Shown piece after piece: positions 1-64,000 of a stretch of DNA of 64,000 nt. Under the pieces are notes generated by a model. That model was given only the letters and a program-made list of their open reading frames with translations, was not told the DNA's origin and ran no database searches. Source of the DNA: an uncultured virus (IMG/VR IMGVR_UViG_3300001460_000018) (Duplodnaviria > Heunggongvirae > Uroviricota > Caudoviricetes); IMG/VR virus record IMGVR_UViG_3300001460_000018, positions 1 to 64,000 of that record; one strand, 5' to 3'. Both the position numbers and the translations under genes were made by a program. Position 1 is the stretch's first letter; each line of letters opens with the position of its first letter.

Positions 1-3
1 TAA

Positions 4-510
4 ATGAAGCAATTAGAAAGCAAAGATATAAAAGCACTTAAAGAAAAATGGCATGCTGAGCAAAAAGGCATATGTCCTTTATTAGGTAATAAATATCCAC
101 CTGAAGAAATTGTATTAGACCATCAGCATAAATTAGTTGCAGAGCTTCCTGATGAAACTGGAAAAGGTTTATGTAGAGGAGCAATACAATTTCAAGCAAA
201 TGCACTTGAAGGTAAAATAACTAATTCATTTAATAGGTTAGGGTTGTCTAAGCATATTGATATAATAAGTTTTTTAAGAAATCTTGCAAATTATTTAGAA
301 CATAATAAAATACAAGAAGGTGAATTATGGATTCACCCTACTGAAAAACCAAGAAGGCCTATACTAATGAAGAGTTCTTATAATAAATTAGTTAAAGCAG
401 TTAACGGCAAAAAGAAAATACCTGAATATAAAAACAAAAGAGGAAATTTTACCAAACCGCTTGAAAGGCTTTTTGAGCAATTTGGAATTGAGCCTCAATT
501 TAAGAAATAA
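4..510 (+). CDS. Recombination endonuclease VII (T4 gp49-like)
   Basis: EQKGICPL...VLDHQH...GLCRG...NALEGKI matches the His-Me endo VII pattern, although some Zn-binding Cys are missing. Confidence 0.8.
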   Translation: MKQLESKDIKALKEKWHAEQKGICPLLGNKYPPEEIVLDHQHKLVAELPDETGKGLCRGAIQFQANALEGKITNSFNRLGLSKHIDIISFLRNLANYLEHNKIQEGELWIHPTEKPRRPILMKSSYNKLVKAVNGKKKIPEYKNKRGNFTKPLERLFEQFGIEPQFKK

Positions 511-511
511 A

Positions 512-1018
512 ATGAAAAGGTTAGATAAGTTTTTTGAAAATAAAATTATAGTAGATGAAGATTATGCTAAAATAAAATCAAGTGATAAAGTTATAATGTC
601 ATCTGATTATACTATAAAAACTCGAAACACAAAACAAAAAAACACTCCTGCTAAAAGCTATATGAACTTTAAGCCTAGCGGTTTATGGTATTCATTTGGA
701 ACTGAGTGGATTGATTGGGTTAGACAAAATATGCCAGATTGGGAAGCAGGAAACCTTCATAAAATAGAGATAAACTATAAAAACGTATTAAGATTAGGTA
801 AAGACATGTCTCAAAAAGACTTTGAGGCAAAATATGGTTTAATAGGATTTCCAGATACTGTTAGTGGTATAAAATGGGAAGATGTTGAAAAAGATGGATG
901 GCAAGGAATAGAAATTAAACACCCGTGGGGACCTATAGGAAGTTGGATTAGACCTTGGGATGTTTCATCAGGTTGTATTTGGGACAAACGAGCAATAAAA
1001 AAGATAACAAGATATTAA
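512..1018 (+). CDS. Hypothetical Trp-rich protein with a capsid-targeting-like N-terminus (MKRLDKFFEN)
   Basis: ATG at 512, right after the endo VII stop, is preferred over TTG 461; motifs KPSGLWYS, WDVSSGCIW. Confidence 0.55.
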   Translation: MKRLDKFFENKIIVDEDYAKIKSSDKVIMSSDYTIKTRNTKQKNTPAKSYMNFKPSGLWYSFGTEWIDWVRQNMPDWEAGNLHKIEINYKNVLRLGKDMSQKDFEAKYGLIGFPDTVSGIKWEDVEKDGWQGIEIKHPWGPIGSWIRPWDVSSGCIWDKRAIKKITRY

Positions 1019-1023
1019 GAAAG

Positions 1024-1077
1024 TACAGGAGGTTGCTTAGAGAATGTTACAATTTAATATTTAGCAACCTCGCTGTA
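1024..1077. other. Long imperfect hairpin between convergent genes
   Basis: TACAGGAGGTTGCT...AGCAACCTCGCTGTA with inner stem AATGTTA/TAATATT. Confidence 0.65.
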
Positions 1078-1098
1078 TAAGGAAGGTAGTTTATTTAA

Positions 1099-1575
1099 TC
1101 AAAAGTTAGGATCAGATATTCTAAGATCATAATCCACAAACCAATCAAACATTTCTTTATCTGCAATTACTCTTCTTTTAACACTATCTGCATCTTTTCT
1201 ATCAGAAAGACGCTTTATGCGAATATGTTCTGGTATATCTAAATAAATTATAAAAGAAGTTTCTCTAATCTCTTTAGATAATTTATGTATTGAAGGCGGA
1301 GTCATTATAAATAAGTTAGCAGATTTAAAAGCAACATTACTTGTTCCATAATACCAGCTGTTAAATTCTCTAAACTCAAAAAACTCACCTTGCTTTATCG
1401 CATACTTAAAAGCGCCTTCATTAATGAAATAATAATCTACCCCTTCAATTTCTCCATCTCTAGGAGGTCTTGTGGTATAACTTATACTAGGTTTATATCC
1501 TCTATCAATAAATCTTTGTCTTAAATGGTCTTTACCAGATCCACCTGCTCCTACTATTATTATTCTACTTTTCAT
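1099..1575 (-). CDS. gmk: Guanylate kinase-like nucleotide kinase
   Basis: GAGGSGKD P-loop, TTRPPRDGEIEGVDYYF, YYGT. Confidence 0.9.
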   Translation of the reverse strand: MKSRIIIVGAGGSGKDHLRQRFIDRGYKPSISYTTRPPRDGEIEGVDYYFINEGAFKYAIKQGEFFEFREFNSWYYGTSNVAFKSANLFIMTPPSIHKLSKEIRETSFIIYLDIPEHIRIKRLSDRKDADSVKRRVIADKEMFDWFVDYDLRISDPNF

Positions 1576-1656
1576 TAAGATGCATTTAGTTATTATATGT
1601 ATACTTTTTATATTCTATTTCTTCTCTTTATAGTTTCAGAATATTAACTCCTTATA

Positions 1657-1736
1657 GTTACTCTAAAAGAATCAGAGTCTCAACTTCCTTAGAGATTTTA
1701 CAATATATTAAATACACAATCCAGATATTTGTTTAA
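1657..1736 (-). repeat. Copy 1 of an ~80-bp non-coding element (promoter plus dyad); inverted copy at 56641-56721
   Basis: Reverse complement shares ATTGTGTATTTAATATATTGTAAAAT (26 nt) and TGAGACTCTGATTCTT (16 nt) exactly with copy 2. Confidence 0.9.
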
Positions 1737-1759
1737 GAATACTCTAATTTTTTTAATTT

Positions 1760-1788
1760 TAAACAAAAATAAGATAACTGTTATTCAA
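1760..1788 (+). promoter_or_regulatory. Putative phage middle promoter
   Basis: TAAACA-N16-TATTCAA upstream of the epimerase. Confidence 0.55.
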
Positions 1789-1801
1789 TTAATAAAAAGA
1801 A

Positions 1802-2806
1802 ATGAAAAAGATTCTGATAACAGGTGGATGTGGTTTTATAGGAACTAATTTTATCGCTGATTTATTAAAAGAAGGCTATGATAGTGACAACATTGCTATT
1901 TTAGATAATTTAGGTCAAGGTACTTATATGCCAGAGATTCATGATAAGGTAAAGTTTTATGAAGGTGATATTAGAAAACCTAATGATCTTGAAGATGCTA
2001 TTGATATTTTAGGAGGTGTAGATATTATCTATCATTTTGCGGGTCTTGTTAGCATTTATGATTGTGATAAGAATCAAGCTGATTGCTATGATAATAACTT
2101 AATGGGAAGTATCAATGTTTTTAACATTGCTGTAAAATATAATGTTAAAGTTGTTTTTAGTGAAACTAGCGCTGTATATGAAGATTCTTATTTATATCAA
2201 GGAGGATATAGAGAAGAACAATCTAATCCTAAAACAATTTATAGTACTTCAAAAGCTGCAGTTGCTTCACTAGCAGAATCATATAAAAAACTATATGGTA
2301 TGAAATGGGTTGCATTAAGATACTTTAATGTTGCTGGGTGTATGCAAGACTATACAAGAACAGTTCCACCGCTTTTTGCAGGAGTTATCATTAGATATAT
2401 GCAAGGCAATAAACCAATCATATTTGGTGATGAAACAAGAGAAAGAGATTTTATACACGTTGATGATGTAAACGCATTTCATAGACTCTTGTTAGATAAC
2501 AAAGATATCACAGGCACTTTTAATTTAGGAACGGGTAGAGCAACAAGTCTTATAGATATTGTTAAAGTAATTGCATATAAGATGGGTAAAAAAGTTGACT
2601 TTATTCAATTTCCTGAAATTAATGGAGAAGCTCATAGTATTTATGCAAATAGTGTAAAAGCACAAATGTTTACAGAATGGAAACCTGTTAAAACAATTCA
2701 TGATGCAATTCAAGATACTATTGAGTACTTAAAAGATCAAGATAAATTAGGTAACATTCCTGAAAATTTTATGGAAAGTTTAGATGTAGAAGCAGTAAAA
2801 ATTTAG
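1802..2806 (+). CDS. NAD-dependent nucleotide-sugar epimerase/dehydratase (GalE-like extended SDR)
   Basis: TGGCGFIG, YSTSK, LRYFNVAG, RDFIHVDD. Confidence 0.92.
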   Translation: MKKILITGGCGFIGTNFIADLLKEGYDSDNIAILDNLGQGTYMPEIHDKVKFYEGDIRKPNDLEDAIDILGGVDIIYHFAGLVSIYDCDKNQADCYDNNLMGSINVFNIAVKYNVKVVFSETSAVYEDSYLYQGGYREEQSNPKTIYSTSKAAVASLAESYKKLYGMKWVALRYFNVAGCMQDYTRTVPPLFAGVIIRYMQGNKPIIFGDETRERDFIHVDDVNAFHRLLLDNKDITGTFNLGTGRATSLIDIVKVIAYKMGKKVDFIQFPEINGEAHSIYANSVKAQMFTEWKPVKTIHDAIQDTIEYLKDQDKLGNIPENFMESLDVEAVKI

Positions 2807-2980
2807 TGAAAAATGTTATAAAATTAAGCAAATAAACATAACCTAGTTGATTAAATATACTATAGAAAAGAATAAAAAACTCTTTTTTATAAAAAAAGGT
2901 AACAAAGGTTAAAACAATTAAGCGCTTAAAAGAATTTAACTATTGTAATTAAAATTTAACAAAAGTAAAAACGGTAAATT

Positions 2981-4009
2981 ATGGAAAATTTAGACATTTT
3001 CAATGTAAACATGGACGACTTCGAAGCTCCTGCTCAGTCGCAAAGTTCAAATTCAACTAACTTATTTAAACCAGATCCAAACCAAGCAAAAGATAAAGTA
3101 TATTCTGCTGTGGTAAGACCTGTTTATTGGTTGGCTAATCCTGACGGATTTAATCCTAAAAGAAACTTCGTTGAGAAAAAGACATTCTATTTAAAGAATT
3201 CTGCTGATGAAGGTGGATATTTTGACTCTCCGTTCTCAATTGGCGAAAAATGCGAAGCTATGGGAGCATTCTTTAAATTAAAAAGAGAAGGAAAAACAAA
3301 TCAGAGATCTGAAGATCTTGCAGATGAAATTAAGCCAAAATCTAGTTTCTTTTATTTAGTTTATGTAGAAAAAGATTTAGTAACACCAGAGAATGAAGGT
3401 AAGCTGATGGTATGGAAATGCCCTATACAAGTTCATAAAGTAATTGATGGTAAAGTAAATCTTGATGCAAAAGCTATTAAGATGGGTAAAAAAGCTGAAG
3501 ATATCTTCAATCCACTTATAGGAAGAAGTTTAGAAGTAAACGTTGGTCTTAAAGGAGGGTATTGGAATTATGATGGTTGTGAATGGCAAGAAAAAGGCGA
3601 ATTACAATTTAAAGGAGAATCATTTACTACTGAATCTAAACCTGAATTTTTAGAATTTATTAAAACAGGCGAAGAACTTATGAAGCCATACATTTATGTT
3701 CCTATGGATGCAGAACGAAAGTCGCTATTGCTTAGTATTATTACTGAAAAAACTGGAATATCTTTCGGGACAACTGCAGCACCTAAACGAGAAATGCAAA
3801 TAAGTGGAGTTGTTAATAAAGAAGCTGATAAGTCAACACCATCTGCATCTACAGAATCTATTGATGATGTGATAGATGAAGTTGAGTCTGGTTCTGCTTT
3901 AAAAAATGCAAGACCTACATCTGAACCTATTGCTAAAGAAAAAACAGTTGAAATAGAATCTGACGAAAACATTAATAATTTTCTAGATGATCTTGATTTA
4001 GACCTTTAA
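2981..4009 (+). CDS. Single-stranded DNA-binding protein (T4 gp32-like)
   Basis: ENEGKLMVW, DIFNPLIGRS, GYWNYD, acidic C-terminus LDDLDLDL; followed by a strong terminator. Confidence 0.8.
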   Translation: MENLDIFNVNMDDFEAPAQSQSSNSTNLFKPDPNQAKDKVYSAVVRPVYWLANPDGFNPKRNFVEKKTFYLKNSADEGGYFDSPFSIGEKCEAMGAFFKLKREGKTNQRSEDLADEIKPKSSFFYLVYVEKDLVTPENEGKLMVWKCPIQVHKVIDGKVNLDAKAIKMGKKAEDIFNPLIGRSLEVNVGLKGGYWNYDGCEWQEKGELQFKGESFTTESKPEFLEFIKTGEELMKPYIYVPMDAERKSLLLSIITEKTGISFGTTAAPKREMQISGVVNKEADKSTPSASTESIDDVIDEVESGSALKNARPTSEPIAKEKTVEIESDENINNFLDDLDLDL

Positions 4010-4036
4010 TTGATAAATCTATTAATGTAACTATAT

Positions 4037-4066
4037 AAGGGTGGGATAAGTCCCACCCTTTTTTTT
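4037..4066 (+). terminator. Rho-independent terminator
   Basis: AAGGGTGGGA-TAAG-TCCCACCCTT followed by a T run. Confidence 0.9.
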
Positions 4067-4076
4067 ATACTATTAT

Positions 4077-5159
4077 ATGTGTAAAGATAATTTAAAAAAT
4101 CATTTAACAGAAACCATACAAGACATTCTTAATGATACATTTACAGATGTTCATAAAAGAAAGCTAAGAAATAAAGGATCTGAATTATTAATGGCCTGTC
4201 CAGTATGCGGAGACTCTGTTAAAGATAGAACAAAAAAACGTGGATATTTTTATTTTGATACAATGAAATTCCATTGCTTTAATGGCGAATGCGTAGCAAA
4301 ATATTGGGGAGCATTTAGATTCTTTAAAGCATTTGGTAAAAAAATAGGAAATGCTGATTATATTAAAAATATTGCAGAGATCTTAAAAAATAATAGTAAG
4401 AATAGACAACATATCACTCTTCAAAACAGTAGTGAATATTTTAAGTTCTTGCATGAAAATTCTATACTCACTAAAAGAATTAAAGATTTTTATGGATTAA
4501 AATCTTATGCATACTATGATTGGTCAGAACAATTTATAAAAGATAGATTATTACAAAGTGTAAAGAATCAACTATTATTTAGAGTAAATAAATGGAAGAA
4601 GAGAGAAGTATGGATCCTAAATAAAATAGGAGAAGATAAAGTAGTTGGGTTACAAATAAAAAATCTTGACGGTGGTCCTAAATATCTGACAAAAGACTTT
4701 TCAAAGTTAAATGAAGAAATGCGATATGATATAGATTTTAAAGATATTGTGTTTAAAGGTACTTGCGATAACTTATCTTTAATATTCAATATCTTTAATG
4801 TAAACCTTGAAATACCTCTCACAGTTTTTGAAGGTCCGTTAGATTCATTCTTTTTACCAAATAGCGTAGCAACCGCAGGTGCAACTAAATTAAAAGAATT
4901 TTTTGATGATATGGATAATATTAGATATTTTTACGATAACGATAAGACAGGTAAAACTAATGCTATAGATAAAATAAAGATAAATAAGCAATGCTTTATG
5001 TGGTCAAAATTCTTTAAAGATTTTAAATATAAAAACAAAAGACTTAAAGATTTGAACGAAGTGATAAAATATGTTTATGATAATCGTGAATACTCAGAAT
5101 CATTAAATAAATTGTCTACATATTTTAGTAAAACAAAATATGATATGTATTATGTATAA
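4077..5159 (+). CDS. DNA primase (T4 gp61-like)
   Basis: CPVCGDS...HCFNGEC zinc finger; TOPRIM VFEGPLDSFF, YDND, KDLNE. Confidence 0.9.
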   Translation: MCKDNLKNHLTETIQDILNDTFTDVHKRKLRNKGSELLMACPVCGDSVKDRTKKRGYFYFDTMKFHCFNGECVAKYWGAFRFFKAFGKKIGNADYIKNIAEILKNNSKNRQHITLQNSSEYFKFLHENSILTKRIKDFYGLKSYAYYDWSEQFIKDRLLQSVKNQLLFRVNKWKKREVWILNKIGEDKVVGLQIKNLDGGPKYLTKDFSKLNEEMRYDIDFKDIVFKGTCDNLSLIFNIFNVNLEIPLTVFEGPLDSFFLPNSVATAGATKLKEFFDDMDNIRYFYDNDKTGKTNAIDKIKINKQCFMWSKFFKDFKYKNKRLKDLNEVIKYVYDNREYSESLNKLSTYFSKTKYDMYYV

Positions 5160-5364
5160 AGAAATAGGTATATTATTTAAAAAGGCAACTAAAGCACCTA
5201 CTGGCGATTTAAAATTACCTTTAGGAAAATGGTTTATAAGAGCATATAGAAAAAAAGCAACATCTAAATTAATCATTAATGATGTAGATGAAATTCCTAC
5301 ATCTGATCCTATAGATAAAACAATAACAAACGCTGATAAGTCAGCAGACAATTCTCTATTTTAA
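5140..5364 (+). CDS. Small hypothetical protein ending in SLF (start may be ATG 5152)
   Basis: ORF fills the gap between primase and UvsY and overlaps both. Confidence 0.5.
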   Translation: MICIMYKEIGILFKKATKAPTGDLKLPLGKWFIRAYRKKATSKLIINDVDEIPTSDPIDKTITNADKSADNSLF

Positions 5365-5828
5365 TGAACAAAGAACAAAAAGATGCATATTATAAAAAGG
5401 TTCAAGAACTTGAATTAAAGTTTGAATCTGAAAGAGATGAAATTGGTAAATTTATCCATGAAAATATTATAAGTAAACTAACTGATATTAAAGAAGTTGC
5501 TGAGTTACAAGTACATACATCTTCACAAAGACATAGGTTAAGTGATAAAATTTCTAACCTACGNTCAAAAATTCGCAAACATAGCGAAAGAATTGGTGAA
5601 GAACGAAAGCATATGTATTTTAAGTATAAGACAGAATATAATGTTAGATTAAATGATAGTGAAATACATAAACATATTGATGCTGATCTTGAACCTAAGA
5701 CAAATTTTAAAACTGTATTAGAAAACCAAATAGATTATTATAGAAGAACTATTGAAACTATTGATAAGATTGGATTTGCAATAAAATACTTAATAGAGTC
5801 AACTAGGTTCCTAAGTGGCGGTTATTAA
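5364..5828 (+). CDS. uvsY: Recombination mediator UvsY-like
   Basis: Helical protein with IDADLE and IDKIGFAIK, directly upstream of UvsW. Confidence 0.65.
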   Translation: MNKEQKDAYYKKVQELELKFESERDEIGKFIHENIISKLTDIKEVAELQVHTSSQRHRLSDKISNLXSKIRKHSERIGEERKHMYFKYKTEYNVRLNDSEIHKHIDADLEPKTNFKTVLENQIDYYRRTIETIDKIGFAIKYLIESTRFLSGGY

Positions 5829-5851
5829 ATATATTATAAAAATACACATTA

Positions 5852-7375
5852 ATGAAATTCACACTATCACATAATAATAGGATTCTTACTTTAGTAGATG
5901 CTGATAGGACTGAAAAAGGGCAACTCCAAAAATCATTAACAAAAAAACTAGAATACTATAATTTTTTACCTAACCCAGTTAAGGCAAAATGGAATGGTAT
6001 AATATCATATTTTCATCAAGATAAGTATGTGCCATCAGGATTATGGATGGAGCTTAGAGAAGTTGCTAAAAAATATCGTTATGATATTGAAATAGACGGT
6101 TTAAGAAATCTTTTTTATGATTTGGAATTTAACGAATTTAGTGAATGGGTAAATAGCAAATTTGAAGATGCTACTGATAAAAAAGGTGAACCGTTTGCTC
6201 CTAGAGATTATCAAATTAACTCTGCCTATAAAATACTTAAATATAAATTATCTATTAGTGAACTTGCTACCAGTGCAGGAAAATCTTTAATCATTTATAT
6301 AGCATTTTCATATTTATTAGATAAAGGATTATCTAAAAAATGTCTTATGATTGTACCTACAATCAATTTAGTAATACAAGCATTTGAAGACTTTCATGAA
6401 TATAATAGCTTTTTAAAACCTAATAATAAAACACTATTAGAAATAAAGCAAATTCATGGAGGAGAATCAAAAGAATATACATATGACCAAAATATTTTCG
6501 TAGGAACATTTCAAAGTCTAGTTAAATTTTCTGATAGTTTCTTATCGGCATTTGATACTATATGCTGTGATGAAACTCATAAAGTAAAAGCAAAATCAAT
6601 TCAAGATATTTTAGGAAGGTGTCATAGTGCAGATAGAAGATTTGGTCTAACAGGTACAGTACCTAAAAAAGGAACTCTTGATTGGCTAACATTACAAGCA
6701 TATCTAGGTCCACTTATTACTGAAATAAAAGCAAAAGAACTTCAAGATAAAGGTCATATATCTAAGCTTTTTATAAATGTTTTAGAATTACATCACTCAG
6801 ATAAAATAAAAGAATCTTTTGATGAAATCACAGCAACAATAGATGACAAATCAAAGCTTCTTAGAATGGAGCAAGATGTTATCATACAAAATAAACAACG
6901 TATTGAAGTTATAAAAAGAGTTGTTGATAAATGTAAAGGCAATGAATTAGTACTATTTCATAGAACAGTATATGGCAAGGACCTTTATAAATATATAAAT
7001 GAAAATACTAATAAGAAAGTTTATTACATTGATGGCGGGGTTGATAAAAACGCTAGGAATGAAATCAAACATCTTATGGAACATGGGAAAGATAAAGTTC
7101 TTGTAGCATCTTATGGTACTTTTTCTACTGGAATTAATGTAAAAAATATACATTACATACACTTAACTGAAAGTTTTAAAAGTGATATAATTATAAGACA
7201 AAGTTTAGGTAGAGGATTAAGACTTCACGATGATAAGGCTATATTATATGTTTTTGATTATACTGACATTTTAAGAAGTACTAAAAAGAATTTAGTATAC
7301 TTTCATGGCAAGGCAAGACAGAAAATATATAAAGAACAAAAGTTTCCATATAAAATAAAAGAAATATATTTATGA
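5852..7375 (+). CDS. uvsW: SF2 DNA helicase UvsW
   Basis: PRDYQ, ATSAGKS, DETH, GLTGT, STGINVKN, QSLGRGLR. Confidence 0.93.
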   Translation: MKFTLSHNNRILTLVDADRTEKGQLQKSLTKKLEYYNFLPNPVKAKWNGIISYFHQDKYVPSGLWMELREVAKKYRYDIEIDGLRNLFYDLEFNEFSEWVNSKFEDATDKKGEPFAPRDYQINSAYKILKYKLSISELATSAGKSLIIYIAFSYLLDKGLSKKCLMIVPTINLVIQAFEDFHEYNSFLKPNNKTLLEIKQIHGGESKEYTYDQNIFVGTFQSLVKFSDSFLSAFDTICCDETHKVKAKSIQDILGRCHSADRRFGLTGTVPKKGTLDWLTLQAYLGPLITEIKAKELQDKGHISKLFINVLELHHSDKIKESFDEITATIDDKSKLLRMEQDVIIQNKQRIEVIKRVVDKCKGNELVLFHRTVYGKDLYKYINENTNKKVYYIDGGVDKNARNEIKHLMEHGKDKVLVASYGTFSTGINVKNIHYIHLTESFKSDIIIRQSLGRGLRLHDDKAILYVFDYTDILRSTKKNLVYFHGKARQKIYKEQKFPYKIKEIYL

Positions 7376-8034
7376 AGAGGTTAAAAAAATTTATTAATCA
7401 ATCTAAATTATATCCTATTGGTACTATACCTAATGTAATGGTTGAAAACAGTCAATATGATCTTTTAGGACAAGTTGCATATTTTATTAAAAATACATAT
7501 GGAGAAAAAGAATATAAAATTCTTCAAGATGCGGGAGTAGTAAGTTTACAAGATGGTGATATTACTGTTAATATTACAACAATAGAAAAACCTGAAGGAA
7601 CTCACGCAGATTCAATTACTAAAGTGCTAAGAGGTTGGCTATTAAGTTATAAAAAATATGATGGCCTTAAAGAAGATATTAAAACTAAAACCAAAATGGT
7701 TAAAGAATTTGCTGATAGCATACTAAAGAAGTTTCCTGTTGAAGATATTAAATTATCCTATTATCCAATAACAACTAATGAAGATGTTATTATGCTAAAT
7801 TATTTAGAAGTAAATAAAACTCATAAAAATAGTGGAATAGGATCAAGAATCATGGAAGATCTTATTAAATTTGCAGATAACCAAAGTTTTATATTAACTC
7901 TTGATACAACAGATAAATTTGGAAGCTCAACATCTAGACTTAAAGAATTTTATAAAAGATTTGGATTTAAAGAAAATAAAGAAAAGCGGTTTAATAAGGA
8001 AATGGTTAGAATGCCTGTGAATGGAATTAAATAA
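7372..8034 (+). CDS. Protein with a C-terminal GNAT acetyltransferase domain and a capsid-targeting-like N-terminus
   Basis: LEVNKTHKNSGIGSRIM (acetyl-CoA motif A) and LKEFYKRFGF; begins MKRLKKFINQ. Confidence 0.7.
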   Translation: MKRLKKFINQSKLYPIGTIPNVMVENSQYDLLGQVAYFIKNTYGEKEYKILQDAGVVSLQDGDITVNITTIEKPEGTHADSITKVLRGWLLSYKKYDGLKEDIKTKTKMVKEFADSILKKFPVEDIKLSYYPITTNEDVIMLNYLEVNKTHKNSGIGSRIMEDLIKFADNQSFILTLDTTDKFGSSTSRLKEFYKRFGFKENKEKRFNKEMVRMPVNGIK

Positions 8035-8070
8035 ATAGATTAAATATAAAAACAAAAAATAAAACTCACT

Positions 8071-8685
8071 ATGAGAAGTTTAGGACAAATTATACTAGAA
8101 GAAGAGAAGTCTAAAAAGCAAAAAGAATATGCAGATTTCTTTAAAGAAAAATTAGCTGAGTACGGCGCGGATTCACCTGCTGACTTATCTACTGGAGAAA
8201 AGAAAAAATTCTTTAACGAAATAGAATCAGAATGGGACGGAGAAGTTTCAGAAATGGTAAAAGCAGATAACGAAGACCAAGAAAATGGAAACGGTGCTGG
8301 CAAAGAGGTTTCTAAAGATATGGGTGATGGNGATGAATCATCTGATGAAATAGAAGATAAAGAAGTAGCAAAAGGTAAACCAACAAAATCCGGAGATGGT
8401 GATGAAGTTGTTAATGATGACCAAGAAATAACTGCAAAAGTTACTGAAGCATTATCAGGAATTACTGAAGCAGGAGATGTTAAGCTTATGAAAAGAAAAC
8501 TTGACTCTATTGTAGGATCTACACTAAAGAAGATTATCGATGAATTAGCTAAGAAAGGTTTTTCAAAAGAGGAAATCGAAAAGTATATGGAGATTGTTGT
8601 TTCTGATAGAGTTGAAGAATCTTTTAAAAAGGTTAATGAATCAGATGCAGACGGTGAAGGAAATATGGCATCCACTGAAAAATAA
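8071..8685 (+). CDS. Acidic putative internal head protein, modular
   Basis: TAAATA upstream; ILE/ITE/VNE sites; shares a 60-aa module with ORF 9440. Confidence 0.65.
   Translation: MRSLGQIILEEEKSKKQKEYADFFKEKLAEYGADSPADLSTGEKKKFFNEIESEWDGEVSEMVKADNEDQENGNGAGKEVSKDMGDXDESSDEIEDKEVAKGKPTKSGDGDEVVNDDQEITAKVTEALSGITEAGDVKLMKRKLDSIVGSTLKKIIDELAKKGFSKEEIEKYMEIVVSDRVEESFKKVNESDADGEGNMASTEK
8467..8647 (+). repeat. Duplicated coding module, copy 1 (copy 2 at 10034-10214)
   Basis: EAGDVKLMKRKLDSIVGSTL.KIIDELAKKGFSKEEIEKY..IVVSDRVEESF.KVNESD in both genes; both copies 181 nt. Confidence 0.95.
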
Positions 8686-8698
8686 AAAATAGTTTAAG

Positions 8699-9427
8699 AT
8701 GAAAAGTTATAAAAGTTTTGTTAATGAAGCAAAGCATGTTAATGATAATTTTACAGATGCACAGATTAAATATGCACAAGATGTCATGATGAAGACAGGT
8801 TTATTACAAAATCCTAAACTTGAACTTAACATGGATGGAAGAAAGGAATTTCCTGTTTTAAAGTTTGATTTTACTGCTAAAGCTCTTAAAGATATTAAAG
8901 TATATGATGACGATAATGGATATTCATCATTTACTGATGAAGATGATCCAAAAACTGCAAAGATTAGAAATATTATAAAGAAGGCAGGCGAATCAATATC
9001 TAAAAAAGGAAAAAAAGCTAAAGCATTTTTGCCAGGATTTAGCGTAGGTGGTACTCCAACTGTTAGCGTAATATTACTAGGTGTTGATATTCCAATGAAT
9101 GAATCAGTTAATGAATCTGATGTATCGGTATCTAAAGCATCTCAGGGTGTTGCTATAGATTTTAATGGTGAATCTGAAATGGTTTTTGATGAAGATGAGA
9201 TTAGTACTTTAATTTCAGTACTATCAAATTTTAATAAGACAGGTAAAGTTAAAAACACATCAATCCAAGATATTGATAGATATGACGCTAATATATCCAA
9301 AGCAGGTAATGGAATTGCAATAGAATATCCTATACCATTTAGTGAAGATGATGAAACTGCTGATGTTATTTTAAGTAAAGGAAAGGATGTTGAAAAGTTT
9401 ATAAATGACTTATTGAAAATAAAATAA
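8699..9427 (+). CDS. Putative capsid-targeted internal polyprotein (MKSYKSFVNE)
   Basis: N-terminus resembles the T4 IP capsid-targeting sequence; internal MNESVNES junction. Confidence 0.7.
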   Translation: MKSYKSFVNEAKHVNDNFTDAQIKYAQDVMMKTGLLQNPKLELNMDGRKEFPVLKFDFTAKALKDIKVYDDDNGYSSFTDEDDPKTAKIRNIIKKAGESISKKGKKAKAFLPGFSVGGTPTVSVILLGVDIPMNESVNESDVSVSKASQGVAIDFNGESEMVFDEDEISTLISVLSNFNKTGKVKNTSIQDIDRYDANISKAGNGIAIEYPIPFSEDDETADVILSKGKDVEKFINDLLKIK

Positions 9428-9439
9428 AAAAGATTTAAA

Positions 9440-10444
9440 ATGAAAAGTTATAAAAGGTTTATAAATAAAAGCAAGTCTGTTAATGAAATGTATGGACTTG
9501 ACCAGGATATTGCAATGGAAATCATTAATGCAGCTGGTCAATATACAAGCGATGCAGATGAGGCAGCTAACCAAATGTGGGATAGCGCAGAGGAACTTAT
9601 TAGTTACCTAAAATCTGACCATATTCCTAAAAAATATCATAAGGCATTTGATAAAGGCGTGGCAAGATTTGCTAACGAATCAGTTAATGAATCAGCTAAG
9701 TTAGTAGATGAAAAAACCGGAAAAGTTGTTAAATTACCTTATAAGACTAAAGACTTTAGAGGTGATGCTATTGTAGTTAAAGGTTTTTCTGAACCTCGTC
9801 ATTCAGCATCAAGCGGTAGAATACAAACAGATCAAGGGGAATTTTTTCCAGGCGTAGCAGGTCTTAAAATTGTAGGACATCAATTTGAATCTGTTAAAGA
9901 AGGAAATGCATTCAGTGCTGCTAGAGCTAAGGCAATTGCAAATGACGAAAAAACATTTAAAGTCGGTGATGAAGAATACGATGTTGAGGATGTTGATGCT
10001 GAAGATAAAGAAAATGCTGAAGAGTTTATTGGTGAAGCAGGCGATGTTAAGCTTATGAAAAGAAAACTTGACTCTATTGTAGGAAGTACTTTAACAAAGA
10101 TAATCGATGAATTGGCTAAGAAAGGATTCTCAAAAGAAGAAATTGAGAAATACTTAGGAATTGTTGTTTCTGATAGAGTTGAAGAATCTTTTGGGAAGGT
10201 TAATGAATCTGATGTACCATCAGAGCTTGCTGATTATGCTGGGGAATTATCTGAAATTGAATTTGATGATTTTGATGAATCTACTGCGGCTCAATTAAAA
10301 AAATTATCTAAGAAAATGTCTTTTGTTATCGGAGATGAATCCATATCTGGAATGATGACAATGAAAGATGTAATTAAAATACTTAAATCAAATAATATAA
10401 AATTCGTTGAAGTTAATGGAGATGAATCTATGATTGTATTTTAA
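9440..10444 (+). CDS. Putative capsid-targeted internal polyprotein (MKSYKRFINKSKSVNE)
   Basis: About five modules separated by SVNE, ANESVNE, ESVKE, FIGE, KVNE. Confidence 0.7.
   Translation: MKSYKRFINKSKSVNEMYGLDQDIAMEIINAAGQYTSDADEAANQMWDSAEELISYLKSDHIPKKYHKAFDKGVARFANESVNESAKLVDEKTGKVVKLPYKTKDFRGDAIVVKGFSEPRHSASSGRIQTDQGEFFPGVAGLKIVGHQFESVKEGNAFSAARAKAIANDEKTFKVGDEEYDVEDVDAEDKENAEEFIGEAGDVKLMKRKLDSIVGSTLTKIIDELAKKGFSKEEIEKYLGIVVSDRVEESFGKVNESDVPSELADYAGELSEIEFDDFDESTAAQLKKLSKKMSFVIGDESISGMMTMKDVIKILKSNNIKFVEVNGDESMIVF
10034..10214 (+). repeat. Duplicated coding module, copy 2
   Basis: Near-identical to 8467-8647. Confidence 0.95.
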
Positions 10445-10469
10445 ATCATCAAAAATAAAAACATTTAAA

Positions 10470-11453
10470 ATGAAGAGTTATAAAAGCTTTTTAAACGAAA
10501 GAAGAACTATTCAAGTTAAGAGAAAATATGGAAAGTATGCATCAACAGTAGTTGGTGCAAATGCTCCAGTTAGACAAAAAATTCTTGGATTTGTATCTGA
10601 GCAAGGATCTTGTTGTAAAACTGACTTAATGGAATACATTAAATCTGCTAATGAAGAGAGCGGTAGAAAAACTAGTCCTCAGTGGATTAAAAAGAATTCC
10701 AGATATTTAGTAACTTTTGAGAAAAATGGCGAAACTCATTATAAATTATCAAAACTTGGTAAAAGAGTAATTAATGCCACAAATATTAATGAATCAAATA
10801 ATGATTATGTTGAGGAAATTGGAGATCTTGAAGAATTAATTTATGATCAAGGTGATATGAGAACTACTGCAAAGTGGGATGATGAATCTGAAGTACTTTT
10901 ACAAGGTAATATAACCTGGGCAGAACTAGATGTTACTGATTTAAGAAATGCAATTGATATGGCGAGAGATTTTATGAGAAAGCATAAGATCAAAGAATCA
11001 TTAGTTGTTGAAAATGCTGCTCAGGCTGCTAAGGATTTTGCCGATCTTAGAGCGTTAATTAAAGATGATGCAGATGGTGAACATATTTACAGTATGATCA
11101 TGAAAGATGATAGCAAAAAAATTCGCACTTTAACAAAAGATCTTAGAGCATTATATAATAAACTTTATAGATATATGAATATGTCTGAAGAGTCTGGAGT
11201 TAATGAAGGAAATACTATAGATTCACCGTATCTTCAAAGACAACTTGAGTTTACTATTAAAGATATAGAAAAAGATGAGCCTGATGTTGCTAGCGTTTTA
11301 AATGATTTATCAAGTAGATTAGATCAGTCATATCCACAAGGCGATGTAGATATGAAAATAATTTCAAGTATCTTAAAAGAGCCTAATATTAAAAAGGACT
11401 ACGCTAAAGTTAGTGGTGATGTTGATTTTTATTTAAGCCAAGCTCTTAATTAG
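10470..11453 (+). CDS. Putative capsid-targeted internal polyprotein (MKSYKSFLNE); first module basic and winged-helix-like
   Basis: ATG 10470 preferred over 10434; junctions NINES, IKESLVVEN, GVNEG; HYKLSKLGKRV resembles a wHTH wing. Confidence 0.7.
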   Translation: MKSYKSFLNERRTIQVKRKYGKYASTVVGANAPVRQKILGFVSEQGSCCKTDLMEYIKSANEESGRKTSPQWIKKNSRYLVTFEKNGETHYKLSKLGKRVINATNINESNNDYVEEIGDLEELIYDQGDMRTTAKWDDESEVLLQGNITWAELDVTDLRNAIDMARDFMRKHKIKESLVVENAAQAAKDFADLRALIKDDADGEHIYSMIMKDDSKKIRTLTKDLRALYNKLYRYMNMSEESGVNEGNTIDSPYLQRQLEFTIKDIEKDEPDVASVLNDLSSRLDQSYPQGDVDMKIISSILKEPNIKKDYAKVSGDVDFYLSQALN

Positions 11454-11482
11454 CATCTTAAATTCTAATAATAAATATTATA

Positions 11483-11505
11483 AGGACGGTCTTCGGACCG
11501 TCTTT
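11483..11505 (+). terminator. Terminator hairpin with TTCG loop
   Basis: AGGACGGTC-TTCG-GACCGTCTTT. Confidence 0.85.
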
Positions 11506-11544
11506 GTTGTTTAATTAAATATTAAAACTATAAATTCGTAAAGA

Positions 11545-12738
11545 ATGAAGGAAATAAAAGATTTCTATAACGAACTAGGTGAAGACTTTCTGAAGCAACT
11601 TCTTAATTCAAATGTAAAAGTATCTGAAAAACTTACTGGAACTAAATTTGGATTTAAGAAAAGCAACAATGAATTAATATTTTTTGCTAGAGATAAGAGA
11701 TATCCTCTTAATAAAATACAAAGAACTATAACATCTCTATATGAAAAGCCTATTGCTCATATAAATTCATTAGATTTATCAAAAATTCCTGATGAAGTAT
11801 TCTTCTTTTTTGAATATTTTTATAATAATAAGCCTACTAATGTTATATATGAAAATATTCCTAAGAATGGACTTATATTAACACATCTAATAGGATTAGA
11901 AGATAAAGATGATAATTCTATTATAAATGACACTAAAACACTTCTTAAGTGGTCAAAACTTCTTAAAACATCTACACCTAAAGTGTATTTTAATGGAGAG
12001 TTAAGCGAATTACAAAAAGAAAAGATTTTGAATTTTATAAAAACTGATAAGTCTGATTTAATGATTAGTTTTAACACAAATAGTTTTACACGACATATTA
12101 TTAAAATTTTAAATCCTAGATTAAAGAAAACTACATTAAATGGAGACATTGACAAATCTATTGAAGGTTTTATATTTGAGTTTAGCAACAATGATAAAGT
12201 TTACACAGCAAAAACTATAGATCCGATATTTCATCAACTATCATTACATAAAAAAGTTAATAAATCTTCATCAGATGAAATAGGATTATTGATATATAAG
12301 TTCATTGAATGGCTTGGTGAAACTGATTCAATGACAAAGGTAAATGCAATAGGAAGTAGTCCTGATGAAAGATATATAGATTTATTAAGTACATTAATAT
12401 CAATGTTCATAGATGATAATTCTATTTTTATAGAAGACTTTGATTTAAAGAAACCTACATTTGCTTTAATGCCTGAGTTTAAACTTAATACATCATTTAT
12501 AAAGAATAAAAAAATACAAGATATTATTAATAATAACCCAAATCTTGCAGATATTTATAAAATACTATTTTCATCATTTAGAAAAGAGCGTAAAAAAATT
12601 ACTCCAATTATAGATATAAATATGAAAAAGTATATAAATAATTATGTAAGGCTAATACATTCAAAGATTGCTAAAGAAACTATAAATGAAAACTATTATA
12701 GTTTTAGTGATTGGCGAAAATTTAAAAACAAAAAATAA
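11545..12738 (+). CDS. RNA-ligase/nucleotidyltransferase-fold protein with variant motif I
   Basis: VSEKLTG (canonical EKxDG), FFEYF, IEGFIF, downstream Lys in AKTID. Confidence 0.5.
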   Translation: MKEIKDFYNELGEDFLKQLLNSNVKVSEKLTGTKFGFKKSNNELIFFARDKRYPLNKIQRTITSLYEKPIAHINSLDLSKIPDEVFFFFEYFYNNKPTNVIYENIPKNGLILTHLIGLEDKDDNSIINDTKTLLKWSKLLKTSTPKVYFNGELSELQKEKILNFIKTDKSDLMISFNTNSFTRHIIKILNPRLKKTTLNGDIDKSIEGFIFEFSNNDKVYTAKTIDPIFHQLSLHKKVNKSSSDEIGLLIYKFIEWLGETDSMTKVNAIGSSPDERYIDLLSTLISMFIDDNSIFIEDFDLKKPTFALMPEFKLNTSFIKNKKIQDIINNNPNLADIYKILFSSFRKERKKITPIIDINMKKYINNYVRLIHSKIAKETINENYYSFSDWRKFKNKK

Positions 12739-12749
12739 AAATACACGTT

Positions 12750-13007
12750 ATGGCTAAAAAGAAAACTGAAAAAACTTTAGACGAGGCTGTTGAGAAGTTA
12801 AAGAATGTTGAAACTACTGAAGGTTCTAAAGAAGAATCTAAAACAGTAATTCCTGAACCTGCTAAATCTTCTGGTGATTTAAAAGTTGAATCTCTTAACC
12901 AAAAAAATGTTATAATTGACGGAAAGTCATATAGTATTAATAGATCAGAACATAAAGCAATAGTAGCTGGTAATAAAGAAGTTATTGCAAAGGTTGTAAA
13001 AAAATAA
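12750..13007 (+). CDS. Small hypothetical protein
   Basis: ORF with A-rich leader, in operon. Confidence 0.6.
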   Translation: MAKKKTEKTLDEAVEKLKNVETTEGSKEESKTVIPEPAKSSGDLKVESLNQKNVIIDGKSYSINRSEHKAIVAGNKEVIAKVVKK

Positions 13008-13016
13008 TATTAGTAA

Positions 13017-13682
13017 ATGAAAGATCTTGATAATTTTTATTCCGTGAATATTAATGAATCTTTGGAAAATGCTAAAAAAACTATAGAAAAAAAGTTAGGA
13101 AAGTTTACCCAAGGATTTGAAATATACATAGATGATAGTAATAAAAAAGATACTCTCATAATAAGTATAGATGAATTGGTTAAAGCTGGCGCTGAATACC
13201 CAGACATTCAAAAAGTCATTGATTCTGCTGTTAAGAAATATAGACTTAAGTTAGATAATTCATCTAATGATAGTGTTGTGTTTTTAACCGAAGGTGTATC
13301 AGATACACTAGATGAAGTTTCAGAAAAAATGGGAATGATGTTTACTATACTTAAAAGTAAATTAAGAGACGCTGCTAAACTACTTAAAAACTCTGATGAT
13401 AGAGAAGAGTTTTATAAAATGGTTAAAGATTTTATTGAATCTAAAACTGGCATAGAAGTTATGGAAAATTTAGATTCTTTGCTTGAGAGAGCTGATTCTA
13501 AAGCACAGCGAAGGTTATTTGCTATTGCACTTCAATATAAGAGAGGCAATATAACAAAAGAAGAATTAGAACCTGAATATGCTGAAGAAATTATTAAAAT
13601 TTCTGAGCTTCCTGAAAAAACGTTAAGAAAGTTTGCAAAGACTAAGGAAAAAGGACTTCCACATTATGTAGACAAAAAATAA
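13017..13682 (+). CDS. Putative internal head polyprotein with a C-terminal DUF3008-like module
   Basis: MKDLDNFYSVNINES; LLE then SKAQRRLFAIALQYKRG...LRKFAKTKEKGLP. Confidence 0.6.
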   Translation: MKDLDNFYSVNINESLENAKKTIEKKLGKFTQGFEIYIDDSNKKDTLIISIDELVKAGAEYPDIQKVIDSAVKKYRLKLDNSSNDSVVFLTEGVSDTLDEVSEKMGMMFTILKSKLRDAAKLLKNSDDREEFYKMVKDFIESKTGIEVMENLDSLLERADSKAQRRLFAIALQYKRGNITKEELEPEYAEEIIKISELPEKTLRKFAKTKEKGLPHYVDKK

Positions 13683-13683
13683 T

Positions 13684-13714
13684 AAAAAGACTAGGATTAT
13701 TTCTAGTCTTTTTT
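13684..13714. terminator. Bidirectional terminator between convergent operons
   Basis: AAAAAGACTAG...CTAGTCTTTTT. Confidence 0.8.
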
Positions 13715-14437
13715 AGTTAATTTCTTAAGAGTCATCCAACCTCCAACACCCCACTTGTTTTGATATGTTTTTTCACCACCTGATGTAAGGTAGGCTTTTC
13801 TATCTTCATCTTCTTCGGTTTTTACAGTAACTCCTAAATTACCATTATGATGAAATACTCTTGAGCCAATTATAAGAGTATGATAAAATAAATGTTCTTG
13901 TAAAGTTCTTGAATAATCATTATCACAATACCAAAATTCAAAATCTTCATCAAGATCTCCTATATGTTCATATATTTCTCGCTTTTGGAATATACACCAT
14001 CCCGTGATATGATTTGATACTGCCCAACCATCTTCATATTCTTTACCAGATTCAATATATGATATATGATTTTTTTTATTTGGGTTACAGCATCCTGCAC
14101 TCCATATATTTCTCTTTTTCATTACATCAATTGCGATTGATGCCCAATTCTTATCAAATGTTAAATCATTATTACAAAGAACCACATATTCAGCATTTCC
14201 TGCTTTTCTACCAATATTTAAGTATCTATGATAACCAAAAGGTAATTCAGTGTAAATAGTTTTTACATTATAATATGTATCATAATTAACATCTTTATTG
14301 CTCTCAACCACAAATACATTAAATTGTATAATAAATGCATCTTCTGATTCATAAAGAGATTCAATACATCTCTGAGTTTCATTTAAAAGAGCTCCATCTT
14401 TTGCATTACTTATAATTACAATGTCTACTTCTTTCAT
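13703..14437 (-). CDS. Glycosyltransferase family 2
   Basis: VDIVIIS, VFVVES, LNIG, LCNNDL, GDLDEDFEFWYCDND. Confidence 0.85.
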   Translation of the reverse strand: MKEVDIVIISNAKDGALLNETQRCIESLYESEDAFIIQFNVFVVESNKDVNYDTYYNVKTIYTELPFGYHRYLNIGRKAGNAEYVVLCNNDLTFDKNWASIAIDVMKKRNIWSAGCCNPNKKNHISYIESGKEYEDGWAVSNHITGWCIFQKREIYEHIGDLDEDFEFWYCDNDYSRTLQEHLFYHTLIIGSRVFHHNGNLGVTVKTEEDEDRKAYLTSGGEKTYQNKWGVGGWMTLKKLTKKD

Positions 14438-15018
14438 TTAGTTGTTATTTTACTATGATCTATTATACTTTTATAAATGTTTAAGAATGATGTAAAGTCA
14501 TGTTTATTATCAGATGCTAATTCACAAAATCTACTATAAACATTATATGCATATAAGCTATCGCTTGTAAATCTATCAAAGTCTATAAAATCTAAAGGTA
14601 TGTCATTTGATGCACAATCTATTGCTATTTGATAAACTACTTTAGCATTATGATTCATTTGGCTGTTTACATCACTTGCATTCCATAACCCGCCTGGACT
14701 TACTCCATGCTTTGCTCTAGATTTTGCTGTTATTTCTAAATCTCTCATAGGTACAAATACTTTCTTAATTTTGTACTTCTTAGATAATTCAGGTATTCTA
14801 TTATAAAATTGAGGTGCTTTACATATTAATGGATAATTTTCATTATCTGGATCTAAATAGATTTCAAGACCTCCTCTGCTATTTTGATTTATATACTGTT
14901 CTATTTCATCACTTGTTAGGTTTTGGTATCCTGTATCTAATCCTAGTAATGATAACAATTTTACAAGAATAGTTGTACCGCTTCTACCTGTACCGGTTAT
15001 TAAAATCTTGTTTTTCAT
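14434..15018 (-). CDS. Sulfotransferase-like P-loop protein
   Basis: ILITGTGRSGTTIL (PAPS-binding loop), K-A-P, MRD...AKS. Confidence 0.6.
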   Translation of the reverse strand: MKNKILITGTGRSGTTILVKLLSLLGLDTGYQNLTSDEIEQYINQNSRGGLEIYLDPDNENYPLICKAPQFYNRIPELSKKYKIKKVFVPMRDLEITAKSRAKHGVSPGGLWNASDVNSQMNHNAKVVYQIAIDCASNDIPLDFIDFDRFTSDSLYAYNVYSRFCELASDNKHDFTSFLNIYKSIIDHSKITTK

Positions 15019-15020
15019 AA

Positions 15021-15575
15021 TTATCTTTTTTGTGCTTCAGTTGTATTTGAATTAAAATCATAGTGGTATAGGACTTTATCTATATTATATTCACTATAAT
15101 TTTTTTTGGCCATATTTTCACCAAAGAGATTATCTTCACCTACATTAATTTCTGGAAACAATTCAACAATACTCTTTTTCCATACCATTAAATGATTAGG
15201 TTGTCTTAAATACATTGTTGGTAAATTTACATTTTCAGTGAACTCTTTTGAATAATGGCAAATCATAGGATTAGATTCGTTTATACTAACAGATGCTTGA
15301 AAATTAATGCAATCTGTACCATGTTGATTTATTGCATCTAAAATATCACTAACATAATTAGGCTCAACCCGATCATCATCATCTACAAAACATATGTATT
15401 TACCAGTTGCAAGATATATTAAGTTATTTCTCTTTTCACCTACGCTCATTTGCCAATTATCACCAAGATATAAAATTTCAACTGGCTTACCTTTAGCCTG
15501 TTTTGTAAGTTCTTCTATTACTGAAAATTGTTTAAGTCTGTTAGGCAGTGAACATAATAATATGCTAAGTTCCAT
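15021..15575 (-). CDS. Glycosyltransferase family 2
   Basis: LSILLC, GEKRN, ATGKYICFVDDDD, GED. Confidence 0.85.
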   Translation of the reverse strand: MELSILLCSLPNRLKQFSVIEELTKQAKGKPVEILYLGDNWQMSVGEKRNNLIYLATGKYICFVDDDDRVEPNYVSDILDAINQHGTDCINFQASVSINESNPMICHYSKEFTENVNLPTMYLRQPNHLMVWKKSIVELFPEINVGEDNLFGENMAKKNYSEYNIDKVLYHYDFNSNTTEAQKR

Positions 15576-15577
15576 TA

Positions 15578-16162
15578 TTATAAAGATTTAATAAAGTTAA
15601 TGATTTCCTCAGTATTAGATTTACCTACAATAGCTGCATTATCTTTCCAAAGATCTTCAAAGTCTGTAGTGATTGTAGATACATATAAATCATTCTTACT
15701 TTCTTTAACAATCACTGCACATCCATGATCTTGCTCCCAGGTTTTAACAATTAATCCAGGTGTCTGTGCTGCTTTCATTATTGCTTTATATGAAGTTCCA
15801 CACCATGACATAGTAGTGTATTTTAAATTATGAGGCAATGCATCATGCATTACAATTATACCTCCATGATTCAAACGGTCTAATGAATTAAGCAAATCTC
15901 TCCATGTTTGATCTTCAGTATGTAGCCCATCTATAAAAATTAAATCAAACCCCTTATATTCAGGATTATCACTTTTAAAAAAATCATCTGATTTAAGAGT
16001 TAGTACATTATCTTGAACTCTCCTAGGAAAAGGTTCAACACCTACTTTATAAGGTACTTTTATTGTATCAAAATTGAATCCCTGTTGTATTCCAATCTCA
16101 AGATATTTTTTTGGTTTTTTTTCACTTATTATAAATTCTAATAAGTCTGTTCTAGTTTTCAT
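15578..16162 (-). CDS. Class I SAM methyltransferase (Methyltransf_24-like)
   Basis: YLEIGIQQG, FDLIFIDGLH, GGIIVMHD. Confidence 0.85.
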   Translation of the reverse strand: MKTRTDLLEFIISEKKPKKYLEIGIQQGFNFDTIKVPYKVGVEPFPRRVQDNVLTLKSDDFFKSDNPEYKGFDLIFIDGLHTEDQTWRDLLNSLDRLNHGGIIVMHDALPHNLKYTTMSWCGTSYKAIMKAAQTPGLIVKTWEQDHGCAVIVKESKNDLYVSTITTDFEDLWKDNAAIVGKSNTEEIINFIKSL

Positions 16163-16184
16163 TATATTTATTATATGGTATATT

Positions 16185-16691
16185 TTATTTAATTATAGTA
16201 AATTTCTTAATTACTCCTTGATATGTTTTATATGGTCTTTTTAATAATTCTGAGCATTTTATAGCCTCTAATAAATTATGATCAGCATGAGTGTCATCAA
16301 AAATCCAAGGTATGGTTTGATTAAACAGATTAATATGCTTATGAAATCCTACTCGATGTGCATGAGGTCCATCTATTAATAAAAATGAATAATCACTTGG
16401 CAACCTTTCTTTAATGATAGATTCATTAAACCACATATGATCTCCGTATGATATTAAAGGAGCATGTATGTAATTAGACTCATTAACATAATTTACCCAT
16501 TTTAGGTTATCTTCAACAGAATATACAGTATAGTGCTTACACAGTTCTTTAGTTCCTGTCCCACTACCTAATTCAACAATAGTAGATCCTTTAGGTATAT
16601 GCTCTAAAATCCACTTAAAGGTATGTTCACATATTGCAAATGGATTAGTTTTTCCATCTTCTGTAAATAAATTTTCAACCATCTTAAACAT
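16185..16691 (-). CDS. Class I SAM methyltransferase-like
   Basis: IVELGSGTGT, YSVED, LLIDGP, IFDD. Confidence 0.75.
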   Translation of the reverse strand: MFKMVENLFTEDGKTNPFAICEHTFKWILEHIPKGSTIVELGSGTGTKELCKHYTVYSVEDNLKWVNYVNESNYIHAPLISYGDHMWFNESIIKERLPSDYSFLLIDGPHAHRVGFHKHINLFNQTIPWIFDDTHADHNLLEAIKCSELLKRPYKTYQGVIKKFTIIK

Positions 16692-16714
16692 TTTAGCTAT
16701 TGCTTGATATTTAA
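16685..16714 (+). promoter_or_regulatory. Putative middle promoter; its TATTTA box reads TAAATA on the minus strand
   Basis: TAAACA-N17-TATTTAA. Confidence 0.55.
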
Positions 16715-16726
16715 TAATAAAAGATT

Positions 16727-17206
16727 ATGGCAAATATAGATAATAAGCTATCAGAATTAAAAGTTAATGATGTGCATAAAGTAGATTTAGACAATAATGA
16801 AGATACTTTAGCAAATTGCTGGAATCATCAAAAATATATGCAAGAAACTGTATATGGGTATGATTTTTCAAAAATCACTATTGGTGAGATTGTTGATTTT
16901 AGCTTTATGAATAAACATGCTCTTAATGATGAAATCGGCGAATTTATGGATGCTTTAGGTGGAATAGAAGATGGCGTAGGTAATGCTGCATGGAAACCTT
17001 GGAAAAAAAGCAATTCTTCTATTAGAGGTAAAAAAATATCTGATTTAACACCAGGCGATATTAAAGAACTTAAAATGGAGTTTGTTGATATGTTTCATTT
17101 CTTTATGAATTTTGGAATAATTATTGGAATTACTCCTAAAGAAGTCTATAATATGTACTTTGCTAAAGCAAGTGAAAACGTAAATAGACAAAAACAAGGA
17201 TACTAA
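16727..17206 (+). CDS. All-alpha dimeric dUTPase/dCTPase (MazG fold, T4 gp56-like)
   Basis: DEIGEFMD, WKPWK, EFVDMFHFF, KASENVNRQKQGY. Confidence 0.85.
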   Translation: MANIDNKLSELKVNDVHKVDLDNNEDTLANCWNHQKYMQETVYGYDFSKITIGEIVDFSFMNKHALNDEIGEFMDALGGIEDGVGNAAWKPWKKSNSSIRGKKISDLTPGDIKELKMEFVDMFHFFMNFGIIIGITPKEVYNMYFAKASENVNRQKQGY

Positions 17207-17207
17207 T

Positions 17208-17453
17208 ATGACAATAAATTTAGAAACTATACTAGGTTTAGAATTAGTTGGTGAAGAAATAGATACCTTTATTACTATCTTAAAAAGAATACATGAATCA
17301 TCTTTAAAAGACGATAGCATAGGATTCAAGAGTGATAAACCAAACATTATTGAATTTACTGATGACGAGATTGGTTTAGTAAATTTAATATATGAAAACT
17401 TTAAACCTGTAGACAACCCTAAAGATGATACTAGCGACAGAGCAAACACATAA
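17208..17453 (+). CDS. Small hypothetical protein
   Basis: ORF tightly packed between dUTPase and polymerase. Confidence 0.55.
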   Translation: MTINLETILGLELVGEEIDTFITILKRIHESSLKDDSIGFKSDKPNIIEFTDDEIGLVNLIYENFKPVDNPKDDTSDRANT

Positions 17454-18894
17454 GATAGTAAAAATATCTTATATAGAAAATAATGAACGTAAATTTATAG
17501 ATGTACCTAAAGAAAATTTTTGGTATTGGGATGAATGTAAATCAGCAAAAGCAGATAAAACATTCAAATCTTATTTAGGAAAGCCAGTAAAGAAAAACTA
17601 TGAAAAGGCTAGTAAATATAATATAAATAAGTTTTCTATATGGGAATGGATTAATACACAGCCTAAAGAGTTGCAAAATACTCTATATAAATTAGCATTT
17701 CCTAAAATGCTATTTTGTGATATTGAGACCGAGGTCATTGATGGATTTCCTGATGTAAATGTAGCAAAAGAAAAAGTAACCACTATTACTTTTACTTATG
17801 TGGATAAAAATAAAAAGATTCAAAGCATCACTGTTGGATATAAAGAAGATTTTAATCATGAGCAGCAAAATAAGATGCAAGGATTTATTGATGACTATTT
17901 TACATCAGTAAATAACAATAGACCTATAGTTTTTAAATATAAGAAAGTTAATAATGAAACTGAGCTTCTTCAATTTTTTATAGAAATATGTAAAAAGTTT
18001 CATATTATAACAGGATGGTATTTTGAAGACTTTGATTGGCCTTATCTAAAAAGAAGAATGATGAATCTTGGTTTAGATTATAAACAAATATCACCAACCA
18101 ATACATTAGATAGATATAATAACCCTAATCATTTTGTAATCATTGATTACATGAAAGTGTTTGAAAAGAATGATAAAACTATTAGAGTTAAAGAATCATT
18201 AAGCCTTGAATTTATATCTAATGCTGTGTTAGGTGTAGGTAAATTAAAATATGGCGGGACATTACAAGAAATGTATGAAAATGATTATAAGAAATATGTT
18301 CTCTATAATAATGTAGATACAATTAATGTATTATTAATTCATGACACTTGTAAAACTCTTAATGCATTATTAGCATTATCAAATATGTCAGCATGCGAAG
18401 TTGCTAAATGTCAATCAGCAGTAAACATTACTGAAGGATTAATGTCAAAAGGATATTTAGCAGAATATAAAGTAATTCCAAAAAAATCAGGCAGAGGAAA
18501 TGAAAAAGAAGAATATGTAGGTGCATATGTTAAAGCGCCTATTACTGGAATGCACGGTGCTGCAACATGCTTTGACTTTAGTTCACTATATCCATCCATT
18601 GCTCGTCAGTTAAATTTATCACCTGAATCATTTATAGGTAAAAATACACCTAATATGACAGATAAGTATGGAAAAGAAGAATCTTTTGATAAGTATAAAG
18701 AATTATCTAAAAAAATAGATAGATCTAATAATAAAGAAATTATATCTATATCAGGTTGTAAATTTACAACAAATGGGAGTACTCTTAAGACCATTTTTGA
18801 TAATTTATATGCACAACGTAAAATTGACCAAACTAGATTTAAGAAATGTGATAAGCTTGCACATGAATTAAAACAAAAGCTTAAACAAATGTAA
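17425..18894 (+). CDS. Family B DNA polymerase, N-terminal part (3'-5' exonuclease plus motif A), gp43A-like
   Basis: DIETE, FDWPYL, YNNVD, FDFSSLYPSI; ends in the fingers helix. Confidence 0.92.
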   Translation: MILATEQTHKIVKISYIENNERKFIDVPKENFWYWDECKSAKADKTFKSYLGKPVKKNYEKASKYNINKFSIWEWINTQPKELQNTLYKLAFPKMLFCDIETEVIDGFPDVNVAKEKVTTITFTYVDKNKKIQSITVGYKEDFNHEQQNKMQGFIDDYFTSVNNNRPIVFKYKKVNNETELLQFFIEICKKFHIITGWYFEDFDWPYLKRRMMNLGLDYKQISPTNTLDRYNNPNHFVIIDYMKVFEKNDKTIRVKESLSLEFISNAVLGVGKLKYGGTLQEMYENDYKKYVLYNNVDTINVLLIHDTCKTLNALLALSNMSACEVAKCQSAVNITEGLMSKGYLAEYKVIPKKSGRGNEKEEYVGAYVKAPITGMHGAATCFDFSSLYPSIARQLNLSPESFIGKNTPNMTDKYGKEESFDKYKELSKKIDRSNNKEIISISGCKFTTNGSTLKTIFDNLYAQRKIDQTRFKKCDKLAHELKQKLKQM

Positions 18895-18910
18895 CATAAT
18901 TAGTATTAAA
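18882..18910 (+). promoter_or_regulatory. Putative middle promoter
   Basis: TAAACA-N16-TATTAAA upstream of the clamp gene. Confidence 0.55.
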
Positions 18911-18927
18911 TTAAAAACGTAAAATTT

Positions 18928-19686
18928 ATGAAAAAAGTAGAATTAACTGGAGTAAATGTAACAGAGTTTACAAAATTTATTGGAATGCTTGCTAAATTAA
19001 GCTCAGCTAGCACAGTGTACTTTACAATTGACAATGATAAGATAATTTCAGATTCTTATATTGAGAGTAAGTCACTGATTAAATCACTAAGATACAAATT
19101 ATCAGATTTCTTTGAAGAAGATACTATTAATAGTGTTGTAAAATGTACTTTTTATAGTGGTAAAAAACTTGCTGATGCATTTTCATACCTCAATGGGAAT
19201 GACATAAGAATCACTATTGATTATAATGAATATGAATCTGAAAATTTTGCAACTAGATTTGTTATAACTGATGGTAAATTAAAAGTTACTCTTAAAGGTG
19301 GTGATCCTGCATTAATTGAATTTGTTAGTGTTCCTCAGAAAGCTATTGATACTTTAACTAATTGTGATTCTGCTGGGAATTCATTTCAGATAACATCTAA
19401 TGAATTAAAGCAAATTAAAAGTTTAGAGAAGTTTGATACCAATCCTTACATTACATTCTCAATTAATGGAAGTATTAAAGTTAAATCAGAAAATTCTTTT
19501 GAAATTGACATTAATGATAACATGGATCAAGTTTCAACTGAAGGTGAATATAAAGTAGATAAGACTTTAATGGCATTAGTTGAAAATGAAACTTATTCAG
19601 CATATACATTTGATGATAAAATAATCTTAAAGAGCGTAGATGAAAAGATTATAAATGTAGTTGCTTTAACTGATACAGTTGATTAA
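18928..19686 (+). CDS. Sliding clamp (T4 gp45/PCNA-like)
   Basis: 252 aa with a two-domain alpha/beta pattern (FQITSNELKQI, NSFEIDI); sits between the polymerase halves. Confidence 0.65.
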   Translation: MKKVELTGVNVTEFTKFIGMLAKLSSASTVYFTIDNDKIISDSYIESKSLIKSLRYKLSDFFEEDTINSVVKCTFYSGKKLADAFSYLNGNDIRITIDYNEYESENFATRFVITDGKLKVTLKGGDPALIEFVSVPQKAIDTLTNCDSAGNSFQITSNELKQIKSLEKFDTNPYITFSINGSIKVKSENSFEIDINDNMDQVSTEGEYKVDKTLMALVENETYSAYTFDDKIILKSVDEKIINVVALTDTVD

Positions 19687-20903
19687 TGATTAATATATCA
19701 GAAATTCATACTGATGAGCTGGATAGTGTTGACTTTAATTCTTTAAGTAAACAAGAATTGGTTAACACTATTCATCAGCTTGAAAATGAAGCTCTTGTGT
19801 ATGACACTATGCAAATGGCCGAAAAAATTGCACTTAACAGTATTTATGGTGCATTAGGTAATGAGCATTTTAGATTCTTTGATGTTAGATTAGCAGAAGC
19901 AATCACATTACAAGGACAAGATGCAATTAAGTATAGTGAAACTGTTCTAAATCAATATTTCTGGAAAGCATTTCATAGAGATAAAGAACTTCTTAATGCA
20001 CTTAAAGAAAAATGCCCAGATGTTATAACAGAAAATGTAAAGCCATGTGAAAATCCTGTAGTTGTTTATATGGACACAGATTCTTGCTATGCAACATTTC
20101 AAGAAGCATTGGATAATGTTAATTGGACAGGTCATGTAAATGATTTTGTTCTTACTATGACAGACGCAAGATTAGGTAGTTATTTAACAAATGCATTTGA
20201 AAAATATGCAAAGCATTATAATACAGATAATTACTTAATGTTTGAATTAGAATCTATAGCATATCATGGGATTTGGACAGCAAAGAAAAAGTATGTTCAA
20301 GAAATGGCATGGGCAGATGGTAAAATTTATGAACCTCTCCAAAAAATTAAAGCAACTGGATTAGAAATGATTCAAGCACAAACTCCAGCATTTTGTAGAA
20401 ATATTCTTGCTGATGTAGTAAAGTGGATGTTTAAGAAAGGTGCTTCTTTTGAAATTAAGGATTTGGCTAATGAATTATCTAGCATAAAGAAGCAATTTCT
20501 AATATCAGATATAGATGATATTTCTAAAAACACATCTATAGGTGATTATAATAAATTTATATTAGAAGATGAAGCATCTCTAGAAATAGGTCCTCACTGT
20601 CCTGCACACGTTAGAGGAGCAGGTGTACATAATCATTTACTTAATAAAAATCCAAAGCTAAAGAATAAGTATGATAGCCTAAGATCAGGTGATAAGGTTA
20701 AGTGGTATTATGCAGCAAGTATATCTGAAAAGTTTGATAAATTTTCATATAGGCGAGGAGATCACCCTAAAGAGTTTGCTTTGGCTATGGATTATGATAC
20801 TCAATTTGAGAAAACTTTACTGGGTCCAGTAAATAACATCATAGAGGCAATGAAATATAAACCACTTACAGCGAGTCTTCATACTGCTAAAAAATTATTT
20901 TAA
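19686..20903 (+). CDS. Family B DNA polymerase, C-terminal part (motifs B and C), gp43B-like
   Basis: KIALNSIYGALGN, YMDTDS, KKKY, KATGLE. Confidence 0.92.
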   Translation: MINISEIHTDELDSVDFNSLSKQELVNTIHQLENEALVYDTMQMAEKIALNSIYGALGNEHFRFFDVRLAEAITLQGQDAIKYSETVLNQYFWKAFHRDKELLNALKEKCPDVITENVKPCENPVVVYMDTDSCYATFQEALDNVNWTGHVNDFVLTMTDARLGSYLTNAFEKYAKHYNTDNYLMFELESIAYHGIWTAKKKYVQEMAWADGKIYEPLQKIKATGLEMIQAQTPAFCRNILADVVKWMFKKGASFEIKDLANELSSIKKQFLISDIDDISKNTSIGDYNKFILEDEASLEIGPHCPAHVRGAGVHNHLLNKNPKLKNKYDSLRSGDKVKWYYAASISEKFDKFSYRRGDHPKEFALAMDYDTQFEKTLLGPVNNIIEAMKYKPLTASLHTAKKLF

Positions 20904-20914
20904 AATAAAAAGAT

Positions 20915-22168
20915 ATGGCAAAAAAACAAGAAAGATCAATAGATGATATTTTTGGGAGCTTAAATAAAATAAACCCATTAAGTACAATGGATCTTGGCAA
21001 TTCAAATATTGGTAGAATAACTGACCAAATTGATACAGGAAATTGGATTTTAAATGCAGCAGTCTCAGGATCAATAAAAGGCGGCATAGCAAATAATAAG
21101 ATTTATCAAATGGCAGGTGAATCTGGTGCAGGTAAAACATTTGTATGTTTAAATGTTATTAAGAATGCTCAAGAATCTGGGTATTCTATAATGTACATTG
21201 ATACTGAGGCAGCATTAGATCATTCAATGTTAGAAAAGTTTGGAATAGATACAAGCCTAAAAGGAAAGAGTAAGTTTATGTATATGCCAGTAGGTGATAT
21301 TGATAAACTAAAGAGTACTTTAACCACAGTTGTTAAGGACCTTAAAGAAGTAAAAATAAGTGGGGGAACTATTCCAAAGATGTTAATTATATTAGATAGC
21401 ATTGGAATGATTGCATCTAATAAAGAAATTGAAGATGCAAAAGAAGAAAACCATAAAGCAGATTTTACAAGAGCAAAAGGAATAAGATCCTTATTTAGAA
21501 ATATTACATTAGATCTTGGATTAATCGGAGTACCTATGATTTATACCAATCATGTTGGTGTAAACATTGGCGGGTATGGAGATCCTATGGTTGTAGGAGG
21601 TGGAGAAGGTAATAAGTACAGTGCATCAGTTACACTCTGTTTAAGCAAATCTAAATTAAGAGAAGATAAAAAAGATGTTAAACGACAAACAGGCATCATA
21701 TGTAAAGCAAAAACTCTAAAGAATAGATTTGCACAACCTATAGCAATAGAATTCCATATTGACTTTAGAAAGAGGTTTAATAGATACATTGGAGTACATC
21801 CTTTTATAAGCTGGGATAATTGTGGAATTGGCAAAGGAAAAATATGGACACAAAAGCAATTTGATAAGCTATCAGAATCAAGTAAGAAAATTTGTAAACC
21901 ATTTACTTCTACTAAAGAAACTAAAACAGGCGAAGAAACTGTTACCCTATATTTTGAACCTAGAGAAAGCGCATTAAAATTTGTGGTTGAGCATCTAGGT
22001 GAAACTGTTGATAAATCTGAGCTTTTTACTGCAAGAGTAATGGAGCCAGTAAAAGATAGGCTTGATGAAGTAATCGTAGAAGCATTTTCATTTGGATCTG
22101 ATGAAATTGAAGAAGAAATTGATAGTTTGATAGATGAAATTGAAGAATCTGATGAATTAGTTGATTAA
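20915..22168 (+). CDS. uvsX: RecA-like recombinase UvsX
   Basis: GESGAGKT, YIDTE, ILDSIG, YTNH, GGGEG.KYSAS, KNRF. Confidence 0.92.
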   Translation: MAKKQERSIDDIFGSLNKINPLSTMDLGNSNIGRITDQIDTGNWILNAAVSGSIKGGIANNKIYQMAGESGAGKTFVCLNVIKNAQESGYSIMYIDTEAALDHSMLEKFGIDTSLKGKSKFMYMPVGDIDKLKSTLTTVVKDLKEVKISGGTIPKMLIILDSIGMIASNKEIEDAKEENHKADFTRAKGIRSLFRNITLDLGLIGVPMIYTNHVGVNIGGYGDPMVVGGGEGNKYSASVTLCLSKSKLREDKKDVKRQTGIICKAKTLKNRFAQPIAIEFHIDFRKRFNRYIGVHPFISWDNCGIGKGKIWTQKQFDKLSESSKKICKPFTSTKETKTGEETVTLYFEPRESALKFVVEHLGETVDKSELFTARVMEPVKDRLDEVIVEAFSFGSDEIEEEIDSLIDEIEESDELVD

Positions 22169-22182
22169 TATTCAGATTCTTT

Positions 22183-22211
22183 TAAACATTTCATACTTAA
22201 TAACTATTTAA
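22183..22211 (+). promoter_or_regulatory. Putative middle promoter
   Basis: TAAACA-N16-TATTTAA upstream of the helicase. Confidence 0.6.
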
Positions 22212-22220
22212 AAATAAAAA

Positions 22221-23513
22221 ATGATTAATACTGGTGAATTTGAAAAAGTTTTTTTACTATATGCTTTAGAGAATCCTCATTATCTTTCTTCTGTTGATAA
22301 AGGATTCTTTGAAATTAAAGAAATTGATACTTTAGCAATAATAGTAAAAGCATATTGGAGTAAATTTAAACAAACTCCAACTAAGGAACAGTTATGGATG
22401 TTAGTTAAATCTAAAGATATTCAAATTGACGGTGGGTTATATAATAAAATCTTTGAAAATCCTTTAGAGAAATATGATATTGACTGGGTTAAAAGAACTG
22501 CAGAATCTTGGATATTATGGAAAAACCTAGATAGTAGTTTAACAGATACCCTTGAGTTCGTTAGCACACAACAAGTATCTCCTGAAAATGTTGAAGGTAT
22601 AATAAGACAAGTTAAGGATATTATAAATGGCAGAAATTCAATCAATTTTAATAATGATTTAGGATTAAGTTTCTATAATGCAATAGATCATAAATTAGAT
22701 TCACTTTCAACTATCACAACTAATTATATGTTTGTTGATAGACTGATGGGCGGGTATACAAAAAAGACATTAAATGTTTATGTTGCACCGCCTAACACAG
22801 GGAAATCATTATTCATGGCACATGATGCTGCTGAGTATATTAAAAAAGGCAAGAATGTTATATATGTAACTCTTGAAATGAGTGGCCAAAAGATTCTTAA
22901 AAGAGTTGGTGCAAATGTATTAGGAATCTCAATAGATGATTATGAATCAAAATCTAGGAATACTGAATTCATGGAGAAAAAGATTAAAGCATTCAAAAAT
23001 CAATCTCTAATGGATCCAGGTGAATTAAGAGTTGTTGAATTCCCTACATCCACTGGAACTGTTGATGACATTGATGTGTATCTTAAAAATATTCAAGAAA
23101 CTACAGGCATTAAGTTTGATGTTGTTATTATTGATTACATTAATATTCTTAGAGATATTAGAAACCCAAACACAGAACAAACGTATATTAAAATTAAGAA
23201 TATATCTGAAGATCTTAGAGCGTTTTCACAAAAGAATGATGTTGTTGTGATTAGCGCAACACAAACAAATAGAGGTGGCTTTGATTCTACTGAAGTTACT
23301 ATGGCAAATATTGCTGAATCTGCTGGTTTAGCTCATACTGCCGATAATATCATGGCAATTATTCAAGACTCTGAGATGAATCTTAATAAAGAATACTGGC
23401 TTAAATTACTTAAAGTAAGAGATGGCGCTGGTAAACACACTAAATGTTTATTAAACATTGATTATGATTATATGATATTATCAGAAACTGATGTTTTAGT
23501 AGAAGATAATTAA
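22221..23513 (+). CDS. Replicative DnaB-like helicase (T4 gp41-like)
   Basis: APPNTGKS, TLEMS, IIDYINI, ATQTNR, AESAGL, KVRDG. Confidence 0.93.
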   Translation: MINTGEFEKVFLLYALENPHYLSSVDKGFFEIKEIDTLAIIVKAYWSKFKQTPTKEQLWMLVKSKDIQIDGGLYNKIFENPLEKYDIDWVKRTAESWILWKNLDSSLTDTLEFVSTQQVSPENVEGIIRQVKDIINGRNSINFNNDLGLSFYNAIDHKLDSLSTITTNYMFVDRLMGGYTKKTLNVYVAPPNTGKSLFMAHDAAEYIKKGKNVIYVTLEMSGQKILKRVGANVLGISIDDYESKSRNTEFMEKKIKAFKNQSLMDPGELRVVEFPTSTGTVDDIDVYLKNIQETTGIKFDVVIIDYINILRDIRNPNTEQTYIKIKNISEDLRAFSQKNDVVVISATQTNRGGFDSTEVTMANIAESAGLAHTADNIMAIIQDSEMNLNKEYWLKLLKVRDGAGKHTKCLLNIDYDYMILSETDVLVEDN

Positions 23514-23529
23514 AAAAAAATAAAAAAAC

Positions 23530-23967
23530 GTGGATAAATCATATTATAATGAAAACCGGTATTATGATGCAGATGTCACAAAGCATGATACTAAATTAGA
23601 AATTGACACAAACTCTCCTGTTTATACTAATTATGAACAAGACTATGTTGAGAAATTACAAAGCATTAAAGATCTTGAGAATCATATTAATAATGATAGT
23701 GTAATAAGAAAAATTGTAGATAAAATACCTACTGCTGATATTAAAAAGAGAATTACTTTAAATATAGAAGAAACTAATAAATTTTATGGATTCTGTAAGC
23801 TTAGATTAGAATCACAGTATACACAAGTACAAATATTTGATATTGCAACGTCATATCTTAATATAGAACCTAAAGATTTTTACGCAAAATTATCAATAAA
23901 ATTTAAAGAAATGCTATTATCTGAATTATCAGATAGTGGCCATTATAAATCAAAAGCATTATTTTAA
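23530..23967 (+). CDS. Possible late-transcription coactivator (gp33-like)
   Basis: C-terminal IFDIATSYLNIEPKDFYAKLSIKFKEMLLSEL resembles the gp33 helical pattern; ends KALF. Confidence 0.4.
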   Translation: MDKSYYNENRYYDADVTKHDTKLEIDTNSPVYTNYEQDYVEKLQSIKDLENHINNDSVIRKIVDKIPTADIKKRITLNIEETNKFYGFCKLRLESQYTQVQIFDIATSYLNIEPKDFYAKLSIKFKEMLLSELSDSGHYKSKALF

Positions 23968-25032
23968 ATGGCAGGAATTTGGCTTTTTACGGACACGCAT
24001 ATAGGCGCAAGAAGTAATAGTAATGAGTGGATGGATATTATTTCATCTGCGCATTTTAACTTTATTATACCAACGATTGAAAAGAATTGGAAAGAAGGTG
24101 ATCTTATCATACATTGTGGAGATGTATTTGATAATAGACAAAGTACAAATCTAAAAGCACTTGATATAGGAATAAAGGTTTATGAAAGACTAGCAAAATT
24201 AGGACAAGTTCATATCATTGCAGGAAATCATGATATTTATAAAAAAGATAGCACAGAAATCACAAGTCTTGATTCTCTTAAATGGATTCCTAATGTAAAC
24301 ATATGGAAAAATCCTGCATGTATTAATGTAAGACAGCATAAGTTATTTTTAATGCCTTGGAGAGCAACAGTTAAAGAGGAAGGTGAAACGCTTAAAGAAT
24401 ATCAAAAGCAATATAAACCAGATTACGCATTTATGCATGGTACATTTAGCGGAACTCAATATAATAAGTATGTAAAGATTGATGCGAAAGAAGGTGGATC
24501 AACAACATCAACTGCAGGATATAAAAGAGTATTTTCTGGACATATACATTGGCAACAAGATGTTAAGAATATTAATATCATGGGAAGTCCTTTTGAAATC
24601 ACAAGAGGTGATGCAGATAATAAAAAAGGAATGTATTATTTGGATCTTGAGACAGGTAATGAAACTTTTTATGAAAATACTATATCTCCTAAACATCTTA
24701 AATTTAGGTTCACGGAATTCAATAAAGAGCTATTTGAAAAAATAGCCAAAGTTGCACCTAATAATTTTATAGACATTCAGGTTGCTAACTCAGTTCTCGC
24801 AAAGAATGCATCAAAATTCTGGAAATCTGCTGAAAAGATAAAGGATCTTGCTAGGAACCTAGAACTTCAACAATATGAAGATGAGGTTATTGATGATGAT
24901 GTAGCTGAGGTAAGTGAAAATATGGATCATGATGAATTAATCCAAACAGAAATTAAAAAGAGACTTCCTGAAGAAACTGATAGGAAAAAAGCAATAAAGA
25001 TAATTGATGAAATAATTAAAGAAGTATCATGA
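23968..25032 (+). CDS. Mre11/SbcD-like nuclease (T4 gp47)
   Basis: DTHIG, GDVFD, GNHD, SGHIH, GSP. Confidence 0.93.
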   Translation: MAGIWLFTDTHIGARSNSNEWMDIISSAHFNFIIPTIEKNWKEGDLIIHCGDVFDNRQSTNLKALDIGIKVYERLAKLGQVHIIAGNHDIYKKDSTEITSLDSLKWIPNVNIWKNPACINVRQHKLFLMPWRATVKEEGETLKEYQKQYKPDYAFMHGTFSGTQYNKYVKIDAKEGGSTTSTAGYKRVFSGHIHWQQDVKNINIMGSPFEITRGDADNKKGMYYLDLETGNETFYENTISPKHLKFRFTEFNKELFEKIAKVAPNNFIDIQVANSVLAKNASKFWKSAEKIKDLARNLELQQYEDEVIDDDVAEVSENMDHDELIQTEIKKRLPEETDRKKAIKIIDEIIKEVS

Positions 25033-26732
25033 GAATATTAGAATTAGAATTTAAAAATTTCAATTCATATGGAAATGGATTGCAAAAAGTTGATTTAAGA
25101 GATCCTAACTTCTATTTACTTTACGGTGTTTCAGGAGTTGGTAAAAGCACAATAAGAGAAGTTATTGGATATCTTTTATATGGTAAAGTTGATGGTAAGA
25201 ACATGGGCGATCTTCCTAATCGGACAAATAAAAAAGATCTCTATGGTCGAATCTTATTTGAGGCAGGAGGAAGCATTATTGAATTAAAAAGAGGTATGAA
25301 GCCTAATATATTTGATGTAACTATAGATGGTGAACCTGAAGATACTGCAGGTAAAAAGAATGTACAGGAGATACTTGAAACAGAATACTATAAAATACCA
25401 CAAAGCACATATAACAACATTGTAACTATATCAATAGATAAGTTTAAGTCGTTTTTAAATATGTCTCCGTCTGATAAGAGAAAAATCATTGACCAGATAT
25501 TTAGCTTTATTGTATTCAATAAGGTTTATGAGAGACTAAATAGGAAAGTACTTGATTATAACACCGAGCTTAAAAACATTAATGGAAAAATCACAGTTCT
25601 TACCGAGAGCAAATCAGATATTACTCAGAAGTTAGAAACCATGAATAGCCTTAATAAAGAAAAGATTAATGAAGCTCTTGATAGTTTAATTCCAAGGATT
25701 AAAGATTTGCGGGAAACGTCAAAAAAAATAGAAGATGTATTAGTAACTATTAAAGGTAAACAAGATTTAATAACACAAAAAGATTCTGATTTAAGATCAG
25801 ATATATCTACTTATAATTCTGATATATCAAAATATAAAACAGAGATTAAAAATGTTGATAAGCAAATAGATTTATATGATTTAGGTAAATGCCCAACCTG
25901 CACAAGTGATTTAACAACTGATTATCATAAAGATCTTAAGAATGAATTGCTTAAGACACGGACTAGCTTAATTAAAAAGAAAGAAGATTTTGATAAATTA
26001 GTTGATTCTAAAAATGCAATGAGAACTACTATTCTTGATGCAAGTAAAAAGGTTCAAGACAAGCGATCACAGTTAAGTAATAAGCTAAGCACTATTAAGA
26101 GTAATTTATCAACTCTTGCACATGAATATAAAATGACAAAAGAAAGTCTTGAAAGCGACAGCTCAGAATTTGATGGCATATTAAAGAATACTGTTGATAA
26201 AATAGACAATCTTATGAATAGCTTAGATAATTTAAGTAAGGAAGAATTCCTATATTCTGAAATATCTAAAATATTTGCAGAGGATGGTGTTAAGAAACAA
26301 ATCCTTAAATCTGTTTTACCTGGATTAAATAAGTCAATTAATGAATTTACTAGAAAATTGCATTTTCCATATAAAATTGAAATAGATGATAAATTTAATT
26401 CAGTTATTACAAGCATGGGTTCTACTATTTCTGTAAAGACATTAAGCACAGGTGAACATAAAAAAGCTGATTTTGCTGTCCTTATATCAATTATTAAAAT
26501 AATGAAAAGAAACTTTCCTGGAATTAATTTATTATTTCTTGATGAGCTTCTTGGAAATATTGATGGTCATGGTATTTATGAATTGCTTTCATTAACTAGA
26601 AAAATAGTTGATGAGCTTGATATGAATGTATTTGTGATAAATCATGCTGAATTACCATCAGAGATTTTTGATTATAAGATAGAAGTTGTTAAGAAAAGTG
26701 GCTTTAGTGAAATGGCAATAGAAAAAACATAA
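25029..26732 (+). CDS. Rad50/SbcC-like ATPase (T4 gp46)
   Basis: FKNFNSYG, GVSGVGKS, CPTC zinc hook, LSTGE, LFLDE. Confidence 0.93.
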   Translation: MRILELEFKNFNSYGNGLQKVDLRDPNFYLLYGVSGVGKSTIREVIGYLLYGKVDGKNMGDLPNRTNKKDLYGRILFEAGGSIIELKRGMKPNIFDVTIDGEPEDTAGKKNVQEILETEYYKIPQSTYNNIVTISIDKFKSFLNMSPSDKRKIIDQIFSFIVFNKVYERLNRKVLDYNTELKNINGKITVLTESKSDITQKLETMNSLNKEKINEALDSLIPRIKDLRETSKKIEDVLVTIKGKQDLITQKDSDLRSDISTYNSDISKYKTEIKNVDKQIDLYDLGKCPTCTSDLTTDYHKDLKNELLKTRTSLIKKKEDFDKLVDSKNAMRTTILDASKKVQDKRSQLSNKLSTIKSNLSTLAHEYKMTKESLESDSSEFDGILKNTVDKIDNLMNSLDNLSKEEFLYSEISKIFAEDGVKKQILKSVLPGLNKSINEFTRKLHFPYKIEIDDKFNSVITSMGSTISVKTLSTGEHKKADFAVLISIIKIMKRNFPGINLLFLDELLGNIDGHGIYELLSLTRKIVDELDMNVFVINHAELPSEIFDYKIEVVKKSGFSEMAIEKT

Positions 26733-26744
26733 TAAATATATTAT

Positions 26745-27593
26745 ATGAGCGACCTTCCACACATATATAATACTTTTCAAAATAAAGATGATGTACTTAT
26801 AAGATCAATTCTAGTAGGTACCTTGCATTCTTTTAAAGATAAGATATATTGGCATAATGTTATTAATAGTGAAAAAACTAAAGTAGATGTACCTTTTTAC
26901 TTTACGATTGCAGGATCTGAAAGATTTTTAAGTGATATATTTTTAAATGAATATAACCTTGATAATGGTCAAGCAGCTGAATCTGTTTATAATAAATACC
27001 CAAGAGCTCATGTATCATTAAATAATATTTCAATACAAGAAGAATACTTAACAAATAAATTTACTCGAGCTAACTTTTTAAAAAATACATCAGATGGCGA
27101 AGTTCTTGAATATAATGCAGAATTTCAAAATATGCCACTTAAAGTTGATATGTCAATAACTATATTTGTTGACTCTATTATAGATATTTTTAAATGTATT
27201 CAATCAACAATGGAAAACTTATATAAGAATGTTTACTATTATGTAGATACACAAGGTATTAAAGTACCTTGTCATTTTTTTATTCCTGATAGTGTTGAAA
27301 AGGAAAGAACTATGGAATTTAGTTTTACTGATAAGAAAGAAATAAAAGTAACATTTGATATAGAAGTGCATGCTGATTATCCATTATTTAAGAAAGATAC
27401 TGAACTTTTTGCAGGTACTTCTATGAGCAAGATTGTATATAAAGTAAACACAGTTAATGCATCATCGCCTGCAACTCGTGAAACTCCTGCTAATGAAACA
27501 GATAGTTCAGGAGGTAAATATACAGTCACTAAATCAGTGTGGCCAACAGAAAATAATAAGGGCAACTTTTATCCTAACAAAGAAAGTGAATAA
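26745..27593 (+). CDS. Tail terminator/sheath stabilizer (T4 gp15-like)
   Basis: IRSILVG, VDVPFY, YPRAHVSL pattern; TAAATA upstream. Confidence 0.55.
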   Translation: MSDLPHIYNTFQNKDDVLIRSILVGTLHSFKDKIYWHNVINSEKTKVDVPFYFTIAGSERFLSDIFLNEYNLDNGQAAESVYNKYPRAHVSLNNISIQEEYLTNKFTRANFLKNTSDGEVLEYNAEFQNMPLKVDMSITIFVDSIIDIFKCIQSTMENLYKNVYYYVDTQGIKVPCHFFIPDSVEKERTMEFSFTDKKEIKVTFDIEVHADYPLFKKDTELFAGTSMSKIVYKVNTVNASSPATRETPANETDSSGGKYTVTKSVWPTENNKGNFYPNKESE

Positions 27594-27617
27594 ATATAAA
27601 AAATAAATGGTTTGGAA

Positions 27618-29291
27618 ATGAAAATCAATATCAAAGAAAAATTTAACTTAATTGAAAAATTAGAAACTCTTAATGAATCTGTTAAAGATCATGCTGAAGC
27701 TAATAGTATTTGCTCAAAAGGTATATATGAATTTAAGAAAGGTGTTAATCCTGGATTATTCGGTTCTTTTATGAACACTCTTAATGCATACAATTGGATT
27801 TCAGAAGTTGATGGATTCATCAATGATTACTCTAAGTTTATCAATGAAAATCAAGTAGGTGTACAATTAGAACAGATTCTTAACTCATTAGATTCAAGTA
27901 ATCATAGAGCAACTTATCAGTCTGCAATTGACACTCTTAATGAATTAGTTCCTATGAAGGAATCTAAGATTAAAGAAAACTTACATAAATTAAAAGCTTT
28001 TAAATTTATACCATCTTTAAGAGTATTTTTAGAAAATTATGAAAAGGTGGAATTTGCGGTAAGCAACTCTGTTAAAGCAATTGTTGAAAAAGAACATGTA
28101 TCACCAGTAATGATTACTGAAAGTGGTTATGTTTTTAACTTAAATGGAATAAATTACGAAACCAACTCATCACTAACAAGTCTAAAGAAATTTGAAGGTA
28201 AAGTTTCTGGTAAATTTAATTATGGACTTAGAGCATTATCTATGTTTAATGCAGATGCTGGTGAATTTGTAATGGAAACAAAAAATGGCTATATTAAAAT
28301 AGTAGCAACTGATGAAGGCGAAAACAAATTCTTTATCGGTGAAAATGAATTCTTTGGGAAAGAATCTATATTAACTGCTCTTAATGTAACAAGAGTTGTT
28401 GATTATTTTGACAAAGATGTTAAATCAGTACTTGAGTTTATGTTTGATAACGCTAATGAGTATGCTGTTATTGAATGTGTAAAGAGTATAAAAATGGCTA
28501 ACGAAAGTTTTAAAACATCTTTCATTAAATTAGCAAATAACAAAATATTACTTAATACTGTAAATTCTTTTGAAAGAACAAATGAAATGACAGAAATTAC
28601 CGGAGACAATTTTGATTCTATTGTGGAATCTTTTGCTAAAGGTTATAAGTTAGATATTATCCCAGTTCTTGAAAGTATTAAAGTAAACTTAAAGGCAGTA
28701 GAATTTGCTAAAAAGGTTAAAGACATCAATTTATCAAAAATGGTTAAAGATTCTGATGCAATCTTTACTGAACTTGATGAAGCGTTATCTTTTTATGATT
28801 CAATGAACGAAGGAGAAAAGTCAGATTGTTCTAAATCTTTTAAATCTTTAGATTCTAAATGTACTATTGCTAAATCTGAAAAGGTTAAGTTTTTGTTAGA
28901 AGCTAAAGCAAAGTATACAAATGAAGAAGTTGATGGAATTACTAATGTTCTTGAATTACTTAACATTGAATTAAAGAAAGCTTTAGGAAAAGTTAATGAA
29001 GATAAGTCATTTGATGAATTTGTTGCATCAGTACCAAAAGCATTATCTGATACAGTTAAGAGCGTTTTTAAGAAATTAAGAAAAGATACAGATGATTATC
29101 AATTTCGTGAAGATGGTGCAATATACTTAGGTAATAAACCAAAGAAAGTTTTAAGTAAAACAATAGGTCTTGATGTTTATAACTTTTATGTTGACACTAT
29201 TGCAATGGTTGGCGATGTAATTTCATATGAAGAAAAGGATAATGACTCAGATAAGATGGATAAGACATTTAGTTTTGTTCCTTATGAATAA
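27618..29291 (+). CDS. Large putative prohead core/internal protein with many LNE/INE/ITE/MNE/VNE sites
   Basis: TAAATA upstream; ATG 27618 (or TTG 27612); last module follows KVNE. Confidence 0.55.
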   Translation: MKINIKEKFNLIEKLETLNESVKDHAEANSICSKGIYEFKKGVNPGLFGSFMNTLNAYNWISEVDGFINDYSKFINENQVGVQLEQILNSLDSSNHRATYQSAIDTLNELVPMKESKIKENLHKLKAFKFIPSLRVFLENYEKVEFAVSNSVKAIVEKEHVSPVMITESGYVFNLNGINYETNSSLTSLKKFEGKVSGKFNYGLRALSMFNADAGEFVMETKNGYIKIVATDEGENKFFIGENEFFGKESILTALNVTRVVDYFDKDVKSVLEFMFDNANEYAVIECVKSIKMANESFKTSFIKLANNKILLNTVNSFERTNEMTEITGDNFDSIVESFAKGYKLDIIPVLESIKVNLKAVEFAKKVKDINLSKMVKDSDAIFTELDEALSFYDSMNEGEKSDCSKSFKSLDSKCTIAKSEKVKFLLEAKAKYTNEEVDGITNVLELLNIELKKALGKVNEDKSFDEFVASVPKALSDTVKSVFKKLRKDTDDYQFREDGAIYLGNKPKKVLSKTIGLDVYNFYVDTIAMVGDVISYEEKDNDSDKMDKTFSFVPYE

Positions 29292-29310
29292 AAAATAAAA
29301 AACATTTTAG

Positions 29311-29886
29311 ATGAAGAGTTATAAAAGCTTTTTAAATGAAAATTACGACAAAGAAACTATCAAACAAATAAAGAAGTCTAAGAATTTTTCTAAGAAAGAT
29401 AAGAAAGATATTATTACAATTTCAGAAATTTGGGGGTTAATTGATACTTGTCATGAAGAAGTACTTGCAAAAACAAGAAATGTTAAAGTACCAGAACACA
29501 AAAGGTTAATTGATGAAGCAGAAGATGATTTGAATGCAATTAGAATTTCATTGAATGATTTCTTGGCTGATAAAGAAGAATTACTTGATGAAGCAAAGCA
29601 TGTTAATGAAGCAGATATATCTGGAAGCAAAATTAGCATGCTTGGAACTAAAATCTTCAATAAAATAAAGATTGGTTCTAAGTTTAACACAGACACTAAT
29701 GTTTATACTGTTAAAGACTTTGGTAGAGCATCAAATGCATTTAAAGAATATATCGTAACTGATAAAAATGGTAAAGATATTGGTGCTAAGCTTAGCGCTA
29801 TGTACAGTACTACCTTTGCTCTTTCTGATGATCCAAGAAGTTTAGTATTTAGAAAAGAAGAAATGCTTAATTCTATAACCATATAA
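29311..29886 (+). CDS. Putative capsid-targeted internal polyprotein (MKSYKSFLNE)
   Basis: Same N-terminus as ORF 10470; junction LDEAKHVNEA. Confidence 0.7.
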   Translation: MKSYKSFLNENYDKETIKQIKKSKNFSKKDKKDIITISEIWGLIDTCHEEVLAKTRNVKVPEHKRLIDEAEDDLNAIRISLNDFLADKEELLDEAKHVNEADISGSKISMLGTKIFNKIKIGSKFNTDTNVYTVKDFGRASNAFKEYIVTDKNGKDIGAKLSAMYSTTFALSDDPRSLVFRKEEMLNSITI

Positions 29887-29904
29887 AATAAAAAGTAACC
29901 TAAG

Positions 29905-30492
29905 ATGAAAGGATATAGAGAGTTCTTAAATGAATCAAAAGAATCATATAATGATAAGGGTTTTTGGAATGGTGTTAGCAAGGAATTAGCTAAACAGCTT
30001 AAACCATATAAAGTAAAATTAGCTAAATTTAGAGTTGATAAGTATTCAAGAACAATTACATATGAATTCAAACAACGTGCAAACTCATTTATTTTAGAGA
30101 TAGCGCATGATTGGGGTAGAGATGGCAGTGAAGGTAAACCTGATACAACATTTACAGTTAATGTATCTGATGGAGAAACTTTTACTGAGGATTTAGGTAG
30201 ATTTGCAATATGGGATGAGCTTAATTATGTAGCTGAGGATATTATTAATGTAATGAAATCTATGGAAGGTGAGGAACTTGCTCAATGGATATTTGAATCT
30301 GTAGTTAATGAATCATGTGATGTACATAGCTCTTATGATGAAGACTGTGATGATTGTGTTGCAGGTGAAACTAATGAAAAAGAGTTTAAACCCCATATGA
30401 TGTATGATACTGAAACAGGAAAAGCATATAAAGCAGAAAAACCTGAAGATCATGAGAGAATGTCTAAGTTAGGATATACTCATAAAAAATAG
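29905..30492 (+). CDS. Putative capsid-targeted internal polyprotein (MKGYREFLNE)
   Basis: Junctions IFESVVNES and ETNE. Confidence 0.7.
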   Translation: MKGYREFLNESKESYNDKGFWNGVSKELAKQLKPYKVKLAKFRVDKYSRTITYEFKQRANSFILEIAHDWGRDGSEGKPDTTFTVNVSDGETFTEDLGRFAIWDELNYVAEDIINVMKSMEGEELAQWIFESVVNESCDVHSSYDEDCDDCVAGETNEKEFKPHMMYDTETGKAYKAEKPEDHERMSKLGYTHKK

Positions 30493-30518
30493 GTTAAAAA
30501 CAATTCTTAAATTATATT

Positions 30519-30548
30519 AGACGGGTGGCATTTGCTGCCCGTTTTTTT
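30519..30548 (+). terminator. Rho-independent terminator
   Basis: ACGGGTGGC-ATTT-GCTGCCCGT followed by a T run. Confidence 0.85.
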
Positions 30549-30576
30549 AAACATTTCTCCAAGTTATTTGATTTAA
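30548..30576 (+). promoter_or_regulatory. Putative middle promoter for the late sigma gene
   Basis: TAAACA-N16-GATTTAA. Confidence 0.5.
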
Positions 30577-30599
30577 TAATTATACCAAATACTCTAAAA

Positions 30600-31430
30600 A
30601 TGGCAAGAACAAGAAATTATGTAAACAATGTAGATCTTTTAGAAGAACTGTATTTGTCTATAGAACAAGAAAGCTTAACACGTAAAGGATTAGACATGTT
30701 AATGAAGCTTGCCCAAAGAACACAAAGAAAATTATATTACTCTTGCGATGATGATAAACAGCATTGCTTATCTGAAGCATACTTTGATTTAATTAAAAGA
30801 TGGACAAAATTTAATCCTTATTCTGTAAGATCTTTTGGCTTTGAATTAATTGACTATAAAGGAAGTGGTGGAAAAATAGAATTATCAAGTGAATCAAGAG
30901 ACATGAAATTTTATAAAGACCCTAGCAACAGAGAGTCAATTTTAAAATGTGAAACAGTTTCAGGAGTTGAAATAGGAATACGAAAAGATAAAAAAATTAG
31001 TTATTTAAAGATTACAGACTTAAATATTGATTGGACAGTAGCACGAGAAGGTTTCATTAAAGCTAACCCACACTTATTTAAAAAACCTGGATATAGGCTA
31101 CCACCTGAAATGCCAACAGTTTCTGAACTATTACTAAAAACATTTTCAAATAATCAAACAGGTATTTTTGATCCTTTAAAAACAAGAGTTAGAGTAAAGT
31201 ATAAAATACTTGGATTGCCTAAAGATGATATTAAATATTCTGAGTGTTGGGTTTATAAAACTAATGCAGTAGTAAAAGACCCTAATCCATTTTCATACTT
31301 TACATCAATATGTATCAATGGATATGCAAAAGGATTTAAAGAACTTCGACCTAAAAAAGATAAGGGTAAGTTTATTTCACTAGATGCAGGATTTAATAAT
31401 GATGATGGGACTGACTTATTTAATACATAA
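30600..31430 (+). CDS. Late sigma factor (T4 gp55-like) with a large insertion
   Basis: NYVNNVDLL...KFNP and NPFSYFTSICING; ATG 30600 preferred because GTG 30525 lies in a terminator. Confidence 0.8.
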   Translation: MARTRNYVNNVDLLEELYLSIEQESLTRKGLDMLMKLAQRTQRKLYYSCDDDKQHCLSEAYFDLIKRWTKFNPYSVRSFGFELIDYKGSGGKIELSSESRDMKFYKDPSNRESILKCETVSGVEIGIRKDKKISYLKITDLNIDWTVAREGFIKANPHLFKKPGYRLPPEMPTVSELLLKTFSNNQTGIFDPLKTRVRVKYKILGLPKDDIKYSECWVYKTNAVVKDPNPFSYFTSICINGYAKGFKELRPKKDKGKFISLDAGFNNDDGTDLFNT

Positions 31431-31445
31431 AAATAATTTTATGGG

Positions 31446-31916
31446 TTGTCAATAAAAAATTTAAAACCTAGAAAAGACGCCAAAACCAAACAAGGGTATT
31501 TTCCAATAAATGAATCTAAAAAATATTTTGGCAAAGGTCCTGTTATTTATAGAAGCTCATGGGAATATAGATTTTGTGTATGGGCTGAGAGAAATCCTAA
31601 CGTAACTAATTGGTCTAGTGAACCTGTAGGCATTAAGTACTTTGATACATACAATAATAGATATGCTACATACTATCCAGACTTTTTAATTGTATTAGAT
31701 ACAGGTAAACGTGTATTAATAGAGGTAAAGCCGCGCCAGCATCTTCTAAAACCTTCTCAACCAAAGAGAAAAACAAAAAAATCACTTAAGAGTTATTTAT
31801 ATAATCTAGAACAGTACACAAAAAATATGTGCAAATTTCAAGCTGCACTAAAATACTGCGAATCTAAAGGATGGAAGTTTAGAATAGCAGATGAGACTTG
31901 GTTTAAAAACGTATGA
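31446..31916 (+). CDS. Head completion nuclease (T4 gp4/TnsA-like)
   Basis: YRSSWE, WSSE, YYPDF, IEVKP. Confidence 0.9.
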   Translation: MSIKNLKPRKDAKTKQGYFPINESKKYFGKGPVIYRSSWEYRFCVWAERNPNVTNWSSEPVGIKYFDTYNNRYATYYPDFLIVLDTGKRVLIEVKPRQHLLKPSQPKRKTKKSLKSYLYNLEQYTKNMCKFQAALKYCESKGWKFRIADETWFKNV

Positions 31917-32524
31917 CACTCTTAACTGAAATTAAAAAAATCCAAAATCGTGTAGGTTTACGAAAAGCTAAATCAGATTCATATAGCTGGTATACAAGCG
32001 CTAAAAAATTTGAAAATTTATCTGTTGCACGTGCTCCTCAACAAAAAGGACATTTAGAACCTGGAAAGATACACATATTTACATATAATCCTAAAGGTAA
32101 AAAGATTTTAGATTATTATGATAAGAAGCCTATTGTTATAAGTTTAGGAACGATTAAAGAAGATAATGGCAATGTTTATGATTTAGCATTAAATCTTAAT
32201 TTTATTCCATATCCATATAAATGGTATATCTTAAACATGCTTACTCAACTATATGGAGAATTCTATAAATCACAGTCTACTGGGAGAAATGCAGGAAATG
32301 CACTATTACAAGCAAGAATTAAATATAAATATAACGTACTAAAAATACTTTTAACAAAATACGGATTTCCATTTGCAATAAGAAAGTATATACCAAGCAG
32401 AAAAAGTAGGGTATATGTTTGTAGTTATGAAACTTGGATTAATGTTGCATTCTTATCTATTGAGAATTTTGAAGGTATTGACTACGATGAAATGATTAAA
32501 AAATACAAAGCGTCAAAACTATAG
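31913..32524 (+). CDS. DNA end protector (T4 gp2-like)
   Basis: PGKIHIFTYNPKGK..LDYYDKKP, LNLNFIP, AIRKY. Confidence 0.8.
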   Translation: MTLLTEIKKIQNRVGLRKAKSDSYSWYTSAKKFENLSVARAPQQKGHLEPGKIHIFTYNPKGKKILDYYDKKPIVISLGTIKEDNGNVYDLALNLNFIPYPYKWYILNMLTQLYGEFYKSQSTGRNAGNALLQARIKYKYNVLKILLTKYGFPFAIRKYIPSRKSRVYVCSYETWINVAFLSIENFEGIDYDEMIKKYKASKL

Positions 32525-32527
32525 AAG

Positions 32528-34174
32528 ATGGCAAGTATATATAAAAGCTTAAAAACAATAAAAACTGGAGGGAGTACATTTAACTCACCTTCACTAAGAA
32601 ATCTTGCAGGGAAAGGATTTGATTATAAGGATTCTGTTATACTAAACTCTGAGGCTATTGGTAGTTTAGAAAATGAATTAGGATGGCAACAAAACAATTC
32701 ACTTCTTCGATACGGCCAAGATAATGTTGACTTAAATGATCTTTATAATTTTGCAGCTGCAGATGTTTATAGCAAAAAGAACATTCCATTTTTTGACCAG
32801 GAATATCCTGCTAAAAGAGATCAGTTAAGAAAATATAGTTTACAAGATGAAATTGAACAAATTTTAGATATTCTTGTAGATGAACTAATTGTGTATGACA
32901 CAAAGAAATACTTTGCTAATATTAAATGGGAAGAAGATCTTAATATAAAAAAATCAGAAAGAAAACGAATTAATGAAACGCTATCTTCTAATTTTAGAAA
33001 GATGTATAGAATGTTCGGCTTTAAGAATGAAAATACTGCATGGCATTATGGTAAAAAATATGCAGTAGATGGTTACCTATCATTTGAAATTATTTGGGAT
33101 AGATCTAATAAGAATATTATTGGATTTAAAGAACTTGATCCAATTTCACTAACACCTAAAGTGTTTAAAGATGGTACAAGAGGTTGGATCCAATATGATA
33201 ATGATCCTATTAAAGCTAGAGAACTTAATGATTCCCAGGTTATTTTATTATCATATTCTGCAATTAATAGCGAAGGTAGAATTTCATATGCTGAAAGGCT
33301 TGTAAGATCATTTAATCTTTTAAGAATCATGGAACAGTCAAGAATTATTTGGTCTGTTGTAAATTCTTCATATAAAACTAAATTTATTATACCTGTAGCA
33401 GGTAAATCTAAAAACATTGCAAAGCAAACAGTATCTAACTTAATGCAAGCATATAGAGAAAACATTAATTTTGATACAGATAGCGGTGAATTAGAAGTTA
33501 ATGGTAAACCAATGTTACCGTTCAATAAAGAATATTGGGTTCCTGAAGGTGATAGTGGAACTCCACAGATTGAAACCATTGGCGGTGAAGGTCCTGATTT
33601 ATCAGACACAGGTCAATTAGAATACTTTAGAGATAAATTAATATCAGTTTCTAAATTACCTAAAAACCGATTTATTAAAGATGAATCTCCTACATGGGAA
33701 TCTTCACCTGAAGGATATACCAGAGAAGAAATATATTTTGAGCGGTTTTTAAGTAGAATACGAGCACAATTTCAAGAAATTTTAGTCAAGCCTACTATAT
33801 TACAAACTAAAGTAGATATTATAGAACTTAAAGATGACCCAAGCTTTGATGCTGATGTTTATTTAGATTGGTCTAAATATGATGTATTTGAAGAAATTAA
33901 AGAAATGGAAATGTTTAAAGCAAGAATTGATGTTATATCATCTGCTAAAGATTCATTAGTTGACTTTGATGAAGAAGGTAATGAAGTTAGATACTTCTCT
34001 AATGAATACCTTGTTAAAAAGTATTTAAAAATGACAGAAGATGAAATCCGCCTTAATGAGCAATTAAAGACTAAAGAAGATGAAGAAATAAATACAAATA
34101 ATAAAGAAGGTGACGAAGGTGAAGATAGCGAAAAAGATAGTAAACCTGATACAGATTTGGATTTAGGCTTCTAA
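32528..34174 (+). CDS. Portal protein (T4 gp20-like)
   Basis: YAVDG, ELDP, FNLLRIMEQ, EYWVP, TQ/PQIETIGG, REEIYF. Confidence 0.92.
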   Translation: MASIYKSLKTIKTGGSTFNSPSLRNLAGKGFDYKDSVILNSEAIGSLENELGWQQNNSLLRYGQDNVDLNDLYNFAAADVYSKKNIPFFDQEYPAKRDQLRKYSLQDEIEQILDILVDELIVYDTKKYFANIKWEEDLNIKKSERKRINETLSSNFRKMYRMFGFKNENTAWHYGKKYAVDGYLSFEIIWDRSNKNIIGFKELDPISLTPKVFKDGTRGWIQYDNDPIKARELNDSQVILLSYSAINSEGRISYAERLVRSFNLLRIMEQSRIIWSVVNSSYKTKFIIPVAGKSKNIAKQTVSNLMQAYRENINFDTDSGELEVNGKPMLPFNKEYWVPEGDSGTPQIETIGGEGPDLSDTGQLEYFRDKLISVSKLPKNRFIKDESPTWESSPEGYTREEIYFERFLSRIRAQFQEILVKPTILQTKVDIIELKDDPSFDADVYLDWSKYDVFEEIKEMEMFKARIDVISSAKDSLVDFDEEGNEVRYFSNEYLVKKYLKMTEDEIRLNEQLKTKEDEEINTNNKEGDEGEDSEKDSKPDTDLDLGF

Positions 34175-34234
34175 GAAGTTAACACAACTTAAATAAATAA
34201 ATAAATAAAACAAATAAAATAAAATTCTATAAAA

Positions 34235-35869
34235 ATGAAAGAATTATTATTAGTAGAAAAATCATCAACCAGTATTGGGAAAACATCTGATCCTTATACA
34301 CTTGAGGGTATGTTTACTGAGTTAGGTGAAGAAAATAGAAATGGTCGAATTTATACTAAGGATGGTTTTTTACCTCACTTAACACAATTACAAAAGGTAG
34401 TTGAGCAAGGTAAAGCTGTAGGTGAATTAGATCACCCTAAGGTTTTTGAAACAAGCTTAAAAAATTCTTCTCATGTTATAGAGAAAATTTGGTTTGATGA
34501 AAAAGATAATAAAGTATACGGTAGAATAAAGTTACTTGATACAGATGCAGGAAAAAATGCAAAGGCATTAGTTGATGCAGGAGTACCTCTTCATATATCA
34601 TCAAGAGCTGCAGGTACAGTAACTGAAGATAAGTCTGTAAAGATTCATAAATTATTTACATATGATTTAGTTGCAGACCCTGGATTTGAAAATGCAGTAT
34701 TAAATACAGTTAACGAATCTTATGGTATTGAAAATGCAAAATCTTCAAACTTTTTTATGTATGAAGTTGCAGAATCTAAATTATCTAAGAAGCCTGTAAT
34801 AGATAACCAGAAGTTTATATCTGAAGATGATCTTAACGGATTTACAAAATACACTAAAGAAACTATTGATTCTCTTAAAGAAAACCTTGATAAATTACAG
34901 AAAGCACAAAATGCAATTATTAAGCAAAATGATGAAATTGCTGATAATATCAATAGTAATGTATTACAGGAATCTATAAATTTAATTAATGATAAGATTA
35001 AAGGTATTGAGGATTGGTCTAATCATGTAGTTGAAGAGTTCACTACAATTAAATCAGAATCTGATAGAATTAAAGTTCTTGAAGATAAACTAACAGGAAT
35101 CGAAAATTGGTCTGAGCATGTTACTGAAACTGTATCAGGAATCGAAAATTGGTCTGAGCATGTTACTGAAACTGTATCAGGAATCGAAGATTGGTCTGAA
35201 CATGTTACTGAAACTGTTACTGCAATCGAAGATTGGTCCGATGAAGCAACTACTACAGTATCAGGAATCGAAAATTGGTCTGAGCATGTTACTGAAACTG
35301 TATCAGGAATCGAAGATTGGTCTGAACATGTTACTGAAACTGTTACTGGGATTGAGAAGTGGTCTGATGAAGCAACTGATGTTGTAACAAAATTAGAAGA
35401 AGGCGCACTTACAGAAAATCCAATAAAACGTAAAAAGAAAGTTGATGTTTCTTTATCTGAAACATATATAACTGGATTATATAAAAAAATTGATTCTATT
35501 ATCGATGATGCTAAGAAGCAAAAAGCTGAAGAGAAACAAGAATTAGTAAAAGAGGAAAATGAGTTTAATAAAACTGAGGAACCTTTCTGGAAATCAATGA
35601 TGCCAGGAAAATACACAGAATTATGGGAAGCATTATCTGAATCTAAAAAATCATCAATTGTTAAAAGAGCTACAATTTGTGAATTTCTAACTGAAAGTTC
35701 TGTTACAGAATTTTGGAATGCAACATTTGCTAACACTACAATTGAAATGATTAAAGAATCTTCAAAGATGCCAGTGCAAAAAACTGCTGAGGAAGTAGAA
35801 AATGCAATAGCAGCTAGAAGACTAAGAATTGTTGAAGGCTATAATAAAAACTTCAAAACAAATCATTAA
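34235..35869 (+). CDS. Prohead protease (gp21-like) fused to a coiled-coil scaffold (gp22-like)
   Basis: NRNGRIY, GELDHP, ISSRAAG, TYDLVADPGF; long acidic C-terminal region with repeats. Confidence 0.9.
   Translation: MKELLLVEKSSTSIGKTSDPYTLEGMFTELGEENRNGRIYTKDGFLPHLTQLQKVVEQGKAVGELDHPKVFETSLKNSSHVIEKIWFDEKDNKVYGRIKLLDTDAGKNAKALVDAGVPLHISSRAAGTVTEDKSVKIHKLFTYDLVADPGFENAVLNTVNESYGIENAKSSNFFMYEVAESKLSKKPVIDNQKFISEDDLNGFTKYTKETIDSLKENLDKLQKAQNAIIKQNDEIADNINSNVLQESINLINDKIKGIEDWSNHVVEEFTTIKSESDRIKVLEDKLTGIENWSEHVTETVSGIENWSEHVTETVSGIEDWSEHVTETVTAIEDWSDEATTTVSGIENWSEHVTETVSGIEDWSEHVTETVTGIEKWSDEATDVVTKLEEGALTENPIKRKKKVDVSLSETYITGLYKKIDSIIDDAKKQKAEEKQELVKEENEFNKTEEPFWKSMMPGKYTELWEALSESKKSSIVKRATICEFLTESSVTEFWNATFANTTIEMIKESSKMPVQKTAEEVENAIAARRLRIVEGYNKNFKTNH
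35095..35388 (+). repeat. 7 x 42-bp in-frame tandem repeat (GIENWSEHVTETVS)
   Basis: Units read directly, pattern A-A-B-C-A-B-C'. Confidence 0.95.
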
Positions 35870-35886
35870 AAAAAATTAACAAAAAA

Positions 35887-37572
35887 ATGTTAAACGAGTC
35901 AAAATTGATGCAAACTTGGAAGCCAGTTGTAGAATCAACTGTTGGAGAAGTACCTGCACACAAACTTGGATGGATGTCTAAAGCATTGCAAATCCAAGAG
36001 AACTACGAAGCTCAGAGAGCTAGCAGTTCATTAAATGAAAATAACTTTTTCGCACATAAAGCATCTGTAAATGGTATGGGTGCTGTATCATTACCTGAAA
36101 ATCCTGGTAATGGATGGAGTACTGGTGATACAGGTTCAGGTGATGTTCCTTATTCATTACTTCCATTAGCAATTCAAGTTGCTGCACAAACTATTGGATT
36201 GGAATTAGTACCTGTTATCCCAATGAACGGTCCTGTTGGAATGCTTTCTTACATGGATTTTGTTTATGCTGGTGGTAAAGCTGGTTATGTTCCACAAAAT
36301 TCACTATATCCTGCAGGAACTGCTGGAGATGGTAAAAATTCTCCAATTTTCATTAAAGCTAAACTTGATGTTTATACAGGTGTAGCTGCTAACACTGCAT
36401 ATACTATTCCTGCTGGAACAGGTACAGGTACTTTATCTGTTACATTCTTAGGTCAGTCTAGAATTGATGGATTTGCAATTTTCAAATTGCCAGAAGTATT
36501 GGTTGATTCAGCTGGTGTAAATTACTCAGTTGCTGATGCTATTCCTGCTAACACTGCTGTTGGTGGAACTGCAATTGCTGTTACTGGTGCAAGTGCTACA
36601 ACAAAGATTATTTCTAAAGCAGAATTAGTAAAAGGTGTAGAAGATCATATTCAAGGATTCTCAAGTAACCGATATGATTCAACTGATGCAATGTCAAGAT
36701 TAGAAGGAGAAACTACTCCAGATAATACAATGAACATTACATTATTCAGTAAATCTGTTGAGGCTAAAACTGTTCAAGCTGCTGCAGCTGTAACAAGAGA
36801 GCAAGTTCAGGATTTAAAGCAGTTTGGTATTGATGCTGTTGCTCAAGTAAACCAAATCTTAGCAAATGAATTAACTCAAAACGTGAATAAGGATATCTTA
36901 GGAAACATTTTTGACCTAGGTAAAATTAATCACGCTAACATCACTGCAACATCTGGTGTATCACTTCACTTAGTATTAGGTGCTACTGCTGCAACATTAA
37001 CTGTAGGTACAGAAGCTCAGGTTTCAACTCCATCATTTATGTATTTTGGCGCAGGTACTTCAGTTACTCAAGTTGATGCAGTTAACACAGGTGCTGAAAA
37101 CCTTTCAACTAGACAGAGAAGATTGATGTCAAGAATTCTTGCTGCATCAAATATGGTTTCTGTTAGAGGAAGAAGAGGACCTGCTACGTTTGCAGTATGT
37201 TCTGCTCAAACTGCTTCAGGTTTACAAGACTGTGCTGGATTTATTGCTGCACCAATCGCTAATACAATAAACCAAGTTGCTGGCGCACTTTACCCAATTG
37301 GTAATCTTGCTGGTCTTGCTATCTATGTTGATCCTAACATGGAATGGGGAGATACAAGAATTGCTATTGGTAGAAAAGGTGATGGTCAAACTCCTGGTTT
37401 AGTATTCATGCCTTATATTATGGCTGATACTGTTGAGACAATTGCTGAAGGTACTATGGCTCCAAAAATTGCTATCAAATCTAGATATGCATTAGTTAGA
37501 GCAGGTCACCACCCAGAAACAATGTACTTAACATTCGGAGTTTCCGATTTAGTTGATGGATACTGGGCATAA
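35887..37572 (+). CDS. Major capsid protein (T4 gp23-like)
   Basis: VPVIPMNGPVG, QDLKQFGIDA, LANELTQNVN, YVDP, FMPY, KSRYAL; propeptide ends at SLNE. Confidence 0.93.
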   Translation: MLNESKLMQTWKPVVESTVGEVPAHKLGWMSKALQIQENYEAQRASSSLNENNFFAHKASVNGMGAVSLPENPGNGWSTGDTGSGDVPYSLLPLAIQVAAQTIGLELVPVIPMNGPVGMLSYMDFVYAGGKAGYVPQNSLYPAGTAGDGKNSPIFIKAKLDVYTGVAANTAYTIPAGTGTGTLSVTFLGQSRIDGFAIFKLPEVLVDSAGVNYSVADAIPANTAVGGTAIAVTGASATTKIISKAELVKGVEDHIQGFSSNRYDSTDAMSRLEGETTPDNTMNITLFSKSVEAKTVQAAAAVTREQVQDLKQFGIDAVAQVNQILANELTQNVNKDILGNIFDLGKINHANITATSGVSLHLVLGATAATLTVGTEAQVSTPSFMYFGAGTSVTQVDAVNTGAENLSTRQRRLMSRILAASNMVSVRGRRGPATFAVCSAQTASGLQDCAGFIAAPIANTINQVAGALYPIGNLAGLAIYVDPNMEWGDTRIAIGRKGDGQTPGLVFMPYIMADTVETIAEGTMAPKIAIKSRYALVRAGHHPETMYLTFGVSDLVDGYWA

Positions 37573-37606
37573 TCCTTAAAGGATTAACCCTTAGATCATA
37601 ATTTAT

Positions 37607-37638
37607 AAAACGCTAGGATTTTTTCCTAGCGTTTTTTT
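37607..37638 (+). terminator. Rho-independent terminator after the major capsid gene
   Basis: AAAACGCTAGGA...TCCTAGCGTTTTTTT. Confidence 0.9.
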
Positions 37639-37675
37639 ATGCATATATAATTAATAAATATTAAAATCAATAATT

Positions 37676-38383
37676 ATGTCACACTCAAATAAAAGCATAA
37701 CACAAGTTCATCCAAAAAAGAAAAGAAAGAGTCCTATTAAGTTTGATATTACTCTTACTCAAGAACAAAAGGAAGCTAAAGCTATAATGCTAACATCTAC
37801 GTGTTCAATATTAAATGGTAGTCCAGGGACTTCAAAGTCTACACTATCAATGAATGTTGCTTTAGATTTATTATTTAGAGGGGAAATCCAAAAAATATAT
37901 TGCACAAGACCGCCTGTAGAATTATCTCAGTTTGCTAAATTTGGTGCTATCCCTGGAACTGAAAAGGATAAAAACGCAGTTTATATGCAACCATTCTTAG
38001 ATGCTATTAAAGCAAATTATAGTAACGGTGCTTCTAAACTAAATAGAATTAATAAAGCTATTGATGAGGAAGAGATAGTGTTTTTACCTATGCCTTATTT
38101 AAGAGGAAGGAATTTAGGTGATTCTATGGAAACTGCAGTAGTTCTTGTAGATGAAGGACAATCATGCGATCCTCATACTATGTATGCCTTATTAACTAGG
38201 CTAGGAGAAGGTTCTAAAATGTTTATTACTATGGATATTAAACAAGCTGATCATAAAGGTAAATCAGGCGGTGAACGGTTATTTGAAATAGTAGATAAGA
38301 TAGAGGGATTAGAGCATATAGAGTTATTTCAGAATTATAGAAGTAAATTTGTTCAATTAATTAATAAATACTGGTGGGATTAA
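37676..38383 (+). CDS. phoH: PhoH-family ATPase
   Basis: GSPGTSKS, TRP, YLRGRN, DEGQ, LLTRLGEGSK. Confidence 0.88.
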   Translation: MSHSNKSITQVHPKKKRKSPIKFDITLTQEQKEAKAIMLTSTCSILNGSPGTSKSTLSMNVALDLLFRGEIQKIYCTRPPVELSQFAKFGAIPGTEKDKNAVYMQPFLDAIKANYSNGASKLNRINKAIDEEEIVFLPMPYLRGRNLGDSMETAVVLVDEGQSCDPHTMYALLTRLGEGSKMFITMDIKQADHKGKSGGERLFEIVDKIEGLEHIELFQNYRSKFVQLINKYWWD

Positions 38384-38397
38384 AATAAAACATTACA

Positions 38398-38853
38398 ATG
38401 TTAGATATATTCATAATAATAATATTCACAATACTTATTGGTTTTATAAATGCGTTAAAAGATAGTAGCGCATTAGGCAGATTTAAGAAGAATTGGTGGA
38501 ATAAGAGTAGTAGTTGGAAAATGAAATGGAAAATAGATAAAACAGTGTATTTAGATAAAACATCATATTCAAATAAGATGCCATTACCTAACTATAAAAA
38601 ACCTTGGTATTATTTAGGAATGCATAAACCTATGTACATAGAAAGGTTTCCATATAGCTCAACTATATTAGTCAGCTTTACAGATGGTTGGCACCTACTG
38701 CAAAATATTCAATTCAGTTTAATATTCCTAGCAAAATCAATTTTATTATTTGATAGCTTATTAAATATAGTAATATCATTTGTAACAATGAAAACTATTT
38801 TTTCAATTACATTTGAATTAGTTTATAGAAAAATACAAAATAGAAAATCATGA
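38398..38853 (+). CDS. Hypothetical membrane protein
   Basis: Hydrophobic N-terminal and C-terminal segments; FTDGWHL. Confidence 0.6.
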   Translation: MLDIFIIIIFTILIGFINALKDSSALGRFKKNWWNKSSSWKMKWKIDKTVYLDKTSYSNKMPLPNYKKPWYYLGMHKPMYIERFPYSSTILVSFTDGWHLLQNIQFSLIFLAKSILLFDSLLNIVISFVTMKTIFSITFELVYRKIQNRKS

Positions 38854-40022
38854 TGCTTTTAAATATATCACAATATGAAGAAATGAATGAAACATTTCTC
38901 TTGAATAGATCTTGCCCAGAATATGATAAGTATACTAAAGCAGAGTGGCTAGCAGCATATTTGTATATTATTGCACCTGCAGGTGTTGATACGTTTTGCG
39001 AATCTAATATAGAAATGAGCATTAATGACCTTTTATTAGAATCTAACGGGTTTATTAACGAAGGTCTTTTTAAAGACATTAGAAATGTTCTAAGAGGCCG
39101 TAAATTAGTTAAAGCTAAGTATAAAGGATATGACCAAGCAGCAAAAAATTATGTACAAAAGTCAAAAAGCATAAGTGATAATGATAAAGAATCTGAAATA
39201 AAAGATAAAGAAAGAGTTGCATTAAAAAAATCATATGATGCAGCAATTAAATCAATAGATGATAAAGTAAAGAAACCTCTTGATGATCTAAAGAAAGAAT
39301 CTCCAGTAGTTTCAAAATATGAAAAGTATGCTAAGTTAAAATATCAACTAAGTCTTTTTAAATTACATAAGAAGTTTCAAGTTTCTATGGCAAATGTAAG
39401 AGCATATAATTCTGAAATTGCTAGTATAAAATCAGAAATCGGAGAAATTGCTGCAGAGATTGGTAGTATTGAAAAAGAGGTTAAGCAAAAAACCGATGAT
39501 GATGGTGAGCCTATTACAAATAAAGATGCAAAAGACGCAGTAAAGAAAGCAGAAGATGATTCTGCTAAAGATGACGATAAAGATGGTGAGTCTAAAGATA
39601 CTGAACCTTTAACTAAATCTGCTGAAGATGATGAGTCTAAAGATACTGAACCTTTAACTAAATCTGCTGAAGATGGTGAGTCTAAAGATGAAGAACCTAA
39701 AGAAGAACCTAAAGAAGAACCTAAAGATGATGATCCTAGAAGTAAATTAGAGGCAGACATTAAAGGATATAATGATGCAGCTGAACAAGCACAAAAGGAT
39801 ATTGATTCTTCTAACGAAAAGATTAAAGAATTAGAAGATAAAAAGAAATCAGCAACAGATACTGATAAATTTACACAATTAATTCAAAAAGAAAAGAAAC
39901 TTATTGATGACAATAAGGAAGATATTGCTGAGCTCAAAAAAGATGAAAAGAAAGCAAAAGAGGATCTTAAAAAGTTAGGCGAATCTCGTATTAAACCATT
40001 ATCACATTTCTTAAAATCATAA
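38850..40022 (+). CDS. Putative internal head protein, coiled-coil with acidic repeats
   Basis: MNE, LLE and INE sites; ESKDTEPLTKSAED x2; EEPK x3. Confidence 0.6.
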   Translation: MMLLNISQYEEMNETFLLNRSCPEYDKYTKAEWLAAYLYIIAPAGVDTFCESNIEMSINDLLLESNGFINEGLFKDIRNVLRGRKLVKAKYKGYDQAAKNYVQKSKSISDNDKESEIKDKERVALKKSYDAAIKSIDDKVKKPLDDLKKESPVVSKYEKYAKLKYQLSLFKLHKKFQVSMANVRAYNSEIASIKSEIGEIAAEIGSIEKEVKQKTDDDGEPITNKDAKDAVKKAEDDSAKDDDKDGESKDTEPLTKSAEDDESKDTEPLTKSAEDGESKDEEPKEEPKEEPKDDDPRSKLEADIKGYNDAAEQAQKDIDSSNEKIKELEDKKKSATDTDKFTQLIQKEKKLIDDNKEDIAELKKDEKKAKEDLKKLGESRIKPLSHFLKS

Positions 40023-40025
40023 TTA

Positions 40026-40661
40026 GTGCTTCATAAATTTAAAAGGCATAAATATAGGAAAGGGTTTGCAGTAGATAGAATATTTAAAGGATTATCTACT
40101 AATAAATTTTCTAAGAATGGAAGACATTTGTTTACAACTCATAAATATCTTTCTTCCTTTTATGGTGATGATAGGTTTTGTAATATGTTAGTTCAATGGA
40201 ATGAAACTATTTATACTAAAATATCATCTACTAAAGCTAAGCGCCTTTTTCCATTATACCCTTCATTTATTCCACTATATAATCAAAAGACAGTTGTCTC
40301 AAAAAATGATTTTTATAAAATAAGCACAGGCACAGAATATAATTGTATAAATTGTGGAGCTGAAATATTTGTAGAATGGGGATCAAGAAACATTAGGCAT
40401 TTCATATGCAGTAGATGCACTAGTTTACACTTTTTAAAGAGCAACAGCAGCTTTCATTATAGTTCTAATATCAAATCATTATATGGTGAAAAGTTTTCTA
40501 AAAACATAATAGATTTTTTTAAGCTTGAACAAGATAATGAAAAGGCTATTTTAAATAAAATACTTAATAGGCATAAAAACTATTTAAGAAGCATATACCC
40601 TGATGATAAAACTAAAATAAGCGGAATATATAAAAGCATTAAAAATAATCTCCCGATTTAA
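40026..40661 (+). CDS. Hypothetical protein with a CxxC...CxxC zinc ribbon
   Basis: CINC, CSRC. Confidence 0.5.
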   Translation: MLHKFKRHKYRKGFAVDRIFKGLSTNKFSKNGRHLFTTHKYLSSFYGDDRFCNMLVQWNETIYTKISSTKAKRLFPLYPSFIPLYNQKTVVSKNDFYKISTGTEYNCINCGAEIFVEWGSRNIRHFICSRCTSLHFLKSNSSFHYSSNIKSLYGEKFSKNIIDFFKLEQDNEKAILNKILNRHKNYLRSIYPDDKTKISGIYKSIKNNLPI

Positions 40662-41277
40662 TAAGATTCCTAGCAATAGGAATCAAACACCTTTCAGCAT
40701 CTATAGATATATTTGAAATTATTTGTATGTAGTTTTCTTCATTGTTTAAAAAACTATAATTATTTGAATGAAACGTCCCTAAATTAATAATTGATGATTT
40801 TCCTACTTTATATTTTTCTATAATTCCAGTATCACAAGATTCTATAAAATATATAGGAGATTTTCTTTTATTTTTTATTTTATTAAAAATTTTAATATTT
40901 GCAATAATATATTCCATATGAGCTCTTAACTCATAGTACATATTACCAATTACATTATAACCAAATTCAACTATCCTAGTCACTTGAGCATACTCATTAG
41001 AGTTATTAGGTAAATCATAGATGTAATCAAATAGCTCTTTATCATGTTTATTAGCATAAATAATTTCAGAGCTTTCTTTAAAACTTTCGATGTCTTTATA
41101 TCGTTTTTCTATTATTTCAAAATCTGGAAACCAATATCCATTATTTACATTATTTCCACATTTCTTTAAAAACGCCATTAGTTGATATACCTTATATTCA
41201 AAATCTATAGGTTTTTCAATAAACCATGATGGGCTTAATTCATTTTTAATATAAGTCACTTCAGCTATTTCTTTCAT
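40639..41277 (-). CDS. Hypothetical protein
   Basis: 212-aa ORF with WFIEKPIDFEYK. Confidence 0.6.
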   Translation of the reverse strand: MKEIAEVTYIKNELSPSWFIEKPIDFEYKVYQLMAFLKKCGNNVNNGYWFPDFEIIEKRYKDIESFKESSEIIYANKHDKELFDYIYDLPNNSNEYAQVTRIVEFGYNVIGNMYYELRAHMEYIIANIKIFNKIKNKRKSPIYFIESCDTGIIEKYKVGKSSIINLGTFHSNNYSFLNNEENYIQIISNISIDAERCLIPIARNLIKSGDYF

Positions 41278-41283
41278 TTTTTT

Positions 41284-41312
41284 AAAACATATTAACCATC
41301 TATTGTATTTAA
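41284..41312 (+). promoter_or_regulatory. Putative middle promoter
   Basis: AAAACA-N16-TATTTAA upstream of the clamp loader. Confidence 0.5.
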
Positions 41313-41330
41313 CAAATAAAAATACATTAT

Positions 41331-42290
41331 ATGAGCATTAAAAATAGCATTTGGGTAGAGAAGTATAGACCACAAAGCATAGAAGATATGATTCTTCCTG
41401 AGCGGATTATCACTAAGGTAAATAATGGAATTCAGAATCATATGCTACTGCATGGATCAGCAGGGTTGGGTAAAACTAGCCTAGCACGTATCATTGCAAA
41501 AGGTAAAAGCTCTATGTATATAAATTGCTCTATCGAAACTGGTGTAGATACGGTTAGAAATAAGATTACTGATTTTTGTTCAAATATTGCATTAAGCTTT
41601 GAAGGTGTAGATAGAAAAGAAAAGATAGTAATTCTTGATGAGTTTGATGGTGCATCAGATTCTTATTTTAAAGCAATGAGAGGTGCAATGGAACAATTTT
41701 CCTCAACTACTAAATTTATTGCAACCTGTAATTATTTCACTAAGATACCTGATCATATGAAATCTAGATTTGATTGTGTTGATTTTAATTTTAGTAAAGA
41801 AGATGAAAGGGATTTAATAAAGCAATATATCATAAGAGTTCATAAAATTTCTAAAAACGAAGGAATACAAATTACACCACCTGCAATACTTAAAATAGTT
41901 AAAGAATACTTTCCAGATCTTAGAAGTACCATTACTTTTTTACAGAGTATTAACTCTGAAGGTAAGACAGTTATTAACGAAGATGACTTGGATAAATTTA
42001 CAGGAGAATTTAAAGAATTATTTGAAATGTTCTTCATCAAAAAGGTAACATATTTTCAAATTTATAGTTATATTTATAAAAACTATCTAGGTAACGAAGA
42101 TAATGTTATTATGGCTTTAGGAAAGGATTTAGGCGATTACATTAATAAAGAACAAAGCGATAAAATAATGCTATTAGGTCCTATCACATCACTGCAAGCA
42201 GATTGGATGTACAAGTCACAGTTTGTTGCTGATAAGATGAACGCATTAGCAGCATTAGTATTTAACATTCATAAATTAACAAATTCATGA
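41331..42290 (+). CDS. Clamp loader AAA+ subunit (T4 gp44/RFC-like)
   Basis: WVEKYRP, GSAGLGKT, ILDEFD, ATCN, SRF, PDLR. Confidence 0.93.
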   Translation: MSIKNSIWVEKYRPQSIEDMILPERIITKVNNGIQNHMLLHGSAGLGKTSLARIIAKGKSSMYINCSIETGVDTVRNKITDFCSNIALSFEGVDRKEKIVILDEFDGASDSYFKAMRGAMEQFSSTTKFIATCNYFTKIPDHMKSRFDCVDFNFSKEDERDLIKQYIIRVHKISKNEGIQITPPAILKIVKEYFPDLRSTITFLQSINSEGKTVINEDDLDKFTGEFKELFEMFFIKKVTYFQIYSYIYKNYLGNEDNVIMALGKDLGDYINKEQSDKIMLLGPITSLQADWMYKSQFVADKMNALAALVFNIHKLTNS

Positions 42291-43591
42291 AAAAATTAAC
42301 TTACTTAATAGATGGAAACTTCTATTTACATAAAACTTTATCAGTATGCGGAGCATTTGATACAACATCTCCAATGTTTTTAAAAACAGATGATAAAGAT
42401 AAGCAAGAAAAAGATAAAAATTCATTAATACATAAACTCACAATGGATTTATCTTCAGATGTTAGAAAGTCTGCAAATATAATAAATGAAATTATTATTA
42501 CAGTAGATGATTACTCTTGGAGAAATGATTTCTTTCAAGACAAATCATATGCATCATATGAGCCAGATTTAGATAAAAGTGGAAACCTTTTAGATTTAGA
42601 AGGAAATGTAATTGCAACTGCTGAAGAATATAAAAATGCTGAAGCTGAACAATTAAAACACTTACAAGACATTGCATCATTATCAATAGATTATAAAGGA
42701 ACTAGAGTAAAAGACAAATCATTTAATTGGTCTGCAGTGTATTCGATATTTGATGAATTCTTAAAAGATATTAAAGAGCTTGTAGGTATTAAAACTGTTA
42801 AGATTAATGGATGTGAAGGTGATGATCTTATATTTGCCATATCTGCTCACTACATGGCTAAAGCAAAATCTGTTATGATATATAGTGGAGATAATGATCT
42901 TAAACAGTTAATAGGACATAATCATGTAAGTGAATCATTTGTTATACATCATAAGAAAACTGAAAAGAAAATTGTAATGTGTAATGACACTGCACAATAT
43001 CTATTAACAAACGATTCATTAATTAGAAATAAATTTAACGGGTTCACACAAAGCAATGATATTAATTTAGTAGTAGAAGATCCTTTTGATATTATCTTTA
43101 CTAAAATATTAACAGGAGATGATGGTGATAATGTTAGATCAGTTATCATGGAGCCTAGAAAATTTATGTCAGGTAAACGAAAAGGACAGTGGAGAGATGT
43201 TAGAATAGGAAAACGAGCTATTGATAAAATAAAAAAAGAATTAGATTATAATAAATATAACTTTTTAGATTTTTTTAATAATGATTTTATAGTATCTCTT
43301 GCTAATTCAATACTAAGAAACTTTAAACCTACAAAAACTTTTACAACTGATAGCATATGTAATAATATAAAAATTAATAGAGATCTTATGGGATTACATC
43401 ATGGTTGTCTACCACAAAGCATATATGAAACCATGGTTGATTGGATTGAAGAAACTTATGATACTAATGATCTTAACCTAAAAGATATGCTTTCATATAA
43501 ATCTTTATTGCAAAAAAATCCGCACTACACAAAAGATACTTATGAACAGCAATCAACAAGTGCTAACTTATTTAAACATTTAGGATTATGA
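42287..43591 (+). CDS. rnh: 5'-3' exonuclease / T4 RNase H (FEN fold)
   Basis: LIDGN, SWR...YKGTR, EGDD, SGDNDLKQL, GDDGDNV. Confidence 0.88.
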   Translation: MKKLTYLIDGNFYLHKTLSVCGAFDTTSPMFLKTDDKDKQEKDKNSLIHKLTMDLSSDVRKSANIINEIIITVDDYSWRNDFFQDKSYASYEPDLDKSGNLLDLEGNVIATAEEYKNAEAEQLKHLQDIASLSIDYKGTRVKDKSFNWSAVYSIFDEFLKDIKELVGIKTVKINGCEGDDLIFAISAHYMAKAKSVMIYSGDNDLKQLIGHNHVSESFVIHHKKTEKKIVMCNDTAQYLLTNDSLIRNKFNGFTQSNDINLVVEDPFDIIFTKILTGDDGDNVRSVIMEPRKFMSGKRKGQWRDVRIGKRAIDKIKKELDYNKYNFLDFFNNDFIVSLANSILRNFKPTKTFTTDSICNNIKINRDLMGLHHGCLPQSIYETMVDWIEETYDTNDLNLKDMLSYKSLLQKNPHYTKDTYEQQSTSANLFKHLGL

Positions 43592-44022
43592 GTATTGAAA
43601 TTAAATCATATTTTGATATTTTAAAGGTACTTGGTAAACCTGCTTATGATAATGTATCTGCTGTTGATAAAGGTAGGCATATCTTTATGGTTAATAGGCA
43701 TCTTGCTAGGATATATCCTGAATTATCTGCATCATTTAGCCATTTAAAAACCAACCCAGTAATTGCAACGGATTTTTGGAATGGATATTTTAAATTGATA
43801 TACTCTGCTAAGAAAGACCCATTACCTGCCAAAGTTAACTTTGCTAAGCTAACATCACCTAAAAACTCAAAAAGCATAGACCCAGATTGTTTACTATATA
43901 TGGTAAATAAGTTAAGATTAGGATCTAATGATTTATCAGTGCTTAAGAAATTAAAAGAGCCTGAGTTAATTAAATATCTAAAGGAGATAGACAAACTCAT
44001 AAATGAGAAAGTTAAGAAATGA
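43588..44022 (+). CDS. Hypothetical protein, possibly clamp loader small subunit (gp62-like)
   Basis: FDIL...FMVNRHLA pattern; near gp44. Confidence 0.4.
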   Translation: MSIEIKSYFDILKVLGKPAYDNVSAVDKGRHIFMVNRHLARIYPELSASFSHLKTNPVIATDFWNGYFKLIYSAKKDPLPAKVNFAKLTSPKNSKSIDPDCLLYMVNKLRLGSNDLSVLKKLKEPELIKYLKEIDKLINEKVKK

Positions 44023-44642
44023 AATTAACACTTCAGGAAAAATTTTGGATAAGTACATATATTGGCTTATGGTTAATAGTTAGTACAGTAAGTACTATTC
44101 ATAGCGTAGAGTTCTTTAAATTATCAAATGGCATAGGATTAAGCTGGTCTTTAGCTTTAGCCTTTGAATTAGGTGCAATTGCATCTCTTGGAGGTTTATT
44201 AATTTCAAGAGGAAATAAAACGCTTATTTGGAGTTTATTTATAGTGCTAACGATATTTCAAGTACATTGTAATATGTATTGGGCTTGGATAAATGCTAAA
44301 GATTTATCAGAATGGATTCATTTACTTAGTTTAATAGATGAAGATCCTGATATTCAAAAAAGAATATTTACAATAATAAGCGGAGGAATTTTGCCAGTAG
44401 TTGCATTAGGATTTATGAAATCTTTATTAGATTATTTGAATCCTAGTAAATTAGAATCTATTGAAGAGAAGCCTATAGAAAAATCTACTAAAGAGAAGCC
44501 TATAGAAAAATCTACTAAAGATAAGAAGGTTAAAAGCATTAATCCATTTTGGAGTAACCTAGATCCTACAAAAACTTTAAAGGTATTAAACGTATCAGAC
44601 AAAAAAATAGAAAAAGGAACACCGAACAGTTCTAAAAAATAA
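44019..44642 (+). CDS. Four-TM membrane protein with a C-terminal EKPIEKSTK duplication
   Basis: Hydrophobic segments; 27-bp tandem repeat around 44465-44520. Confidence 0.65.
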   Translation: MKLTLQEKFWISTYIGLWLIVSTVSTIHSVEFFKLSNGIGLSWSLALAFELGAIASLGGLLISRGNKTLIWSLFIVLTIFQVHCNMYWAWINAKDLSEWIHLLSLIDEDPDIQKRIFTIISGGILPVVALGFMKSLLDYLNPSKLESIEEKPIEKSTKEKPIEKSTKDKKVKSINPFWSNLDPTKTLKVLNVSDKKIEKGTPNSSKK

Positions 44643-44652
44643 TAAAGTTCTA

Positions 44653-45600
44653 ATGACTGCATATAATAAAAACATCAATATTAATGAAAATGGGCCAAAA
44701 ATAACAAGTAATGGAAACTTAGTATTTAGTGATGTATCATTAAGTCTTAAAGACTTCACACAATCAGTAGATAATTGGAGTAGCTCAACATACTTACTTA
44801 ATAAAAACGAAGAGATTGTGATAGATGGGAAATGGAAATTTTTATTTGTTAGATTACGTTGGTTAGACAAGCCCAAGTCTTCTGATAATGATGGCTCTTT
44901 AACTATATATGATGCATGCTCATCTATATCTTCAGTAGGAAGTAATTGTGGTTGTAGCAGCGGTGCAACTGCAAGCAGCGGTAAAACAGCTCCAATACCT
45001 AGCTTAGCAACTTTTCAAACTACTCAATACACTGAATATATGTTAAGTAACGAATTTAGTTATTTAGATACAACAGTCGCTCTGGGTCCTACAGGTGCAT
45101 CTGCTCCTAAAGTAAAAGATTTATATGATCATCAATTTAGCGCAGTTTTATCCAGTAACTTTTTATACTTTTCTGGAGTAACTGGTGCAACAGGAGCAAC
45201 TGCAAACCCATATCCTGCAAATAAAGAATATTACTCATATGTTAATCAAGCACTAGATGTAATATTTGTTTATAATCTTGATACAAGCAAATGGGTTCTT
45301 GTATCAACTGATACTGCATTAGGTGGAGTTGATGGCACGGCAAATGTTGTAATAAATACTTTAGATACAGCAGATTGGGGCGCAACTAGTCACGAAATAG
45401 GAAATAGTTCAAAATTTATTCCTGAATTAACAAACGGGAATGGGACATTAAAAGTTGATAAGTCAGTAGATTTAGAAGATGTTAATATGCCAGTATCATT
45501 TAAGTTTTCAGAAGTATTATTATTACCTGCATATAAATTCACAGGTAAGATAGTTTCTGACTTAGATAACCAAGAAATAAATATAATGTTAGGTAAATAA
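44653..45600 (+). CDS. Putative virion structural protein with short Gly-X-Y motifs
   Basis: GPTGA, GVTGATGAT; Ser/Thr-rich. Confidence 0.45.
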   Translation: MTAYNKNININENGPKITSNGNLVFSDVSLSLKDFTQSVDNWSSSTYLLNKNEEIVIDGKWKFLFVRLRWLDKPKSSDNDGSLTIYDACSSISSVGSNCGCSSGATASSGKTAPIPSLATFQTTQYTEYMLSNEFSYLDTTVALGPTGASAPKVKDLYDHQFSAVLSSNFLYFSGVTGATGATANPYPANKEYYSYVNQALDVIFVYNLDTSKWVLVSTDTALGGVDGTANVVINTLDTADWGATSHEIGNSSKFIPELTNGNGTLKVDKSVDLEDVNMPVSFKFSEVLLLPAYKFTGKIVSDLDNQEINIMLGK

Positions 45601-45622
45601 TTAATTTTTAAACAAATAGATA

Positions 45623-45865
45623 ATGAGCACAGAAAATGTAAAAGACGCTCCAGAAGCGAAAGCAGAAACTTCACAAGATGTGGATGTTACTAATGTTGGA
45701 CAAGCTATTCATGTATTGATACAGGCAGCTGACTTAGGTAGAAAAAATGGAATATTTGATTGGAATGATTTAAAATTAATTAGCCAATCAATTAGCCTAT
45801 TAGCTCCGACTAAAGAAGATGAGTCAAATGGTCCTGATATTGATAATGTTGCAACAGAAGGTTAG
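45623..45865 (+). CDS. Small hypothetical protein
   Basis: ORF in operon. Confidence 0.55.
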   Translation: MSTENVKDAPEAKAETSQDVDVTNVGQAIHVLIQAADLGRKNGIFDWNDLKLISQSISLLAPTKEDESNGPDIDNVATEG

Positions 45866-47065
45866 ATGAAGGTTGTTTTAACAATGATAGTAAAGAATGA
45901 GGAGCACGTGATGGAGCGTGTTCTTAATTCTTGCATAGATCTCATAGATGCATACTGCATAGTTGACACAGGATCAACGGATAAGACAAAAGATATAATT
46001 AATGCTTTTTTTGATAAGCACCCAAGAATTTCTGGAAAGATAATTGATTTTGAATTTACAAACTTTGAGGAGTGTAGAAATAAATCAATTGAACATGGAA
46101 AAGATCTAGGAGATTATGGCTTTTGGATAGATGCAGATGAAGAGCTTAGATTAAATTCAAGTTGGGACAAAAATAAATTTAAGCAAGAACTTATTAAGCA
46201 AATGCCAGATCAGTTATTGTTTAAATGTGTATATGGTTCATTAAAATATAACAGATCTCAGCTATATAATTTTAAGTCTGATTACCATTGGTATGGCCCA
46301 GTACATGAAATACTTAGAACTAATGATGTAAAGAATGAAAACGCATTAGCATTTTCATATGGTGATGTTTTTATTAGGGCTGAAGGTAATTCATGGAGAG
46401 GAGATGTTAGTAAAAAATACGAAGATCATGCAGATATTTTATTAGAATATCAAGAAAAGAATGATTGGGCAGATCCTAGATGGACATTTTATCTGGCACA
46501 AAGTTATAAAGATGCTGCGTTGATTGCTCTTGGCAAAAATATTAAAAATGAGCGTGGTTTAGATTTACTTAAAAAGTCTATTAATTTTTATAAAGATAGA
46601 GTTGCTACAGGCGGTGGATTTAATGAAGAGATTTATTATTCACAGTTAATGATAGGCAGGCTAAGTTGGTATGTTTCAAGTAATGAGCATGTTATATTTG
46701 AATTAAGCAAATGTGAAGAATATAATTCCAACGGTAGGATTGAGCATATATTTGAATTAACTACTTTGTATAGAAATGCTAAGATGTGGAGAAATGCTAA
46801 GATGGTGGCTGATATTGCTCATGACATTTTACATAATAATAAAAACACAGCTTCTTTATTTATAGAAACTGATATATACACATGGAGGTTTTATGATAAT
46901 ATGAGTGTAATACTTTACTTTAATGGATTATTAGATGAATCTTTAAAAGTAACAGAATGGATACTTAATAAATACTCTAAAGAAATGCCAGATCATGAAA
47001 GAAAACGTATTGAAAATAACGAAAAACTCACAAGAAACGCTATTTCTGCTAGAAAGAACATATAA
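45866..47065 (+). CDS. GT2 glycosyltransferase with a TPR-like C-terminus
   Basis: MIVKNEE, IVDTGSTD, WIDADE, GPVHE, FYLAQSY. Confidence 0.88.
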   Translation: MKVVLTMIVKNEEHVMERVLNSCIDLIDAYCIVDTGSTDKTKDIINAFFDKHPRISGKIIDFEFTNFEECRNKSIEHGKDLGDYGFWIDADEELRLNSSWDKNKFKQELIKQMPDQLLFKCVYGSLKYNRSQLYNFKSDYHWYGPVHEILRTNDVKNENALAFSYGDVFIRAEGNSWRGDVSKKYEDHADILLEYQEKNDWADPRWTFYLAQSYKDAALIALGKNIKNERGLDLLKKSINFYKDRVATGGGFNEEIYYSQLMIGRLSWYVSSNEHVIFELSKCEEYNSNGRIEHIFELTTLYRNAKMWRNAKMVADIAHDILHNNKNTASLFIETDIYTWRFYDNMSVILYFNGLLDESLKVTEWILNKYSKEMPDHERKRIENNEKLTRNAISARKNI

Positions 47066-47261
47066 TTATAAAGTTCTAAACAAATCAAATAAGTATATTA
47101 CATTACATTTATCTGATGGTTCTATGCTACAGATACAAAAATATCAAAGTGTTTGGGATAACGGCGTTTGTAAAGACACTCGTGTTTTATATAATAGCAT
47201 TATATATCATGTTGATGATATAAAGCAAAATGATGATGAACTGATTTTAACCTTAAAATAA
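46995..47261 (+). CDS. Small hypothetical protein (start uncertain)
   Basis: ORF fills the gap before 47267. Confidence 0.4.
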   Translation: MKENVLKITKNSQETLFLLERTYNYKVLNKSNKYITLHLSDGSMLQIQKYQSVWDNGVCKDTRVLYNSIIYHVDDIKQNDDELILTLK

Positions 47262-47266
47262 TTCTA

Positions 47267-47686
47267 ATGGATAATAGTGAATTTAAAAGTGGAGCAAGAT
47301 ACTTTTCAAACGTAGAAAATGTCTTAAAGAGTATAAAAAATATTCAATCAACTATTCATAAACCAGGTGTAAGATCTTCAGATGAATATCCGTTAGCGAA
47401 CTCGTTTAACCTATCATCTAATAATGAAAAGCTTTTAATTAATATGGTTAAAGGGCTTGCTAGTATTATTGATACTCAAAATGATATTTTAAAATATATC
47501 GTATCACATGATAGTAAAGCAATTATAGATGAATCATCTGAAGCTGTTACTCCTGGGCAGTTTTTTATACTTAAGACTCTTGAAACAATCGTAGTAGTTA
47601 AAGAACGAATTAATAAAGATAATGTAAAGGTACATATAATTTCAAAAAGCATAGATAAAATTGTAAATATTAAAGACTTAGAATAA
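47267..47686 (+). CDS. Hypothetical protein
   Basis: ORF coupled to ClpP through TAATG. Confidence 0.55.
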   Translation: MDNSEFKSGARYFSNVENVLKSIKNIQSTIHKPGVRSSDEYPLANSFNLSSNNEKLLINMVKGLASIIDTQNDILKYIVSHDSKAIIDESSEAVTPGQFFILKTLETIVVVKERINKDNVKVHIISKSIDKIVNIKDLE

Positions 47687-48246
47687 TGAATGCACTACCT
47701 ATTCCAATGGAAAGATCCATTATGTTTAGCTCTCAAGTAGACCAAAAGACTATAGGAGCGTTAACTCAAAAAATTTTAGATATTAATAATAATGATGAAT
47801 ATCTAAAGAAGCTTTATAAAATCAATAACTTAGAATATAGCCCATCTCCTGTTAAAATATACATAGATTCATATGGAGGACAAGTCTATCAAATACTTGG
47901 TCTTGTTTCAGTTATAGAAAAATCAAAAACACCTATACATACAATATGCACAGGGGCTGCTATGAGTTGTGGGTTTGTATTACTTATATGTGGTCATAAG
48001 AGGTTTGCATATGAACACTCTACTCCTCTATATCACCAAGTGTCTTCACGGGCTTCTGGTACAGTTAAAGATATGGAAGAAAGTATTAAACAATCAAAAA
48101 ATCTTTTAAAGAAATTAGAAAAAATAACAATTAAGTACACTAATATTACTAAGAAAAAACTAAAGAAAGTTTATAAAAGAAAACAAGATTGGTATTTAAA
48201 ATCTAGTGAAGCATTAGAGCTTGGTGTTATTGATGAAATTATTTAA
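47686..48246 (+). CDS. ClpP-like serine protease
   Basis: IYIDSYGG, AAMSCG (catalytic Ser), YHQ, WYLKSSEALELGVIDEI. Confidence 0.9.
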   Translation: MNALPIPMERSIMFSSQVDQKTIGALTQKILDINNNDEYLKKLYKINNLEYSPSPVKIYIDSYGGQVYQILGLVSVIEKSKTPIHTICTGAAMSCGFVLLICGHKRFAYEHSTPLYHQVSSRASGTVKDMEESIKQSKNLLKKLEKITIKYTNITKKKLKKVYKRKQDWYLKSSEALELGVIDEII

Positions 48247-48335
48247 GATATGTTGAATAAAACAGAAAAAGACATGATATGCCATTTACACATAAAATTA
48301 AAGAAGAAGTGAATCATTATAGATAGTATTAAGAT

Positions 48336-48364
48336 AAAAAAGAACCGCTAGTTACGGTTCTTTT
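48336..48364. terminator. Bidirectional terminator
   Basis: AAAAAAGAACCG-CTAGTTA-CGGTTCTTTT between convergent genes. Confidence 0.8.
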
Positions 48365-48418
48365 CTGTTTACATATGTTTTTATATAAATAGACGTTAAT
48401 CTTATTAAATGTCTTTAT

Positions 48419-51313
48419 TTATCCATTAATTAAATTGTCTTCTACACGTACATCAAGAGTACCTAATAGAATTACCTGAAGATCTTCAAGACTACTTACT
48501 ATGTCATCTATCTTACCACCTTCTTCAGTATTACTTAAAGCATTACCTGTAGATTGATTACTTGAATCATTAGCACCTGGTAAAAGTCCGCCGTATTTTT
48601 CAAAACTCACAAGAGTATTTTCCTGCAGTGATGACAGCTCTTCAATAATGTTCCTTAACATTTTTAACGTATCCTCAATGTTATCAAACTGCTTTCCTAA
48701 AGTTTTAGCCATAAGAGTAAATTTATCCATAAACCTATTCAATTGTATTAATTTATTCATATCTAGCTCATTTACAGCTTTGCTTATTATATTAATAGCA
48801 TTTCCTACAGCTTGTGTAGGTTTTTCCTTAACATCTTTAGCAAATGCGGCATAAATCCAAGTAAGATATGTACCGAACTGTTTCATATTTCTTTCTGAGC
48901 TGTCATCATATCCACTGTTCTTACTGAATGCTGCTTGGATTCCATTAACAAAATATCCTATTTCTTTTGCCATCTTTCTTCCACTAAACCCTCCTACTGA
49001 CATTGCTGCAAAGGCCTTAACTCCTTCACCAATTTGTGATATAGGCTTACTTAACTTTCCTAGCATTTTAAGACCTGTTTCAAAATTTGAATTAAAAAAA
49101 GTTCCTGATTTTGTTCCTAATAGTTCTATAGGTCCTGTAAGAGCTTTTACTAATTTTTGTATATTTTTCTTAACATTTTTAGTAAAATCTGCATCCATTG
49201 GCTTAGTGTCTTTTAGGACTAGCTGACCTTTCTTAACTTCATATACAGGAACCTGTAAATTAGCCATCGCTTGAACGCCTAAAGCAAAGCTAGCAAGAGA
49301 ATTACCTAGCCTACCTAATAAGTCTACTCCTTTACCAACAGCGCCAGAAAAGAACATTCCTTCTTGCTCTCCTAACCTTTTCATTGGTAAAATAAGAGCA
49401 TCTGTCATCATGCCAATGTTAGTACCTAAATCTGTAGCAAAAGTTGGCGAGATTGGCTCTGTTGATTTTAGGACTAGCTTACCTTTCTTAACTTCATATG
49501 TAGGAACTTGTAAATTAGCCATCGCTTGAACACCTAGAGCAAACTGACTTAGAGAATTACCTAGCCTACCTAATAAGTCTACTCCTTTACCTATAGCTCC
49601 ATCAAAGAACATTCCTTCATTTTCTCCTAGCTTTTTAAGTGGGTCTATAACTGCATTTAACATGTTAGCAATATTTTCACCTACTTGCTGAGCAAAATTA
49701 GGATCTAATGGCTTTGTTCCTACTAAAACTAGCTTACCTTTCTTAACAGCATATGTAGGAACCTGTAGCTTTGCCATTGCAGCAACACCTTCAGCAAATT
49801 GAGACATTGAGTTACCTAAATCCCCTAATAGTTCAGTACCTTTTATTGCTTTATCAATGTCTTCACTATCAATATCATCAAATATTTTAATAAATCCTTT
49901 TAAAATAGTTTTCATAGCAAACATTAAAGTAGTTGAATCTGCATCTGTCCATGCTGCTTTTTTATACTGCTCTAAAGATTTTGTAAATAAAACCAAACCT
50001 GCCCCCATTACAACTAAAGCACCAGCACCAGCAAGAGTGAATGCTATGGTAAATGGATTACCAATAAGTGTCATTGCTGCAGCTAATCCAACTATCGTTA
50101 CACCTAATAAGCCCATGTCTTCTTTTGTAGCCTTTGCTTTCATATACATCTGTATAGATTTTGCTATTATGACTACAGCAACTCCTGCTACTATCATCGC
50201 TGCGGCTCCTGCTAAAATAAACCCAGGTACAGGACCTGCTCCTGCTACTGCCATTGCAGCTCCTATGCCAACAATAACTAAACCTAATAAGCCCATGTCT
50301 TCTTTTGTAGCCTTTGCTTTCATAAACATCTGTACAGATTTTGCTATTATGACTACAGCAACTCCTGCTACTATCATTGCAAGGGCTCCTTTAATAATAG
50401 GTTTCATTATTTTACCCATTACAAACATAACACCGCCAATTACTGCTATTGCTAGAGCAGCAATTCCTACACTAATAAGAGCAGCCATAGGATCTGATGC
50501 AGCTGCACCTAATGACTTAAAGAAAGATTCTATTCCTAAGCCTAACAAATATATTGCTAATGACATTACTGCTATTCCTATAGCAGCTTTAGTTAAATTC
50601 TTAGACCTCTTTGCAATAAAAATCATAGGGAGTGTCAGTATGAATAAACTAAAAGCTACTGTTGCTGAATTTATTACTGACCCAGCAACACCTCCATTAA
50701 TGAATATAAATCCTGCTACAGCAAGAGCTAGTACAGCAACTGCTACTCCCATTTTAAAAATAGTTTTTGCTCCTGATGTAATTTGTTTTTCGTATTTACC
50801 TAAGAAATTAAAAGCTGCACCCCACAGTAATATAAGAGGCAGCGTGACTATAGTTCCTATTATTAATAATGGTGCTGATAGTGCAACAGTAATTGCAAAT
50901 AGCGCTATTCCTTTTGACATTTTAGTAAAGAACATTGAAACTAATGTAAGCTTTTTTTCATCTAGCTTATTTATAGATTCAACGAACTTAGTTATGGAAT
51001 TAGCTAAAGTACCGACTGATTTACCCATAGCATCAATCTTCTTAGGGCTAATCTCAGTAAGAAATGCAGCAAGCTTTTTAACCATTTTACCTCCACCTCC
51101 AAATAAACTAAATGATGTAGATCCAGATTTGCCAGTTGCCTTTATTAATTTTTCTAAAAGACCTGTATGTTTTTTAAGCTCATTATGTATTTGCTTACTT
51201 AAAATTTCATTACTCTTTTTAGTAGCAACTAATATCTGGGCATTGATTTGAACATTAGCCTCTGCATATGATGATATCTTATCAAGAATGTTTACTACTA
51301 AATTACCACCCAT
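48419..51313 (-). CDS. Tape-measure-like tail protein with hydrophobic helices and internal repeats
   Basis: Ala/Gly/Leu-rich; downstream of tube and hub genes; 85-aa x3 and 60-aa x2 repeats. Confidence 0.7.
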   Translation of the reverse strand: MGGNLVVNILDKISSYAEANVQINAQILVATKKSNEILSKQIHNELKKHTGLLEKLIKATGKSGSTSFSLFGGGGKMVKKLAAFLTEISPKKIDAMGKSVGTLANSITKFVESINKLDEKKLTLVSMFFTKMSKGIALFAITVALSAPLLIIGTIVTLPLILLWGAAFNFLGKYEKQITSGAKTIFKMGVAVAVLALAVAGFIFINGGVAGSVINSATVAFSLFILTLPMIFIAKRSKNLTKAAIGIAVMSLAIYLLGLGIESFFKSLGAAASDPMAALISVGIAALAIAVIGGVMFVMGKIMKPIIKGALAMIVAGVAVVIIAKSVQMFMKAKATKEDMGLLGLVIVGIGAAMAVAGAGPVPGFILAGAAAMIVAGVAVVIIAKSIQMYMKAKATKEDMGLLGVTIVGLAAAMTLIGNPFTIAFTLAGAGALVVMGAGLVLFTKSLEQYKKAAWTDADSTTLMFAMKTILKGFIKIFDDIDSEDIDKAIKGTELLGDLGNSMSQFAEGVAAMAKLQVPTYAVKKGKLVLVGTKPLDPNFAQQVGENIANMLNAVIDPLKKLGENEGMFFDGAIGKGVDLLGRLGNSLSQFALGVQAMANLQVPTYEVKKGKLVLKSTEPISPTFATDLGTNIGMMTDALILPMKRLGEQEGMFFSGAVGKGVDLLGRLGNSLASFALGVQAMANLQVPVYEVKKGQLVLKDTKPMDADFTKNVKKNIQKLVKALTGPIELLGTKSGTFFNSNFETGLKMLGKLSKPISQIGEGVKAFAAMSVGGFSGRKMAKEIGYFVNGIQAAFSKNSGYDDSSERNMKQFGTYLTWIYAAFAKDVKEKPTQAVGNAINIISKAVNELDMNKLIQLNRFMDKFTLMAKTLGKQFDNIEDTLKMLRNIIEELSSLQENTLVSFEKYGGLLPGANDSSNQSTGNALSNTEEGGKIDDIVSSLEDLQVILLGTLDVRVEDNLING

Positions 51314-51322
51314 TAGGTTTTA

Positions 51323-51643
51323 TTATATTTTTGGCATTTTTGGCATTTTTGGCATTTTACCACCTCCTATGCCTTTCATATACTTTGATGAATCGTTTTT
51401 CATCTTATCATAAGTATCATCTACGTTATATTTATTACCATCTTCACTTTCATTCTTTTCTTTTAAAATATCAATAAGATCTTTAACATAATATTGATAT
51501 TCATAAAAAGGTCTATTTTCATATTCAGATGGCTGTAACCTAAAATGATATAATAGACGAGCACGCATTGTAAAATACTGCCTAATATCTATCTGAAACG
51601 ATTTGAATAGCTGTTTATTTGTTAATTTAACTTTATAAACCAT
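51323..51643 (-). CDS. Baseplate hub/tail assembly chaperone (gp51-like); true start possibly further in
   Basis: LLYHFRLQPSEYENRPFYEYQYYV; ends KMPKMPKMPKI. Confidence 0.55.
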   Translation of the reverse strand: MVYKVKLTNKQLFKSFQIDIRQYFTMRARLLYHFRLQPSEYENRPFYEYQYYVKDLIDILKEKNESEDGNKYNVDDTYDKMKNDSSKYMKGIGGGKMPKMPKMPKI

Positions 51644-51656
51644 TATATAGAGAAAT

Positions 51657-51678
51657 AAAAAGGGGTATTAACCCCTTT
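51657..51678 (-). terminator. Terminator hairpin
   Basis: AAAGGGGT...ACCCCTTT. Confidence 0.7.
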
Positions 51679-51684
51679 AATTTA

Positions 51685-52701
51685 TTATTCCAATTCATCA
51701 TCTAAAATACCTTCTTCAACAAATAATCCTTTAATACCAGTAGGTAATTGAATTTCTGCCTCAATAGGTTCTGCACAAGAATCACATTTCTTTAGCATTT
51801 TTTCCTTTACACCAACTTGTAGCTTTTCAGATAGCTGAGTGTATAATAGGAATTGTTTTTTATCCCATCTTAAAAAATCCATTTTAAGATTATTAATCTT
51901 AGGAATTGATAATCCTCTCCAGTCAGGTGATAAATATGGAAGTACTTTTAGAAAAGGCATATACTCTTTAATATCTTCGCCTGCTTGTGAAAGATTTTTA
52001 ATATACTCAGCAATTATTCGCATAGAACCTATGCTAGGCGGTGACATTCGTATTTCTCCAAAAGTTTTTGATTTAATTATAAATATCCGAGACTCTTCAG
52101 AATAGTATTTTGATATTCTCTCAGGTAACTCCCTGCGTTGGAAATTTTCATTTTTTATTTCCATTTGGTTTGGTGCTTTACATGAGCTGCATTTTACCTC
52201 AAATGATATTCGGTTTTCATCTTCAGCAAATGTAAGTTCCCTTATTGCTAATACGATGTATACCTTATCCTCTTCTTTAATATCTTTCCAAGATCCTTGT
52301 CTATTATCATATGAAACTTTTACACATATTTTTAATAAATCAGTAATAGCATCATCGACACTATATGGGTCGCTTTCATCTATTATAGAAAAATGTTTAA
52401 TTTCATTTACAGTAGCAGCTTTAATTACAACTTTAATATCTGTCTCATAATATCTTCCGATAGATGGAAAGTTTTCAGCATGTAATCTATGCCATCCAAA
52501 CTTCTTTTCAGTTTCTTTAACATCTTGTGCTGCGTGGTCAAATCTTTCAACCTTTCCTAGCCCTTTAGGTTCACTATAGGCAGACTCTTCGGCTTTACCT
52601 AAACTGTTTACCTGATCTTCGATTGAATTTGTAGAGTTTTTGTTAAGCTCTTGGTCAAGCTTATCTAATGCATTCTTTTCTGCATCTTTGTTATTATTCA
52701 T
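51685..52701 (-). CDS. Baseplate hub protein (gp26-like)
   Basis: FPSIG, AATVNE, AIRELTF, CSSC and CDSC zinc pairs. Confidence 0.65.
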   Translation of the reverse strand: MNNNKDAEKNALDKLDQELNKNSTNSIEDQVNSLGKAEESAYSEPKGLGKVERFDHAAQDVKETEKKFGWHRLHAENFPSIGRYYETDIKVVIKAATVNEIKHFSIIDESDPYSVDDAITDLLKICVKVSYDNRQGSWKDIKEEDKVYIVLAIRELTFAEDENRISFEVKCSSCKAPNQMEIKNENFQRRELPERISKYYSEESRIFIIKSKTFGEIRMSPPSIGSMRIIAEYIKNLSQAGEDIKEYMPFLKVLPYLSPDWRGLSIPKINNLKMDFLRWDKKQFLLYTQLSEKLQVGVKEKMLKKCDSCAEPIEAEIQLPTGIKGLFVEEGILDDELE

Positions 52702-52742
52702 AATTGCGCTTTTTAATATCTAACGTATTATTTAATAAACCT

Positions 52743-52768
52743 AAAAATGGGCGAGTTTCCCCGCCCGT
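52743..52768 (-). terminator. Terminator after the tail tube gene
   Basis: GGGCG...CGCCC stem with an adjacent A run. Confidence 0.7.
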
Positions 52769-52788
52769 AAATTTCTTATAAAAGTTTC

Positions 52789-53343
52789 TTATACCATGTT
52801 TTCTGTCCAGTAGTCAGATCTAATTTGAACTTCCATTTCAAGAGGATCTCCTGTTGAATAATCAAGTCCTAATTCAGGAATATCATTTACAATAAAACAG
52901 TCATGAAAAGTTCTTTGCCAAAAAATATCTCCAGTTCTATCAAACATAGTAACTATCATTCTAGAATCAGCATAATCTTTTTTTAGACCTTCTTCTCCAG
53001 TTAGTGGGTTATAAATTAGTCTCTTCCAATCTCTTAATGTTTTATAAACGTACATTTCTTTGTTATCATTAAGGTTTAATGAAAAGTTAACTGTTAGATC
53101 TACAGTAGTTGATGTAGGCCGTCCATTTGCATAAGATCTTTGAGCAAATTTATATTCTTGCTCTACAACCTCAGCACCTTTTTCGGTGTTTAAGCCACTT
53201 ATACTTCTAACATGCTCTAATAATATAGAGCCACCTGAAACACCAGGAGGTGGAAGTATAGTAACTTCAAATAGGTTAGTATAAACTGGCTCATATTTAT
53301 TAACAGCTGCTTTACTATTTCTGTAATGCGGTAATCCTGCCAT
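52789..53343 (-). CDS. Tail tube protein (gp19-like)
   Basis: NLFEV, LDYS, SDYW; follows the sheath. Confidence 0.85.
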   Translation of the reverse strand: MAGLPHYRNSKAAVNKYEPVYTNLFEVTILPPPGVSGGSILLEHVRSISGLNTEKGAEVVEQEYKFAQRSYANGRPTSTTVDLTVNFSLNLNDNKEMYVYKTLRDWKRLIYNPLTGEEGLKKDYADSRMIVTMFDRTGDIFWQRTFHDCFIVNDIPELGLDYSTGDPLEMEVQIRSDYWTENMV

Positions 53344-53373
53344 AATAGTTTAATTATTTTTAATTATTTATTA

Positions 53374-53410
53374 AGAAACCTGGGAAGGTTTTTAAATCTT
53401 CCCAGATTTT
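53374..53410 (-). terminator. Hairpin between sheath and tube (terminator or processing site)
   Basis: CTGGGAAG...CTTCCCAG. Confidence 0.6.
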
Positions 53411-53417
53411 CTATTTT

Positions 53418-56400
53418 TTATGTTCCTTGAATTTGGAATTGTCCTAAAGCAATTCCACCAGTTTTAAGAATCGTAACTCTCTGAACTAATTTCTCAAGAC
53501 CTTTTACAGGTTCTACTGCAAGATCAATAATACCGAAGTCATTATCAATAACCTCAGGAGTATTATTAACAGAATTCATAACCGTTTCATACGCATATAA
53601 CCCTTGGTCATTTTGTATTTGCGATAAGAATCCATCTACTAGAGTTTTAATTTCCAATCTTGTTTGAACTGTGTTAAATTCAAATTGGTAACCTTTTAAG
53701 ATATTTTCAACCTCTTCCTCAATATAGATTAATAATTCTCTTACATGTATTTTAGATAATGCTGACTTAACAGATTGTTGTGCTGTTTGGTTTGAATTAA
53801 TTACTAATCCTAATCCTTGTTTAGGCAAGATTACATTAAACCCAAATGGCTCAAGTGAATTAAGTCCATTTCTATCATAAACATATTCAACACCTGTTAT
53901 ATTCTGGCCTGCAATAATTCCTCTTCTAGGACCAGCTACAATTGAATATGGCTGAGCAGTTCTATACTTCTCCATAAAGTTATTTGAAACATATGGAGCA
54001 GGTGGTACTGTTTTAACAGATGCACCTTCTTTAAGAATTAAATTCGGGTGGAAGTAACCTGCATAATTTGCACCTTGTTGAATAGTAGGCAATGATAATG
54101 TATTACTTGGATTAAACTCTTGGTTTCCTCCAGTTGATATATACCTAGCGCTATAATTTGACTGTGCATTTAATTTAAACAGTGGATTTGTAGATTCACT
54201 TAGTTGTTTAACACTTGGGCTATTAAGAATAGCAAAAGCAAACTGTCTAGTTTTACAAAGGTCACTTAATATGTTTTTAGTACCTGGTTCTATTGTACCT
54301 TCAAATGTATCTATTACATATCTAAATGATATTGCTTCTTTATCTGCAAGAGCATTAAATAACCCAGTGTTTACTAATGTACTTAATATTTCACCTTGTC
54401 TTGTTGCTTGCCCATTAGGCATTGTGTCAGGTCTTAATGTAAATCCATCAAGCTTAGTAAATTGATAATTAGTTACAAAGTTTTGAACTGATTTATATCT
54501 CTCAACAGATGTGTTAGAATTAGTAAAGTAAATTGGGTCCTTTGTCTTAACTGTTATAGTAGCAGTAGATTCTTTTACTGAAATAATTCTTGTATATCTT
54601 GTATTACCTGTGCGTGAATCAATGTTAGTGAATGTTGCACCATTTTCAAATCCTCTCATAATAAAATCCTCTGGTTTAATGTTACCAGTGAATAAACCAC
54701 TTGAATTATCAATAGTAAATTCATAGTCATTAACTTTAACAACAGTGAATGACTGATTAATGTTTCCTGCTTTTGACTTAAAACTTAACGGAGTAGTAAT
54801 ACTTGACTGTGCGTTAAATGTATAATACGTAATCTTGTGTGAAAGTACCTCAGATCCTAAAAGAGTATCAAGATCATCTGCATTTCCATCTCCTTGAGCA
54901 GAAACAACTGTAAAAACTTCAAACGATGATGCTCCTACTTTAACTTCATCCCCACTTGATAATGTACCACTTCTAAAATCAACTCCAGCACTAGAATCAT
55001 ATGATGCTAAATAATCACTTGCACCATTACTTGCCACAAACTTAACTGCAGAAAATGTAGGTACATTATAATCAGTACTTGTAGTGAGAGTGGATCCATC
55101 TATGAATAATTCTTCAGTAGCAGTTTCATTAGCAGCACTTAATTGGATAATAACCTTATCTGCTAGCCTAGCAACATCCTTCACAACTGATTTAGTTGAA
55201 ACTCCACCGGCCCCACCACCTGCTAAAGTTTTAGAAATATTTATAAATGAAGAGCTTACTTTAATTGACTGAGCCCATGCTAACCATAGAGCATCAGTAG
55301 CAAATGCATTTGCTGTAGGTTTTGCTGCATCTACTGATGTCGGTGAGTAAACTGTAATAGTGTCATACTTATCAGTGCTTGATGTATATGCAGTGTTATC
55401 AGTTAATGACACAACAGCATTTGCGGCTCCTGAATATGCACCATCGGCAATGTTATCAGCAGTGTTTGTAATAAACGTCTGAGAAACTGCTGCAGCAAAA
55501 GGAGAAGTATCCGCATATTGAAGATTTTCAGCAATTGTACCAAAGTATCCAAGGTAGTCAATAACAGAAACAGTGTTTCCATCAATAGTACCTCCAATTA
55601 AATCAATACCTCCATCTTTACCAGAAATTACTGAACCAGTATCAAACAAGTTTTCATCTACTGCACAATATATACCAGTGAATGCTGTTTGTAAGTTTAC
55701 AATATCTTGAATGTATAATTCATTTCCATTTTTATCTAAGAAGTTTGGTATAATTACACCATCTATTGATGATAACACAACAACTTCTTTTAATTCAACA
55801 AATTTATCTAAACCATCAAATTCATTTCCATTTGTATCTTTATAAGTTTTCTTAAGACCATTTGTATCAAAGTAATCTCCAAATAGTGGATCTACTGATA
55901 GTTTTTGGTAATCAGAAAAATCTCCTTTAATAATTTGTACATTTACTGCATAATCATTAATGTAATCTTGTTCATCCATAAATTCAGGAACATTTCCTTC
56001 ACCATACCAATCTTTAGCAGAAATGTCAAGTCCTAGTATCTTTTTATTTGTTACAAGAACAGATACAGAATTAGTACCAACATTAGCAAAGTTCAATATG
56101 GATTTAGTATATCCTGATGTATTATTAATATTTTTTAAAGCTTCGTCAGTATCAAGTTTCCAAAACTTAGAAGTATCATAATATTTAGATAGCGGAGCGC
56201 TTCCAATATTTTGATTAATTTCAGATGCATTTGCAGAGTAACTGATAAACTCAGTTTTGTCTAATGTATCATTAAGAGCTCTTAGGTTTAGAGCAATGAT
56301 AGGCGACTCTCTTAGCATTTCTAAAGCAGATAAATGAAAGTAAGAACCTTTTCTCTCTAGAGATTTGTCTCTTTCACCATAAATGCCAGTAAAGAATTTA

Positions 56401-56561
56401 GTGTCTTCGCAGAAAACAGGCGTATTGAATGGACCAACTTTTGAAAATCCTATAATCATTCTTAATGTACTAACAGTACTTGTAATGATTTGACTTTGGT
56501 CAAACTCAAACGTGTATACTCCTGAAGACTTTATCGTAGTTAAATAACTCGGTAATGCCAT
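53418..56561 (-). CDS. Tail sheath protein (gp18-like), 1047 aa
   Basis: SSGVYTFEFD, GPFNTP, AGPRRG, KIHVRELLIYI, FEFN, NNTPEVID. Confidence 0.93.
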   Translation of the reverse strand: MALPSYLTTIKSSGVYTFEFDQSQIITSTVSTLRMIIGFSKVGPFNTPVFCEDTKFFTGIYGERDKSLERKGSYFHLSALEMLRESPIIALNLRALNDTLDKTEFISYSANASEINQNIGSAPLSKYYDTSKFWKLDTDEALKNINNTSGYTKSILNFANVGTNSVSVLVTNKKILGLDISAKDWYGEGNVPEFMDEQDYINDYAVNVQIIKGDFSDYQKLSVDPLFGDYFDTNGLKKTYKDTNGNEFDGLDKFVELKEVVVLSSIDGVIIPNFLDKNGNELYIQDIVNLQTAFTGIYCAVDENLFDTGSVISGKDGGIDLIGGTIDGNTVSVIDYLGYFGTIAENLQYADTSPFAAAVSQTFITNTADNIADGAYSGAANAVVSLTDNTAYTSSTDKYDTITVYSPTSVDAAKPTANAFATDALWLAWAQSIKVSSSFINISKTLAGGGAGGVSTKSVVKDVARLADKVIIQLSAANETATEELFIDGSTLTTSTDYNVPTFSAVKFVASNGASDYLASYDSSAGVDFRSGTLSSGDEVKVGASSFEVFTVVSAQGDGNADDLDTLLGSEVLSHKITYYTFNAQSSITTPLSFKSKAGNINQSFTVVKVNDYEFTIDNSSGLFTGNIKPEDFIMRGFENGATFTNIDSRTGNTRYTRIISVKESTATITVKTKDPIYFTNSNTSVERYKSVQNFVTNYQFTKLDGFTLRPDTMPNGQATRQGEILSTLVNTGLFNALADKEAISFRYVIDTFEGTIEPGTKNILSDLCKTRQFAFAILNSPSVKQLSESTNPLFKLNAQSNYSARYISTGGNQEFNPSNTLSLPTIQQGANYAGYFHPNLILKEGASVKTVPPAPYVSNNFMEKYRTAQPYSIVAGPRRGIIAGQNITGVEYVYDRNGLNSLEPFGFNVILPKQGLGLVINSNQTAQQSVKSALSKIHVRELLIYIEEEVENILKGYQFEFNTVQTRLEIKTLVDGFLSQIQNDQGLYAYETVMNSVNNTPEVIDNDFGIIDLAVEPVKGLEKLVQRVTILKTGGIALGQFQIQGT

Positions 56562-56640
56562 TGTTATATATTTTTTTAATATTTATTTAAGTAAGGTTGT
56601 TTGTGGTTTTTATATGAATTTTTATTTTTTTCATATTTTT

Positions 56641-56721
56641 TTAAACAAAATAAAAAATTGTGTATTTAATATATTGTAAAATATCTGAAAGAATCTGAGA
56701 CTCTGATTCTTCTAGAGCAAC
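56641..56721 (+). repeat. Copy 2 of the ~80-bp non-coding element (promoter TAAACA-N15-TATTTAA plus dyad)
   Basis: Inverted match to 1657-1736. Confidence 0.9.
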
Positions 56722-56818
56722 ACCAAAAAAAATTATAATAAAAAAACTAAAATAATTTGTATTACCGGAAAAGATTTTTATATATTTAAAACTTCAATTA
56801 CTAAATCCAATAAACACT

Positions 56819-57478
56819 ATGAGTAGACTAAAACTGACTCCTATTAACACACTAGGAGCAGAGTTCAAACGCACTAAATCTGAAAAAGCATTTAAAGAAA
56901 TTTATGATAGGCTTAGAGGAGGCGTCATAAATTATTATTCTAATTTTGGCAAAGATCATCAAATTGTTGAAGACTCTTATAATGAAGCAATGATTTCATT
57001 TTGGGCAAACATCGATAAATTAGATATTGTTAATTATTCTGTAAGTACCAATGTATACCTTAAAACAAAACAAAGTATTATAAGACATAATCTAAAAAAA
57101 GAACGAGCGACTGGGAATGGAAGCGATTTTATGCAAGAAAATTCTGAAATATCTGATAATATTAGTTTTACTAATGTTGATGTAGCTAGTGGCAAACATG
57201 GAAAATATATAAATGCAATTAATTCTAGGGTAACCTTAAGTGATGAAGATGTTTATATAGATAATGAAACTAGAAATATCTTTTGGTCATTGGTTAAAAA
57301 AGCAAAGTTCTTTGAAATTGTTTATGATCATTATTATAATGGCCTTAAATATAAAGAATTGGCTAATAAGTATAACATTGAAATACAAATAGTTAAAAAT
57401 AGAATATTTCATGGCAAAAAACAAATAAAGCAAATACTAACAAAAGAATATGAAGAAATTTCTAAAATATTTGATTAA
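56819..57478 (+). CDS. Sigma-70/ECF-like sigma factor
   Basis: AFKEIYDR...EDSYNEAMISFW (region 2); GLKYKELANKYNIEIQIVKNRIFHGKKQIK (region 4). Confidence 0.85.
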   Translation: MSRLKLTPINTLGAEFKRTKSEKAFKEIYDRLRGGVINYYSNFGKDHQIVEDSYNEAMISFWANIDKLDIVNYSVSTNVYLKTKQSIIRHNLKKERATGNGSDFMQENSEISDNISFTNVDVASGKHGKYINAINSRVTLSDEDVYIDNETRNIFWSLVKKAKFFEIVYDHYYNGLKYKELANKYNIEIQIVKNRIFHGKKQIKQILTKEYEEISKIFD

Positions 57479-57935
57479 TTATGATTTTTGGAAATCATAT
57501 AACAGTGAAAAGAATCTTAAAAAAGGTCTTGCTATATTTTTTGAGTCAGAATCGAAAGGTTTACAAAAACTATTTTTAAAGAATTTTAGTTATCCAGCTA
57601 ATATGGTTGAAGACCCTGTTAGATTAAACCCAGAGACTAGTCAAGTTTATTACATTATAAACTTTACAAGTAAAGAGCTATTTTTAAATGAGGCTACATT
57701 ACAAGCAGCATTTTCTCAAAGTTTATCTATATTACAAGTTCAATTACCTATTGGCGTAACTGAGTATATGGTTCCTGAAATTGAAGGTAGGATAGATGAG
57801 AGCTATAGTATCTTAATTACATTAACTCCGTCATATGAACATTTAGGATATGGAAATATTTTTAAAGCGCTTGTTAAACCATTCTTGATTACTCTTATAT
57901 TAATCAGTATAATATCAATTATTACATATGTCTAA
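57450..57935 (+). CDS. Hypothetical protein with a C-terminal TM helix
   Basis: Hydrophobic C-terminus; overlaps both neighbours. Confidence 0.6.
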   Translation: MKKFLKYLINYDFWKSYNSEKNLKKGLAIFFESESKGLQKLFLKNFSYPANMVEDPVRLNPETSQVYYIINFTSKELFLNEATLQAAFSQSLSILQVQLPIGVTEYMVPEIEGRIDESYSILITLTPSYEHLGYGNIFKALVKPFLITLILISIISIITYV

Positions 57936-59715
57936 ACCTAAATATCAAAAGCTTACTAATGTTGAGCATGTTTTACATAGACCTGATATGTACATAGGAT
58001 CACTTATAACTGAGCCTATTACAGCTTGGGTATGTAAAGAAGGTAATGTATTTGAAAAAGATGTTAAGCATAATCCAGGATTCTTAAAACTCTTTGATGA
58101 AATTATTAGCAATTCATCAGATGAACATAAGAGAAACCCTAAACTTAATAAAATAGATGTACATATAGATGTTAGAGGAACTATTCAAATTAAAGATAAT
58201 GGAGGCATACCTGTTGAAAAGCATAAAGAGTATGGTGGATATATTCCTGAAATGATTTTTAGTGAAATGTATTCAGGATCAAATTTTGATGACACTGAGG
58301 AGAGAACTACTGTGGGAACCAACGGATTAGGATCAGTTCTTGTTAACATTTATTCTAAAAGCTTCACAATAGATACAGCAGATGGAAAGAAGCAATATAC
58401 TCAAAAGTTTTCAAATAATATGGCTAAAAAAGAAAGTCCTATTATTAAACCATCTAAACTTAAAGGAACTTCTATTACATATGTGCCTGATTTAGAAAGA
58501 TTTAACATGGTTTCTATTGATGATGACCATGTTCTTCAATTAAGAAAGAGATGTTTAGATGTGGCTGCAAGTAACCCAGGATTATCCGTAAACATAATAA
58601 TTAAATCAAGTACTTCTAAAGAAAGTGATAAGTTTAAGTTTAAAGACTTTACAGAATATATTAAGTTTTACCTTGATGATTTTACAGATCATTTCTTTAT
58701 CAAGAATAAAAGAGCTGATATTGCTATTGTGGCAAGTGATAGAGGTTTCTATCAAAAGTCTTTTGTTAATTCAGTTGATACTTTTGGTGGAGGTACTCAC
58801 ATTAGACAAATAGAGAATCAGATTATTGATTTTACCAGGACATACATTAAAAGAAAAACTAAATATGATATTAAACCTAGTGATGTTAGAAATCATTTTG
58901 GTATTTTTGCTAACTGTCTTGTAACTAATCCTAGATTTAAAGGCCAAACTAAAGAAGTATTAAGTACAGCTGCTAAAGATTTAGGATGTGACCTTACTAT
59001 ACCTGATAAGATTCTTAAACAAATAGTAAAATCTGACATCACTGCATCTATAATGGATTGGGTTGATAAGAAAAAGGCAGCTGATGAGAAGGCTGAAATG
59101 CGTAAGCTGAATAAAAAAATCGGCGGAGCTCTACCTATTAATTTATTAGATGCAAAAACTAAAAGACGTCATGAAGCTAAACTCTACATAATGGAAGGTA
59201 AGTCAGCAATGTCAGCAGTAAGAAAATTCAGAAATCCACAAATACATGGATGTTATCCACTTAAGGGTAAATTTATGAATGTGCTTGAAAAATCTAATGT
59301 AGATGTTATTCAAAATAATGAAGTACAAGATCTTGTAAAATCACTAGGTCTTAAGTTAGGAGAAGATGCGTTTGAAATGGTCCCATTAAGTGGTAAGAAA
59401 GTTAAGATACTTCTAAATGATGGTTATATAACAGTTGATGAAAACGAGGAGATTTTAGTAAATGGAAAATGGGTACTTGCAAAAAAATTAGTTAATCTTA
59501 AACCAAAAGAAGTTAAAATAGATTTAATAACTAAACAGGTTAAGACGGAAGTGATTAAGACTAAAACCAAAATTATAACAGAAGAACCTGTGATTGATAC
59601 ATCTCAAGTAAAAGGAAAGGAAAAGGAAATTGAGAAATACTTAAAAGAAAAAGGCTTATCAGATGATAAGGTTAAAGAAGTTATTAAAAAAGGTAAAACA
59701 AAGGGATTATTTTAA
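57928..59715 (+). CDS. Type II topoisomerase ATPase subunit (T4 gp39-like) with a C-terminal extension
   Basis: EHVLHRPDMYIGS, EIISNSSDE, DNGGIP, GTNGLGS, EGKSA, PLKGK. Confidence 0.93.
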   Translation: MSKPKYQKLTNVEHVLHRPDMYIGSLITEPITAWVCKEGNVFEKDVKHNPGFLKLFDEIISNSSDEHKRNPKLNKIDVHIDVRGTIQIKDNGGIPVEKHKEYGGYIPEMIFSEMYSGSNFDDTEERTTVGTNGLGSVLVNIYSKSFTIDTADGKKQYTQKFSNNMAKKESPIIKPSKLKGTSITYVPDLERFNMVSIDDDHVLQLRKRCLDVAASNPGLSVNIIIKSSTSKESDKFKFKDFTEYIKFYLDDFTDHFFIKNKRADIAIVASDRGFYQKSFVNSVDTFGGGTHIRQIENQIIDFTRTYIKRKTKYDIKPSDVRNHFGIFANCLVTNPRFKGQTKEVLSTAAKDLGCDLTIPDKILKQIVKSDITASIMDWVDKKKAADEKAEMRKLNKKIGGALPINLLDAKTKRRHEAKLYIMEGKSAMSAVRKFRNPQIHGCYPLKGKFMNVLEKSNVDVIQNNEVQDLVKSLGLKLGEDAFEMVPLSGKKVKILLNDGYITVDENEEILVNGKWVLAKKLVNLKPKEVKIDLITKQVKTEVIKTKTKIITEEPVIDTSQVKGKEKEIEKYLKEKGLSDDKVKEVIKKGKTKGLF

Positions 59716-60195
59716 ATGGAAATAATAAAGTTAGATTTAGATAAAGAAAATGTTAGGAGAAGGCGCCCTATAGTTAATAATATTCTTAGATACGGTACAG
59801 TTGTTATATGTACTGATGCTGATACGGATGGTTATTCAATATGCGCACAGCTTATTAATTTTTTCTATAAGTATTGGCCTGAAATAATCCAACATAATAA
59901 ATTAGAAATATGCAACACTCCTATACTTCAAGCAAAGGATGGAAAAACCACATTGGATTTCTATTCTATTGATGAATATAAATTATGGGAATCTAAAAAT
60001 TCTTCAAAATTATCAAGATATAAAGTTGCATATAAAAAAGGTCTTGCGGCATTAGATGATAAGTCATATAAAAAAATACTTCATGAACCTAATATTACAA
60101 TTATTGATGAAGATTATATAACAGAGAAAACCTTAATAGATTGGTTTCATAAAGATAAAGAATTTAGAGATAAGCGAAAAGAAAAAATAAAATAA
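59716..60195 (+). CDS. Type II topoisomerase small subunit (T4 gp60-like, TOPRIM C-terminal half)
   Basis: LRYG, TDADTDG, WPE, YKKGLA. Confidence 0.9.
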   Translation: MEIIKLDLDKENVRRRRPIVNNILRYGTVVICTDADTDGYSICAQLINFFYKYWPEIIQHNKLEICNTPILQAKDGKTTLDFYSIDEYKLWESKNSSKLSRYKVAYKKGLAALDDKSYKKILHEPNITIIDEDYITEKTLIDWFHKDKEFRDKRKEKIK

Positions 60196-60197
60196 TT

Positions 60198-60707
60198 ATG
60201 GAAAAAGAAATTAAATTACCGATAAAAGAAGATGACTTAGATGATTTTAGAGATAGGATTAGTGAAACAGTGTTTATTGAAGTAGACATACTTAATAAAA
60301 TATACTTTGAGTTTTTTGCTGATGATGATTTTGTTAATAATTTGATTATGGCTGATTTAAAGTTCATTCAAAATAACTGGGCATTTTTATTAAAGACTCA
60401 TGAGAATGATCATAAGCTTTATAATGTTAATTTACAAGAAATTGATATACCAAAATCTAAATATACTGATGATGATGGTAATATTATAAATAAAGTATAT
60501 GATCTTAATGATGATGATAGAATAAATTATTGCATAAATTTGCTTGCTAATACTAAAGATGCTGTAATAGAATTAATGCGCTCTAATTATTTTAATAATA
60601 TAAATGATGATGACTCTATATTACCTGTTAATGATATTATCATTCATATAATAAAAAAGCTCGATGAAATTATGTTAAGAATTAATGCTAACTTAAACAA
60701 ATTATAA
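60198..60707 (+). CDS. Hypothetical acidic protein
   Basis: ORF in operon. Confidence 0.55.
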   Translation: MEKEIKLPIKEDDLDDFRDRISETVFIEVDILNKIYFEFFADDDFVNNLIMADLKFIQNNWAFLLKTHENDHKLYNVNLQEIDIPKSKYTDDDGNIINKVYDLNDDDRINYCINLLANTKDAVIELMRSNYFNNINDDDSILPVNDIIIHIIKKLDEIMLRINANLNKL

Positions 60708-60722
60708 AAAACTTGTATTAAA
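60694..60722 (+). promoter_or_regulatory. Putative middle promoter
   Basis: TAAACA-N16-TATTAAA. Confidence 0.5.
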
Positions 60723-60738
60723 AAATAAATAGATTATT

Positions 60739-61272
60739 ATGGAAAAAGTAACAGAAAACCCAACAAGACAAATGGCAAAGACAGTTTTAAAAAGCTTCTA
60801 CGAAAAGGATGTAGATGAATTAGGAAAAGATTTTCAAGTATTGTTAGATTCTTATGAAAAAGAAAAGTATGGTATTGAATTATCTACTGCTGAAATTCAG
60901 TTTATTGGAATACAGGTTCTTGAAGGAGCTAAGTGGAAAGGAACTGAAGTATATGGAATTAAAGCACTTAGAGAAATTTCAACTACATTAGTAGCTGATA
61001 AAATAGTACTTTGTGAAAGAGAATCTGTGAGAGCTCTATTTCATTACCTAAATGAGTATGCAAGTAAAGGTACGGAATTTATGAACTTGCAAATGAGTGT
61101 TCTTGAAAAGGTATCATTAGTTGTTAAGGAAATTAATGAGGCTGAAACTAACTTAAGAGATGCTTCTTTTGAAATGGAAGCTAAGAGACAAGGGATTGAT
61201 CCTGAGCAATTAAGAGAACAATCTGCTGAAGTTCAATCATCTACACAACTTTCTGATGGACCACAAATATAA
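60739..61272 (+). CDS. Hypothetical protein
   Basis: 177-aa ORF. Confidence 0.6.
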   Translation: MEKVTENPTRQMAKTVLKSFYEKDVDELGKDFQVLLDSYEKEKYGIELSTAEIQFIGIQVLEGAKWKGTEVYGIKALREISTTLVADKIVLCERESVRALFHYLNEYASKGTEFMNLQMSVLEKVSLVVKEINEAETNLRDASFEMEAKRQGIDPEQLREQSAEVQSSTQLSDGPQI

Positions 61273-61286
61273 AAAACCTGCTTTAA

Positions 61287-61613
61287 ATGGAAAAGATTAA
61301 ACATTACATTCCTATCACCGCAGTAGTATTTATGATAATAGTATTTATGAATACCTGTGGTACAAAAAGTAAAATAAAATCATTAAAGAAAGATATTGTT
61401 AAATTAGAAAATGTTGTTAAGTTACAAGATTCTTTAATAAGTAATACAGTTTCTAAAAATGATTTAAGACTTATCATTGAGCTTGAAGGTTTAAAAATTT
61501 CAAAAAGAAATTTATATGATCAGAATTCTATTATAAGAACAAAGATTAGGCCTGATGATAAGATGAATGAATATGATCAGCAAATGAATGATATTCGTAA
61601 AAAGCTGAAATAA
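61287..61613 (+). CDS. Membrane-anchored coiled-coil protein (spanin-like or lipoprotein candidate)
   Basis: Hydrophobic N-terminus ending NTC, then a heptad pattern. Confidence 0.45.
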   Translation: MEKIKHYIPITAVVFMIIVFMNTCGTKSKIKSLKKDIVKLENVVKLQDSLISNTVSKNDLRLIIELEGLKISKRNLYDQNSIIRTKIRPDDKMNEYDQQMNDIRKKLK

Positions 61614-61616
61614 ACT

Positions 61617-61649
61617 AAAACGGGATTCGATATTGAGTCCCGTTTTTTT
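61617..61649 (+). terminator. Rho-independent terminator
   Basis: AAAACGGGATTC...GAGTCCCGTTTTTTT. Confidence 0.85.
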
Positions 61650-61663
61650 ATTAAGTAAACTCC

Positions 61664-63004
61664 ATGAACAATAAAATAACAGTAACTAATTATTTAGATA
61701 CTAAATATTTAGAATATGCTAAAGGTGTTGTAGAAGATAGGGCTATACCATCAGTCATTGATGGATTTAAGCCAGTTCATAGAAAAATTATAACTGCAGC
61801 ATTACAAAAAGCTAAAACAAAATACTATAAAATATTTCAGTTAACTGGAATAGTTGCATCAGATATGAATTATGCTCACGGCGATGCATCACTTAATAGT
61901 TCAATAATAAATATGTCACAGGACTTTAAAAATTCTTTGCCATATTTTGATAGAGATGGTCAATTTGGTTCATTAAGAAGCCCTGAAGCAGGTGCACCTA
62001 GATATATAGGAGTTAAAGTAAATGATGTATTTAGTAAACTATTTAGAGATCTTAATATAGTTGAATATAAATATGAAGAAGGGCAGAAAATAGAGCCTGT
62101 TTTATATTATCCTATAATTCCTACAGTTTTATTAAATGGACAAAAAGGTATAGCAGTAGGTCACGGTAGCGAAGTTCTTAATAGAAATCCTCTAGATTTA
62201 GTAAATTCAATAACAAGTCTTGTAAAAAATGGAAAGTGGAAAGAACCTTCTCTTTATCTTAAAGGATTTAATGGACCAATAACACTCACAAACGGTTCTT
62301 GGGAATATTCAGGTACTTATGATGTAGTTAATTCAACTACTTTAAAAATAACTGAAATACCTCCAAGTAAGTCATATGAAGATTTTGAAGAACACTTGGT
62401 AAAATTGCAAGATAACGGATTAATAAAATCATATGAAGATAATTCTTCTGAATTTCCTGAGTACACGATAAAAATGGAAAGAAAGATATTATCTGACCTA
62501 ATCCAAAAAGATTTTATTTTTAAAGCCTTTAAGTTAACGGAGAGCAAAACAGAAAATCTTACACTGCTTGATGAAAACTTTCAAATAATTAAGTTTAGTA
62601 CTATACAATCTCTCTGTGATCACTTTATTAAGTATAGGCTTGGTATATATTCAAAAAGAAAAGAAGTTCTTTTAAAGCAATATAAATACGAGCTAGAGTT
62701 TAAGAAGAATCTTATAAGGTTTATAAAAATGTATATGGATGGAAGTCTTATAATTGCTAAAAGACCTATTGAAGATGTACTTAATGATTTTGAAAAACTT
62801 AACTTTAAAAAAATAGATGGATCATATGAATATTTGATAAAGCTACCTCTTAAGAAATTAACAAAGGAAGAATTGATAAAGCTTAAAGATGATTTAATAG
62901 AAACTGAATCTAATATTAAGAATCTTAAGGCAAAAACAGAACAAGATCTATACTTACAGGATTTATATGATCTTAAAAAAGATCTTTCTAAAATAGTTAA
63001 TTAG
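61664..63004 (+). CDS. Type II topoisomerase breakage-reunion subunit (T4 gp52-like)
   Basis: RAIPSVIDGFKPVHRK, YAHGD, GQFGS, APRYI, GIAVG. Confidence 0.94.
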   Translation: MNNKITVTNYLDTKYLEYAKGVVEDRAIPSVIDGFKPVHRKIITAALQKAKTKYYKIFQLTGIVASDMNYAHGDASLNSSIINMSQDFKNSLPYFDRDGQFGSLRSPEAGAPRYIGVKVNDVFSKLFRDLNIVEYKYEEGQKIEPVLYYPIIPTVLLNGQKGIAVGHGSEVLNRNPLDLVNSITSLVKNGKWKEPSLYLKGFNGPITLTNGSWEYSGTYDVVNSTTLKITEIPPSKSYEDFEEHLVKLQDNGLIKSYEDNSSEFPEYTIKMERKILSDLIQKDFIFKAFKLTESKTENLTLLDENFQIIKFSTIQSLCDHFIKYRLGIYSKRKEVLLKQYKYELEFKKNLIRFIKMYMDGSLIIAKRPIEDVLNDFEKLNFKKIDGSYEYLIKLPLKKLTKEELIKLKDDLIETESNIKNLKAKTEQDLYLQDLYDLKKDLSKIVN

Positions 63005-63025
63005 ATATAAAAATAAATAAGTAAC

Positions 63026-63655
63026 ATGAAAAGAATTACATGGTTATTAGATGCAGGTCATGGAGGAATGATTAATGATGGTAAAGGAAAATTAGTATAT
63101 GCTACAGCACCAGCAAAGATGCATACATTTGAAGATGGGTTCGTCTTATATGAAGGTGTTTTTAATAGACAAGTCATTGAAATGGTTAAAGACATTATGA
63201 ATGTTAAAGGAATGAAGTATATTGATGTTGTTGATACGGAATATGATAAGCCTTTAAGACAGCGAGTAGAAAAAGCTAATGATTTTTATAGAGGCGATAG
63301 AAGATGTGGTTATTTTTCTATGCACGGTAATGCAGCCAACACAAAAGCACATGGCATAGAGATATTTACAAGTAAGGGAGAAACTATGTCTGATAAGTAT
63401 GCTACAGCTGTGATGGAATCAATAATGAAGAACTTTCCAGATGAAAAGTTTAGATTAGATACATGGTCTGATGGTGACATTGATAAAGAAGCAAACTATT
63501 ATGTTCTTAGAAAAACTGCAATGCCTGCTATGTTGCTTGAAATGTGGTTTTTTGATAATAGAAAAGATGCTGAAAAAATGAATAATCCTGAAATGAGAAG
63601 ACGAGTTGCAGAAGCAATTGTTGAAGGATTTGAAGAGATTGAAAAACAATATTAA
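63026..63655 (+). CDS. N-acetylmuramoyl-L-alanine amidase (Amidase_3), probable endolysin
   Basis: LDAGHGG, E, SMHGNA, VLRKTAMPAMLLE. Confidence 0.9.
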   Translation: MKRITWLLDAGHGGMINDGKGKLVYATAPAKMHTFEDGFVLYEGVFNRQVIEMVKDIMNVKGMKYIDVVDTEYDKPLRQRVEKANDFYRGDRRCGYFSMHGNAANTKAHGIEIFTSKGETMSDKYATAVMESIMKNFPDEKFRLDTWSDGDIDKEANYYVLRKTAMPAMLLEMWFFDNRKDAEKMNNPEMRRRVAEAIVEGFEEIEKQY

Positions 63656-63684
63656 GAAACTTTTAATTTAACAATAAAAAGACT

Positions 63685-64000
63685 ATGTGGTATAATTCAT
63701 TCACTAATGCACAAGATGCATTTGAAAAATTATTTGATGCAATAAATGAAAATGGCTTAGTGTACATAGGTACTAAAGCCATTTTCGATATCGGCTTCAT
63801 TATAGAAAACCCTGAAGATAATCAGATAAATACTCCTTGGCGAAAATGGAATAAAGAATATGCTGATTATGAATGGGAATGGTACTTAAGTGGTGATAGA
63901 TCTGTTGAGCAATTAGAGAAGCGTGCAAAGATTTGGTCAAAAATGTATAACCCAGATGATGCAGAGAAAAAAGTAAACTCTAATTATGGTTATCAATGGG
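63685..64000 (+). CDS. Thymidylate synthase / dNMP hydroxymethylase family, truncated by the window edge
   Basis: Own translation: MWYNSFTNAQDAFEKL...EWEWYLSGDRSV...IWSKM...VNSNYGYQW; absent from the ORF track because there is no stop. Confidence 0.75.
   Translation, partial: MWYNSFTNAQDAFEKLFDAINENGLVYIGTKAIFDIGFIIENPEDNQINTPWRKWNKEYADYEWEWYLSGDRSVEQLEKRAKIWSKMYNPDDAEKKVNSNYGYQW

Follow-up and report, generated by a model that had tools for sequence, protein, structure and literature searches.

A protein module shared in frame by two genes of a putative internal head protein cluster in a marine T4-like myovirus has edges at predicted cleavage linkers

Internal head proteins are injected together with the phage DNA, and those of T4 counter host defences. 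Few parts of T4-type genomes vary as much as the loci encoding them, and the T4 internal proteins (IPs) are unrelated to one another beyond the leader. Motifs at the IP loci of T-even phages were reportedly described by Repoila et al. in 1994. According to the available text of PMC9026906, the first 10 residues suffice for targeting to the T4 head, which depends on leader residues 4 and 7, whereas processing depends on residues 8 and 10, and T4-type proteases cleave after Glu. The accessible parts of PMC9026906 and PMC3012670 describe each T4 IP as a small, basic, single protein that is cut once, at the leader, and is encoded by a poorly conserved gene in a variable locus. Short motifs cut after Glu, several per propeptide, are found in head and ejection proteins of phiKZ-like giant phages (phiKZ gp175, SPN3US gp245) and in the T4 core proteins gp22, gp67, and gp68, and head proteins form paralogous families whose number differs from phage to phage (PMC5694885 and PMC9026906, available excerpts). 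The same excerpts give the phiKZ-like and T4 core sites as (S/A/G)-x-E and contain no report of module or paralogue edges at cleavage sites, or of uniform site DNA.

In T4-type hyperplastic regions, intergenic promoter/stem-loop cassettes (PeSLs) move whole genes; analogous elements occur at T-even IP loci (PMC2839356, accessible part). In the T-even gp38 adhesins, conserved in-frame motifs split exchangeable segments, and exchanges tend to take place in or near these motifs; in gp38, the motifs are glycine-rich and form a structural core, not protease sites, and what is exchanged are loops within a single domain (PMC3157838, as far as its available text goes).

We analyzed a window of 64,000 nucleotides from a 76-kb contig of an uncultured marine myovirus, which is T4-like in that it encodes a portal (gp20), a gp21-type protease, a gp23 capsid protein, a sheath, UvsX, and a clamp loader. 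All features described below are on the plus strand. A hypervariable cluster is anchored on the left by a conserved helicase gene (5852..7375) and on the right by a conserved gene, g11545 (11545..12738). Its first gene (7372..8034) encodes a GNAT acetyltransferase with the targeting-like N-terminus MKRLKKFINQ. Gene A (8071..8685; 204 aa, pI 4.5) encodes a protein that begins with MRSLGQIILE and has a conserved N-domain followed by an acidic linker and, at the C-terminus, a module termed M4, and its full-length homologues P0084 and P0121–P0124 have the same architecture. Gene B (8699..9427; 242 aa) starts with MKSYKSFVNE and contains the internal linker PMNESVNESD. Gene C (9440..10444; 334 aa) is a mosaic of five modules. 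Gene D (10470..11453; 327 aa) starts with MKSYKSFLNE, and its part C-terminal to KIKE176/S is variable among relatives. A second cluster, directly upstream of the head genes, includes a capsid-targeted-type gene at 29311..29886 (MKSYKSFLNE); another gene of this type occupies 29905..30492 (MKGYREFLNE). The gp21-type prohead protease (34235..35869; Peptidase_S77 at residues 21–133, PHROG 207 1e-41, PF03420 1.4e-11) is fused to a long coiled coil and is presumed to be the enzyme for the Glu sites. The gp23-type major capsid protein (35887..37572) carries MLNE and SSSLNE within its N-terminal leader.

The leaders MKSYKSF(V/L)NE (genes at 8699, 10470, and 29311) and MKGYREFLNE (29905) resemble the N-terminus of T4 IPII and IPIII, MKTYQEFIAE. 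They retain Y4, F7, the hydrophobic residue 8, and E10, while gene A has a variant, and six of the 10 positions match IPII and IPIII, including the four functional ones. This phage resembles T4, with its IPI, IPII, IPIII, and Alt, in the leader pattern M-K-x-Y-x-x-F-hydrophobic-x-E, in encoding a gp21-family protease, and in the low conservation of these genes and the variability of their loci. The hydrophobic-x-Glu motif of the linkers, most frequently (S/K)-V-N-E-(S/A/G), is consistent with the specificity of T4-type prohead proteases. These proteins are predicted to be packaged into the head, and cleavage at the Glu sites is inferred from the T4-like targeting sequence and the gp21-type protease. 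In contrast to the T4 IPs, the putative precursors are acidic (pI 4.5–5.5 in five of the seven genes of the MKxY/MRSL type, compared with pI 9.5 for T4 IPIII), consist of multiple modules, and have several internal candidate sites, with hydrophobic-N-E as the preferred candidate site. The short Glu motifs, the multiplicity of candidate sites, and the paralogous families are shared with the phiKZ, SPN3US, and T4 propeptides; their (S/A/G)-x-E sites differ from those predicted here.

The mature parts showed no homology to IPI, IPII, or IPIII (Pfam and PHROG for the four cluster genes; tblastn for ORF 9440, i.e., gene C), which weighs little because the T4 IPs are themselves unrelated beyond the leader. 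Pfam and PHROG likewise assigned no family to the four cluster genes, and neither blastn of 7300–11500 nor tblastn of ORF 9440 found a match among 50,697 phage records. Like the hyperplastic regions, the locus is a variable cluster between conserved core genes with a conserved stretch at the gene starts (~45–66 nt, comprising an A-rich motif, the ATG, and leader codons). Unlike the PeSL-bordered units, those found here are smaller than a gene: they are protein modules, with in-frame linkers as the conserved elements. There were no hairpins between the cluster genes and no PeSL-type promoter plus stem-loop at the borders of exchanged units; the single terminator-like site (11480–11507) is at the cluster end. 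The exchanged units are separate domains, in contrast to the loops of gp38.

The repeat that defines M4 was identified by blastn of the contig against itself, where 8466–8647 matched 10033–10214 over 182 nt with 86.8% identity (E 2e-42); a separate repeat search gave 8461–8647 and 10028–10214 (86%). This pair is the only long dispersed (i.e., non-tandem) repeat of the 76-kb contig. Copy A (E-AGDVKL...KVNE-SD; 8467..8646) and copy B (10034..10213) are both in frame 0 of their genes, A and C. The homology starts at ATT..GAA (ITE in one copy, IGE in the other) and stops after GTTAATGAATC.GAT (VNESD). The 25 codons upstream and 12 codons downstream are unrelated, because mostly two to three positions per codon differ. 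The original prediction, that 8467–8647 and 10034–10214 form a repeat with unrelated flanks and with edges at the Glu of ITE/IGE and at KVNESD, was thus confirmed by the codon alignment. Its description of the copies as near-identical applies to the ends (8467–8517, 98%; 8593–8646, 92.6%), but not to the center (8518–8592, 74.7%). Between the copies, 42 of the 60 codons match exactly; of the rest, 14 carry synonymous differences and four change the residue, which shows that both copies are under purifying selection. The synonymous differences are concentrated in the center (1/17, 12/22, and 1/17 codons along the module; ends vs center, P = 6.5e-5).

M4 is modeled as a small two-helix module of ~57–60 residues, with helices predicted at residues 202–227 and 232–253 of gene C. 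An exhaustive search with the 60-aa module against 1.84 billion representatives returned only three clusters at E <= 1e-10, and the convincing matches were P0001, P0070, and P0002. M4 is thus rare, so that direct comparative evidence for this particular module is thin. In all eight M4-bearing proteins, a hydrophobic-x-E motif is located just before (A/G)G. At the protein level, the copies in genes A and C share 93% identity with each other, compared with 54–81% identity to M4 of the homologues. Scans of the M4 alignment recovered three viral-contig and four metagenome-contig loci; apart from the same phage itself, these represent a single family, at 61% identity. P0132–P0134 were rejected as M4 homologues, as they are unrelated repeat proteins with a KG(F/Y)S..E(L/I) helix motif in common. 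A Pfam match of M4 to PASTA (E 0.007) was below the cut-off and was dismissed.

As had been proposed, Glu-containing sites delimit the repeat as a discrete module. Other modules of gene C follow the same edge rule in many metagenomic homologues, and the rule extends to syntenic loci of relatives and to contigs of other samples. By residue, gene C consists of a targeting peptide (1–16), M1 (17–84), M2 (85–150), the linker SVKE, M3 (155–199), M4 (200–256), and M5 (257–334). The edges of homologue alignments of ORF 9440 cluster at residues 82, 150, and 200. In the fold model, confident cores (pLDDT 88–94) alternate with dips below 50 at 69–84, 151–155, and 199–201, and these low-confidence stretches are the linkers with hydrophobic-x-Glu motifs. 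A Foldseek search of this model against the PDB gave no match at E <= 0.001. M2 (9692..9889) is beta-rich (pLDDT ~90) and was found in 61 of 134 proteins, and the acidic M3 (GNAF...EEFIGE; 9902..10036) in 142 copies, often tandem, in 81 proteins. Among the metagenomic homologues, a hydrophobic-x-E motif is present at the left edge of M2 in 56/60 cases and Glu immediately precedes GNAF in 139/139 M3 copies; the sites of this window served to set the module limits for these counts, which therefore test the conservation of the adjoining site, not the exact end of homology. The background is 0.040 hydrophobic-x-E sites per residue, with Glu making up 12% of family residues. The 5-mers to the left of the modules are diverse (27 and 55 distinct ones), and the linkers take forms such as VVNEA, SLTEA, KVEEA, and GVYEA. 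As in gp38, conserved short coding motifs are present at the module edges, where hydrophobic-x-E linkers separate variable segments. M3 is also found C-terminally in gp21-type protease/scaffold fusions (P0115) and in a gene adjoining the capsid gene in L003. For gene B (ORF 8699), the homologue search, by which the edge rule was to be tested blind, matched only the protein itself.

The explanation that we favor, and consider rather probable, is that M4 occurs in two genes of a cluster for capsid-targeted internal head proteins that are modular, recombined at linkers, and separated by protease. Each precursor would begin with 10 residues that resemble the T4 capsid-targeting sequence, followed by a string of small folded modules joined by hydrophobic-x-Glu linkers. 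After the precursors are carried into the prohead, the protease would remove the leader and separate the modules. Over evolutionary time, modules would have been duplicated, lost, and moved between genes and phages by recombination. Surviving joints would lie in the linkers because joints elsewhere would disrupt the frame, the folded domains, or the processing sites. Both copies of M4 would still exchange sequence by homologous recombination, and the ends would for this reason be near-identical while the center has diverged. The sequence comparisons support in-frame exchange of modules at predicted cleavage linkers.

The wider pattern appears to be one of head-internal proteins built from interchangeable modules with predicted cuttable linkers. 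The locus suggests a small protease-released domain, and not a gene, as the unit that is exchanged across a large group of uncultured marine myoviruses. One precursor could then deliver several independent products, with new combinations arising by in-frame swaps. If cleavage does occur, a T4-like leader together with modules bracketed by hydrophobic-x-Glu would provide a simple rule for finding injected phage proteins in metagenomes.

The edge rule can be accounted for by selection for intact domains, reading frame, and processing, with no role at the DNA level. However, selection alone does not predict the uniform codons of the VNE sites. The 9-mer GTTAATGAA, which encodes VNE, occurs 12 times in the window compared with 1.75 expected (0/100 shuffles reached 12), in agreement with the prediction that a junction sequence recurs at many sites. 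One copy forms the right edge of M4 copy A (8632..8640), and further sites start at 8720, 9107, 9479, 9683, 10199, 11199, 28992, 29602, and 30304. In the capsid-targeted-type genes, 13 of 15 VNE are encoded by GTTAATGAA, compared with 1/6 elsewhere and an expected fraction of 0.32–0.39 (binomial P 2e-5 to 2e-4, with ~2e-5 under the codon-pair model; Fisher P = 0.006), although these 15 sites all belong to a single genome and include some that share descent. The share is 10/10 for genes of this type in the 76-kb contig (9/9 on exclusion of a 559-aa ORF that lacks a targeting peptide) and 3/5 in another cluster of the same phage. The copies are placed in differing flanks, and the 9-mer therefore cannot be explained just by the copying of a longer linker in full. 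An origin of GTTAATGAA, read out of frame, from former TAATG stop-start junctions between genes was weighed but not retained.

A 22-nt repeat (E-AKHVN-D/E) at 8724..8745 matches 29588–29609 with 100% identity, as predicted; its translation is NEAKHVND in one of the two genes but DEAKHVNE in its partner, and no such pair appeared in 30 second-order Markov simulations of the contig. The sequence predicted to be shared by 9101 and 9678 does exist, as a 17-mer at 9101–9117 and 9677–9693 (NESVNES in frame in both copies), but the second copy starts at 9677. A repeat this long is expected by chance (simulated contigs held ~2 such pairs each), and it was ruled out as a significant repeat. The 18-mer GTTAATGAATCTGATGTA is common to 9107–9124 and 10199–10216, with 0.33 expected.

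The codon uniformity is a hint of coupled functions at the protein and DNA levels. In the corresponding reading, which we regard as unlikely, recombination acts on the very DNA that encodes the cleavage site (GTTAATGAA with its close flanks): short identical in-frame sequences at all module edges would allow modules to be swapped, duplicated, or deleted as cassettes, and frequent exchange would keep the site DNA uniform. It is equally doubtful that in a marine T4-like lineage one uniform 9-mer at the module edges serves as both protease site and DNA exchange signal, so that modules could move between genes with frame and processing sites intact, and thereby as a combinatorial generator of injected-protein diversity. 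The enrichment of GTTAATGAA amid differing flanks and the uniformity of VNE codons argue for such a role, as does the conservation of synonymous sites, which is highest at the M4 ends beside the sites. There is also precedent in the available text of PMC3157838, where T4-type gp38 exchanges are often inside or close to the motifs that are conserved best, and in that of PMC2839356, where shuffled genes are flanked by conserved cassettes. The predicted codon uniformity at junctions was confirmed in this phage. However, the junction VNE codons of relatives are mixed, with GTTAATGAA in 1/7, equal to background. Linkers also differ greatly between contexts, the left edge of M4 is ATT-NNT-GAA and not the 9-mer, and extra breakpoints are found inside M4. 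Moreover, nine bases are far below the homology length for efficient T4 recombination.

Module gain and loss in relatives and other samples bears on the same question. Between the helicase and g11545, synteny shows that relatives differ in their sets of genes and modules. In L005, the homologue of gene D (g10470) diverges immediately 3′ of KIKESL(I/V)(I/V)E, and in L007 it ends right after TTINE. Joints in other samples were read from contigs and are few. A contig of X4 joins 9691 to 9887, skipping M2, and position 9691 is the last base of the GTTAATGAA copy at 9683–9691, exactly where similarity is lost; here, one module was lost or replaced directly past the 9-mer, as expected if the site DNA recombines. 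In contrast, an in-frame loss of 444 nt in runs X2 and X3 (two studies) joins 10998 to 11443, starting 1 nt past the E176 codon; the overlap is 1 nt, and the 9-mer is absent. The predicted loss of modules at Glu sites is thus seen in these few joints, but the clean deletion does not use the 9-mer. As for microhomology at the site DNA, the uniform VNE codons in this phage speak for it, and the mixed codons of relatives, the diversity of linkers, and the 1-nt overlap against it. None of the contigs from other samples joins the two M4 copies, bearing in mind that contigs drop rare variants. The joints 8638 to 11459 (X5, side 21), 9753 to 11901 (X2 and X5, side 21), and 7228 to 7316 (X4, side 27) were set aside due to their short sides and 85% likeness; they may come from other organisms.

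The sharp edges of M4 could also result solely from recent gene conversion between two old copies, which we consider very unlikely as the whole explanation. Since conversion cannot enter non-homologous flanks, the edges would then be uninformative about the first arrival of M4. Both architectures are indeed old, as gene A homologues at 56–67% identity end in M4 and P0002 has an M3-M4 joint, and the patchy identity profile and the greater similarity of the copies to each other than to M4 of homologues also fit conversion. However, conversion leaves unexplained why the older edges of M4, M2, and M3 lie at Glu linkers in many contexts. Gene conversion is compatible with the favored explanation, that of linker-recombined head proteins, and forms part of it.

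Finally, it is highly improbable that these are paralogous, acidic, linker-rich proteins that are neither head proteins nor cleaved, with leader likeness and Glu-rich linkers as chance traits of flexible spacers and the repeat as an ordinary domain duplication: the Glu content makes hydrophobic-x-E common, no Pfam or PHROG family names the proteins, and the fold search was empty, but the leader match to IPII and IPIII includes the four positions that matter, Glu at every M3 edge far exceeds its 12% frequency, M3 occurs in protease/scaffold fusions and beside a capsid gene, and the second cluster is just upstream of head genes.

The repeat of about 60 residues (M4) reported at the C-terminus of gene A (8071-8685) and within ORF 9440 (9440-10444) was confirmed as real and in frame, since positions 8466-8647 and 10033-10214 align over 182 nt at an identity of 86.8% (E 2e-42). 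The contig has no other long dispersed repeat. Codon by codon, the copies agree at 42 of 60 positions and show 14 synonymous and 4 non-synonymous differences, and the flanks are unrelated, because the codons flanking the two copies differ at 2-3 positions each. The description of the copies as near-identical held for the ends (first 51 nt, 98%; last 54 nt, 92.6%), but not for the central 75 nt (74.7%). Among residue-identical codons, synonymous differences numbered 1/17, 12/22, and 1/17 along the repeat (ends vs centre, P = 6.5e-5). This unevenness is not an assembly artefact of the contig, because the centre of both copies was matched, with no differences at all, by contigs of an independent sample (X5). 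The shared 22-mer (8724-8745 and 29588-29609) was exact, and 22-mer pairs appeared in 0/30 simulated contigs. The 9-mer GTTAATGAA, which codes for Val-Asn-Glu (VNE), recurred as claimed, with 12 occurrences vs 1.75 expected. The 17-mer was found at 9101, but its second copy lies at 9677 rather than 9678, and a repeat of this length is expected by chance about twice per contig.

A search with ORF 9440 returned 189 proteins, nearly all marine metagenomic, each covering 10-49% of the query, and the alignment edges clustered at residues 82, 150, and 200. The protein was divided into a leader (1-16), M1 (17-84), M2 (85-150), the tetrapeptide SVKE, M3 (155-199), M4 (200-256), and M5 (257-334). In an AlphaFold2 model built with 53 sequences, the cores of M2, M3, and M4 were confident (block means 88-94), with M4 forming two helices (202-227 and 232-253). 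Exactly the linkers (69-84, 151-155, and 199-201) had pLDDT < 50. Foldseek found no match to this model in the PDB.

A set of 134 collected proteins was searched with profiles of M2 and M3. M2 was present in 61 proteins, with the site motif hydrophobic-x-E at most 1 residue from its start at 56/60 evaluable left edges. M3 was found as 142 copies in 81 proteins, often in tandem; Glu immediately preceded its first residue in 139/139 evaluable copies, and the full motif did so in 111/139, at a background of 0.040 motifs per residue. Past the M2 and M3 edges the sequences varied widely, with 27 and 55 distinct 5-mers on the left. Because the module limits were taken from the window's own sites, with the end of homology not placed to the residue, these counts show the site travelling with the module into many contexts. 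For M4, the motif stood just before (A/G)G in 8/8 carriers. In addition, M3, the acidic GNAF module, forms the C-terminal end of gp21-type protease/scaffold fusions (P0115). It is likewise located towards the C-terminus of a coiled-coil protein of 425 aa encoded beside the capsid gene (L003, 4960-6237), where it is followed by AKEELPKKI(K/E)LY. These locations suggest a scaffold or core role for M3.

Syntenic loci of relatives between a conserved helicase and g11545 differed in their sets of genes and modules. One locus (L005) holds only gene A and a homologue of g10470 (10470-11453); another (L006) adds an acetyltransferase, read as two ORFs. Two more (L007/L008) carry short genes with leaders, together with a hybrid that involves the gene A N-domain, and in L002 M2 lies between SV.IE-S.EINE-A linkers within a 740-aa protein. 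The g10470 homologue of L005 is 73% identical until KIKESL(I/V)(I/V)E and unrelated beyond, and that of L007 has a stop codon directly after TTINE. From four other marine runs, contigs were aligned to 7000-12000. In two runs from two studies (X2 and X3), a contig joins 10998 to 11443, so that 10999-11442 of g10470 (444 nt) is absent in frame, as a strain-level variant; the deletion begins 1 nt past the E176 codon (KIKE|S), and the product ends ...KESLN-stop. A 436-nt contig of a further run (X4) is 97% identical to 9458-9691 and then continues from 9887. Here M2 (195 nt) is missing or swapped for at most 162 unlike bases, and the break coincides with the last base of GTTAATGAA at 9683-9691. 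The predicted gain and loss of modules at Glu sites was thus borne out in the position of the edges, but in few events, from contigs only and with one joint of unknown content.

Both contexts of M4 are older than this genome: full-length gene A homologues with 56-67% identity end in M4 (P0084, P0121-P0124), and P0002 combines a gene-A-type N-domain with M3 and M4, which meet at VGE|AGD as they do in ORF 9440. Proteins resembling the front of ORF 9440 stop soon after M3 (P0088 and P0012). M4 is rare, with only 3 clusters at E <= 1e-10 among 1.84 billion representatives and one further family in scans of viral and metagenome contigs. The two M4 copies share 93% protein identity with each other vs 54-81% with the M4 of homologues. 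Together with their patchy identity, this indicates recent homologous exchange between them, or with a co-infecting relative, and also shows that breakpoints are not limited to Glu sites.

On balance, we favour the explanation that head-protein precursors are strings of modules exchanged in frame at predicted cleavage linkers. The original prediction went further and held that the DNA of the cleavage site serves as recombination microhomology; its interpretation is partly supported. Among leader-type genes and their neighbour on the 76-kb contig, 10/10 VNE sites were encoded by GTTAATGAA (9/9 leaving out a leaderless 559-aa ORF), vs 0/5 in other genes. In a further leader-gene cluster (G001:152252-156428, elsewhere in the same phage), the count was 3/5, and 1/1 in a non-head ORF there. 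The expected fraction was 0.33 from genome codon use and 0.39 from these genes' codons outside VNE; a codon-pair model gave 0.32. The combined 13/15 therefore exceeds expectation (P = 2e-5 to 2e-4) and differs from 1/6 elsewhere (Fisher P = 0.006), as the predicted codon uniformity at junctions requires. The flanks of GTTAATGAA are varied. The uniformity is real in this genome, although the sample is small, and is not explained by selection on the protein; copied linker DNA or concerted evolution would account for it. That the site DNA has a causal role as recombination substrate is nevertheless unlikely, because junction VNE codons of relatives are mixed (1/7 is GTTAATGAA, with the L012/L013 orthologues counted once), linker residues are highly variable, the clean 444-nt deletion has a 1-nt overlap, the left edge of M4 differs from the 9-mer, and breakpoints also fall within M4. 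In our reading, the linkers are the places at which viable joints survive.

A 66-nt family, comprising an A-rich motif, ATG, and the first codons, is common to five gene starts. The products begin with MKSYKSFVNE (8699), MKSYKRFINKSKSVNE (9440), MKSYKSFLNE (10470 and 29311), and MKGYREFLNE (29905); T4 IPII and IPIII begin with MKTYQEFIAE, as read from the T4 record. According to a review of T4 head assembly (PMC9026906), these first 10 residues in T4 are a capsid-targeting sequence, in which residues 4 and 7 are important for targeting and 8 and 10 for processing, and proteases of the T4 and phiKZ types cleave after Glu and have few further determinants. In the leaders of this window, M1, K2, Y4, F7, and E10 are conserved, and position 8 is hydrophobic. 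Gene A begins with MRSLGQIILE, and its relative in L007 has MKNLTKFINE ahead of the same mature domain. We therefore read these genes as capsid-targeted internal head proteins, inferred to be packaged and cut.

Similar N-termini were seen elsewhere. The first gene of the variable cluster encodes a GNAT acetyltransferase (7372-8034; PF13508 and PF00583 above cut-off) with the targeting-like N-terminus MKRLKKFINQ. This enzyme may be packaged or injected. It appears as two ORFs in L006, and its 78-aa N-part stands alone in L007, with MKHLCYFLNE. A 221-aa protein (13017-13682) begins with MKDLDNFYSVNINE and ends in a DUF3008 domain (2.9e-07); short pieces resembling DUF3008, with leaders of their own, are also found in L007 (7387-7605) and in L015, a locus of the same phage. 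L015 (G001:C1:152252-156428, outside the window) is a third leader-gene cluster, with N-termini MKSLKE.., MKSLNEHKEINE, MRSLDEHKLINE, MKSLFEYYKIIE, and MKSLYKFYKLDE. Its 400-aa protein contains an internal tandem duplication (nt 29-371 vs 344-715, 69.7%), the units of which start with (I/V)NE|AKKRY and end with ES.VNE.

Earlier reports describe, for T-even phages, variable IP loci with a conserved leader (PMC3012670, PMC9026906) and conserved cassettes shuffling whole genes (PMC2839356; see also PMC4122927); for gp38, exchanges close to conserved in-frame motifs (PMC3157838); and for giant phages, multi-site processing and paralogous head-protein families (PMC5694885). The arrangement here is best seen as a form of T4-type modular shuffling in which the units are sub-genic and the linkers are candidate cleavage sites. 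Within their terms and library, keyword searches found no paper in which the DNA of protease sites is linked to recombination in head proteins of phages. The module pattern extends through a large uncultured marine family.

The phage is an uncultured marine myovirus, distant kin of T4. The window covers the initial 64 kb of a 76,225-bp contig (G+C 26-36%), and the same DNA lies within a 171,834-bp IMG/VR record; the runs containing the locus come from marine or viral metagenomes. When 70 ORFs were scanned against PHROG and Pfam, numerous T4-type core genes were identified, namely the portal (32528-34174), a Peptidase_S77 gp21-type prohead protease fused to a coiled-coil (34235-35869), gp23 capsid protein (35887-37572), sheath, tube, UvsX, clamp loader, gp46/47-type nuclease, split DNA polymerase, and topoisomerase II. 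Among best matches in 50,697 phage records, the capsid protein is closest to an uncultured 462-kb phage (47.6%) and Lak phages (~33%). The DNA polymerase occupies two genes (17425-18894 and 19686-20903), with a 252-aa ORF without assignment (18928-19686) between them. A ClpP-family protease (47686-48246; PF00574, 6.8e-27) is present besides the gp21-type enzyme. A 61-nt inverted repeat (1661-1720 vs 56657-56717, 90% identity) has arms 55 kb apart, both outside long ORFs. The 964-aa ORF at 48419-51313 (minus strand) has no family match and contains two internal repeats, one of 255-nt tandem units (49175-49684, 78%) and one of 151-nt units (50069-50399, 86%). In the coiled-coil part of the protease gene, a 42-nt unit is repeated seven times in tandem (35044-35442) and codes for 14-residue repeats GIE(N/D)WSEHVTETVS, each with a V-T-E motif.
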